Of a stretch of 64,000 nucleotides of DNA, positions 1 to 64,000 are shown piece by piece. The notes under the pieces were generated by a model that saw only the letters and a list, made by a program, of their open reading frames with translations, made no database searches and was not told where the DNA came from. Position numbers and translations under genes: made by a program. Numbering within the stretch: position 1 is the stretch's first letter; each line of letters starts with the position of its first letter. Source of the DNA: Cycas panzhihuaensis (taxonomy: Eukaryota > Plantae > Cycadophyta); the NCBI GenBank assembly GCA_023213395.1, contig CM041465.1:177389741-177453740 (forward strand). The letters run 5' to 3'.

Positions 1-246
1 CCTCTCAAAAAGGCTTTTGACAAATGTCTTTTAAGATTTACAATATGTTTAATGCCACTTCTAGTGATGATGATTAAATCATTAACTAGAAGTATGTGTT
101 CATATTCTAAATTCACGTATAAATTGTGATCTGAATCATAACTTGTGAAACCGTGATTTAAGAAATGTTCACTGATTCGAGTGTACCAAGTAATTGGAGT
201 TTTATTTCAACTCATATAAGGCTTTCTTAAGTCTATAGACCAAATA
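1..246 (-). mobile_element. Ty1/Copia element H, decayed reverse transcriptase (left part, runs off window)
   Basis: Minus strand reads LVYRLKKALYELK...WYTRISEHFLNHGFTSYDSDHNLYV...NDLIIT, the Copia RT core. It joins the RT piece beginning at 16620. Confidence 0.85.
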
Positions 247-546
247 TGTTGACATTATTGTGGCTCATTATTTTGAATTGTGAGCCTCTCTAATATTTGT
301 ATTTTAATAGTTACTAAATTTGTGATGTTATGTGAGTTGGTGAGTGATTGGGGGTTACACGACCAATCTCATACATGTGTCAATCCTTCTTGGATCAATA
401 TTTCATTTAGGTTCGTATAGAAGTACATATTATGCGTTATAAAAGGAAGAAGAGAAATTAATGGAATGGAATTTAATTTTTTCATTAAATAAATAAGTTA
501 ATTCACCAATTTAAGTGTTCTCCAAGTATGCTTTGAATTAACTACA
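247..546 (+). repeat. 5' LTR of Copia A
   Basis: TG...CA termini (tgttg...actaca), followed by a PBS; alignable to 16299-16619 and 39390-39718. Confidence 0.8.
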
Positions 547-3276
547 TGGCACTTAAGAGTATTTTTAGGTGCAAGATTAGCAGTTATATATGCTAGTTGC
601 AGAGATCTAGGGTTTGTAATGATAGTTTGTAACATTGTGAAATAACATATTTATGTTTTGATTTGTATTTTTGTTAACATGTTATAAACTATTTTTTGGT
701 TGAGATATTTTATTGTTAGACAATATTAGGTTATGCATGTTATAGAGATGGTTTGCAAGTGTTTAATGGGTTGTTTTTATAATAGAGGCACTCCTCTATA
801 AATTTGTTTTCAAACACAAACATGAGTATTGTTGACAAGACAAAATTAGTTATAAACTTTAAAGGGGAATTGTCGCAGTACAATCCTTGTTTAAGATTTA
901 ATGGTATAGTATTCAAATAGGTTGAAAATGGTTGTTCATACACTTGGTGTATAATTTTTTTTTTCCAGTTGATAATCATATTAAAAAATAACATGCAAGA
1001 TATTTAAAAAACATACAAAACACCCAAATTCTATTCACTCACATGCAAGTTTAAACAAAAAAATGGTGGCAAGTATAGCTTATTTAATGAGCATTTCACA
1101 AGCAAACTTTCGAGGATAAGTTGACCTATTTGATGACCATAATAGGCAAAAAGAAAGACCTGCATATAGCAAGTTTTCTACTTTAATGGAATGCTACAAA
1201 TCACAGAGAGAGGTGCCTGGAAAATCAATAAAAGAGATGTGATTTTATCCAGTGTGAAAAGGAAAACCACCAATGCAAAAGGAAGTTTTTAATGGTATGT
1301 AATACCATCATTGGATACCATCTTGAAAAGACAATGGACCACTGAAAATCAATGGCCCTCATTCTAATGTAATGCTAAAATAGTGATTATACTTGCCATT
1401 CAAGGGGTCTGAATGTGGTCACGAAAGAAGGTAGTAAAATAGTGTTTTTCAAACCTTAGAAGGGTTAAATATACTTTCAAATATTTCATAGGAAATATAT
1501 TAAAATAAACAATCTAAAGTTATTAAAACTTCATGTTTCATTAAAAAATATTAGGCTTTCCTATATTTTGCAGATGGGTGACTATATTGACAAAATTATC
1601 GTTTTTCCTTGCATTCCATCACCATTGAAAATTTGTGGGGAAAACCCACTATATTCACCATGATTAGGAGAAAACCCACTTCATAAAAAAGGACAAAGCA
1701 TAATGAACTTACATCCCTCAAAGATTGAGAAAACATTACGTTGATAATTGAGCCATCAAGATGCCATTACACAATGGTGGATAACCAAGGATATTGCTAT
1801 AAGAGATTTCACAACCCCAAGGAAATCCATCATGAGTCCACGAAACAATCGAGAAAGTATTTAACCCATCGTAAAGGAAGAATAGTAAGGTCATAAGTAA
1901 GCAAACTCATATAACAACACATATTGGGCTTATGATTGAAATACAAACCTATTGAGATACCATTGTTTGGCAGACATATGCCGAGAAGAAGAGAGATCAC
2001 AACCTAAAAATTGAAGAATGTATAGCTTCAAATTCTCTCACATAGCCCAACAAATAAATAAAGGAGGAATCTTTGTTTTTACTATATGCAAAGACATACA
2101 TGGAGTAAGATTTGCCACAAGCACTGACATCGTTAACCAAAGCACCTTGATTCTCAGAGAGTAATATCCATTTAGGTGTTAAAAAATCAATCAATTTTTT
2201 GAGGAGGAGAAACTACCACTTGCTATAGAGGGGAATGCTTTATTTTTGGGATTCGAATAAAAACATTTCTTTTCTTTTTCTAAAGTTAGGGTGATATTAA
2301 ATCAAATTTGATAAAATTTAGAGTGTACAACAAGACCCTTAGTCTATCATCATCTAGTCACATGGTCTATAGGTGTAAGGGCTTTTTCTGGCTAATCCAG
2401 AGTCTATTTTAGACATGTGAATATGCTATGGTGTCTGACTTTTTGAGATTTACAATTTAATAATGGTCGTATGCAACACTTGCATGCAAAATTTAAGGAA
2501 AAATCAAAGTTAAGTTGTTTTTAACTCATTTTGGTTACTTTTGAGTAAATTGATGAAGTAAAATCACACATAACAACTACCTATATGCAGATTGAAGAAT
2601 TCTACAGCTTTCACATTTTATTTTTATGTTGTTTTAATTGCTTTCTAGTTGTTTATTATTATTATTTTTTGTTTAAAATAATTAGCGAAGGAGGTATAGT
2701 AGGATTTGTCACTGAAAAGTTATTTAGTTCTAAAAACTATACAACTTGGAAGCATCACATATTTAGTTCTTTTATTTAAATGATCTTTAGAAGCATGTTA
2801 ATAATTCTCTAATGGAAAAAAATGCAATTAAAATTATTGTTTTTAGAACCAAACTAAACTAAAATACTGATCTTAATGCTAAAAACCAAATTTAAAATGC
2901 AAATAGTATTTGATTTTCTTAATATGTCTATCAATGGGAGTGTTATATTACACATCAAGGGCATTAATATATCAAAGTAGATGTGGGACATGGTCACGAA
3001 CATGTATGAACATAAAGACGATGTGAGAGCCCTGAATCTATGAGATCAATTATACAGTGTAAAAATAATGGGCACAATGATGGAGCATAAGAGAATTGTG
3101 AGATCTATATAGGATTAATTGATGGCTATGGGTGAGATCATACATGGTTAAAAGATTATAGCTTGTATTTTTATGAGTCTACCACTCTAGTATGCAAACT
3201 TCTCATCCATAATGCCATTGTTTGACAAATTGTTTACTCTAACAATTGGTTCTTTGGAATCTCTACTTATGGGACA

Positions 3277-3579
3277 TGTTACATGCCAAATCCTATAACC
3301 ATAAGAGAGCAAAAGAGAAGAATGTTGGGATATAGAAAGATCACCAAAAGAGAACTAAAGGGGCATCAAAGTAAACCCAATGAGTTAATATTAATGAAAT
3401 ATATCAAGATGCCTTACATATGATGGGGGTGCCATATTTATAAAAGGGCCACTCTAATATTATATTATCCTACCGCTAAGCTATCCAATCCCACTATTTC
3501 ACTATTATTAAACACTCTTACCTTATCCTCCTTAACTCTTAACCTTCTAACCTATTACATATGGTATAGGTTCATTATA
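3277..3579 (-). repeat. 3' LTR of element B
   Basis: Direct repeat of 6003-6305, adjacent to the PPT. Confidence 0.9.
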
Positions 3580-3934
3580 TGCCCTCTCCTCTCAAATGCT
3601 TCACCCTCAAAGCATCGTGATACAAAAATACATGAGTCCAATACAAGGGTTCATCACCTGCCATTGCGAGAATGTCTAGAGTGGATGGATCCTTATTGGT
3701 GCGAAGAGAGGAGGTTGATGTTACTACACTTTCTAGCTGATGAAGTTGATGTATGTTATACAGATGTGTCGTTCCAAAGAAGAAGCATTGCCCACTTGGT
3801 TGTTGCTCATCATGAAAGAAGTGAGGACCTATGAAGTAATAATGTAGGTGTCCATAAAAATAAAATCCTAAATATTCCTATAACTTGAATGATAACAACC
3901 TATTTGAAGTGGACTTGGGTTGTTTGGTGATGCT

Positions 3935-4500
3935 TTATGCTTCATGTTGTATGGGGGAGCAATCATGGTCCCCCACTTCCTCTTTAACTATATGGTCCTC
4001 TACATGCTCATAAAAAATTGTCTCAATAGTTGGGAGTTCATTAAGTCTAGGTTCCACAACTTGTTCTTCCAAAAGTTCTTCTTGTAATAGATTATTTTCT
4101 CCCAACTTGATGGATTTCTGGTTGATAACTCTATCATGTAGTAAAGATGCAGATAAAGGGGCTTGAACCCATCTTGTCAAAATGTCAAGGATAGTTCTTT
4201 GCAAAATTTCAAGCATGTTCAATAAGCCTAACCTTGTCCTTTCTTCCTCATCTCGCTTAGCCCGTTCTTTCATAAAACGATGTGGACATAGTTCCTGAAT
4301 CTCTTGGCGAAGATTATAAATAAAGAGATCCCAAGTTTTAGGAATACTATATATTATATATACGTCATGGTACCATTGTTGTGCCCACTGATTGAGTTTT
4401 TCTTGCGAATGGTGAATACTTTTAATAAAATTTTTATCCTCCTGTAGGTTGACCCATTCAAAGTATGCTTACAAGGTGGCAAGCCAATTGTGAAAAGTTA
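3935..4500 (-). pseudogene. Truncated Gypsy-type gag relic and acidic ORF of element B
   Basis: WLATL*AYFEWV...KLNQWAQQWYHD...PKTWDLFIYNLRQEI resembles retrotransposon gag and leads into ORF 3935-4273. Confidence 0.55.
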
Positions 4501-5524
4501 TTAAATTATCTTCAATACTGAACTATAAAAGTATGGTCATGATGTTTTTTTTTTTTGAGGGGGTGTCTATAGCCAGTTAGCCCCCTTAATGCCTCAAGAG
4601 TGATGGCATGCAAGCTAAAGTTTGAACAACTGAAAAAAAAAAATACATTCTGAATGACATGTAACAATAAGGTTTGACTTCAACCTTTAATATCTATTAC
4701 AAGAAACATCCAAAATATGTCACACAATAGTCCAAATCGAAGCCCTTGAACCAAAGAACCTGACAAATTTAACAGAACTAAAATTTGAGTCTGTATGAAG
4801 AACATATATCAAAATGAGTGCAAATGGATACAAAGTTTTACTAAAACCCCTTTTAATTATCACTAAGCCCCCTTTTTAAATGAAAACTGAGTCACTTTAA
4901 ATATCCCACATGACCATCGATTATTATTTAAAAGGGGTAAATTTGAATGCAATTATAATCAAACTTGATTTTAACAAACATTTCAAAATATCATAACAAA
5001 ATATTTGCCATCATCTATTGCCATTATTAGGGTTTGATTGTGATCGCCCTTTGCAACTCAATCCTTCACATGGCATCAATGGAAACCAGCTTGGAAGCAG
5101 CTCGACGACTCAGGCACTATATGAGATCTCTACGTAAGAGAGTTCAAGCCTATACAGAGGAGGATGGGATTCTTGCAGACTGCAATAATTTTCAAAGGCA
5201 TGTGAAGCCACACTAAAACCCACATCTCTACAGTAGAGAATGACATATGCACTTAGCTCATTGTACATATGGAGATGAAGAATGTCTTCTCATAGAAACA
5301 ACAATCATTAGTAAGTAGGGGCTCTTCACATGATCGAATCAATGCATCAATGATCGAATTGTCTATTTAACATGATACATGCAATGACCATAACTGTGTC
5401 CCTTTTATATGGACGAGTGTCTCGTTAGTGGTAAAACAATGATATTAGGTGTATGAGCTTCTTCGGAGGAAATCCCAAAGTGTTTCCTCAAAATTTCTCC
5501 CACGCTCTTTGAAGTCAGTTTAAC

Positions 5525-5900
5525 AAATGGTATAGAGCACCAAAGTTGATATTGAACTCCACAAATTACACTGTGGCTATTGATGTGTGGTATGTAGGCT
5601 GTATTTTTATGGAATTCATGAACCGACAGACCTTATTTCCAAGAAAGGACCATGTGTATCAACTACGTTTATTAATAGAGTTGATTAGGACGCCAACTGA
5701 GGTTGATCTAGGGTTTGTTTAGAGTGATCATGCGAGAAGATTTATTCAATAAGTGCCTTGAGATCTAAGGCAATCATTCACTACCTACATTACATGATGT
5801 TAGTGATAAGCCCACATGTTTCATACCATTCACCTTCAATTTTGAGCAATATGCCTTGATAGAGGAGTAGATGAAAGAATTGATATATAGGAAGGCCTTG
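5525..5900 (+). pseudogene. MPK6: Captured, intronless group A MAP kinase (MPK3/MPK6-type) fragment
   Basis: [82 protein letters not shown], then after a frameshifting deletion LHDVSDKPTCFIPFTFNFEQYALIEE*MKELIYRKAL. This matches kinase subdomains VIII-X and the C-terminal CD domain. MPK3 versus MPK6 is not resolvable here. Confidence 0.9.
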
Positions 5901-6002
5901 TAATCAGTTTGTCAATCATTCAATAGGATTATGTCTTCAACACCTACAATAAATAAGGAAGAAGGAAAAAGAAAATTGTCCTTATCTAGCTCTAATACCA
6001 CT

Positions 6003-6305
6003 TATTACAGGCCAACTCCTGTAACCATAAGAGATCAAAAGAGAAGAATGTTGGGAGACAGAAAGATCAGCAAAAGAGAACCAAAGGGGCACTGAAGTAA
6101 ACCCAATGTGTTAATATTCATAAAATATATCAAGATGCCTTACATATGATGGGGGTGCCATATATATAAGAGGGACATCCTAATATTATATTATGCTACT
6201 GCTAAGCTATATAATCCTACCATTTCACTATTATTAAATACTCATAGTTAATCCTCCTTAACCCTTAACTTTCTAACCTATTACATGTGGTATAGGTTTG
6301 TTATA
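6003..6305 (-). repeat. 5' LTR of element B
   Basis: Direct repeat of 3277-3579, adjacent to the PBS. Confidence 0.9.
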
Positions 6306-9300
6306 GAACATTGAGTAGAAACTGAAGAAGATGCATAATGAATCATCTAGAGCATTGGCATCTAGATTGAAAGGGAAGAATCTTGTATTCCAAAGATGAA
6401 TATGCCTTATGAACTTATAGTTTAAAAGAACAAACTATAAGATTCAAAGTGTCAATATAGGTCAAAATGTTAGCATTGTGAGAAATTGAAACATAAAAAA
6501 GGATTATTGGGAATAATAGTGACAATGACGTTCATAAGAACCTTAATAGTAACCTTAATAACATAAGCAAAATAAAGACAACAATGACCATTTGAACAAC
6601 GTGGCCATGTTACAAATGCAACAAAAGACGCCCCTATTAGGATTACAAAGTTATTGTTTATTGTAGCATATAATATAAGATCTGATACACATGATGCCGG
6701 GTTTATTGTTTAAGGTGCATCAAGATATATGATTGGTAGACTAGATTGGTTATTTTCAGATGTGGGAGGTGAATTAAAAGGTTGTTATTGGGGATGACGC
6801 CAAGCTAGAGGCCATTGGAGTTGGAAAGATACCATTTTTCATGCCAAATAGTAAGTGGCAATATTTAGATAATATTTTGTACATACCAAACTTGAAGTTG
6901 AATCTTGTTTTTGTAAGTGAAATTGAATAAGAAGATATCACTGTAATGTTTACTTGAGGATAATGCATGGTTTGAGATAAACAAAACAAGATTGTAGTTA
7001 AAGAGCTTAGAGAAAATAATTTGTATAAATTATAATGACACTTTGAAGTACAAAGAGCATTCTTTATTATATCTTTAAAATAAAAATTATGGCATCAAAG
7101 AATGGGTCATTTGAACTACTATAGTCTTTAATTGATGCATAAATAAAAAATGGTACATGGTTTTTCTATGATAAATGTTACAAGTTATTTATGTGAACCT
7201 TGTATTATTAAAAAACAACATAGAAAACCATTTTCAAAAAAGAAAGTTTGGAGAGCCAAAAAAATGTTGGAGTTGGTTCACTCAAATATTAGTGAACCAA
7301 TTCCTATTATCTTGCTTAGTGGAGTAAGATATTTCATCAATTTCATTGACTATTTTTCATGAAAAGTTTGGGGTTTTCTACTAAGAAAAATATCTTAAGC
7401 CTTCACCTACTTCAAATAGTTTAAAGAGTTGGTAAAGTATAAAAGTGAACATCAAAATTAAGGTCTTGAGAATTGATAATAGTAGAGAGTACACATCAAA
7501 TGAGTTCACTCAATTCTGTAAAGATCATAGAATTAAAAGGTAGTTTGCTACTACCTATACATCTTAACAAAATAGAGTTGCGAAATAGGTAAATAGAACT
7601 TTGGTTGAAAAAGCCAAAGTTATAATAAAAAGTGAGAATGTAATAGAATTTTTATAGGCAAAAAATGTAAACACAATTACATATTTGATGAACATAAGCA
7701 CTATAAGGGCTGTTAAGAATATAATACTTGAGAAGAATTGGTTCGATAAAAAGCTAATTATTTATCATTTAATAGCCATTAAGTGTACAATGTACATGTA
7801 TATTTTAAAAGAAAATAACAAAAGTTGGATGATAAAAGCACTAAGTGCATTCTTATTAGATACTCTAATGAAAGCAAAGCATATAGAATATATGAGTTAT
7901 TGACTAAGGAGGTTTGTATAACTCGTGATGTAATATTCCATGAAAATGAGAGTCTAGATGTTGGTTCAATTAATATTAAGGACCAAGTTGAAGAGCTACT
8001 TGAATGCAATGCTTCATGTGATGTTGTTCAATCTAAATATGAACTGTTTGACAATGGTAAAGCAACTAAGTTGGAATCCTTTTAATTTTTAGAATTTAAA
8101 TTTGAGAAGAAAGTCAAACTTAGAGAAACTATATGTACCTTCATTGTTGTCTTAAAAAAAAAAATTCTAAAATGGTATTTGAAAACTATGGAGGATGCTA
8201 AAATATTATTGCCTAAATCCAAGGGAAAGCAGAAATCAAAACTATGACATTTTGATCAAGTGAATATAGCTCTTATAGCATACATATTAGATGTTGATGA
8301 ACCATCTACTATTGAAAAGGATGTCAAAGAGTAGAAGTGGAATAATATTATGGATTTTAAAATCCAAGCTGTCAAGAAAAACCACACAAGGGATTTAGTT
8401 GAATTCCCTATTTGTAAGCATGTAATCAATTGCAAATAGATCTATAAGACTAAGTTCAAATCTAATAGATTTACAGACAAACATAAAGTTTAACTTGTAA
8501 TGAAATACTCTGAATAACAAGAAACGATCGACTACTAAAAAATATTTGTTCTTGTTGTAAAGATAAATAATATCTACCTCATTGTGGTGATGGATATACA
8601 ATTCAATTAACAACTTCATTAAATAGATGTGAAAAGTGTATTCTTCAATAAACATTTAACAGAACAAGTCTACATGGAGTAGCCACCTAGCTTTGTTGAA
8701 AAAGATTAAGAGTACTTGATATGTTGACTCAAAAATACCTTGTATAGTCTAAAACAAGCTCATAAAATCTAGTATAAAAAGATTGATTAATACTCTCTAG
8801 ATAATAGGCTTGAGGGATCTTCAACTGACTCAAACCTATACATCAAAGTTATAAATGATAAAGTTATATTTATGGTATTGTATATTGATGATCTATTGAT
8901 CATAGATAATGATATCAATATGATATTGAATTTGAAGGTAGATCTTAGTCATTATTTTGAGATGACAAATCTAAGAATTCTACACTACTTCCTTGGCATG
9001 GAAGTATGAAAAAAGTCTAAATAAGTCCTTATCTTGTAGGTGAAATACACTTGAAAAAATTTGAAGAAATTCAGAATGGTTGATAGTAAACATATGCCTA
9101 TTTCCATGGAGATAGGTTTCAGATTGACAGTAGAATATGGTAGACCAAATATTGATCTAATGATGTATAAACAACTAGTAGGAAGTTTAATATACTTAAT
9201 TATTACTAAACTTGGTTTTCTTTTTTGTAGTTGGAATGGTGTCTAGGTTTATGGAAAAGTCAAAATAGAGGTACTAGAAAGGTGTAAAGAGGATCCTCAA

Positions 9301-9777
9301 ATACTTGAAAGGAACGATTCAATATAGGTCTAAATTCAAGTCACAAATTCTAATTGGGTTAGATATATAAAAAATAGAAGGTTGACTTTTGGATGCTATT
9401 TTAGTTTAGGTTCAACTACCATCACTTGGAGCAGTAAAAATCAATCAAATATTACTTTGCACTCAACTAAAATAGAGCACAAGGTTACAATTGCAACTAC
9501 TATTAAAGTCATTTGGTTATGATAGATTTTGAAGGATATAGGACTACAACAATTAGAATCAACTATCTTGTACTGTGATAATAAGAGTGCATTGAAGATT
9601 TCTAAGAATCATGTGTTCTATACTCGTACCAAACATATTGAGGTGCACCATCACTTTATTCATGAACTACTTCAAAGAGGAGTGATTGAGATGGTTATAT
9701 ACTAATAGAAGAATAACTAAATGACATCTTCACCAAACCATTAATATGTGATAGATTCTAGATTTTTAAGGATGGTT

Positions 9778-10193
9778 TGGAATGTACTAAATCTACAAGT
9801 TGTTCTCAAGGATACTTTAGAAAATAATTGATAGCTCAAAGGTTCCTTTATTGCAATTTTAGAAAATGTAAATACATCAATTGAGGTAAAAAAGCTTAGT
9901 GATCACCAAAAGGGAATATACTCTCATATAATCTCAAACAATAATAAGATAACAGAAGTGTTTTATTTATAGATATTTGGCCTTATATAGGCAAATGTGA
10001 CCACTAACTCTAATATCCTATTAGTGGCCCCTTGGGCCCTCCAATCTTATTGGTGGAGGCATGTGGCTAGTGCACATAGATTAACAATTATCCTTAATCT
10101 TTTCTTCCTTAATCATGCGATTATAGTTTAGCCTTGACCTTCTCCATGTCATCAGATGCTCTTGTGTTGCTAACCTTTGAATGTCATGTAACA
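9778..10193 (-). repeat. 3' LTR of Gypsy J
   Basis: tggaa...taaca; repeat of 15839-16255. Confidence 0.9.
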
Positions 10194-10235
10194 GGGCCCT
10201 CTCCTTGAGATGCTAAGTCCCTAAAGCACTGAAGT

Positions 10236-10365
10236 TGTGGGTGTTCTTGGATAAATTCTTCAAACTCCCATGTTACTTCATTATAATCATACTCAACCCA
10301 CTACACTAAGTACTTGGTAATGGTCCTACTCTGGAGATGGTGCCGACGAGAATCTAGGATACCTG
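10236..10365 (-). pseudogene. Integrase C-terminal chromodomain of J
   Basis: GILDSRRHHLQSRTITKYLV*WVEYDYNEVTWEFEEFIQEHP (YLVxW...TWE motif). Confidence 0.8.
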
Positions 10366-13300
10366 TTTGGGGGATCATAAGGACTTCTTCTTCATGGAGA
10401 ATAAGGAGGGTTGTTTTAGGTATATAAGCTTTCCCAAGCTACTTATTTAAGCAAGACACATGAAAGACAATATGAATTTTAGAGTTAGAGGGAAGGTCCA
10501 AGGCATAAGCGATTTCATCAATTTCGTAGAGAACTTTATAGGAACCATAGTAAAGAGGGCTTAGCTTTCAGGTTTTCTGATGGCATAGGAATTATTGCTT
10601 ATAAGGTTAGAGATGAAGGAAGACCAAATCACCCACAACAAATACTCTTTTGGACTGGTGGTAGTTAACCAATTGCTTCATTCGATTTTGAGCTATTGTC
10701 AAGTTTTGCTTAAAAATATGTAAAATTTGATCCATGTCTTGTAATTTTTATTGTGCTCCAACTATTCAAAGATTAGTGGCTAACATATGATGGAATGGTA
10801 GGGGATATACATAAAGTTCCATAAATGGAATCATTCCTATGGAAGATTGATGGGAGGAGTTATACTAATACTCTGCTAGTGCCCTCTAAGAAGTCTAACA
10901 ATTTTGATGGTCTAATACAAAATATCATAGGTATGTTTCTAATGTTTTATTGAGGGCCTATAATTAACCATCAATTTGGGGATGATAGGATGAGCTCATA
11001 TTGAAAGAGGTGCGAGAACCCTGAAAAGTTTCTTACCACAATGTGCTTGTGAATTTTAGATCACGATCAGAGACAATGGTGGATAGGAAGCCATGAAAAC
11101 AAAAGATAAATTAGATGTAGGGGTTAGTAAATCAAGGGGCTTTGTATATAGTATGGACTCATAAGAAGTGGGCATACTTGGTCAAGCAGTTAGTGATGAC
11201 CCAAATTGAGTCATAGCCTATAGATAATGGTAGTCCCATAATGAAATCCATGGCAATATCTTGCCATTTACCTTGGGGAATTGTTAATGGTTGAAAGAGG
11301 TCATCTTAAGCTTTGGTCTCAATATTATTCTATTGGCATATTTCATATTTAGAGACATACATGAGGATGGAGGACTTCGTGTGGGGCTAGTAGAAATCTG
11401 ATAAGATTTGATGGTATATTTTATCAAACTGAGAGTGATTGCCAAGGGGGCTATTATGGTATTCAACTAGGACATGGGGAATGAATGGAGATACTAGGTG
11501 GATAAATATATAATTTTAATATAGAAGGCAATTATTATATAGAGTCTAGTATTTATGATTTTGGAATTTATTGGTCTATATGGTAAAATTAGCCTGAAAT
11601 TCATTGTCATGGAGAAGGTAATCTAGCCAAGAGGGTTGAGGGAGGGAGATGACTTGAATGGTTGGGTCAGCTAGGAGATGAGAAAGAACATCTACAATCA
11701 CATTATCCTTGCCCTTTTTATAAACAATGAAGAAGTCAAAAACTTGAAGCCTATTGAGCTGCTTGGCCTATTCTTTTGACAAAACTAATTGGTCTAGTAG
11801 ACGTCAAAGGTTATAGTTGTCAATTAAGATGGTGATCTTGGATCTAAGTAGATATTGGTACCACTTAACCACTACATGAATAATAGCTTGTATAATGGGA
11901 TAGAAATTTTGCATGACTCCAGAGGTGTCACATTCTATCTAAAAGGGTTATGAGAAATCAAGGGTGGTGAGTATTAACATAGAGGACATGAGTGCTTCTA
12001 GGTAGCTAAAAGCATCAACAATGTGAGGTGACCATTAAAATGAATCTCTATGTAGTAAGTTTATCATGGGGGTTGCTATAGCAACATAATTTTTAACAAA
12101 GTGACAATAAAATCTAGTCAATCCAAGAAAAGCCTATAATTGAGTTAAGCCTTTTGGTGTAGGCCATTGGATGATGATATAGATTTTGTCAGGGTTGATT
12201 CAGACACCTTCCATAGAGATGATGTACCCAAGGTATTGTAATTTAGTTTTGTCAAATTTACATTTGGATATTTTGGCATATAGTTGGTTTTCTAGAGAAT
12301 TTGTAGGGCAGACTCTAAATGTTAGACATGGAGGGTCATGGCAGTACTTTAGATAAGGATGTCATGGAAGAAGACAAGGATAAGTTTATGAAGGTAAGGT
12401 GTAAAGATTTTGTTCATTAGGGCTTGGAAGGTGGAAGGGGCATTACATAATCACAATGGCATGGCTTGGAATTTGAAATGGCCATGATAGGTCTAGAAAG
12501 CTATTTTATGCTTGTTTTTAAGTGTAATAGGAATCTAATAATACCCTAATTATAAGTCAAGTTTAGAGAAGAACATGGTCCTATGAATTTCATCCAGCAT
12601 GTCATTAATTCGAGGGGTCAAAAATTTATTCTTAATAATGACTTTATTTATTTCTTTATAATTGACATTGAGCAAAAAAGAACCAATTTTTTTGGGACCA
12701 ATATAATCAGTAACGTGTAAGGGCTCTTACTAGGTTAGATGATACCCATGTCCAGGAGCTTAGTTGTGATACACTCAATTTTATTTTTTTGAAAATATGA
12801 GTTACGATATAGGTGGAGGATGACGGGATTATATGGGTGCTTTAAGTTAATGGTGTGGTGGAATCCACGATCAAGGGGGAAGGCTTCCTACTAGAGGGTC
12901 AAAAACATATTAGTACTTGTTGAGGATTGATTGGATGTCTAGATGGACATCTAATTATAGTTGAATATTATTGATTCTGATAATGTAACCAAGGCTCTTA
13001 TTAAGTTACTGAATCATTTGTTCAGGGGAGATCAATTTATTTGGTGGGGATTTGGAGACCGTATAATTTATGAGTTTGTCTAAATTGGTCTTAAAACATC
13101 ATAAATGGATTGTGTAGAGAGTTCTTAGTACTATAAGTGCTTAAGGTTTAAAGCCATTGGATGCCAAGGATTGCATCTAAGCCTCCAATAGATAAGTCAT
13201 AAAAGTCATATCAGAGGTGATAAGTGCTAATATAATCTTGAATATTACCCTGACATAGTGGAGGCTATAATGGCCAGGTAAGGAGCAATTGAATCCTATT

Positions 13301-15838
13301 TTTAGTTCAATATAGAGGTTCAACTGCTTGGTGATGACACTATCAAGGAAGTTTACTGATGCACCACCATCAATTAAGATTATGATAGGGGTCTTCCTTA
13401 TAGTCCTTTTTATGCATAACGGGTCATGACAGATAGAAGAGAAAATAACATATATAGAAGGTTTAGGTTCAAGTGGGGGAGGGGATTCCAAAAAGGGATC
13501 TCCTATAGTTTCGTATTCTAAATTAGAATTGGGGTTAATGGTGAGCATTGTTTTTCTAGCTTTATAAACTTGAGTGTGCTTATTGAACTACTTTTTTGTG
13601 CATTGGGTACAAAGGTCGACTGCCCTACACCTATTTGCCTCTAAAGTGGGGGCCCTTATCGATGTCATTTCTATTAGGGGATTTTTTGTTGATCATTTTA
13701 CTTGGTCTTTAGCTGGTTGTCCTATGTAGTTATCTGTTCTAAACTTCAGGGGCCTATAAGGATCAGATTGCCTTGGGCGACTAGACCATGCTAATTCCCT
13801 TCTAAAGTTGGTAGTTTGTTATGCTACAAACTTTGCTTCCACCACCTTAACTACATTAATAACATCCTATAGGTTGGGAGGAGAGATAGTATTAAGTCTA
13901 ATTTGTATCTGATCTTTTAGTCTAGTTATATAGGTTTTAATTAGTATTAACTTATCAAGATACTGAGTGACTCAATTCTAAAAGTCTTAAAATTCATTTG
14001 TATAAGCTTCCACTAAGGTAGATTATTTGAGCTTCATTAGATGATTCCAAGTTTCTTCATATTACTCAAAGAAACATTTGTAGAATATGTTCTATATTTG
14101 GTTTACATGGTATTCTTGGGCCTAATAGTTATACCAATGATGTGCTTTGCCCTCCAAGTGAATGGAAGCAAATGTTAAATTAATTAGTTGGGGACATTGG
14201 GTTGAGCAAGAAGTAGGAGTCTAACTTGCTAATCTAGGTGTGAGTAACATCTTTGTTGAGATCCAAATCAAAAATAGGTATATTAATTTTATGGTTGAAG
14301 GTTGTTTGGTGAACAAATAGAGGCTATGGAGCTCCACCTTGAGAGATGCTACCTTACGGAGTTTTAGATGTTGCTATTGAGGAGATACTAAAGGGTTGAA
14401 ATTGTTGTGATATGGTAATGATTTGCCCTGATAAGTCCGAAAGCCATGTTCCTAGCTTCTTATATAGTAATGTGACTTCTACTTCCAAAGTAGAAATATG
14501 CTTGCCTTGGTTAGTTGGTGCCATCACAGAAGAGGAAAAGAAAGGGATATGATAAAGTGGGATGTAATAAGAAGAAGAGGATAGTAGAAGTAGGAGAGAC
14601 TAGACAAAACTAATAGTTTTAAAGAAGTGGGGATGTATGAGAAAAGAGAATAAGAGACAGAAAAAAATAGGGGGTGCGGGATGTCAATAGACTATTAACC
14701 CTAAATGTTAAGTAAGAATATAGGATAGTGGGGCTCACAAGGTGCCTATGTGTTGTTTTCCCTAAGATTTGAAAGTTAAAACTAACCTAGTAAATCTTTA
14801 CTAGTACGACACACTAATTACAATGGGGTAGGTGAATTTTAATGTTTGTATTCAAGTTGATGGCTTAAGTATGGGTAAGTATAAAATTGCCTACAAAATC
14901 TAACCTAATACAAAATAACCAGCATAATGTGCTAATTGAAATAAGGTATATGAGTTTTAATGGTAAGTTTTTTTTTTTTTCTATCTCTTTTTTCTTCTTC
15001 TTCTTTTTTTTTTTTTTTTTTTAATTTAAATGTTGTGACTTAAGATTTGAATTAGAAAGTGGAGTAAGTGAAATAAGATGTAAATAATATAAGGTGGCCT
15101 ACCAAGCACTAGTTAAGGTATGCTTGGTCTTGTAGGCCTACAAATAAACTTCTTATGTAGAAGTTTAGGGTAAGTAGCTTTGTGGCACTAGCTACTAACC
15201 ACTATACTATAAGACTTTGATAGCTAGTAGATTGCTTATGTTAGGAAGGGCTCAAGACCTAAAAGGGTCCTTGTGTATACCCAAAGGTATGTGGAGGCAC
15301 AAATCCATAGCCAAGTTTTATCTAGGACTTAGTTCAAGAGTGCGATCTTTAATCCTTCACACAAGGGGTGGAAAATCCATAATATGCTTAGCCAGAATGA
15401 CAACTCCCTATAATGTTTAAAGACCCCCTAATATAGAGTCTCTACCTATCTACTTGGGTAGCCACTACATAGAGTCATCTACCTAAGAATACGGGGTGGA
15501 AGGGAGAAATGATAGCTATCAAGTAGATTTATCTACCCTTGGACTGATGAGTCTAGCACAAAACTTTAAATAAATAAACTGAACTAAAAATGAACATAAA
15601 GATAAAAAAAATTGAAGTGTCAAGCATTACTTAGGGGAAGAAATTTTCCTTCCCTCATGACTCATGAGTGGTGTTGTATTTATCCTTAATCTCTATGGAG
15701 AGAGTACTAAGAGAAGGTATTTCCTTGATCTCTACTTAGGTAGAGATAGTACTCGATCTAGTAGGAAAAAAATTCTTGATTTCTTTTATTTTTCATTGAG
15801 AAGCTTCCCACGATCATAAGCTTAGATCTGATACCACT

Positions 15839-16255
15839 TGGAACATACCTGATCTACAAGTTGTGCTTAAGGACACTTTAAGAAATACTTAAGAGCTTAA
15901 AAGGTTCCTTTATTGCAATTTCATAAAACACAAATACATCAATGGAGGCAAGAAAGCTTAATGATCACCAAAAGAGAATGTACTCTCATACAATCTCAAA
16001 TAGTAATAAGATAACATAAGTGTTTCATTTACAGATATTTAGCCTTATATAAGCAAAAATGACTGCTAACGCTAACATTCTATTGGTGGCTCCTTGAGCC
16101 CTCTAATCTCATTAGTGGAGGCATGTGGTTGGTGCACATGGATTAACAATTATCTTTAACCTTCTCTTCCTTAATCATGAAATTATGGTTTAGCCTTGAC
16201 CTTCTCTATGTGATTAGATGCTCTTATGCTACTAACATTGGAATGTTATGTAACA
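15839..16255 (-). repeat. 5' LTR of Gypsy J
   Basis: Adjacent to the PBS; repeat of 9778-10193. Confidence 0.9.
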
Positions 16256-16298
16256 TGGTTTATATGTCAGAATAAATGAAATAAATATTAAATGGGAG

Positions 16299-16619
16299 TG
16301 TTAATATTTAATATTTATTATGATTTATAACTCCAAAGTATGAGTCTCCTCTTTAATTTTTATATTTTAATAGTTATTAGATTTTTAATATTATATGAAT
16401 TGGTAAGTTTTTAGCGTTACATTAACAATCTCACTCATGTGTCAATCATTTTAGGATCAATATTCCATTTAGGTTTGTATAAAAGAACATATTATACATT
16501 GTAAAATGAATGAGAGAAATTAATGCAATGGGATTTAATTTTTATTTTATGAAATCATTAAGTCAATAGGTTAATCCACCCATTTAAGTTTTCTTCATGC
16601 ATGCTTGAAATTAATTATA
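16299..16619 (+). repeat. 3' LTR of Copia A
   Basis: Follows the PPT; homologous to 247-546 and 39390-39718. Confidence 0.85.
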
Positions 16620-17416
16620 ATTGTTCTCTTTCCACTTGATTAAATACTTGTGTGTGATTTGAGTAGACCTTATTCTCTAGAATGTCATTTAAAAAAGCAC
16701 TTATTACATCCATTTAGTGGATCTCTTACCTAAATTATATTGTTGTATTGACCAACAATCTAATCCTAGTCATATTGGCTATTGAAGAAAAGATTTCATC
16801 ACACTCTATATCTTAATCTGAGCATATTCTTTAGTGATAAATCTAAGTTTGTACTTGTATATAGAACCCTTTAGGAAAAGCTTAAGTTTACAAATATATC
16901 TATATCCAATTAAACTTCTACTAATAGGAAGTATGAACAAGTCCTATGCATTATTTTTTATTATGGAGCTATACTTTCTCTTCTATAGCCTTTCATCACT
17001 CAACTTACTTAATTGTTTCCTTAAAGGAGTTTGGATCTTTTAATCTCAAAATATTGGACATAAAGGTAGAGTATGGTTCTTGCCTTTTTTATACTTATCT
17101 TCATCCCTTCATTAATATCGATCTTCCCAATAAGCAAGTCTTTAATCATTTACTTGTACCACTTGGGTAATTTAAGAAAGGACCCTTGTGAAGTTTCAAC
17201 TTACTATAGATTTTGAGGTTTATGACTTTATGCTTTTGCACTTTATCCCCTCAAACTAGATTTAGGTATATCAATATTGATACTTTGAGTTTTTTCTTTA
17301 ATTTTACCTTAAACCTTATCATTTTTATATTAATAAAAAGTAACATGCCTACTAATTATGATTTTTTTTTGTTAGATCTATTAGCTTGTAAGACTTGGGT
17401 GCATCATTGTATCTAA

Positions 17417-17483
<67 letters not shown>

Positions 17484-18000
17484 CTTTTGTCATCTAACTT
17501 CTTTCTTTGCTCCATAGGAATGTGAGTATGTGCAATTCTCCCAAAAACTCTCAAGTGACTAACGCATGGCTTTAATCCAGTTCATGCTTTCTTAGGTCTT
17601 ATGTCCCTATCTACTTTGGTGGAACACTTATTCAGGAGGTAAACTACTATGGTAATTGCTTCATTCTAATAATCAAGATAAAGGCCTTTGGCTTTGAACA
17701 TACATTTGCCATCCCCACAATAGTCTCATTCTTTCTCTCTATAATACCATTCTACTATGGTATATATGTAGTAGTAAATTGTCTCTTGGTGTTTTCTTCT
17801 TTTTAAAATTAGAAGAACTTAGTGGATTCACATTCTCCATTACTATCACTTCTCAAGGTTTTGATTTTCAAACTTAAGAAATATACATGCTCCTTTAAAC
17901 TACTTGAAAAAATGAAATGTTTGTGATTTTAAAAAATAAATCTATATTTTCTTCATAAGTCGTCTATAAAAGTCTTGAAGTAATATGCCCCTCTAAAGGA
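16620..18000 (-). mobile_element. Copia H continued: RT N-terminus and integrase relic
   Basis: Minus strand MDVISAFLN and SHLRVFGRIAHTHIPMEQRKKLDDKS, plus integrase-core FIDD and LRSDSNGE motifs. Confidence 0.8.
17421..17480. repeat. (TA)30 microsatellite
   Basis: Perfect dinucleotide run. Confidence 0.97.
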
Positions 18001-19919
18001 TCGAGAGTGTTTGGCACACCTCTCAAGGTCCACCACCTCCTAACATTGACAAATATTAGAGAAAGTGCCACCATATGAAAATATAAGATATCGCCCCAAA
18101 GTGGGAATTATCCTAATATTTCTCCTCCATAATGCTTATTTGGGAAGACCCCAAGCTTATCTTGAATTTGATAAATTTTATTTTGTTGAGTACCTTTGTA
18201 AAGATATTTGTGACTTAATCCTTTATGCTTAAAATATACCAACTCACCTTGCTACAGTAGCTCTTTAATGAAGTGATATTGTGTTTCTATGTATTTAGTC
18301 CTATTATGAAACACTAGATTCTTAGTCATCTAAAATGGTACTTTGATTATCACAAAATAGCTATATGAGACTAATATGTTTCTCATATAAATTCTAAAGC
18401 AATCTTTTAAACCAAACTATCTCATAAGCTCCTACTATAGTTCCTTTATATTTTACTTTAACAATAGATAAAGATATTGTTGCATGATTCTTTGAACTCT
18501 ATGCTATTATTGTTGAACCCAAACTAAATGTATAACCCAAGCTAGACTTCATATCATCTACACAACTTTCCTAGTCTGAGTTTGTGTAACTAATCAACCT
18601 GTAATCCTCTGATGACCTGTAATGTAGACCATACCCAATAGTTCCTCTAAAATACTTGAGAATTCTTTTGGCTTCTTACTAATGTTTTACCTTAGACTCA
18701 TACATATACTTCGAAACCACACTAACTATATACATAATGTCTAGTCTAGTTAAAATTAAATAAATATGGCTTTTAATCAATAGCTTATAAAGTATAGGAT
18801 TAACTGATTTAAACTCCTCAAACTTAAACAATTTTAATCCAACTTCTATTGGTGTTATAAGTGGCTTACAACTAAATTTTCTAAATTTATACAATATATC
18901 CAATGTATATTTCTTCTATGACATAAATATCCTCTTTTCGTCTTACCATACTTCAATGCCTAAGAAATATTACATAAGTTATAAATCTATCATTTCAAAC
19001 CCTTTACACATATTTTTCTTAAATTTTTGGGATAAGTAATCATAATTCTCAGTATATACTCTAGGTCATTCACATATAATCCCATAATTAATATTAATCT
19101 TTCTTCTAACTTTATGTATAAGTTAGGGCTTGATTGGCTCCTTAAGAATCCTTTACCCTTAAAGCACTTATCAATCCTAGAGTACCATGCTTTAGGTGCT
19201 AATTTGAGTCAATAAAGGCCTTTTTGAGTCTATATACCTTGTATTCCTTTCCCTTCACTTCAAAACCCTTAGGTTGTTTGATATATATCTATTCATTGAT
19301 ATATCTATTCAAAAATGCATTCTTCACATCAATGTAATAGATTGTCCAACCTTGTTGTGCAACTAAGACCATGATTAATTTGATTATTTTTAGCCTTTCA
19401 AATAGTGTAAATATTTTATTATAGTCTATGCCTTCAACTTGAACATATCTCCTTACAACTAATCATGCTTTACACTTATCAATTGAACTATCTGACTTGT
19501 ACTTGGTTTTGTAGACCTATTTTATTCTTAATGACATCCTTTCTTGGTGGCAAATCAACTAACTCCCAAGTGTTATTCTTCACTAAAGTATTATATTCTT
19601 CCTCTATTCCTTCTTTCAATTCATCTTGGCTATTTGCCTCTTCAAAATTTTGAGGTTCATTTGACTCCATAACTTGAATCATAAGTTTAAAATTTACCTT
19701 TTAATATCTAGTTATCATTTTTTCAAAGTTAGTATCTTTTTGTGTCCATTTTGGAACCTTTTGATTTGAAGTTGATGGACTTGCTTTAATTGTATTAGGT
19801 ATATTTATACCATTTAAGTTAGGTTCTACATCAACTATAATATTTTTATCTTTATCTTTTTCAATAACTTTTTTTTAATAGAATTCATCTTCATTGAAGA
19901 TGACATCCCTACTCATGAT

Positions 19920-20368
19920 TGTTAAATAATGTCTAATGTTCTCTTTTAATACTACTTTATGTAACTTTATTATTGTAAGAATAGTTGAAAAGAGTAGTTA
20001 CCTTTTCAACAAACCTCTCTACCTATTTATTCTCCTAGATTCTAGGAAGAGAAAAAAGAATGAAGAACAAAATGTAATATTTTAGTCAATGCTGTATGGA
20101 GACGATTATGAGGCTGCAAACATGGTCAACTATGCACATTCTCAATTTTAGAGAGAGAGGATGAGATCCTACTCTATCTGTAATGTATAATCCATTTATT
20201 TATTAATATATTTATATTTTGAGGTGGTTTTCTTAATCCCCATTAGGGGGTTTTTTCCACCTGTCCAATATCTGTAAGCATTTGTATGATTATTATTTTT
20301 CTTGTAAATTATTTGAAGCAAATTACTTATTCTGTTAACATTTAATCAAATATTCCCTTTCTCTATCA
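19920..20368 (+). repeat. 5' LTR of Copia C
   Basis: tgtta...tatca, followed by the PBS. Confidence 0.92.
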
Positions 20369-23300
20369 TGGTATCATAGCAGGGTAGTTAACACATTTAA
20401 AATAACAAAAACTTATAATTTTTTCTATTATATAGCTAACACCAAATTTTTTTACATCTGTCTTGTAAGTCTGGCCTACTAAGATTACATACCGTCAAAT
20501 GTAAAATATCTATGAGGATATTATACAAAAATGGGTTGATAAACCCTCTCTCAAATAGATTTTATGAAGACTACTGAGATAAAACCCTAGTAAAGGAAAA
20601 ATCCTTTATCCAGCACAGAAAATTACTTGGAATCACTTGCTGTAGCCTGGAGGAGATCTTTACAAGACAAGCCATCCATGTGAAGTAGAAACCTCCAACA
20701 TAACTTCATACTACAAGGACCAAAGAAATCATCCAAGTTCTGTGATGAGACAAAACCCTGACTAAAACTAAAGAGTGTCATTAATCAATACTAAGAGTAC
20801 AAGTAAAGATGCCAAGAACACATATGAGATGCCAATAGAATAAGTAAGACACCAAGAACATAGTTGAGACGTCAAGACTGTAGATGAGATGCCAAGACAT
20901 CAAGATCACTGATAAAGATGCCAAGAAGCACCTATGAAGATGCGAAGAATGATCTGGTCACTAGTAAGTAATAAATACCCTTCTCAAACTTATACAAGCT
21001 ACACGGGATTCTAGTATACCCCAAAATTAGTCGATGCCACTGTAATTTGCACAAACTATATAAACGGGAATCCAACATAACCCATACCATCTATCATCGC
21101 CTCAAATCTTCAAAAACTACACGAACGGGAGCCAAGAATATGCTGCAGTCTGCGTGTATGAGTGAAATGAACCCTAGGTCATACTCCAATGAAACCCATT
21201 AAACATTAGTTTAATTTTTGGTTAGATCTAACTCCTTAATTAAATAATAAGAAAATCACTGTTATTTTAAAAATAGAACCCCCCCCCCCCTTTATTAATA
21301 ATTTTGAACCCTCTCCTTTAATAATAATCCCCTTTAATCTTTAATAAATGTAATTTCTTCCTCAATTACTTTTAAAATAATTTTTCCTTATTTAAACATA
21401 AGAACTTGCTTAATCCTTCATAAACACACCTTAGTTAATTGATTTCTAGATACCCTTCCTTAATCATATTTTTAATTTAGAAGGGTAAAACTTAAAGTTT
21501 TTCATATTTTTTAATGTTTGATCTAACTTAAAGTTATTATTAAGCCTCCCCCACCCTCCCCCCCCCATTGACCCTCACCCTGATCATTTAGGCCTCTTAA
21601 ATAACTCAGTCTAAGTAGACAAAGGGGTTAAACCCTTATTCAAATTTATTTTATTATTATTTTTTATTATTTTCTTCAAAGGGTGTACCAGTGTACTTTT
21701 AATTATAACTTTCTCATACAGAGTCATAATTTCATTCTGAAAGAAACATCAGTTTCCTAACTTAGAAATAGACTGTTTAGTTGGTCTTTCAATTTTTTTA
21801 ACATCATTTTGACCTAAAGATCTTTGCTCCAAATCTAGTCTTCTAATCAACCTGGTAAGATCAGGTACATGCTCCAAATTTATAATTTTTTCTCTCATAC
21901 TTTCTTAAAATACTTATCATAATGTTATTATGTCATTTCATGCAAATACTCAAATTAATGATTTAATTCTTTAATTGTAGTTATTATTGCAGTTTAATTA
22001 TTAATTGTTCAATGATTTTATGTGTTGAATTATTATTGTAATCTACTTCATCTTCACCTACAACCCAAATCTCTTTCCTTAAGAAGTTTTAAAATTATTG
22101 GGTTTTCAATATGGCTCTTATGCTAGGAACAACCTCCTATGTACAAATTCTGGTATTAACCGGCTCTAATTATGTCGACTAGAAAAATAGAATATCCAAT
22201 CAGCTTAAACAACAAAAGATATAATGATATGTCATAGGTGAGTTTCCAAAACCTAAAGATAAAACATCATAAGCTTATATAGTTTATCTCATGAACTGTG
22301 ATGGAGCTCTAGGGACCATCCTATCCTCCCTCTACCTAGACATTAGCAGGAAGTTCTTTGAAACAAATGATCTAGCTACTGTCTAGAAAACCCTTAAGAA
22401 AAAGTACGATAATATTGATACACAATAATCAACTGCATTAGAATAGTAAATGTATGATTTAAATTATGAAGATTTTTCTAAAGTTGATTTTTTTTTTCTT
22501 CTAAACTTTAACTCATTAACAAAGACCTAGTAAATTGTATTAAATCTTCTACAAAAGTAGGTGATAAATAAGTTATTGTGACACATGTAAAAGACGACAA
22601 TACACTTGTCTCTCTTATAATTAATAAACTGCCAAAATAGTTTAATCTCTTCAAAATCACTAGGCAACAGGCATGACATCCACCAATTACTTTTGATTAA
22701 TTAACGAATCAACTTATCGAATATCAAAATATGTTGATTTAGACTGGAAAATTAAAAGATCCTTCACAGACTTTTTTTCCAAGTCACAATCATTTTCTAA
22801 GTCTAAACATCAAAATAACTATCAAAATAGTCATCATTATCATCCTAAATTCTGAAAACCTCATAAAGGTTCATCTACTCAAAATAATTCTCATTATAAT
22901 GGTAAGTATTCTGGATTTCCTAAATCTCAGAATACCTTTAATCAAATATTTCCAAAAAGGAATACTGTGAATACTAATCCTAATCAGAACATCAACTATG
23001 CTTATTGTCATAAAAAGGGATACACCATTGATGTTTGTAGAAATATAGTTGCCTTTGAAGTCTAGAAAGCTTCTAAGGGGATCCAATCTCGATCCAACAA
23101 TTCTCATCACTCTTTAACTGCTTCTACAATATCTCTTTCAGCACCAGCCACTCAACTACCCTTGTGGATTCTTGATTCAGGTGCTTCCCATCACATGACA
23201 GGACACCAAGACTATCTCAATCCATATCAACTTGATTCAAGCTCTGAAGAAGAGATTTCTTTTGAGAGTGGAACCCAACTCAAAGTCAAAGAATTGGGTG

Positions 23301-23547
23301 ATGTTATATTAAAAGATGGATTAATTAACGATGTATTCTACATTCTTGGCTTATTACCTAATTTTCTTTCAGTATATCAAATCTACCAGAAAGATCTTGT
23401 CATAGAATTATGGAAATATAAGTTTATTATCAAATAACCATTAAATAGGTTTAAACCAATTGCCTCAGGACTTGAAGATCACAAAATAGGTCTTTACAGC
23501 TTCACACACCTCTAACATTCTAAATCCAAAACTTTTAGTACCTTTAT

Positions 23548-23964
23548 TGTTGGAGTTAATCATCACCACTCCACTCCCACCTTTCCAACTAGGATTGTAC
23601 ACCTCATCAACTTCAATTTAGACATGTGATGCTCAACATGTCAAGGTAAGTTAAGGTAAGTTTAACTTTGATTTATGTTAATTTGAGTTAGTTTTATTTG
23701 AGTTAAGTTGATATTATTTTATTATTATTTTAAATTCAGGAGTTGAGGAGTTTCTCTCCTCCCCCCAAATTATAAATATTGAGGGGTGTGCAACCCTGGT
23801 GTCTTTAGACACAGCCCTCATTTGGGAAATTTATAACTCTCTTCACTACAATGGAATGATTACAATGGATTTTCAGTTTATGCTACATTGATGTATAGCA
23901 ATATTGAGCTATGCGATTCTATTCTATGTTTTACCCTATTCTCCTATAAAATATTTTTCCTACA
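23548..23964 (+). repeat. 5' LTR of element D
   Basis: tgttgg...cctaca; repeat of 28671-29065. Confidence 0.92.
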
Positions 23965-25474
23965 TTTAGTATCAGAGCAGGCGATTGCTGATATGTGAAA
24001 TTTTTCGTGAAGAAGAAAAGAGATTTACTCGTATTTGAAGCTGATTTGCTCACATAAACAAATATTTAGTTACATTCTTTTTTCTGCAAGTTTTGATCAT
24101 TATTGAGTTATATTGGTGATATAACAAATATTTTTTAGGTTTATTTTTAGATTTGTGCAGATCTACACAGGATTTCAGTAGTAAGTTATATTTGCTTAAG
24201 TTTTTTCTTAAATTTGAGCTATATTTCTTTAGTTCTATATATTTTATCTTATATTTCATCATTATTTTAGTAGTAAGTTATATATATTTAAGTTTTTTCT
24301 CATATTTGAGTTATTTTTTTAAATCTACTACATTTCACTTTAGATCCGCTACATAGTCTACAGATCTGCTTATTTCAGCAGTTATTTGACCATTTCTCTA
24401 GGATACTCATTTAGATCTACAATATTTGGCTATAGATCTGCTATACTCACGTCAGATCTGCAATATTTAGCTTAAAATCTGTAATATTTTCTCAAGTTTT
24501 CTTTAGATTTATTATGTTCTCTTTTAGATCTATATCTTTTCATCATATATTTGATGATATTTTTTTAAGTTTGTTACAGATTTACAGTTATTTTTTGGTA
24601 TATTCAACCTTCTGGAAAAGTTTAAACAACAGATCTCACTTCTGTAAGTCAACTACAACCACATTTACCAAGTTCTTCAGTTATTTTTTCAATTTTAAAC
24701 ACATATTTTTTATACATTTGCTGCAATATATTTGAAAAGATTTCAGATACGTGTACATGCATCTTATTTGCTTGATATATTTCTGTCAAAATATTTGAGA
24801 TCTTTTATTTTCATTTGTGCTCTATTGAATCAACAAAAAAATTTCAACAATTTTCATGTTTTTTATACAAAAATATCTATATATATATTTTAAAATATTC
24901 TTCGTAGTCATTGGCTCATATCCAAACACTCAACATATGTTTGAAATATTTTTTCATAGTATACAAATTGTATGAACACTATTCCTGTTCAACAAAAAAA
25001 CTCAACATTGTTTTCATATTTTCTTTGTACAAATATATGATTTTTTGAAATAATACATTCTTTACAAAAAGAATACAATATTCCACACATTACATAGACG
25101 AAGATTTGGGATTTAGCCATCTACATTCCAAATCTCCTACTAAAATTTTAAATACTCAACAGTACACAGGGCACTTTATCAATATTTTTTTATTACAGTC
25201 ATTGCTTCCCACTTGAGTCATAGTGATAGGAATCTCAAGCTTCATTACTGCTTGCATGACTTGGATATGACTGCTTTCAACTTTTTGCATATTAAGCAAA
25301 TTTTTAGAGAATCACTACCTAAAGCTAGCTCCACCTACTGAGTTATCACCCAGGTTGCAACATTGAATATGTAACATAATCACAAAGAGAAAATTCTTTG
25401 AGTCATTCGCTGAAGGTTTGGCTTCACACCATAGTCTTTGGTCGGGTTTCACCCCTAATGAACCCTGGACATTG

Positions 25475-26367
25475 CTTGGTCCTCCAAAGAGGTCACGCAC
25501 ACAAGATGCTCCCATACCAACATATAGTTCAATAAACTCACTTGCTGAACAACTTATGAAAGGAACATTGGCTTCCCCAGCTACTACCTTTGCTAGAAGA
25601 GTCTTTCCTATCCCAAGCAGCCCAACTAGGAGGACTCCTTAGGGAGGACGAACACCGAGGCGTGCATACCTATCTGGGTTTTGTAGAAATTCAACAATTT
25701 CTTCAAGCTCCTCCTTTGCTTCATCAACTCCTGCAACATCAGCAAACATCACAATATCTCCATGATTGCCAGATTTTGATCTGCTAGAGCCCCTAGCCTT
25801 ACGGTTTCTCAGGTGACCAGTTAAATGTTGTGTAAATTTCATTGGAAATCGATTAAGAAGACTAGCAACCAAAGTAATATATAGAAGTGTGACAGTAATA
25901 GAGCGTTCTATAGCTTGTATAAAATCCTCCTTTCCCACCACTAGCTTGTTTGCTCGCCCTTCCAACAGAGCAGCTTCATTCACCAGATTTGCCAGGTCTA
26001 CCCCTGTGAAACTAGTAGTATCAATAGCAATCACATTTAAGTCCACGTCTGCAGCCAACATAAGTTGTTTTTTAGAAATATACACTTGTAAAATAGCTTC
26101 TCTGCCATGCCTATCAAGAGGCTCCACCATAACAATCTAGTTAAAATGACCAGGCCGATGAAGTGCTGGATCTAAAACATCTGCCTTGTTGGTTGCTCCA
26201 AGTACAATCACTGCTGAATTGTTGTCAAAACCATCCATCTTAATAAGCAACTGATTCAAGGTCTGCTCTCGTTCATCATTGCTAACAATACGAAGTCTAC
26301 CATTACGACTTTTAGCCACGACATCAATCTCATCAATGAAAATAATTGATGGTGCATCCTTCTTGGT
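25475..26367 (-). pseudogene. FTSH9: Intronless, circularly permuted FtsH7/FtsH9-type AAA+ protease fragment (candidate circRNA retrocopy)
   Basis: One reading frame with two internal stops: [15 protein letters not shown]...[18 protein letters not shown]...DFIQAIERSIT|VTLLYITLVASLLNRFP...FADVAGVDEAKEELEEIVEFL...GIGKTLLAK...[11 protein letters not shown]. Walker B/SRH comes before Walker A. FtsH7 versus FtsH9 is not resolvable here. Confidence 0.93.
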
Positions 26368-27951
26368 CATTGATCGATCTCACTGTGTGTAGGCAGCAAC
26401 ATTACAGCGGGCAGCAGTTGTGCAACAACAGTGCGCCCTAAATTAGAAATCAATTTTTAAAAATTCTTTCAATATATTTTTTAATATAAAGTTTTCAAAA
26501 AAATTAATTATTTTCTATATATTTTCGAATCTAGGGTTTTACAACATCTAACCTCCCCTTCATTCAGCCCCCAGTCACAAGTCACTATCATGTGACCATA
26601 ACTCATCAATAAAGGGGCTAATAAATTCTTTATTAACTATTTTCTTTTTTCTTTTTTTTCTTTTTTCAATTTTTATAGGGTTATTGGCAATTTTTACCAT
26701 AACTTCTCCTCGAAGCATCAGTTTCAGATGAAACCACTTTCATTGGGTTAGAAATTTTCTGTAGATCAATTTTGATTGATCATATGACCAATTTGGTGTT
26801 GATTTCACCCTGTTTCAGTCGATTTAAAGTTGATTAGTCATTTTTTCAACGTTTTTTAAACCTTTTATAAAATCATTTTTTGAACTGATTGTATTTTATT
26901 ATCAGGAAACTATTTTCTATACAAATTTATGCTAAAGCGGTCTACATTCAACAAACTTCATTACCCATCTTTTATTTTATTTTTAAGAATTCATTTTGAC
27001 CATTATTTTAATCACCCAAAGTGGCATTTTAGTGGTTTTTAGCATTTTTTTAAACATTTTACCATAAAGGTACATGTTACTATTTCTACTCTAACTTTTT
27101 TGTTTGACATCCAAATTCAGTTCCGTCAGTTTCGTTGGGAATCTGACTCAATTATCTTCGATCTAATATAGTTTTTTATACATTTTAATGTATTTTTATT
27201 GATTTTCAAATCACTCAAAGGAGAGGTACTTTATTACTTTAAACTTACCATATTTACACTTTTATATATATATATTTTAAAAAATTTTTAATTGAAAATA
27301 TATTGAGTAGTATTCTAAACAATATTTAATCATTTTTTAATATTTAATAAAGTTTTATTAGCATTTTTATATAATTTGGAGCCCTAGCTCCTGTTAGGCC
27401 TCAAAACAAGGTCTGTTTCCTTTGGATCATCAAAACTTGACTTATAGGAACCTAATTTCAAAATGGTTAATTTCATTGGATTCATATTTTGTTTATCTTC
27501 ATAATCGTAAAATTTCACATCATTCTAATATCATTTAGTATATTTTTTGAAGCTGTTTAACTTAAGGCTGTCTTCTAACCATTCCTTTAAAAACGTTTCT
27601 TCATACTCCTTATCTTTCAAAGTAAAATATACATATATTTTAGTTTTTTTAGCATTATACATTATTATCAAGGCTAAGGATTCATTGCATTGATAATTTA
27701 CATTTATTCATTTGAAGAAAATCTAAAAGTTAAGGTCTTATTTCAGATTTATATCGTTAAAAGAATATTGGTATATGATTTTAAAGTTACTTCTATATTC
27801 ATTATTTCCTTATTGTAGTGAGTTCATTTATTTTCAAAAGGCATTACATTTCTTTTGAAGAGTATATTTGACATCATACAAGCTTAATCACTTATTGACT
27901 TTATTTGATTTGATAAAAGTATACTTTATATATTCTAAAATTTTTTATAAC

Positions 27952-28623
27952 ATGGGATAATTACCTATATTTGATGGGCAAAATTTTTTAGAATAGCACA
28001 AGGTTGTAAAAAACTATTTTATTGCACATGATTTATGGAAATATTTGTAAGATGACTATGATGTTAGTATTAAGGAAAACATTAGAAAGGATAATGAAGC
28101 ATTATGATTATTATTTTACACTATAAATGATGATGTTTTCTGAAAGGTTTCTAAATTAACAACTTCTAAATTAGTTTGGAATGTATTGATTTCTACTTAT
28201 GGGGGAGATACCCTCCTTGTATTTGATGATATTTTTGTTGATCATGTGAGACAACTAACAGAACAGGTAGATCATGATGATAAAACCAATGAAGATTCAG
28301 ATCAAATGCAGGACCAACTTGCTACACAAGTACCTGATCCTCCATTTAAGGGGGAGAATGAAAATGAATCCTATGACATGATGGAGAATGAATCTGATAT
28401 GATAGTTATTGACAACATACATATTACAAAAGATAAAGTTCAAATTCAATTTTTTCTCAATATTCCAGTTGACAAAGTTGAAGTTGCATCTATACATACA
28501 TACTTGAATCAAGCATCATCTACTTACAATTTCTTTGTATCATTCTTTGGTAAAGAGATATATTCTGCAAGAAGGTTGAAGTATATTAATGAAGATCAGA
28601 ATTTTCAAGTACAAGTTCCATAA
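27952..28623 (+). pseudogene. Truncated Copia gag N-terminus fused to an acidic ORF (element D)
   Basis: MG*LPIFDGQNFLE*HKVVKNYFIAHDLWKY...RKDNEAL...TTSKLVWNVLISTYGGD, running in frame into ORF 28186-28623. Confidence 0.75.
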
Positions 28624-28670
28624 GTTTAAGTAAAAGATACAAGTGTTCATGATGACATTAAGGGGGAGAA

Positions 28671-29065
28671 TGCTAGAGTTAATCGTCATCACTCCACTCC
28701 CACCTTTCCAACCAAGATTGTACACCTCATCAACTTCAATTTAGACATATGATACTCAACATGTCAAGGTAAGTTTAACTTTGATTTATGTTAAGTTGAG
28801 TTAGTTTCATTTAAGTTAAGTTAACATTATTTTATTATTATTTTGAATTCAGAGGTTGAGGAGTTTCCCTCCTCCTCCAAATTATAAATATTAAGGGGTG
28901 TGCAACCTTGGTGTCTTTAGACACTGCCCTCATTTAGGAAATTTATAACTCTCTTCACTACAATGGAATGATTACAATGGATTTTCATTTTATGCTACAT
29001 TGATGTATAGCAATATTGGGCTATGTGATTCTATTCTATGTTCGGCTCTGTTCTCCTGCAAAATC
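28671..29065 (+). repeat. 3' LTR of element D (last ~12 bp deleted)
   Basis: Repeat of 23548-23952; similarity stops at tgcaaaat. Confidence 0.88.
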
Positions 29066-31814
29066 TGACCCTGTCAGTAAGCTTTGACATGCTAGATTTG
29101 GTCATACGAGTTATGGAAAACTCTAGTACCTAAGTAATAATGATATGGTTCATGGCTTACCTACACTAAAAACTATCTATGGTGTTTGTGAAGCCTGTGT
29201 AATAGGCAAACAACACATGGATACTTTCCAAAATCACACTACCTTTTGAGCAAAAGCTTCACTCGAACTTATTCATTTTGATATTTGCGGTCCATTTTGA
29301 GTTCCTTCATACTCTGAAAGTAGATATTTTGTTACATTTATTGATGACTTTTTAAGAAAATACTGGGTACGCATGTTAAAAATAAGAAGTCAAGTATTTG
29401 ACATCTTTATTGAATACAAAACCTTAGTAAAAAATCAAACAAATTCTAAAATTAAAATCTTTAGAACAGATAATGCTAAGGAATACTTAAGCAATAATTT
29501 TACTAATTATTGTAAAAAGCATGGAATATAATTTCAACATTCAGTAGCACATACTCCTTAACAAAATAATATTACTGAATGCAAAAATTATATACTTGTT
29601 GAAATGACTAGATACATGTTACACGAAAAAGATCTTAACTTAAAGCTATGGATAGAAACTATTACTAGCTCCAACTATTTATTAAATCATTTACCATACA
29701 AATCCTTACAAAATATTACGCTAGAACAAAAATGGTCTAAACGTAAACCTTCTGTTAAACACTTAAAAATCTTTGGAAGCATTGCTTAAGGATATGTTCC
29801 CAAAGAAAAACACCAAAAATTTGATCCTAAAAGTTTCAAATACATCTTCGTTGGTTACAATGAAGAAAGTAAAGCTTATAAACTTTTAAATCCAACCACA
29901 CATAAGATTTTAATAATCCATGGTGTTATATTTGATGAAGAAGACTCTTCATCAAAAACTTCTTATATGGAACTTCTAATTAAAAAATTGTTAACAAATG
30001 TTTACCTAATTGATCCTAATGATATTAAACCTAATCCTGAATCAATTGAATCCTTATATACTCAAGTTTAAAACTAGACTTTAAAAGAATTCAACACTTC
30101 TACTACACCTAGTTAGCCCACTTCACCAAAGCAATAAACTAATAAATAACTTATTTGGGCTTAGAAAACTCTTTTTGATGTTGGTTTTAATGTTGGTAAT
30201 CCTTTGGATACCAGAAGAACTCGTTCACAAAACCTTCAATCTAATTTTGCTCTAATTTCTAAAATTATAGCTAGTGATAATCCTAAAACTTTTAAGCAAT
30301 CAAGTAATAATCCTATATGGCAACAAGCCATGCAAGTTGAAATAGATACTATTAAAAAGAACTCAACTTGGGATTTAGTTGCTCTACCTCCTGAAAAGAA
30401 TGTAGTCGGTTGTAAATGGGTTTATCGAACTAAGTTTAACTCTAAAGGAGTAGTTGAGAAACACAAAGCTCGTTTAGTGGTAAAAAGTTTTTCACAAATT
30501 GATGGTATTGATTATAATCAAACCTTTGCTCGAGTAGCTAAAATGAACACTATTAAAACTATTATAGTCCTAGAAGCTAAATTTAGTTAGAAAATCCATC
30601 AGATGGATGTAAATAGTGTATCCTTAAATGATGATCTTAAAGAAGAAATCTACATGAATCAACTTCTTAGATTTGTTTATAAGCCTAACCTTGTTTGTAA
30701 ATTACGAAAATCTATCTATAGCTTAAAATAAGTTCCTCGAGCTTGGTATATAAAAATAGATGATTCTTTTATATAAAAGAGATACACTAAATGTATTAGT
30801 GATCCTAATCTTTACTTTGGACGCGAAAATAACAATATTACTATCTTAATTCTCTATGTGGATGATATAATTATCACTAGATCCTTACTCTCCAGTATTC
30901 ATCAATTAAAATCAATCTTAATGAATAAATTTGAAATGTTTGACTTAGGTCTTTTACACTATTTTCTAGGATTACAAATTTATCAAACTAATTCTGAAAT
31001 AACGATATCTTAACCTAAATATATTTTAGATCTAATCAAACGATTTAATATGGAAAATGATAAATCATCTCTAAATCCTTTATAGTCAGGTATTAAACTA
31101 TCTACTAATTGTTCTACATCACTTTGTGATCCAACAATATATCGACAACTCATAGGTAGTCTCATTTATCTAAGTCATACTCATCCTAATATATCCTATG
31201 CTATTGCCTTATGCTATAGATATATGCAAAATCCTTATGAGTCTCACTGGAAAATAACTAAACAAATTTTAAGATACCTACAAGGTACAATATACTATAG
31301 CCTAACTTATAACTCTTGTAAAAATAACCTAAAATTAATAGGTTACATAGATTCAGATTGGGTAGGAGACTCTGATGATCATAAATCTACTGCCGGTTAT
31401 ATTTTCTTTTTAGACTCTTCACCAATTACTTGGTCCAGTAAAAAGATGTAAGCTTTAGCTTTATCCACAGCTGAAGCTGAATATCGAGCTCTTGTTGAAG
31501 CTAGAAAAGAATCACTTTAGATAAAATCTCTTTTAAATGAACTTGGTCTATTTTCTAACTCACCCATTGAACTTAATGTTGATAATTAAGGAGCCATATC
31601 TATTGCTACTAATCTAATTACTTATTCAAGGATAAAACATATAGAATTATATCAACATTTTATATGTAACCTTATAAATGATGAAACTATTCACTTGTCT
31701 TATTATCTTACAGATATATAAATTACAAATATACTTATAAAGCTATTGACTGAAGTAAAGTTTTTAAAGCTTAGAGATCTGTTGAAGATAAAAGAAGTCT
31801 TCATCAAAGGAGGA

Positions 31815-32262
31815 TGTTAAATAATATCTAATGTTCTCTTTTAATATTACTTTATGTAACTTTATTATTGTAATAATAATTGAAAAGAGTATTTATCTTT
31901 TTAATGAACCTCTCTACCTATTTATTCTCCTAGATTCTAGGAAGAAAAAAAAGAATGAAGAACAAAATATAATATTTTGGTCAATACTGCATGGAGATGA
32001 TTATGAGGTTGTAGACATGGTTAACTATGTACATTCTTAATTTTAGAGAGAGAGGATGAGATCCTACTCTATCTATAATATATAATCTATTTATTTATTA
32101 ATATATTTATATTTTGAGGTGGTTTTTTAAATCTCCATTAGGGGGTTTTTTCACCTATCTAATATCTATAAGCATTTGTATGATTATTACTTTTCTTATA
32201 AATTATATAAAGCAAATTACTTATTCTGTTAACAATTAATTAAATATTCCCTCTCTCCATCA
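31815..32262 (+). repeat. 3' LTR of Copia C
   Basis: Repeat of 19920-20368, followed by TSD atgat. Confidence 0.92.
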
Positions 32263-35200
32263 ATGATGATTCTTTTACCCTTAGAATCATATAGTTTATA
32301 AGATCTTGATGTATCACTATATCCTATAAATATTCACTTAGTGATTTTATCATTTAACTTAGTCCTTCTTTATTTTAGAACATATGCATATACTATGCAT
32401 ATAAGAACTCTTAAGTATTTGATACTTGGCTTATGACTTATCTAAGCCTCTTCAGGTGTGACCCATCTACCTAACTTTGTTGTGTATTTGTTCAACAAGT
32501 AAATAATTGTATGAATATCTTTCGCTAAGATTCTTATCCTTTAGCATAATGTTAGCCCTCTCAATAGTAATGATTAGTGGGTTGTTCTATTTGCAATAGT
32601 TTTTATATTTATTTGAAATGAATTCTCCCCCATTAGATGATTTAAGGGTTAATATTTTATGGCCACCTTATTTTTTAATTATTACTTTGAAATCAATAAA
32701 GCATTGAAGTTCATCTAACTTAAATTTGAGAAAATAAACCCAAGTTATTCTTGTGATGTCATTAATAAAAGTTATGAAGTAGTTTGCTCCTCCAAGTGAT
32801 GACACATTCATTTGTTCACAAAGATCTGTGTACGCTAGTTGAAGAAACCTATTTGCTTTATAGTTTTCATTAGGGAATCCTTATCTTTGTTGCTAGTTTA
32901 GTGTAGATCCATTCCATACTTCTTTTCCATGTTTAATGTTAGGTAGACCAACTACCATTTCCATTTTTTTCATTAATGCTAAGTTATTACAATTCACATA
33001 GCTAAATCTTTTATGCCATGTCTCATTATCCATATTAAATGATGCCTTAGAGGCATAGTATTCATTTAGGGGTATGGTCAACTTAAATAGTTTATCACTT
33101 GTCATTTGACCCTTAGTAACTATGACTTTATTCTTTAACTTGTCCTTAATTATGCACTCATCATTGTCAAAGATAATTTTATACTTTTGCTCCATTACTT
33201 GTCTAACTAATAACAAGTTCTTCTTGGGTGTAAGGACATTAGGTATATCATTGATGCACTTAGTCTCTCCAAAGTCTATTTAGATGGTTATATTTTCTTT
33301 ACCTATTATGGCTTAAGTAGTATTATCCTTAAATATGATTTTATTTATTTGAGTATTTCTAACTTTTTAAATCATTCTTTCCTATGTGTTATATGAGTAG
33401 AGTAACCTAAATCAATATACTAACTATCCTCCTTTTAATTGGCCATAAGACTTGATAGGAAAAGTCTTTCACTCTTCCTTAGTTATTCAACTATTATATT
33501 TATTATCCCTCTTTGAATGTTATACCTTATTATGAAACAATTATTTTCTAAGTATCAATTTCTATGACAATAAGAACAATGTATTGTTCCTCTTCCTCTA
33601 CCTCTAAGAATCCTTCCTCTTTGTCCTTATTTCCTTCCTCTTGGACATTGTCCTCTACCTCTTCTTTGTGGTTCAAACCTTGTCCTTGACCTTGATTAAA
33701 TTGGCTTTGATAGATTTATCTTTGTATTTGACTTTGTCCTTGATAGAATTGACCTAGATTTTGATAAAATTGACTTTATCTTTGATGAAATTGCCTTTGG
33801 TTTTTAAACTTTTATCCTATTTCTTTAAGAATTTGATCTCTTTCTCTAAAACTTTGGCCTTCATAGGATGGCTTGATTTTTACCTTAGTGAAAAATACAT
33901 ATTCTAATGACTTACTACCACCTTTCTTCTATTCAATATCTAATAACATAGTACTAAGATAATTAATCTTGAGTTTTGTAAGATCTTTGGAAACCTTAAT
34001 GCTTGTAGCTACAAATTCAAACCTCTTGATGCCACTAATACACCTTAATTTTTTTTCTACCATCCTTTGTTTACTAGTAACTTCTCCTAATGCCTTCATT
34101 TGATTAACTAGGCCTTATAATTTATTTATAAATTCATTAATCTCCTCATTATTATTTATCTTATAATTTTAAAATCTAGTCCTTAATGTTTAAAGTTTTG
34201 ATATAATTGCTCCTTCATAGGTGGTCGTCAAAGCATCTCATGCCTCTTTTGATGTAGTTACCTTACTAATTCTTGGGAAGATGTGGTCCTCTAAAGTACA
34301 AAGGATGAATGCCAAGGCTTCATTGTCCCTCTTTTCATTCTCCTTAAACATCTTCTTCTTATTTGTAGTAGTGTTATGATCAAGTGTACCATATCCATTT
34401 TCAATTAAATACCACATCTTTTTATAAGCCAAATTGTCCCTAATCAACTTTGGTACATGCACAAGTGTTCTAATTAGTACTGAACCTCCTCCAAGATAAA
34501 GATTTTGTATTAGATTGTGATTATAAAGTGAAGTTTTTTCTAAGTTTATTTAAAGGGTTAACTTGTAGAAAGTCCACAAACTTGCATCAACTTTGAACAT
34601 TAAAATAATATATCAAATGATTTAAAACATATTAAATGACCTTTCACTTTATAGAGAATTAAAATATAAATCCAATGCTTTAAAGAAAACTTAATTTTGA
34701 CACTTTATGGTAAAATAATGGCTTAAATAATATAAGGAGGTCAATTTTAATAAGTAACCCTAAGTACATAAATTGTAACAAAAAACTTACATCAACTTTA
34801 TCTCCTTAAATGGACTACTAAACACAAACCCAATATAGTCATATGACCATTTGTTTTATTTGAGTGAAAATAAAGATCACTCTACAGTTGATAGATCTTA
34901 AAATGCGCCCCACAAGTGACAATTATACTCATTGAAGTAGTCACAAGTACTTAAACTAAGGTAAGCTTCTTAAAATGCAGTTTATCCCTTTTAAAAAAGT
35001 GGTCTTCTAGTCACTTGGATGTTATATATGACCTAGAAATCTGAATATCAAGGGGGCTACAAGCTAATAAAACCTAGCAAAATATAGAAAATGATTAATT
35101 TTTTTAAGCGATTAGTATTAAATCACTTAAAACTATTAGCATCAATATTAAATAATTAGTATCACCTTTCATTGAATTCTAGAAATAGTTATTAGATTTA

Positions 35201-38200
35201 AACATAGCAATAAGAAATATATGTCATCCTCTGAATATGTATTGTGAAGAAATTGACAGATAGATACAAAGATCTTCATTTGTATGCTTCAAATAAATGT
35301 AAAGATATAATAGACAAACTTGACTCATAGACTCCATAGTTGCCTGATCAATAAAGTTGATGCATGATAGGGTCGTAACCAATAATTGTAAACCTCCTTG
35401 GGTGGAGCTAAAAGGAAAGGGTTAACACATTACTAAATAATTATAAACTCTAAGTATCAATACACCCTTAAATATATGCACTGCCAAGGTAGACTTGGAT
35501 GTAGGCTTAAATTAATATTGAATACTAAATAGATGTGTTATTGAATGCCCAAACACATACAAGTAGAAATGCAATGATGGCCAATCATGCAAATATATAT
35601 AGTCATGAAAGTGTGTATCCATGGACTATATATGCTAAAAAAATAATCGTGTATCATGTCACTCCCTCTACAAGTAGAGATACATAGAAAGACACATAGG
35701 GGTAAAGGCAATATAAGTGACTAAGATGGTGATATACTATGTACTTCATGCTTAAAACAGAGATTCATAAGAGACGTGATGATGTTTGGATTTAAACAAT
35801 GTTACGTAAGAGATGTAACAAAGTTTACATTCAAACATAACTGATGAGGATATGTGAATTAATAGGTTAGGCCAGTGTGTTACTAGGGCATGACCATCTT
35901 CATACATAAGAAAAATACAATGCAAAAGTATATATATTCCACTTGATGCCCCACATACATGGCTAAAAAGAAAATTACATGCAGTGAATAGGATATTCCT
36001 TTGTGTACATGGTTTTATCAGTGCCAACAAGATTAGTTCTAAAATGGTCCTACCCCTTGCTTATACGGGAATGCAAATAGTTTTAAATAAGCTCTATGGC
36101 TGTAAATTGCCTCATGGGTAAAGAAAACTAACATGCCTCTTGGGCTTTACATCATGCCACCATAGGCTTTCACCATGCCTCTATGGGAAAAATAACTACT
36201 AATAATATTAATACATGACTTAAAAGATTGACGTGACTCAAATATTACATGAATGACTCTCTCTCATATAATGAAGCTTAAAATGAAACTCAATGGGTTC
36301 TCTAGAGCCAAAAAATTAGTCTTTAGTATATGTTATCCCCTTTATTTGGGGTACATCATATCATGGATCCTTGAAAATACATAAATGTGCCTGACGAAGC
36401 TAAAAAGAATGAAGAAAAATATAAACTTTTAACTTTGAGATAAAATTTCTATATAAAATTAGCTTTAAATAGTATCAAATGACCTACCAAAAGAAATATC
36501 TCTCTGTTACTAATCCAATGCAATAGATATGACTAAGAAAGGAGCCTCCTAACTCAAGTTATGGAAAAAAGAGTGATAAGGACTCCATAAAATCTGAAAA
36601 TCAAGGGTTAAGCCCCTTTAGTTAGTAGTGATTGGTCATGTAGTACCTCCATATGACTAGGTGCTAAGTGGCAAGGGGGCTAATAGACTCAAAATATTTA
36701 TCCAATTTAATTTAATTTGCACTTTTAAATGAAACAAAATATAATCCCTTTCTAATAAAAGATTGACATCTGATTATAATAATAATATTCGTAAAAAATT
36801 AAAATCTTTGATAAAATAGATTAACCCTATTACAGTTCTGCCATATTGCTTAATTCAATTGCCATTTCTCTACATTGCCATTACGTTTCTCCATTGTTAA
36901 ATTTTCCTATGACTGCCATAAATGGAGATGTAGGTCCATGTGCTATGATTGACTTGCTGCCATAAATGGAGATTACAGGTCTCAAATATGTACAAGTCTA
37001 CCCTTTGATTATCTATAAGGGGTCAGTATAAGGGGTTATATATCATTATAAGATTGCTTAGCATTATACTATCATACCATCAAAATCTCTCTCATAGGAG
37101 TTTCATGCTTCCCAAATGGCTAGAGAACCTTTTTGCCTATTATGGTATACTCACGTTGTAGTGTGAGCACACATCACTATCATCATTATGATTTGTGATT
37201 CCCATCACCTATCTTAAATCTTACATCCCAGAATTAAAATAAATTTTTCATACCATGGGGTAAGTTTACTACTAAAAGGATACCTAGAAATATGTTGTAT
37301 GAGGATGAGGATTTTAGGGTTTACAAGCAAAGGTTTTGAAAAAACATGGTAAAAGCAAATGTTGGTGAGAATGCAATAACAACATGGTGTAGAAACCAAG
37401 AACTGACTGACAAATGAAAATAACTGAGACGTTGCTAAGTTCATGGCAAGGATACAAGGTGGCCTTTAAATAATATCATAGACACAGATTTCATATAGGA
37501 ATACCACAAAGTTGGGCAACATGCTAGATGAAAAAATCACATGTATGCTCTAGAACTATCATATTAGCAACAATCTACATGGCATGATATACTCCTAATG
37601 TGGGAATATTGATTAGTTTGAGTAGAGCCTCATTTAAAACATTGATCAAAATGTAGGTACTTCTTTACAGCATCATAGAAGTTCATGTAACCACTATAAG
37701 ACAGATACCTCATAGAATCCTATATGAAAGATCTCATAATGTGATAGTAATTAGGGACTATGGCAGAAAATCCCCCTTGTTGTCCTTAAAACATGATCCT
37801 CAACTATGTAGAAGCCAACAATACCATCAATAACAACCACACAGATTGAAGAATCTGAAAGTTCATTATACACTAGACTGCAACAAGAAACTTGGAAACA
37901 AACTCACACCCCACACCCTCCCCCAAATTTTTTATAGATAAAAATATAGGCCAAAGTTAAAGGCCATAAATACAATTTTGATTTTTTTCAATATAGTAAG
38001 TAACACGGAAAGTTACATATCATTAGAAATATATTTGACTTTATTCATCTATAAATCTATAAACCCTTTCGAAATGGAGTCACTCCTATCTTTCAGATAG
38101 TAAGAAGGGACTCTCCCAACTATTGTTAATGATCTTATTGCAATTTATTCATAGACATACAAAGGAGATAGTTATATAGAAATTGGAATCTGGATAAAGT

Positions 38201-38276
38201 AATTCTTGTGGACTTCACCATGAAGAATCTACAAGCAATATTATTTTGGTGCCACATGCATATAAAATTGTTCACT

Positions 38277-41052
38277 TGAGAAACTTAAAGAGCACTTGTT
38301 ATGTCAATTTAAGAATGTCTTATATAGCCTAAAACAAGCTCCTAGACCTGGTATGAAAATATTGATCAATAATTTCTAGAGAATAGGTTTGAGGGATCTC
38401 CAATTGGCTTAAACTTATATATCAATGTTGTAAATGATAAAGTTATATTTGTGGTGTTATATATTGATGATCTAACGATCATAGGTAATGATATCAACAT
38501 GATATTAAACTTAAATGTAGATCTTAGTCATTACTTTGAGATGATAACTTTGGGAATTCTACACTACTTCCTTAGAGTGAAACTATGGTAAAGGTCCAAA
38601 TAAGCCATCATCTCATAGGCAAAATACAATTGAGAAGCTTTGATAAAATTTAGAATGGTTGATAGTAAACCTATGCCTACTCCTATGGAAACATGTTCCA
38701 AATTGATAACAAGAGATGGTGGAGTAGATGTTGATCTAATGATGTATAGACAACCAATAGGAAGTCTAATATACTTAATTATTACCAGAATTGATATAAT
38801 TTTTTATAGTTGAAATGCTATTTAGATTTATGGTAGTACCAAAATAGAGTTAATGGAAATCTATAAAGAGGATCCTTAAATACTTAAAATGAATGATTTA
38901 ATATAGGCTTGAATTCAAATATAATGATTGCATTAGATATGTAGAAAGCAAAAGGTTGACTTTTAAATACTATTTAAGTTTAGGTTCAACTACCATCTCT
39001 TGGAGTAGTAAAAAGTAGTTAAATGTTGTTTTATGTTCAACTAAAGTGGAGTACAAGGTTGTAGTTGTAACTACTATTAAAGTCATTTGGTTATGACATA
39101 TTCTGAAGGACATGGGACTACGATGATTATAATAAAATATGTTGTACTATGATAATTAAACTACATTAAAGATTGCCAAAAATCATGTGTTCCATACTCG
39201 TACCAAACATATTGAGGTGCACTATCACTTTATTTATGAACTACTTTAGAGAAGAGTGATTGAGATGGTATATAGACTAATAGAAGAACAACTAAATGAC
39301 ATCTTTACCAAACTATTAGCATATGATAGATTCTAGATTTTTATGGATGGTTTATATGTCAGAATAAATGAGATAAACATTAATGGGGGTGTTGAGATTT
39401 AATGTTTATTATGGCTTATAACTTTAGATTATAAGACTCCCTTTTATTTTTTATATTTTAATAGTTATTAGATTTTTAATATTATATGAGTTAGAGAGTC
39501 ATTGGAGGTTACACTAATTGCCTCACTCATATGTTGATTCTTTTGGGATTAATATTTCATTTAGGTTTGTATAAAAGTACATATTGTACATTGTAAAAGG
39601 AATGAAAGAAATTAATGGAATGGGATTCAATTTTCATTTTGTGAAATCAATTTTTATTATGTGAATAGATTAATCCACCTATTTAAGTCTTCTCTATGCA
39701 CCCTTTAAATTAACTATAAATGTTCTCTTTCCACTTGTTCAAATACTTGTGGGCGATCTAGGTAGACCTTATCCTATAGAATGTCATTTAGAAAAGCACT
39801 ATTTACATCTATCTAGTGGATCTCTTAGCTAAATTGTGTTGTTGTATTAATAAACAATATGATTCTAGTCATATTGGCTATTGAAGTAAAGGTTTCATCA
39901 AACTTTATACCTTGATTTGAGCATATTCTTTAGTGATAAGTCTAATTTTATACTTGTCTATATAACCCCCCTAGGTAAAGCTTAAGCCTACAAATCTATC
40001 TATGTCTAATTAGTCTTTTGTTAGTAGGAAGTTTGAATAAGTTCCATACATTTTTTTTTTTAGAGTTATACTTTCTCTTCTACAACTTTTCATAACTTAG
40101 CTTCCTCAATTGTTTCCTCAAATCTATTTTTTTCTTTCGAGCTTAAAATATTGGATATAAAGGAAAAGTATACTTCTTACCTTTTTTGTGCTCTTGTCTT
40201 CATCCCTTCATTAGTATTAATCTACTTAACAAATGAGCTTTTAATTGTTTACTTGTACCACTCAAGTAATTTAAGTAAGGACCCTTGTGAAGTTTCAACT
40301 TACTAAAGATTTCAAGGTTTATGACTTTAAGTTTTTGCACTTTGTCCCCTCAAACTAGATTCAGGTATATCAATATTGATACTTAGAGTTTTATCCTTAA
40401 TTTTACCTTCAACCTTATCATCTTTTTTTTTGTAAAAAGAAACATCCCTACTGATTATGATTTTTCTATTAGATAGATCTATTAACTTGTAAGTCTTTAA
40501 TGCATCACTGTATCTAATAATTATACATTTTTGTTGCTTTTGTCATCTAACTTCTTTCTTTGCTCCATATAAATATAAGTATATGCAATGCTCCCAAAAT
40601 CTCTTAAGTGACTAATACATGGCTTCAATCTAGTTCATGCTTTCTCAAGTCTTGTGTGCCTAATTGATTTGGTGGAACATCTATTTAGGAGGTAAACTAC
40701 TGTGGTGACTGCTTCATTCTAATAACGAAGAGAAGGACCTTTGGCTTTGAACATACATTTTGTCATTTCCACAATAACCTTATTCTCTCTCTATAATACT
40801 ATTCTACTATGGTGTATATGTAGTAGTAAATTGTCTCTTGATTTTTTCTCCTTTGTAAAAATTCGAACATAATGGATTTATACCCTCCACTACTATCACT
40901 TCCTAAGGTTTTTATTTTCAAACCTAAGAAATATGCTTGATTTTCTTTAAACTTCTCAAAAAAAAGGAATGTTTATGACTTCAAGAAATAAATTTATATT
41001 TTCCTCATAAGTCCTTTATAAAAGTCATGAAGTAATATGCTCCTCTAAAGGA
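38277..41052 (+). repeat. Diverged direct duplicate of 8697-9777 plus 16261-18000 (A RT/RNase H, A 3' LTR, H flank)
   Basis: Colinear similarity throughout; contains the empty site ggatggtttatatgtcag where J is inserted in copy 1. Confidence 0.9.
39390..39718 (+). repeat. Duplicated 3' LTR of Copia A
   Basis: PPT aatggggg followed by tgttg; homologous to 16299-16619. Confidence 0.85.
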
Positions 41053-41840
41053 CTATATGGAGAATAGTCCACACTACAAACTAATTCTAACTTCTCCTTA
41101 TCTCTCCACTAAGTTTTCATGATCTTCTCTTTGTATTATTTTCCTAGTGCACTCGCCACAAACATCATGCTCCTTTTATACTAAGGATAAACCACTTACC
41201 ATGTTGAACCTATGTAGAAGTTACAAGTCAAAATAATTTAGATGACCATATTAGCCATGGCACAAGAGACTATTAGGTTTTTCAGTCACAAGTCTACATT
41301 AAAGTATATGAGGAAAAGCTTGTATAGCCCATTCTCCTATTTCCCTTGATAATAAGGTTACCTCCTTCATTAATCTTGTAACTATCCTTATTAAACATCA
41401 TTTTAAAGTCCATCTTCATTATCTAATTAATAGATAACATATTGTTTTTAAATGAGGACATATTTAGTTAATTAGATTGTTTTTAAATAAGGACACATAT
41501 AAAACATTATGTATTCTTTTACACTCACCATCAATTTTCAAAAGGATATTTCCTAGTCTAACAACTTGATGTTTATTATCGTCTCTTAGTAAAATTATAC
41601 CATTATCATGGTTCAAATCTTTAAACTTTTTATATTTGAAGAACATGTATTTGGTTGATCCTAATTCAATTAATTAGGTTCCTACTTCTTGCTTAGTCTT
41701 AGGTACATAAGCCATAAAGACTATATAGATCCCTGCCTTCTTCAAAAGACTAGTTTCTCTCAATATTCTTTTTATCTTCATATTTGATTTCTTTTTTTAA
41801 CATTTTTTTATCGATGTGGCTAAGTTTACCATAATAAAAA
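39719..41840 (-). mobile_element. Copia H duplicate: RT N-terminus, integrase, protease region and zinc knuckle
   Basis: Homologous to 16620-18000, then continues with ORF 41464-41646 (NVLYVSLFKNNL) and a degenerate FYYGKLSHI knuckle. Confidence 0.75.
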
Positions 41841-42159
41841 TGTTAGAGTGGTATATTAACCACATAACTTGACTAATATTTATGTGGTGTATATATGTGA
41901 ATATATGCAATATAATTTATTATTAGATGGGCCAACGGATGTAATATGCATGTAATATAGGAGGCACTTATAGATCTATTTAAAGGGATCCAAAGTCCAT
42001 TATACTTTATAATTTTATATCAATATAATCAATATTTTTGTGGTGGAATTTTACCGTAATATTTCCCACATCAATTCTACATTGTGTACTTGTTTATTTT
42101 GTGCTTGTTATATACATAAATGATTTGTTTATCTATGATTTCTAACATGGTATCAGAGT
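41841..42159 (+). mobile_element. Orphan 5' LTR (41841-42147) with Met-tRNA PBS
   Basis: tgttag...ctaaca inverted termini followed by tggtatcagagt; no partner LTR recognised. Confidence 0.75.
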
Positions 42160-43552
42160 AGATGGTCATGCATAAGTAGGTATACATTGGACAAAGTTTT
42201 CAAATTATAGGTTATCAGGTTATACTAGCTCAACCCTTCACTAAGGATTAACTTCTCCAACAATCGAGAGAATAGTCATAGGTTACAATGATTAAGTAGA
42301 GATTTTCATATCTTTAGGTCTTCATTTGTCCTTATAGATCTATAAAGGAGTGCAGGAGGTTATTTTTTGTTGTTGTAGGTGTAAGACAACTAGTACCCCT
42401 TATTTTTGTAGATCCAACCTTTGAATACTCAATTGCCAATTAAGGATCAATAGATATACTTGTGCGTGATTAAAGAAGGTGATATTAAAGATAGAAGTTA
42501 TGTTTGTAGACATTGGCTTCATATTGAGGTAGTATAGGTGAAACATAGATAAAGAGGTAGAGACTAGCCATAATATTTGTTGTAGGCTATTAAGAAAGTT
42601 GTTAACTAAGCATATTGCCTCTTATGCAACTAGAGTGTGAGGAAGTAAAAGAGTTGCAATCCATAGAGATGTTATTAGTATTGGCATTGGCAGCACATTC
42701 GCTAATCGTGATCACTTGTTCAGACTTAGAGTAATCTTAGAAGTTACCAAACATAGAGTGAATTATGGTTATACACAAATTAAAGCCATAGTAGCCATCG
42801 TAGGTTGTTAATATGGATTACGGTCATAGAGGACTCACAAGTCAAGTTTCCTTGTGTCTTATTTAATTGTCAGCTTCTACAGTAAATTTTATCTATGCTT
42901 CATGATACACACAATGTTTGTTTATGTTGCTAGAGAGAGACAAAGACAAAAAAATGTTATGCAGCTATAGTGAGCATAGACTCATAGCCAACAATACGTG
43001 ATTACACTAAGAATAAGACATAGATAGTCATAGTTAAAGTTGTCATTGTATTTATACCTTTGTGGAAGGTATTTCAAATAGTGTTTTGCCCTTTTGTATT
43101 AAAATTAAAATAAATATATTGAATTGCTTTTTGGATATGATGTTTTGAAATTCAAAAGTTGGCACAAATATATCTGGTAAGGATTTTTTAATATAATGGT
43201 GATTATACATTATGTGAATGTATGATATGTGGCATATGATGTTTTCATGTTTGGGCATTCATTGTAAGAAGAGAATATTGTTGTATGCTGTTGTATATTG
43301 AGGTGATTTGTTATGCACATGAATTGATTATTGTGTGAAACACCTCTTGTTTCATTTATTTGAGGCAAGATCCTTTACAATATAAAGGCACTTTCATGAT
43401 ATTGATATAATATCTTCTTGAGGTAATGTGTTGTGTGAGATAATTAGATAAAGGTAACTCCTTAAGTGAGGTATATACATCAGTGGTCTAGGTAGATAGA
43501 TGTTTTTAATCATTGTAATATTACATTGATTTTAGGGTGGTGTTTTATTTAA

Positions 43553-44581
<1,029 letters not shown>

Positions 44582-47261
44582 ACTATAACAATGTTTAATT
44601 AAATCATACTTGTGAAGAGTTTTTAAAGTTCTTTCTTTGAATAGTCTTTTGCCTTATTTGTAAGTGGTTATTAGTCTTGTTGAAGCCTTTATATTCTAAG
44701 TTGTTGATCGAACTATTTTTGGGGAGGGGAATTTAGCTAATTAGAGGTTGGTTTAGGTTCTTTATATTTTCCAATTATACACCATGAAGAAGTTGGTTCC
44801 TTTGGTCAACTTTGTTGGAACTTTAACGAATAAAAGGAAAATACAGAATTGGTCCTCATGGTTAACTAGCTTTGGGGTATTACCAAATTTGAAATACTGG
44901 CTATTTCCTTAGATGGGAAAGAATATATATTGTTGGGACAATGCCTATTCTCAACATGTGTGTGCATACACCTAGGGCCCCCAAAGCCACTTAAGGTCAC
45001 GTAAAGCCCACCAGCGCTGCCATGCAACTATCTATGAGGATACTAAGGTATGTATTATGTTTATTTTATATAATTTTTTATTGTTTATTTAAATTATCAA
45101 GTAGAGGCATTTACCGCCTCTCTAAAACTATATATACTAAGGGGATACCTCCCTGGTATTTTTTAACATCGCTAACTATTCAGAAAACTTGGTATACTTT
45201 GAATAATGGATTCATCATTGTAATCTTTAGTTCACTCTACTCCTTGCACCTACATTTGGTACCATAGCATCAATCTACTCTCACGACAAGAAAATATTTT
45301 ATTATTTTGTCAGTTTTATAAAGTTTATTAATATTTTTTTATATTTTTTTGTTAATATTTAGTTATTATTAATACATATGCTCCATTTTATCAACATTTC
45401 TTCAAAAATTTACAACTGTAGCATGCATATTTATCCCAACAATCATTTGATGTAATTATTTTGAGGTTTCATTTGATTTTATGCAAGATTTTAATAGTTT
45501 TTCATATTTTTTTAAGGTTTTATCAAGTTCCTAAAATTTGGCAGGCTAATATGATATCCACACTACTCAGAACCACATCAAGTGACAACCCATTGGACTC
45601 CTCTCTGAGTCCTCTTCACTCCAGAAAAGACGGTTTGAAAAACCATCACTCCTATGATGAGTTATAGCTCCTTGAAGCCCAGTATACCTCATTACTTGTT
45701 GAAACCCCCAGGCACCAAACTGGAAATTGCTCCATTTGGCTTTATTTCTGGCTAGATCTTCATGCAACTTGGTAGCAAGGTATTTTTAATCTTTTAGAGT
45801 CTGTTCATAATGATTTTCTAGCCTTGTTTTAGTCGTATGACCCCTATGCCATCCATGATCTCCTTATATTTGGTAGGCTCATTCTCAGTCTATAGATATA
45901 TGTTCCTTAAGAAATTTTAGGGGCATCTCAAAATCAATAAGAGCAAGGCTCCACTCCGATTTCACCACATTTTGTAATATGTGCGAGAAGAATAAGCTCC
46001 CTGAGTGTCCTCCATCTGTCTACCCTTTGTTATTACATTTTGATGATTTTATATATTAAAAATTATATTTGTTTGAAATATTTCTCATCAATCTCATCTC
46101 CAGATCTGTGGCACTCCCTTACATAGTGATTTTGATCTATTTCTAACTAATTTTCATCATTTTTTTATTAAAAAAAAATGTTTATGCATCATCATTTGCT
46201 GTACAACTTGCGTGATCATTCTTTGTATTCAAAATTCATTTTTTTAGAGTTTTTTTTAGTTGATCCTCATTACAGATCTATGGCACAACTCTCATGATCA
46301 AATTTAATCATTTTTAGCCCATTCTAGATAGATTTTAATAGATAAAAACACCTCTATACTTTGTTATTTTTATGACCGTCGTTTTTTAATTAAAAATCTT
46401 ATTTTTTTTCAAAGTTTTAGATTAATTTAATTACATTGGAGTTTGATTTAGAGTCTGCACCATTTTTGGGCTCAAGCCCCCTTTGTGAGCTGGCCCCCAG
46501 TCTCGTGAGACCTTCATGTGACCACGATCTATGGTAGATTTCAAATTTGAATAAGCTCTTTTGAATTTTTTATTTTATTTTTCAAAAATTATATTTGTTA
46601 TTTAATAATTTTTGAGATCTGGTGCCCCCCTTAGGGTTATATCGATTGGTCCCATGGCCATACATATGACTATAAGCCCATTCACAAAGGAGTTAAAGGA
46701 CTAATCCATATTTTTTTATTTTGATTTTTTGCCTAAAGAATGACTATTTACTTTTTTAGCTATATCTCTCCACTAGGAAGTTAATTTCATGAATCGTTAG
46801 ACTTGTTGGATTCCTAACTCAGAGCTCTACAAACTAGAGTCCTCATTTACTTGATTTGAGCTATTTTTTATAAAGTTTAATCAATTTAAAGTTTACATTA
46901 ATTTATTGCTCATATTTCATTAGCTATAAAAGGGTCTTTTCACCATTTCTTTAATAACTTGAGTTCTATAGCTCTGTTTCTCGAGCTATCTGAACCGTTG
47001 GAAAGTTTTTAGAGCTCTTCACAATAGAATAGGTTTCATCATATTCTAACATCATTTTGTAGGTCATTAAAACTATTAAAGTCAATGCTCTATTTTAGTC
47101 CTAGTTTGACACTTTTAGGAATATTTTAAGCTAAATTTTCTTTCCAACTAAATATATTTAATTGATATTTATATATTAACTGATTATTAACGATATTTGT
47201 TAATGTTTATAAGATTTACAAGCTATGTTTTAGACTTTTAACATCATTTTTGGTTTCTGGA

Positions 47262-47476
47262 TATAGGATTCGAATAACTCAATCAACCAGAAAAAAACTC
47301 TAGGATCGTAAATGGTATCACAAGACACCTTTAATAAAATTAGATAAATTTTATAAAGTACAATATGCTTTATATACTCTTTAAATCATGAGTATAAAGA
47401 TTTGTAAGCCAACCGCTATTACAAATATGCATTACAAAGCCAACTAGAAAGGTGCATTATCAATTATATTCTAACA
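47262..47476 (-). repeat. 3' LTR of Copia G
   Basis: Repeat of 59527-59741. Confidence 0.9.
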
Positions 47477-49269
47477 CTCCCCCATAATGTACATTTGGAA
47501 AAAATCTCAAGCCTTCCTTAAGTTTGTAATACTTGAACCTTGACAATGCCTTTATAAATATATCAATAATCTGATCTTCTATTCTATAATCTACAAGTTT
47601 AATCTGTCCCTCTTGAACTAGCTCTCAAATGTAATGGTGTTTAATCTCGATGTACTTTGTTCTTGCATGTAAGACTGAGTTTTTTGACAGTTGTATTGTG
47701 CTTTGATTGTCACAATGAATCACTATAGGATTGCTTTGCCTTTAATGTAGATCTTTAAGTAGTCTTCTAATCCAAACAACTTCTTAACTTGCCACTTTAG
47801 CTACTTTGTATTCTACTTCTGCTGTGGATAATGACATAATGGGTTGCTTCTTTGTATTCCAAGATATTGCTACTAAACCAATGTTGAATACATAACCTAT
47901 CATAGATTTTCTATCTTATATATTATTAGCCCAATCTATGTCAGAATAGTTAACTAGATTGCATTTATTTGAAGAGTTATAAAAAAGACCATGATCAATT
48001 GTTCCTTTGATGTACCCGAGAATTTTCTTGGTAGCATTCTAGTGTTTTTGCTTACGATTTGCCATGAACCTCAAAGTAAGGTTAACTACATATGTTATAT
48101 CTAGTCTTATATTAGTTAGGTACATGGGGTTTCCAAGTAACTGATGATATGGAGTGGGGTCAACTAACATGGATTCTTCATGCTTACTTAGCTTTAATCC
48201 AACTTCAATGGGAATAGCGTAGGGATTACAATTGCTCATGTTGAATTTCCTTAAAATATCTATAGCATATTTTCTTTGAGACATTTATATTCTGCTATTA
48301 TCTTGACATACTTCAATTTTAAGAAAATAATGTAATTGTCCTAAGTCCATCATCTCGAACTCAGAATTCATATCATTTTTTAATTTTTAAAGTAATTCAT
48401 CATTATCTCCAGTGTAAATTAAATCATCAACATACACTATAACAATCAAAATAGAGTTCTTAGAGGTTTTTATGTAAAGATTTAAATATGAGTTACTTCT
48501 TTGAAACTCCTTATCCTAAAGATATTTATCAATCCTTGTATACTAAGCTCTTAGTGCTTATTTTAATCCATATACAACCTTTTCGAGTTTGCATACCAAA
48601 TGTTCATGTCCCTTGACATCAAAACCTTGACGTTGCAAGACATAAATTTCTTCATCAACATATCCATTAAGAAAGGCTGATTTAACATCCATCTAATAGA
48701 CTTTCCAACCAAGATGAGCAGTTAGAGATATAATACTCCTAATTGTAGTCATCTTAGTAATGGGAGCAAAGGTTTCTTCATAATCTATACCTTGTTATTG
48801 AGCATAGCCCTTTACAACTAATCTAGTTTTATATTTTTCAATAGTACCATTAGCCTTGTATTTGGTCTTATATATCCATTTGGTTCCAATAACATTCTTA
48901 CCTAGTGGTAATTCAACCAAATCCCATGTTTTATTTCAACTTAATGTATCAAATTTTGCATCCATTACTTGAGTCCATTCATTACTTTTTATAGCTTCTT
49001 CAAAAGTTTGAGGTTCATCTTTCTGCATCACTTGAGACATTAGAGCATAATTTACTTTAGCTTGAGATCTTGTGAATCTCTTTTTTTTTTTTGATAAGGT
49101 AAAAAATAATATTATAAGGGTGTTTTTTTTGCCAGGTCCCCAAACCTTATACATCAAGGGCCATCCGGCCTAAGAAAGATGACCATGAAAGGCCCATGGC
49201 CTAGCTCACTCTAAGATCACTCCATTCACCTCCTGCCTGTTACCATTATGTCTAGAAGATTCTATTCTA

Positions 49270-52200
49270 GTCAGACTCATAAGCTCCTTTGGGAAGTTCC
49301 TTTACCATACCCTATTCCTTTTATTTGCCACTACCCAATTTGCCAACCAATCTGCCACCTTGTTTCCTTCCCTGTACGTGTGTTGAATCTAAACACTCTG
49401 TTTAGATCTCAGTACATCTTGCGCGTCCTTAATGAGCTCTCTAGTACTCCACTCCAGCTCCGCTTCCCCCTTTAAGCTCTTAATCACAATCAAGGAATCA
49501 CCTTCAACAATAACTTTCTGCTCCTCCATCTCTTCCAGCATGGCTATTGCCTTATACATAGCCGTCACCTCCGCTCCATGATTCAATTGACAACCATAAT
49601 ATTCAGCAAATGCCCATATCACAGTTCCTGCATGATCCCTACACAAACTGCCCCCCTTGCCTCCCTGGGATTACCTTTAGCTACGCCATTAAAATTTATT
49701 TTAATCCTTGTTACTTCAGGTGGTGTCCAAGTCATTTCCCTCCTCTTCTCGTTCCCACCCCTTGGTCGACATATGCCCCATCCATCTAGGATGCTTTCCT
49801 CCCCCGTTGGGGTTTTGTCCTCCTTGGAGGGTTTTAACATCTCTAGAATGCCCCTTCTGATCATGTCGAACAACTTCTCTTCCTCCATCTCCTTTCCTTA
49901 GAAAATTCTCCTATTATGCTCCTTCCATATATTCCAAGTACCTACTAGAAGGATTAGCTTCTAAAACCTTCCCAATGTTTTACTCTTAAATGGAGAAACC
50001 CAAGATTTCCATTGGTCCCTCAAAGACAAAGAGGAAACCTAGCCTATTCCCATTATAGACCAGAAGCCACCCCAAATCCCTCTCGAGTAGGGGCAATAAA
50101 TACTTAAGTGATCAAGGGACTCAGCCTCCTCCCTACATAACTTGCACCTATTCACCACATAGATACCGTGCTTTAGTAGATTATCCATTGTTAGGAGCTT
50201 ATTTTATAAACATAACCACCAAAAGGCAGCAACCCTTGGGATAAGCCCCAATTTCCAAACCCTTGCCAGCATGTCATTCTTAGTCCATCCTTCTCTCTCC
50301 GATAGCGACTTGTATCCATCTTTAACCGAATAGGATCCTGAAGGTGACAGAGCCCAAACTAGGGAATCTGAAGGGGCCCTCTTGGGAATATACTATTGAT
50401 TTAATACATCTTTTACTCTCTAGATCTCCTCCTCGAAGCCATGCAGGTCATCAAACATTCTCCACTGCCTATTCTTGCCCACTCCTACCCAATAGTGCTT
50501 CACTAGTGTACCATATGTATCCTCACAGACTCTTTGCAGGTTAGCGATATTTGGGATCTCACCCATACTTGAGGAGCTGTACCATTTATTTTCCCAAAAT
50601 CTTATACTTTCACCATCCTCCAATTTCCATCATAAGCCGTTTCTTAGGATCAGTCATGAGGACCATATAGCATTCCAAATGGGAGATCCATAGACCTCAC
50701 CCACCTCATCCTTCAGGAAATGTTTGCCCTCCAAATATTTTCTGGCTATTATTTCCCCCCACATGGAGCCTTTCTCTTTAACTAGTCTCCATCCCACTTT
50801 AGCTAGGAGCACTTCATTAAGTAGTCCTAGTCTCCTGATGTTTAGCCTGCCTACCCACTTGGGCTTGCATACCTTCTCCCAAGATGCCAGATGAAATCTA
50901 TCTTTGTCCTTAGTCCCAGACCAAAGAAATCTCTTCATGATGCCTTCAGGGCTGAAATGACCTTGCTCGACATCTTAAATAAAGACATTTGGTAGACTAG
51001 AATACTCTGGAGAGAGGCCACGACTAGTTAAATCTTTCCCGCCTAGCTAAGTAGCGCCCCTTTCCAACCTGCCAGCTTCCTATTGAACCACCCCACAATA
51101 GGATCCCACATATTCTTACACATCCTTCCCACAAAAAGAGGCATCCCTAGATAAGAGGCAGGAAAATGTCTATTGGGAATCTCCAGCATTCTACTTATCC
51201 ATCTTTGAAGCCTCTCGGGGGTGTTAATGAAGAAGACAGAGCTCTTGTCTAAGTTGATTCTTTGATTAGAGGCGCTCTCATAGGCTTAGAGACCATATTT
51301 CAAGGCCCGGGCCTCACCAAGGGATGCCCTGCTTAGGAAGATGTTATCATCCACAAACTGATGGTGAATAATATTTTCCAAGGTGGAGGAAGGCTTCAGT
51401 CCTGAGACCCACCCTAATCTCTTAGCTTCCTCGGTAGCCCTTCCTAATATTTTAGCCATTATGATAAAGAGGATGGGGGATAATGGGTCTCCTTACCTCA
51501 GGCCCCTATGTCTAGGAAAAAAGGGAGTCGATCTACCATTTATTATCATCGAAAATGAGATACTAGAGATACAACATCTCATCCATTCTCACCAGACCTC
51601 CCCAAAACCAAACGTTTTGAGACATTCCAACAGATAGTCCTAGGCCACCAGGTCATAGCTTTGGACCTGTCTGTTTTTATTATCATCCCTGCTTCTTTTC
51701 TGTGATAGGTCGAGTGGATTGTTTCATGGATCGTTATTATCCCATCTATAATTTGTCTGCCTATTACGAAACCATCTTGGTTAGGCGAAATAATAGGCGG
51801 CAGGCATTCTTTAAGGTGATTCGTCAGCACTTTAGCCAAAAGTTTATATTTTACATTACATAGGCTTATCAGTCTAAAGTCTTCCATTGATTCTACCCCC
51901 TACTTTTTTGGGATCAAGACCAAAAAGGTGGCCTGCCATTCTTTCAAGATGGTTTTCCTTTGAAAAAACTCGTCCAGTGCTGAGATTAGGTCATGCTTTA
52001 TGATGTCTCAATACTCCTAGCAGAAATCAGGCAGAAGCCCATCCGGCCCATGGGCTTTATCCCTCCCCATTTTGAAGACGGCCTTCTCAACTTCGTCTAA
52101 AGATAACGGTTTTGTTAGTTTTCTATTTTGGGTGTCACTAAGCGCTCTCAGAATATGTTGCAGGAGATTTATCCTTAGATCCGGATCCTGACAACCAGGT

Positions 52201-53437
52201 TCTGTAAATAACTCTTTAAAGTAATCCATTGCTATTCCTCTTATATGATCTTTAGTATCATTCATGACTCCATCCTTACTTTGCATTTTACTTATTCTAT
52301 TATAGGATCTATGTTTCAATGCTGACAAATGGAAGAACTTAGTGTTTCTGTCTCCCGCCTTTATCCATTGCTCCCTCAATTTATGCTTCCAATGTATTTC
52401 CTCCCTGGACAATACCTCCTCCAATCTTTTGGTGGTTGAATGTTCTAATTGATCCAAATCCTATGACCTACCCTAAGTTTGGATCCTTTCTTCTATCCTC
52501 TTTAGCTCATCCCATAGGTATCCCTTATCTTCAAAGATGTTTCCAAACACCTCCTTATTCCATATTTTAATTTATTTTTTGATCCAGTCTAGCTTGTTCA
52601 AAAATTTGAACATAGCAAACCCTAGCACAGTGTATCCCCACCATTCACTAATCTTTTCTCGAAGATTGGGATGTTGTTGCTACATTAATTCAAAGCGGAA
52701 TGGGGCCCCACCTTGCTTCCCTAGATAGAAAGACTCCATAACCAAAGGGGAATGATCTGAGGCTATTTTCGGGAGAGCCTCAAGCTTGATATCCTCAAAC
52801 TAGTAAGTCCATTCATAGTTGGTTAACATTCTGTCTAACTTGATCTGGACATGACTATGACCCAATCTCCTATTAGACTAGGTGTACTTGGCTCCCCTTA
52901 AGGGGATATCCATTAGGCCACCGGATTGCAAAAAATCCTCGAAATTAAACATACTCCTGGACCATCCCTCTTGACCCTCTTTCTTTTCCTCCAGGTTGAG
53001 AGTTGTATTAAAATCCCCAACCACCAGCTAAGGGCCTTTCCATTCCTTATGTGCCTCCACTATTCTTTCCCATAACCTCTTCCTTCCCTCCATCGTTGTA
53101 GGGGCATATATATTGGTTATCCAGCAAGGCCTGTTTTTCCTCACACAAGCCATACAAAGTGTGATGAAGTGTTTACTTTTGACCACCACAGATCCTTTCC
53201 ACTTATCTGGATTCCAGAGAGTAGCCAACCTCCCAGAGCCCAATGGTCCCTCTAAGGCACACCGTTCCCCCCTCCTCCAGATCTTCTTGAATACCTATAT
53301 CTCCTTTTTCTGCTTGATTTTTGTCTCTTGCAATAGGACTATGTCCACACTCGTCCTAATCCTCATTTCCTTGACCATTCTCTACTTTGATGGGGCATTA
53401 AGACCTTTATATTCTAAGATAAGACCTTGATGGTCAT
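49270..53437 (-). pseudogene. L1 ORF2: AP endonuclease, RT, zf-RVT, RNase H (disrupted)
   Basis: MTIKVLS*NI, NIYAP, GDFN, SDHSP, GDRNTKFFH, FRLISLCNV, GDPLSP, HQFVDD, IRFWENKW, KINFNGVAKGNP, VIVEGDSL. Confidence 0.9.
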
Positions 53438-55440
53438 CCCAGTTCCTTTTCTATCATCCTTTCCTACTTCTGAGGAGAGGGCCTTCAAACACTCCCCCCT
53501 CCTTTAGAGTACTTTGGATCCCCAGATCAATTTGGGCCACTGTTTCCTTTTCCCTGGTCATCTTTTTAGATGGTCTTCCAACCCTCTTCTCAATCCCAAA
53601 GTTAGGAACCCTTTTTGGGTCCAGAGTGCCGCTTTTATCTTTAGAGATCCATTTTTGGATACCTCCTCCTACCTTCCCCTATACATCCCTTCTCCTAGCC
53701 CTCTCTGTTGCTTTCCCCGATAACCCCTCCCCTTGGTCTAGTTCCTGCACCCTCCCCTCCTTTACTTTTGAGAGGTAGTCTTCCTCATCCCAGTTAATCT
53801 CCTTCACTTGCCCAAACATAATTGGCTCTACCATCACAAGAGGCTCAACCATAATTTCACTAGCTTGACCATCGATCCTTGGAAGTCCCACTATCTGATC
53901 TTCAGTTCTCTCCACTATTGAGCCTTGTTCTTGAATCAGAGTTTGACCCATCACCTCTTGGGGCTTGATAGCATCTATGGCTGTGTCCTCAACTGTAATT
54001 TCACTAGCTTGACCATCGATCCTTTGAAGTCCTACTGTTTGATCTTCAGTGCTCTCAACTATTAAGCCTTATTCTTGAATTAGAGTCTGGCCCATCACCT
54101 CTTAGGGCTTGATAGCATCTGTGGCTGTGTCCTCACCTCTGGCCGCTTCTAACTCTTTTTCTTCTTTCTCTTTACTGTCCTCTCCCTTATCAGTATTTGG
54201 TAGGATTGGGAATCCTGGACATTGAAAGGGTAGATGGCCCCTACATTTGCATTTTGCACACCTGAAACCCTCTGCTTCGTAAAATATTCTTTGTTTAATA
54301 AACCTTCCTACCGATTCGATATCAATTTCTTCTGGGAGGTCACAGTCCAATCTAGCTAGGATGCAAAATCTGGCATTCATCAATCGGGATCTATTTTTTG
54401 TCACCTAATCTGACGTTAATAGGGGACCAATCATCCTATCCATGCCTTTAATCACCTCCAGATTCTAGAAATGAAGTGGTAACCCCGGTAGCTGCACCCA
54501 CACTGGTGCTTGTTTAACCATTGGGATTGCTAGATCAAAGTCTGAATGCCATTTTTCTAGAGACATGGATTTTCTGCCAAACATCTAGTGTGATTTTAAG
54601 ACGATGACAATCATATCCTCTTGATTTGAAAATCTAAAAAGGACACATCCATTTGGCATAGCCATCACCTCTACCTGATTCCTAGTTTTCCATTTGTTTC
54701 TTATCCACCCTCGAATAATATCCAGCCCCGGTCTAGGTCTGGAAAACCTACCCACCAAACTATTCTCCCAGTATTGAATGGTTTTCTCAGTTAACTCCTT
54801 CAGAACTATAATTTTAAACTAGTTGTCTTTCAGCATAGGGTAAATTTCATATTCTTCAGAGTTTCCTCCTTTCAGGGCATCAAGGTAAGTCCTTCCCATA
54901 GGAGAGGACTGAGTCTGATTTGTTTGTTCTTTCGTCATTTTAAATAACTAATACAAAATCTAAAAACAAAGCTTCATGCACTCACCACTCTTTTGAGTCC
55001 ATGGATTTGATCCTTGGCATTTCTTCCTTCCTAGAGTACTAGCTCATAGCCTTTAGTTACAATTTCCATCCAATTCTTCCTCGTGTGATCTGCCTTTCGT
55101 AGAACATAAATCCTTTCCCAGTGGACCCGTATACTCAAATGTGCTTCCTACCACCTCCTGAAATCCCTAACATCAATTTCCCCCTTCGTCTCTCTGTTAT
55201 TGTCTCTGCCTATTGTTCTAGTTTACCTTGAAACCTACTTTGCACCATAAATCCTACGGGGATATCTCCCTTGGAGCCACCTCGCTCTTGAGGCTACCCA
55301 TCTGGACCATCTGAACTAGGAGCGTCCTCCTCCTTACTTCAGCTCTTCATAAGGGCTAAGTTGCTTGTCTGAATCCCTTTGGGGTCCATTGGCCCCTCTA
55401 TATGCTCCGCGTCTAGCCGTTAAGGGGTGCCATGATGCCC
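53430..55440 (-). pseudogene. L1 ORF1 (DUF4283 plus CCHC knuckle), disrupted; start approximate
   Basis: LVGRFSRPRPGLDIIRGWI, PVWVQLPGLPLHF, RCAKCKCRGHLPFQC. Confidence 0.8.
53852..54135. repeat. Two ~144-bp tandem units within L1 ORF1
   Basis: Units begin taatttcactagcttgaccatcgatcc at 53852 and 53996. Confidence 0.9.
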
Positions 55441-58400
55441 TGTAGTTGAAGCTTGCTCATGGGTCTGTCTCTGGTACCTAGACCAGCCGCCACCTCTTCG
55501 TGCTCCCCGTTTGAACCTTAGCTTACCAGTCACCTCTGTCCCCTTATAGGCTACCCTTATCACTTAAACTCTTATCTCATGAATCTCTTGTTAAAGTTAC
55601 TATCTAGAATATTTTTAAGATCATGACTTCTTATAACCCATTTTAGATCTTGTCTTTGTTATTTATTTGAACTTGCATGTTGAATCGTATTTAGAATTGT
55701 TTTCCTTCCTGAGGCTCCAATTTCAATTATAACTTCCTTACCTTTGTCATCTTTAGTCTTATATTCACCATGTTTATCAAAAATAGCGTCTTTGTTGACA
55801 AAGAAAACCTTTACAATTGGATCATATAGTTTGTAGGCCTTTTGCCCACCTGGGTAGCCTACAAAGATACACTTGATACTTTTTCTTTCTAATTTTATTA
55901 TTTTTTAATAAGAGATATGGGTATAAGCGACACGACCAAACACTCTTAGATTGCTTACATTAGGCTTTTTACTTGTCCATGCTTCTTCAGGGGTCATATC
56001 TTTTAATGCTTTAGTCAGACTTCTATTTAGTAAATATACATCAGTATTTATTGCTTCATTTCAAAAGGAGTCATCTAACCTTTCTCCCTTCAACATACAT
56101 CTTGCCATTTCCATAATGGTCCTTATCTTTCTTTTAGCTATGCCATTTTGTTGGGGAGTATAAGGAGTTGTAAATTATCTCCTTATTCTAACTTTGCTAC
56201 AAAAAACTTTAAAATCATTAGAGATAAATTCTCCCCCATTATCTCAATAAAGAATTTTAATTTTGAATCCACTTTGTCTTTCAGACATAGCTCTAAATTC
56301 TACAAATTTCAAGAATGTTTCTAATTTTTCCTTAAGGAAGTAAACCCAAAATTTCCTTCTGAAGTTATCAACCAAAATCATGAAATATCTTACTTTTCCA
56401 TGTGATACATTCTTCATGGGCCCACACAAATCAATGTGAACTAACTCTAGTAGAGCTTGAGATTGAAAGTTGGATTCAAAAAATCTATTTTTATGTTGTT
56501 TTCCAAAAACACATCCTTCACAAATATCATTGTTGCCTTAGATAAATGAGAGACCATTAACCATTCCTTTCTTTCTCAAGTTGATAAGGTTACCATAATT
56601 CAAATGTCCATAACGAAGGTGCCATAAAGTACTATCTTCACTGGCTGATGCATTCAAAGCAACATTTTGAGGACATAGAACTAACTTGAACAATCTATCT
56701 TCAGTCATTGTCCCTTTAGCAACTAAAGAAAATTTTCTTTTCTTATCATAAAATTTATATTCATCATTATTAAATACTAATGTGAATCTTTGCTCCATCA
56801 TTTGGCCAACTGACAACAGATTCTTCTTTAATCAATGAACAAGCAAAATATTATAAATATCCTTGTTTTGTCCATCATTTGTTTTAATGGAGATAGTTCG
56901 TTTTCCTTGAACTTCTTGAGTATTGTCATCTCTAAATACAACTTTCCCTTTCTGATCCTTATCAATTTTTAAAAATGATTTAGTATTGTAAGTTATATGA
57001 GTTAAGCATCCAAAGTCAATAAACCATTTATCATTTGTCAAAGAAATTTCCATTAAGCTAGTATAGAATAAACTCTCACCTTTTGATGAATCATCTTGGG
57101 TATCTGTAATTGTGTTTGCTGAGTAACAGTTTCTAGCTAGATGCCTAAACATCTATAATATTGAGGTCCATAATCTCTTCCTCTTCCTTGAGAAGCACCT
57201 CTAGTTAGAGATGAAGAATTCCAACCCCTTTCTTGACTTGGTCCTATAAACTTCGAACCTCTTCCTTGACTTGGTCCTATAGAATTCCAGCCTCTTCCTT
57301 AACTTGGTCCTATAGTATTCCAACCTCTTCCTTGATTGAGTCCTCTTGATCTTCCTCTTGAGTACTGAAGGCTTTGATACATATTTACTTCTTGAGATTG
57401 ATTCAAACCTTGAATGATATATTATTTAACCCTTTTCCTTAAGTTAGAAGTTAAGGATAAGGCTTGATCCAAATCTTTATTTATAGCCTTATTTTTACTC
57501 TTTTCTTCTATATTGAGTAATATAGATAATAATTGATTAACCTTTAAGGTAGATAAGTCTTTTTCCACTTCAATGGTAGTTGTAATATTTTTAAATTTAC
57601 TGATTTCACTTACACTTCTCAGTATTTTCTCGACCATTCTCTATTGAGAGATCTGTTCTCCTAAATATACCATTTGATTAACTAGATCTTGCATCTTTGT
57701 AATGAATTCATTAATTGCATCTGAAGGCATCATCCTTAAATTTTCATAGTTTAATCTTAGATTCTAAAGTCTTTGAGGTATAATCGCTTCATAACCAATT
57801 TTTAAGATGTTTTAGGCTTAATGGGAGGTAAAGGCTCCATATATGTGAGGAAAACTTTACTCAGCTATGGACATATATATAATCAAGAGTGCATCACTAT
57901 CCTTCCTTAATAGCTCTTCCTTTTCTAACTCTTGATCAAATGTTAATTTCATGTTAGGTGAGGGTGGTTGAGGTAGAGTAAGACCATGAGAAATGATGTT
58001 CGACAAACCCTTTGATTGTAAAATATTTTGTATTTGACTTGACCATGGAAGATAGTTAGATCCATTGAATTTTGGTAGAGACTATCTAATTTGATATACT
58101 GCCATACTTTCTAGGCCCTAAAAGGTAGCTTATAATAGCCTCCCAAAAAAGACTCTAAAAAATAAAGAAAATTTGTCTAAGATTATAAAGTCAAGGATGA
58201 ACCAAAATAAGTTAATAAATATAAAAATGAAAATCTTGAAGTGAAATGGTGATAATAAATATTAGAGTGAAATATAATGACTTGAAATACAATAGGTTGA
58301 TTTGAAATATATCAAGAAACATAAATGAATGATGAATTTGATCGAAATAAAGATTAATCAAGAATTAAATGTGGTAAACAACTCATAGCGCGCAACATAA

Positions 58401-59526
58401 TATGCAAAGAGAGAAAGAGGATAGAATCAATGATACAAAGGTGGATGCTATGGCTGCAACTTAGAATCACATAAAATCAACCTTATAAAAATCAAAATGG
58501 CAAACTACAATCTATTAAAGATTCATGGAGACGAGCTTCTATAATCAAACAAAGGCGGTGACTTAGATTATGATCAACAATGATAAAAATTTGATAGCTA
58601 CCAATAAAGTCTTTATGATTAAATAAATCAGATGTGATAATATAATCAAGCGAATAAACTAAATATATCAAATTAATGAAATGATCACCATGATGAATTA
58701 AGGACAACATAACTATTATGGATCTTTGGCAGGAGATCAAACCAAATGTATTACCTTAACCAATGCTTCTTATGACAGATTAATGTGGACAAACATCAAT
58801 GCTATAATGGGCGAACATCAAGGCGATCAAACTAAATGTATTAACTTAATCAACACTTCTTGTAATGGATTAATGTGGGTGAATGTCAATGCAGTTAGAG
58901 GAATATAATAGTTTAACAGTAATGATTAATAGTGATACAAAGGAATCCATAGTGACATTACTCATAAACGACGACTATTAATATTAATGTGTTAGATAAT
59001 GATGACTGAGAGGTTCACATAGTTTGAATCATGGTGATGTGGGTATAAACTTAATCAAGATGAAATGTAGATACTTTGAGGCACAACTAAATTCAATAGG
59101 GGAGATCAGGATTCTAACCAAATAGCTAATTAGCTCCAAACAGGTGGGAAACATCAATCCAAAATAAAAAGACAAGCAATAAACATTGTAGAAAATGTAC
59201 ATATATAAATAAAAATTGTTACAAGCAAATTAGAAGGAAAACATATGACTCAATACCACAGACACAACTAATAGACTTCAAATAATTTTAGCATATAGGA
59301 AGATAAATACATAGTTAAAAACAAAGAATAAAATAAGAAAAATAAGAAATAAAATGAGAGATAAAACAAGGACTAATGAATAATAAGGTATCTTTGATTG
59401 GGCATAAGTAGAGAAACATTGGTAGAATTGTTGAAACTCAACCTCAACGTATATATGCCTCCTTTGATCAGATTTTGAATATGATACTACAAAAGAAGAG
59501 ATACTTTAGACCTTGCACTGATCCTA

Positions 59527-59741
59527 TGTAGGATTTGAATAACTCAATCAACTAGCAAAAAACCCGAGGATCGCAAATAGTATTACAAGATACCTTTAAT
59601 ACAATTGGATAAATTTTACAAAGTATAATATGATTTACATACTTATAAAATCATGAGTATAAAGATTTGTAAGCCAATCACTAGTACAAATGTGCATTAC
59701 AAAGCTGACCACAAAGGTGTATTATCAATTATATTCTAACA
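59527..59741 (-). repeat. 5' LTR of Copia G
   Basis: tgtagg...ctaaca, adjacent to the PBS. Confidence 0.9.
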
Positions 59742-60383
59742 CCGAAGTAGTAAGAGCCCTATTCAGATTAAAAGCTACAAATAGGTAACTCTTACCATAT
59801 TATTTTCTTTTTATTACATCTAGAAGTAAATCTAAGTGATTTTCTTAAGCATTTTCTTCTTATTTAATAGGTTTCTTTGAGCATTATTTCCTATTTAAAG
59901 TCATTTGCCTTCTTGAATGCTTCAAAGAGTACACCTGTGATCCCAAAAGAGCTTAGTTTGGTGAAGAAATCAATTATCAATCTTTCCTCCTTGAGATCCT
60001 GGGAGTTAGTGTAGAAAGCTCAATAACATCAAAACAACAATGAGCCCATGAAAGGAAAATTCTACACCAAACCAATTATACTTGACATTGATCCAAAAGT
60101 ATGAGGAGTAATACTTTTATTAAACCATGAAAATCTCCATTTAATGGTGGAGAAATCAACTAGAAAAAGAATGGTAAAATTACAAGGAATAAATGTTACA
60201 ATTATACCATAAGGGGGACTCCAACCCTCCAAATGCTTCTCCAAGGATGCTTCCCAAGTCAAGTCTCCAAGAACCACCTCTCCAACCTGTAGAAGGGCTC
60301 AATTTATAGAAAGAAACCTAAATTTCATGTTTAACAAGTGGCAATCATGCAAGTATAACCACTAACCACCAGAATGCATGTTG

Positions 60384-60776
60384 TCCAAGTGGCCTTCATA
60401 CAATTCTTAAAAAGTTACAGTTTGTAACAGATCTTAACGTACTCCAATTTGGCTCAAATTTTGTACACATATAGGAACATATGTCCCCTCAGTTTACTCA
60501 AAGTTTCAGCTCATTTGGATGTCATTTGGCTGCATTTTTATTCATTTAATAATAATATGTATTTGTTATTTTTCTGCTATCCAAGTGGCCTTCATACAAT
60601 TCTTAAAAGTTGCAGCTTGTAACTAACCTTAACGGACTCCAATTCAGCTAAAATTTTGTACACGTATAGGAACGCATGTCTCCTCCGCTTCCTCAAAATT
60701 TTAGCTCATTTGGATGTCATCTGGCCATGTTTCTATTCATATAATCAAAATATATATTTTCTATTTTTTTCTGCTA
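60384..60776. repeat. Two ~196-bp tandem units inside the Gypsy LTR
   Basis: Units begin tccaagtggccttcatacaattctt at 60384 and 60580, and both end ttctgcta. Confidence 0.9.
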
Positions 60777-63012
60777 ACTGTGGGATTAATTTTTATGCAA
60801 AGACAAGGCTTGAACTCTAATCAAATGATATTTTCTGAACCCCACCTTTTGTACACATCTAGTGAGATGTGTCTTATCCCTTTAAACAAAATTTCATAGA
60901 ATTTTGATACCATTTGGCCAAATCTCTTTTAGTTATGCCAATGCCTAGCATTTTTCGCATCCTCAGAACATATGGTAGATCCTCATGGATCATGGCTCCC
61001 CCTTCCTTGGAAAATAGCCAACTCCTGTTTGGCTTAGAATTGCAGATGGGGGAAGTGTTGTTCTCCTCGTTGCCTACTAAACCACTTGGCCTTACTAGGC
61101 AATTGCCCTGCTACTCCAATCCTGAAAGATTCATGTGTCTTATGTCTTGTTTTGGTAGATTTTCTCTCAAAGATACAATCTTCCTTGAGAGGCTCCTCAC
61201 TTTCCAAATACAAATCATCAACTGAAGGTAAAGTGAACTGGTCCTGTTCCTCATCTAGCATGGAGGGCTCAAAGAGTTTTAAGTATTCAGCATTTACTAC
61301 TGAATATATTTGCATATAAGGTGGAAGATCAAGTTGGAAAGCATTACCACCTACTTTTCTCAAAATCTTGAATGGTCCATACCTTATAGGTTTGAGTTTC
61401 TTACCTTCTCCTTTTAACCTCTCCTTGCTCAAGTATAACCATACTAAATCTCCTTCTTGGAAAGTACACTCTTGCCTATGCTTGTCATGTCTTTCCTTGT
61501 ACTTTTGTTGAGTCCTTAGAAGTTGATCATGTACTTCTTTGTGGACTCTCGGATCTTCTCCAAGTATCTTAAAGCCTTGTCATGCTCCTCCTTCTCTTTG
61601 ACGGATCCTTCCTTAGCTTGCATGGAAAACTCTAAGTCAAATGGACTTTGAGGTAAGTATACCAAACAAACTTCAAAAGGTGCTTTAGAGTGTGATGCAT
61701 GCATTGCTCTATTAAAAGCAAATTGTAGAAAAGCCAATGATTCATCCCAAGTCTTTGGATGCTTGGAATTGTATCCCTCAATAGATGTACCAAAGTTCTG
61801 CTCACTACTTGGTTTGTCCATCCGTTGAGGATGGAAACTTGTACTCCTCTTCAATTTGGTATCCATCATCTCCCATAGTGACTTCCAAAATGATGAAAGG
61901 AATCGAGTGTCCCGATCCGAAATGATGGAAGAAGGCAAGCCAAAATTCTTCCATACATGCTCGAAGAATAACTCACCGCCTCTGCACTGTGATTGTCTTC
62001 TTACAAGGTATTAGACATATCATTTTACTAAACCTATCTACAACAACAAAAGATAATCATGTCCCTTCCTAGTCATGGGAAGTCCCCTAAAAATCAATGG
62101 AGATACTTTCCCAAGGCCTAGGGAATAGGTAGTGGTGTATACAATCCTAATTTTCTAGAAGAAGGCTTAGAAGTATTACACATTACACATCCTTTTACAT
62201 ATTTTTACATCATTTTGCATTTTTGGCCATACAACATATCTTCTCAAGTTTGCTAAAGTATTCTCTATACCAAAGTGACCAGTTACTTTAGAAGTATGGG
62301 CTTCTCTAAGCCACTTGATCTTGTCTCCTTTTGATGGAACATAGAGTTGCTCCCCTTTGAAAAGTAGACCATCCTTCCAAGCAAGCGGGAAGGTCTTCCT
62401 TCGCTAGGTTTTCTAATTCTTCCTTCAAAGCTTCATCTTCATGGTACAAGTCTTTGTACTCTTCATGATGCATTGGTTCCACCAGCAAACTCATAAGAGA
62501 ACTACAAACAAAAGTAGAAGAAGAAGTGGAACAAGGTGGACTAGATAACATATTAGCAATTTTGTTATTAGATCCCTTTTATACTTAATTACAATATTGA
62601 ATTGTTGTAAATAACTCATCCACTTCATGTGTCTTGCTTCGTAATTTACTTTGAGTTTGTAAAATTGAAGAGGCTTATGATCGGTATGAACTACAACCTC
62701 TTTTCTCGAAAGGTGTATGACCTCCAATGCTTGCATGCTTGATGAAGTGCGAACATTTCTCGATCATATGTTGGGTAGTTCTTCACTTGAGGGGTGAAGA
62801 CTTCCCAATGGTAATAGGCTTCCCATCTTGAATAAGGACGACTCCCATCGCATTTCCACTTGCATCGACTTCTACTTCAAAAGGCCTTTACAAATTTGGC
62901 ATTGCCAAAACCTAGTTTTCACAAATTTTCTTCTTTAAAAGAAGAAAGGCTTCTTCCTCCTTGGAACCCCAAGTAAACTTTCTACTAGATTTTGTCAATC
63001 CATGGAGAGGTG

Positions 63013-63990
63013 TCAGAACTGTGAGAAATGAAGAATGAACTTTCTCAAGTATTGACAAGCTCCTAAAAAACTTCTCACCTCTGTGATATTTGTTGGCCTA
63101 GGCCATTTGAGGATGGCTTGAGTCTTGAGTGGATCAATGCTCAACTTTCCTCCTCCAACCACAAAGCCTAAGAAGATTAAGTTCTCCTTGCCAAATTCAC
63201 ACTTCTTCATATTAAGCTTCAAATGATGCTTAGCCATAGTCTTTAAAACTTCTTCTATGTGCTGCAAATGTTCCTCCCATGTGTTGCTGAAAATCAAAAT
63301 GTCATCAAGATAGACAACAACATAATTATCTAAGTAAGGCCTTAATATTTCATTCATTAGCCTCATGAATGTTGCAGGAGCATTACATAATCCGAAAGGC
63401 ATAACCATCCATTCAAAGAGTCCTTGCTTTGTTTTGAAGGCCGTCTTCCATGTGTCCTCCTCCTTGACCCTAACTTGGTGATAACCACTTTTTAAATCCA
63501 ATTTAGTGAAATAACAAGCATGTTGAATTTGATCAAGCAAATCATCTATACGAGGCAAAGGGTAGCGATTTTTAATTGTAATTTTATTCAAAGCATGAAA
63601 ATCTATACACATTCTCCATCCTCCATCCTTCTTAGGCACCAAGACAATTGGTGACCCACAAGGTGAACATGAAGGTCTTATGACCCCTTGATCAAGCAAC
63701 TCCTCAACTTGCCTCTTTATCTCATTATTTTCTACAATGGAGTGCCTATACAAAGCAACATTAGGTAATGGTGCATCTCCTATAAGAGTGATTTCATGCT
63801 CTATCTTTCTCTTTGGTGGAAGCCCATCAACATGTTGAAATAGAATATCATACCTTGTCTTTAACTCCTCAACTTGTTGCATTTGTTTAGGTGATATAAG
63901 AAGAGTGTGACTAGAAGGACCTTCTTCATCTCTTGGCTCTTCTTTTCTCCTTACCATTAAGATGACAAATTTACCACATGCATTGATCAT
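63013..63990 (-). CDS. Gypsy pol reverse transcriptase segment (open frame; downstream pol is frameshifted)
   Basis: PKKDGGWRMCIDF, YPLPRIDDLL, LDLKSGYHQ, MPFGLCNAP, YLDDILIF. Confidence 0.85.
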   Translation of the reverse strand: MINACGKFVILMVRRKEEPRDEEGPSSHTLLISPKQMQQVEELKTRYDILFQHVDGLPPKRKIEHEITLIGDAPLPNVALYRHSIVENNEIKRQVEELLDQGVIRPSCSPCGSPIVLVPKKDGGWRMCIDFHALNKITIKNRYPLPRIDDLLDQIQHACYFTKLDLKSGYHQVRVKEEDTWKTAFKTKQGLFEWMVMPFGLCNAPATFMRLMNEILRPYLDNYVVVYLDDILIFSNTWEEHLQHIEEVLKTMAKHHLKLNMKKCEFGKENLIFLGFVVGGGKLSIDPLKTQAILKWPRPTNITEVRSFLGACQYLRKFILHFSQF

Positions 63991-64000
63991 CCTTTTGCTT

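What the first reader, a model, noticed from the sequence alone, without database searches (positions are those of the whole stretch)
25475..26367. Fossil circular RNA: a back-spliced FtsH7/9 circle retrocopied into an LTR element
Seen in the sequence: the FtsH piece has no introns and is an exact circular permutation. It starts mid-protein at (T)KKDAPS, runs to ERSIT, jumps in frame at 25894/25893 back to the far-upstream VTLLYITLVASLLNRFP, and ends at RDLF, right where it began (native RDLFARAKK). The unit is 887 nt, or 888 nt (296 codons) after restoring one deleted base near 25484. That equals my count of 296 residues from IVLFY to ERSIA in Arabidopsis FtsH9 as recalled. Also recalled, needing a check: phase-0 introns at NSAL|IALFY and ERSIA|GIEKK in this gene family, which would make the join a downstream donor spliced to an upstream acceptor. 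Inference: a multi-exon circRNA was reverse transcribed once around and fixed in element D. CircRNA-derived pseudogenes are described in mammals; I know of no described plant case carried inside an LTR element.
Basis: partly seen in the sequence, partly recalled or inferred. Interest (0 to 1): 0.95.

Follow-up and report, generated by a model that had tools for sequence, protein, structure and literature searches.

The report
DNA fossil of a circular FtsH RNA
A decayed, intron-free copy of eight exons of a chloroplast FtsH7/9 protease gene sits backwards inside an old plant jumping gene, with its last exon joined to its first exactly at the splice sites; this is best read as a DNA copy of a circular RNA, a thing described so far in mammals.

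Summary
Minus strand 26368-25475 is an intronless, circularly permuted FtsH7/9 fragment.

- **Reference gene:** a complete plant FtsH7/9 gene was fetched (L005). Its block from VALIY to ERSIA is 8 exons, 888 nt, bounded by two phase-0 introns.
- **Fit:** each of the 8 exons sits on the fossil without gaps, in the order 4'-5-6-7-8|1-2-3-4. The exon 8/exon 1 join is exactly at 25894/25893.
- **Length:** the piece is one turn (887 nt, one base lost) plus a 7-nt terminal redundancy. It is flanked by a 5-nt direct repeat and has no poly(A).
- **Decay:** two stop codons, one frameshift, and almost only G>A or C>T changes.
- **Host:** it lies antisense in a roughly 5.5-kb LTR element with no recognisable coding capacity, nested in a Copia element. 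The closest proteins are from gymnosperms.

The best reading (about 0.8) is a one-turn cDNA of a back-spliced circRNA. How it entered the DNA is unresolved.

Earlier notes of this scan, all unchecked, list a second FtsH7/9 back-splice junction 67 Mb away and circle-like SelO, CSN6 and VAC14 fossils in the same genome. I found no published plant case.

The parts
25475..26368 (-). Whole FtsH7/9-derived piece: one turn of the exon 1-8 block (887 nt) plus a 7-nt terminal redundancy. It is intronless, decayed and has no poly(A).
26329..26368 (-). Tail of the exon 4 equivalent ([13 protein letters not shown]). This is the 5' end of the piece.
26242..26328 (-). Exon 5 equivalent (87 nt).
   Evidence: Ungapped placement, 67/87 matches to L005 exon 5
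26128..26241 (-). Exon 6 equivalent (114 nt). Contains the in-frame stop TAG at 26137-26139.
26003..26127 (-). Exon 7 equivalent (125 nt).
25894..26002 (-). Exon 8 equivalent (109 nt). Ends with ERSIT, which is ERSIA in relatives. It is the donor side of the back-splice.
25893..25894 (-). Back-splice junction: the last base of exon 8 joined to the first base of exon 1, in frame (phase 0 on both sides).
25828..25893 (-). Exon 1 equivalent (66 nt). Starts with VTLLY, which is VALLY/IALFY in relatives. It is the acceptor side of the back-splice.
25693..25827 (-). Exon 2 equivalent (135 nt).
25627..25692 (-). Exon 3 equivalent (66 nt). Contains the in-frame stop TAA at 25639-25641.
25475..25626 (-). 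Head of the exon 4 equivalent (Walker A region to RDLF..TK), with a 1-nt deletion near 25484. This is the 3' end of the piece.
26362..26368 (-). 5' copy of the 7-nt terminal redundancy GACCAAG.
25475..25481 (-). 3' copy of the 7-nt terminal redundancy GACCAAG.
26368..26372 (-). Flanking direct repeat CAATG, upstream copy. It shares its G with the redundancy.
   Evidence: Chance estimate 0.2-1.6%
25470..25474 (-). Flanking direct repeat CAATG, downstream copy.
23548..23969 (+). 5' LTR of the host element. It is followed by a PBS-like TAGTATCAGAGC at 23967-23978.
28671..29081 (+). 3' LTR of the host element. It is preceded by the polypurine tract AAGGGGGAGAA at 28660-28670. Element target-site duplication: CTTTA (23542-23546) and CTTTG (29082-29086).
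19920..20368 (+). 5' LTR of the outer Copia element that the host element interrupts. PBS TGGTATCATAGC at 20369-20380.
31815..32263 (+). 3' LTR of the outer Copia element.

Best explanation
A pre-mRNA of the FtsH7/9 gene of this plant was back-spliced. The plant is most likely a gymnosperm. The donor after the ERSIA exon was joined to the acceptor before the (V/I)AL(L/F)Y exon, and the introns between them were removed. This gave an 888-nt circular RNA of eight exons. A reverse transcriptase started inside the exon 4 equivalent and copied the circle once. It ran 7 nt into its own start and stopped. The cDNA became fixed, antisense, in the internal region of an LTR element with no recognisable coding capacity, which itself sits in a Copia element. 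The copy has since decayed by cytosine deamination and has no function as a protein.

Shown here: the circular permutation, the exon-exact junction, the absence of introns, the one-turn length with terminal overlap, the absence of poly(A), the decay, and the host-element anatomy.

Inferred: the circRNA itself, the single-round copying, and the route of insertion. Two routes are possible. One is insertion of a free cDNA at a 5-bp staggered break, which the CAATG direct repeat favours. The other is a template switch during plus-strand synthesis inside the particle, which would explain the antisense orientation.
For: (1) The junction is exon-exact. In L005 the block is bounded by ...ctgcag|GTA GCT (VALIY) and ...ATA GCA|gtatgt (ERSIA), both phase 0. 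It has 8 exons of 66, 135, 66, 186, 87, 114, 125 and 109 nt, 888 nt in all. Each exon placed alone and ungapped on the fossil abuts the next with no overlap or gap, with exon 8 ending at 25894 and exon 1 starting at 25893.
(2) The boundaries are conserved. ORFs from other plant genomic contigs stop matching at ER(S/A)(I/L)A and read on with V (GTN) in at least 9 cases. They start matching at (I/V)ALFY after Q or K (NAG) in at least 7 cases.
(3) A random non-colinear join would hit a donor and an acceptor boundary with probability of about 4e-5.
(4) The length is one period plus 7 nt. For a partial copy of a linear repeated-exon RNA the chance is about 0.7%.
(5) Only circle exons are present. 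There is no upstream or downstream FtsH sequence in 64 kb and no A-run at either end.
(6) The decay is genuine and old. There are two stops and one frameshift. At 218 residues invariant in five gymnosperm-type proteins the fossil differs at 31, and 26 of these fit a single G>A or C>T change and none fits A>G or T>C.
(7) There is precedent. CircRNA-derived pseudogenes with reversed exon-exon junctions, few terminal A residues and LTR-rich flanks are described in mouse and human (PMC4897178).
Against: The 5-nt flanking repeat is short (chance 0.2-1.6%). No empty-site copy of the host element was available. Antisense orientation does not fit the usual model of LTR-mediated capture during minus-strand synthesis (PMC5131818).
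Confidence: 0.8

Rival explanations
1. A linear transcript with exon repetition was partly reverse transcribed from mid exon 4 to mid exon 4. Such a transcript could arise by trans-splicing of two FtsH7/9 pre-mRNAs, or from a parental paralogue with a tandemly duplicated exon 1-8 block.
For: It would give the same exon-exact 8|1 junction. The parental locus of this genome was not seen.
Against: Start and end coincide to within 7 nt of exactly one period, about 0.7% by chance. None of more than 120 full-length FtsH7/9 proteins retrieved shows a duplicated AAA block. Back-splicing is much the commoner source of such junctions (established knowledge).
Confidence: 0.08
2. A DNA-level rearrangement of an ordinary linear retrocopy produced the permutation, either by tandem duplication followed by deletions or by excision as a DNA circle and re-insertion.
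For: A circular permutation can arise this way. The 7-nt overlap and the short flanking repeat resemble microhomology repair.
Against: The linear fragment's two ends would have to lie exactly on an acceptor and a donor boundary, about 4e-5 by chance. No RNA or cDNA species other than a spliced circle has both of those ends.
Confidence: 0.04
3. The reverse transcriptase jumped between two linear FtsH mRNAs, or across the ends of a folded linear RNA, creating the non-colinear join without any circle. This is the caveat named in PMC4897178.
For: Template switching by LTR-element reverse transcriptases is well documented (PMC5131818). The caveat is stated.
Against: A jump has no reason to leave one template at the last base of an exon and land on the first base of another. 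There is no microhomology at the join beyond what the exons themselves supply.
Confidence: 0.04
4. The permutation is an assembly or chimeric-read artefact.
For: Raw reads could not be examined.
Against: An artefact would not make a base-exact, in-frame exon 8/exon 1 join. The piece is embedded in unique element sequence and carries old GC>AT decay like its surroundings.
Confidence: 0.03

Closest known systems
CircRNA-derived pseudogenes of mouse and human (Dong et al. 2016, Cell Res 26:747, PMC4897178), such as the circRFWD2 exon 6-exon 2 copies
   Same: It is an intronless copy limited to the circle's exons, with a reversed exon-exon junction at splice sites and no real poly(A). It is associated with LTR elements, as the flanks of the mouse copies are.
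   Different: The host is a plant, probably a gymnosperm. Here the copy is exactly one turn with a 7-nt terminal overlap and a 5-nt flanking repeat. It lies antisense between the two LTRs of one defined element. The source circRNA has not been observed.
LTR-mediated retroposition of host mRNAs (Tan et al. 2016, PMC5131818; maize Bs1)
   Same: A spliced host-gene fragment lies between the LTRs of an element that has lost its own coding capacity, without poly(A).
   Different: The template was circular rather than linear. The orientation is antisense. The flanks look like a simple insertion with a short duplication rather than replacement of element sequence. Microsimilarity at switch points could not be tested.
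LINE-type processed pseudogenes
   Same: It is an intronless, dead copy of a host transcript.
   Different: It has no poly(A), no 7-20 bp target duplication and no 5' truncation pattern, and its exon order is not colinear.

Membership tests
circRNA-derived processed pseudogene (criteria of PMC4897178) | Intronless copy of parental exons | tested here: met
   All 8 exon equivalents abut without gaps, so 7 internal introns are absent.
circRNA-derived processed pseudogene (criteria of PMC4897178) | Non-colinear exon-exon junction (downstream donor joined to upstream acceptor) at real splice sites | tested here: met
   25894/25893 matches ERSIA|gt and ag|VALIY, phase 0, in L005 and in more than 15 ORFs of other plants. 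It was not tested on the parental gene of this genome.
circRNA-derived processed pseudogene (criteria of PMC4897178) | Sequence confined to the circle's exons | tested here: met
   There is no FtsH similarity outside P0001 residues 288-585 anywhere in the window.
circRNA-derived processed pseudogene (criteria of PMC4897178) | No canonical poly(A) tail | tested here: met
   Both flanks were read and neither has an A-run.
circRNA-derived processed pseudogene (criteria of PMC4897178) | A matching circRNA exists in the species | not testable with these tools
LTR-mediated retroposition by template switch (PMC5131818) | Retrocopy lies between the two LTRs of one element | tested here: met
   LTRs at 23548-23969 and 28671-29081, with a PBS-like site, a polypurine tract and a target-site duplication.
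LTR-mediated retroposition by template switch (PMC5131818) | Microsimilarity between element and host RNA at both switch points, with element sequence replaced | not testable with these tools
   There is no cargo-free copy of this element in the window. The CAATG duplication points to a simple insertion instead.
LTR-mediated retroposition by template switch (PMC5131818) | Sense orientation, as expected for capture during minus-strand synthesis | tested here: not met
   The element is on the + strand (PBS and polypurine tract). The FtsH piece is on the - strand.
LINE-mediated processed pseudogene | 3' poly(A) and a 7-20 bp target-site duplication | tested here: not met
   No poly(A) and only a 5-nt flanking repeat.

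The most novel reading that the evidence does not exclude
In this AT-rich, probably gymnosperm genome, Copia-type particles reverse transcribe circular RNAs repeatedly and load them, antisense, into defective LTR elements that then spread. The genome would then hold a fossil record of ancient multi-exon plant circRNAs (FtsH7/9 twice, SelO, CSN6, VAC14 by unchecked notes of this scan). That would reveal an undescribed circRNA-to-DNA route in plants.
Probability: 0.35. Interest if true: 0.85.

Novelty: new member of a known kind. Interest (0 to 1): 0.68.

Why it matters
CircRNA-derived pseudogenes are documented in mouse and human. My full-text searches found no plant case.

This one is unusually clean: eight exons, a base-exact back-splice, and exactly one turn with a small terminal overlap. 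It therefore says something about how a reverse transcriptase handles a circular template in vivo. The enzyme appears to go round once and stop at its own start.

It also shows that an 888-nt multi-exon circRNA of a chloroplast protease gene existed millions of years ago in this lineage. LTR divergence is about 0.12.

If the other circle-like fossils noted in this genome hold up, circRNA capture by LTR elements would be a recurrent process that can be studied genome-wide.

Tried and rejected
- **Parental locus:** The loci of P0001 (gymnosperm-type transcript) and P0002 could not be fetched.
- **Other copies of the junction:** none turned up among short proteins. The window's own ORF is not in that collection.
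- **Cargo-free copy of the host element:** none in the window.
- **Inverted repeats between the two flanking introns of L005:** none. This is a different species, so it carries little weight.
- **Rfam on the window:** nothing.
- **Host element coding capacity:** Pfam found no gag or pol domain in the host element's internal ORFs. A gag-like motif I thought I saw near 28144-28215 was not supported, so I dropped it.
- **GC-richer flanks of the FtsH piece (25150-25474 and 26369-26450):** six-frame reading shows no recognisable protein.
- **Published circRNA from plant FtsH7/9:** only an FTSH4 circRNA in cucumber was found.
- **Joined sequences:** L005 exons were compared with the fossil one by one. 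They were concatenated only inside a script to choose splice sites and count length.

Full report
**What is there**

On the minus strand, 26370-25475 translates as FtsH sequence. It begins mid-protein at (T)KKDAPS, runs to ERSIT, continues in frame with VTLLYITLVASLLNRFP, and ends at RDLF. Pfam places AAA positions 54-123 first, then the AAA lid, then AAA positions 1-50. The domain is therefore circularly permuted.

A scan of 1.8 billion representative proteins gave an 822-aa FtsH7/9-type protein, P0001, as the best match. tblastn of P0001 against the whole window gives only two hits:
- residues 430-585 at 26364-25897 (E 3e-71);
- residues 288-426 at 25902-25486 (E 6e-55).

Nothing else in the 64 kb resembles FtsH. 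The unit V291-A586 is 296 residues.

I took two other routes.

*Route 1: single-exon ORFs.* The protein collections hold many short ORFs called on plant genomic contigs. Each is a single exon read on into its introns.
- At least seven start to match exactly at (I/V)ALFY, after Q or K (codon NAG). Examples are P0020, P0026, P0018, P0151, P0237, P0197 and P0171.
- At least nine stop matching exactly after ER(S/A)(I/L)A and read on with V (GTN). Examples are P0030, P0002, P0394, P0397, P0398, P0453, P0489, P0496, P0510, P0395 and P0396.

*Route 2: a complete reference gene.* A JGI metagenome contig, L005 (11.7 kb), carries a complete plant FtsH7/9 gene. Its DNA reads:
- NSAL|gtaagg ... ctgcag|GTA GCT (VALIY);
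- ATA GCA (ERSIA)|gtatgt ... atcag|GGG ATA (GIEKK).

Both boundaries are phase 0. Between them lie 8 exons of 66, 135, 66, 186, 87, 114, 125 and 109 nt, 888 nt or 296 codons in all. In L005 the block is bracketed by an intron of about 1.5 kb and one of 659 nt. The internal introns are 77-257 nt.

**Exon-by-exon fit**

I placed each L005 exon alone and without gaps on the fossil. The best positions tile perfectly (the exon 4 limits come):

| Exon equivalent | Window position (minus strand) |
|---|---|
| 4 (tail) | 26368-26329 |
| 5 | 26328-26242 |
| 6 | 26241-26128 |
| 7 | 26127-26003 |
| 8 | 26002-25894 |
| 1 | 25893-25828 |
| 2 | 25827-25693 |
| 3 | 25692-25627 |
| 4 (head) | 25626 to about 25475 |

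The join 25894/25893 is therefore, to the base, the donor of exon 8 joined to the acceptor of exon 1. All seven internal introns are gone. A random non-colinear join would hit a donor and an acceptor boundary with probability of about 4e-5.

**The ends**

- The 5' end begins with GACCAAG (26368-26362). The 3' end finishes with the same GACCAAG (25481-25475).
- Both copies correspond to the same place in exon 4 (..R-A/T-K..), and homology to FtsH stops right there on both sides.
- The length is 894 nt: 888, minus one deleted base near 25484, plus 7.
- Both 7-mers carry A where relatives encode Ala (GCN), as expected if both were copied from one template position.
- Outside them lies a direct repeat CAATG (26372-26368 and 25474-25470). 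Its chance expectation is 0.2% at fixed position and 1.6% with one base of slack.
- There is no A-run at either end.

**State of the copy**

- There are two in-frame stops (26137-26139 and 25639-25641) and one frameshift.
- Of 218 residues invariant in five gymnosperm-type FtsH7/9 proteins, the fossil differs at 31.
- Of those 31, 26 fit a single G>A or C>T change and none fits A>G or T>C. This is the signature of methyl-cytosine decay.
- It is an old, dead, resident sequence, not contamination.

**Host**

- The piece lies in a roughly 5.5-kb element on the + strand.
- Its LTRs are at 23548-23969 and 28671-29081, with K2P about 0.12.
- It has a PBS-like TAGTATCAGAGC, a polypurine tract AAGGGGGAGAA, and a target duplication CTTTA/CTTTG.
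- Removing the element restores a YLWHARFGH reading (with W now a stop codon) in an outer Copia element. I recognise that motif as the Copia integrase N-terminus from memory only; it was not checked against Pfam.
- The outer Copia has LTRs at 19920-20368 and 31815-32263, a tRNA-Met PBS, and Pol_BBD and RVT_2 domains. Its LTR K2P is also about 0.12.
- The inner element has no recognisable gag or pol.
- The FtsH piece is antisense to it.

**Organism**

The fossil is closest to gymnosperm FtsH7/9:

| Source | Identity to the fossil |
|---|---|
| Wollemia | 80.8% |
| Cryptomeria | 79.1% |
| Ginkgo | 76% |
| Angiosperms | at most 75% |

. The genomic ORFs and L005 that gave the intron positions are angiosperm, and L005 is nearest to monocots. 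Conservation of the two introns in the true parent is therefore inferred. The perfect tiling and the junction itself support it.

**Explanation**

An exon block with both ends exactly on splice sites, joined head to tail, exists in cells as a back-spliced circRNA. The one-turn length with a 7-nt overlap is what is expected if a reverse transcriptase goes once round a circle and stalls on meeting the 5' end of its own product.

The rivals score low:
- **Linear exon repetition (about 8%).** For a partial copy of a linear exon-repetition transcript the same length would be a coincidence of about 0.7%.
- **DNA-level permutation of a linear retrocopy (about 4%).** It cannot explain the exon-exact ends.
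- **Template jump between linear RNAs (about 4%).** A jump has no reason to leave and land exactly on exon ends.
- **Assembly artefact (about 3%).** It cannot make an in-frame exon-exon join in decayed DNA.

**How it entered the DNA is not settled**

The CAATG duplication suggests a free cDNA inserted at a 5-bp staggered break. Five bp is also the spacing that Copia-type integrases leave, as the host element's own CTTTA/CTTTG shows.

The antisense orientation would instead fit a switch of plus-strand synthesis onto the RNA circle inside the particle. The usual model, capture during minus-strand synthesis (PMC5131818), predicts sense orientation and does not fit.

**Comparison with what is known**

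The piece meets every sequence criterion of Dong et al. 2016 for a high-confidence circRNA-derived pseudogene. That paper also reports LTR-rich flanks for the mouse copies (PMC4897178). Three full-text searches found no plant case. I file it as a new member of a known kind.

**Context from this scan (AI notes, not checked by me)**

- A second 'back-splice-like junction in the FtsH7/9 retrocopy' is noted 67.36 Mb beyond this window.
- Circle-like fossils of SelO, CSN6 and VAC14 inside Copia elements are noted elsewhere in the genome.
- Many notes describe defective Copia-type elements with antisense host-gene cargo.

If these hold, the capture is recurrent and the cargo may have been mobilised with its element.

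**Limits**

No reads, no RNA and no parental locus were examined. Exons were compared one by one, and they were concatenated only inside a script to pick splice sites and count length.

Noticed in passing
window 5546-5722 (+): An ORF fragment matches protein kinase subdomains (Pfam Pkinase positions 168-203, E 7e-6).
   Followed up: partly
window 25150-25474 and 26369-26450: The GC-richer island (38-47% against 20-30% around it) extends about 320 nt and about 80 nt beyond the FtsH piece on either side. Six-frame reading shows no recognisable protein. It could be further non-coding cargo or original element sequence.
   Followed up: partly
window 43501-44600: A roughly 1.1-kb array of short units (8-12 nt spacing) creates spurious long ORFs on both strands.
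   Followed up: no
window 48000-56000: This stretch has markedly higher GC (37-43%) than the rest of the window (about 30%). It was not examined.
   Followed up: no
protein P0002 (251 aa, from the representative library): A predicted protein from another plant starts exactly at IALFY and ends exactly at ERSIA|V.., with the middle exons (Walker A to LLT) skipped. It is a partial FtsH7/9 duplicate bounded by the same two introns as the circle. Its locus could not be fetched.
   Followed up: no
L005:1065-2567 and L005:4242-4900: In the reference plant gene, the two introns that flank the circle-forming exon block are about 1.5 kb and 659 nt. Those inside the block are 77-257 nt. No inverted repeats were found between the two flanking introns.
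   Followed up: partly
window 23542-23546 / 29082-29086: The host element's insertion site lies in a YLWHARFGH reading of the outer Copia, which I recognise from memory as its integrase N-terminus. The two LTR pairs have about the same divergence (K2P about 0.12), although the inner element must be the younger insertion.
   Followed up: partly
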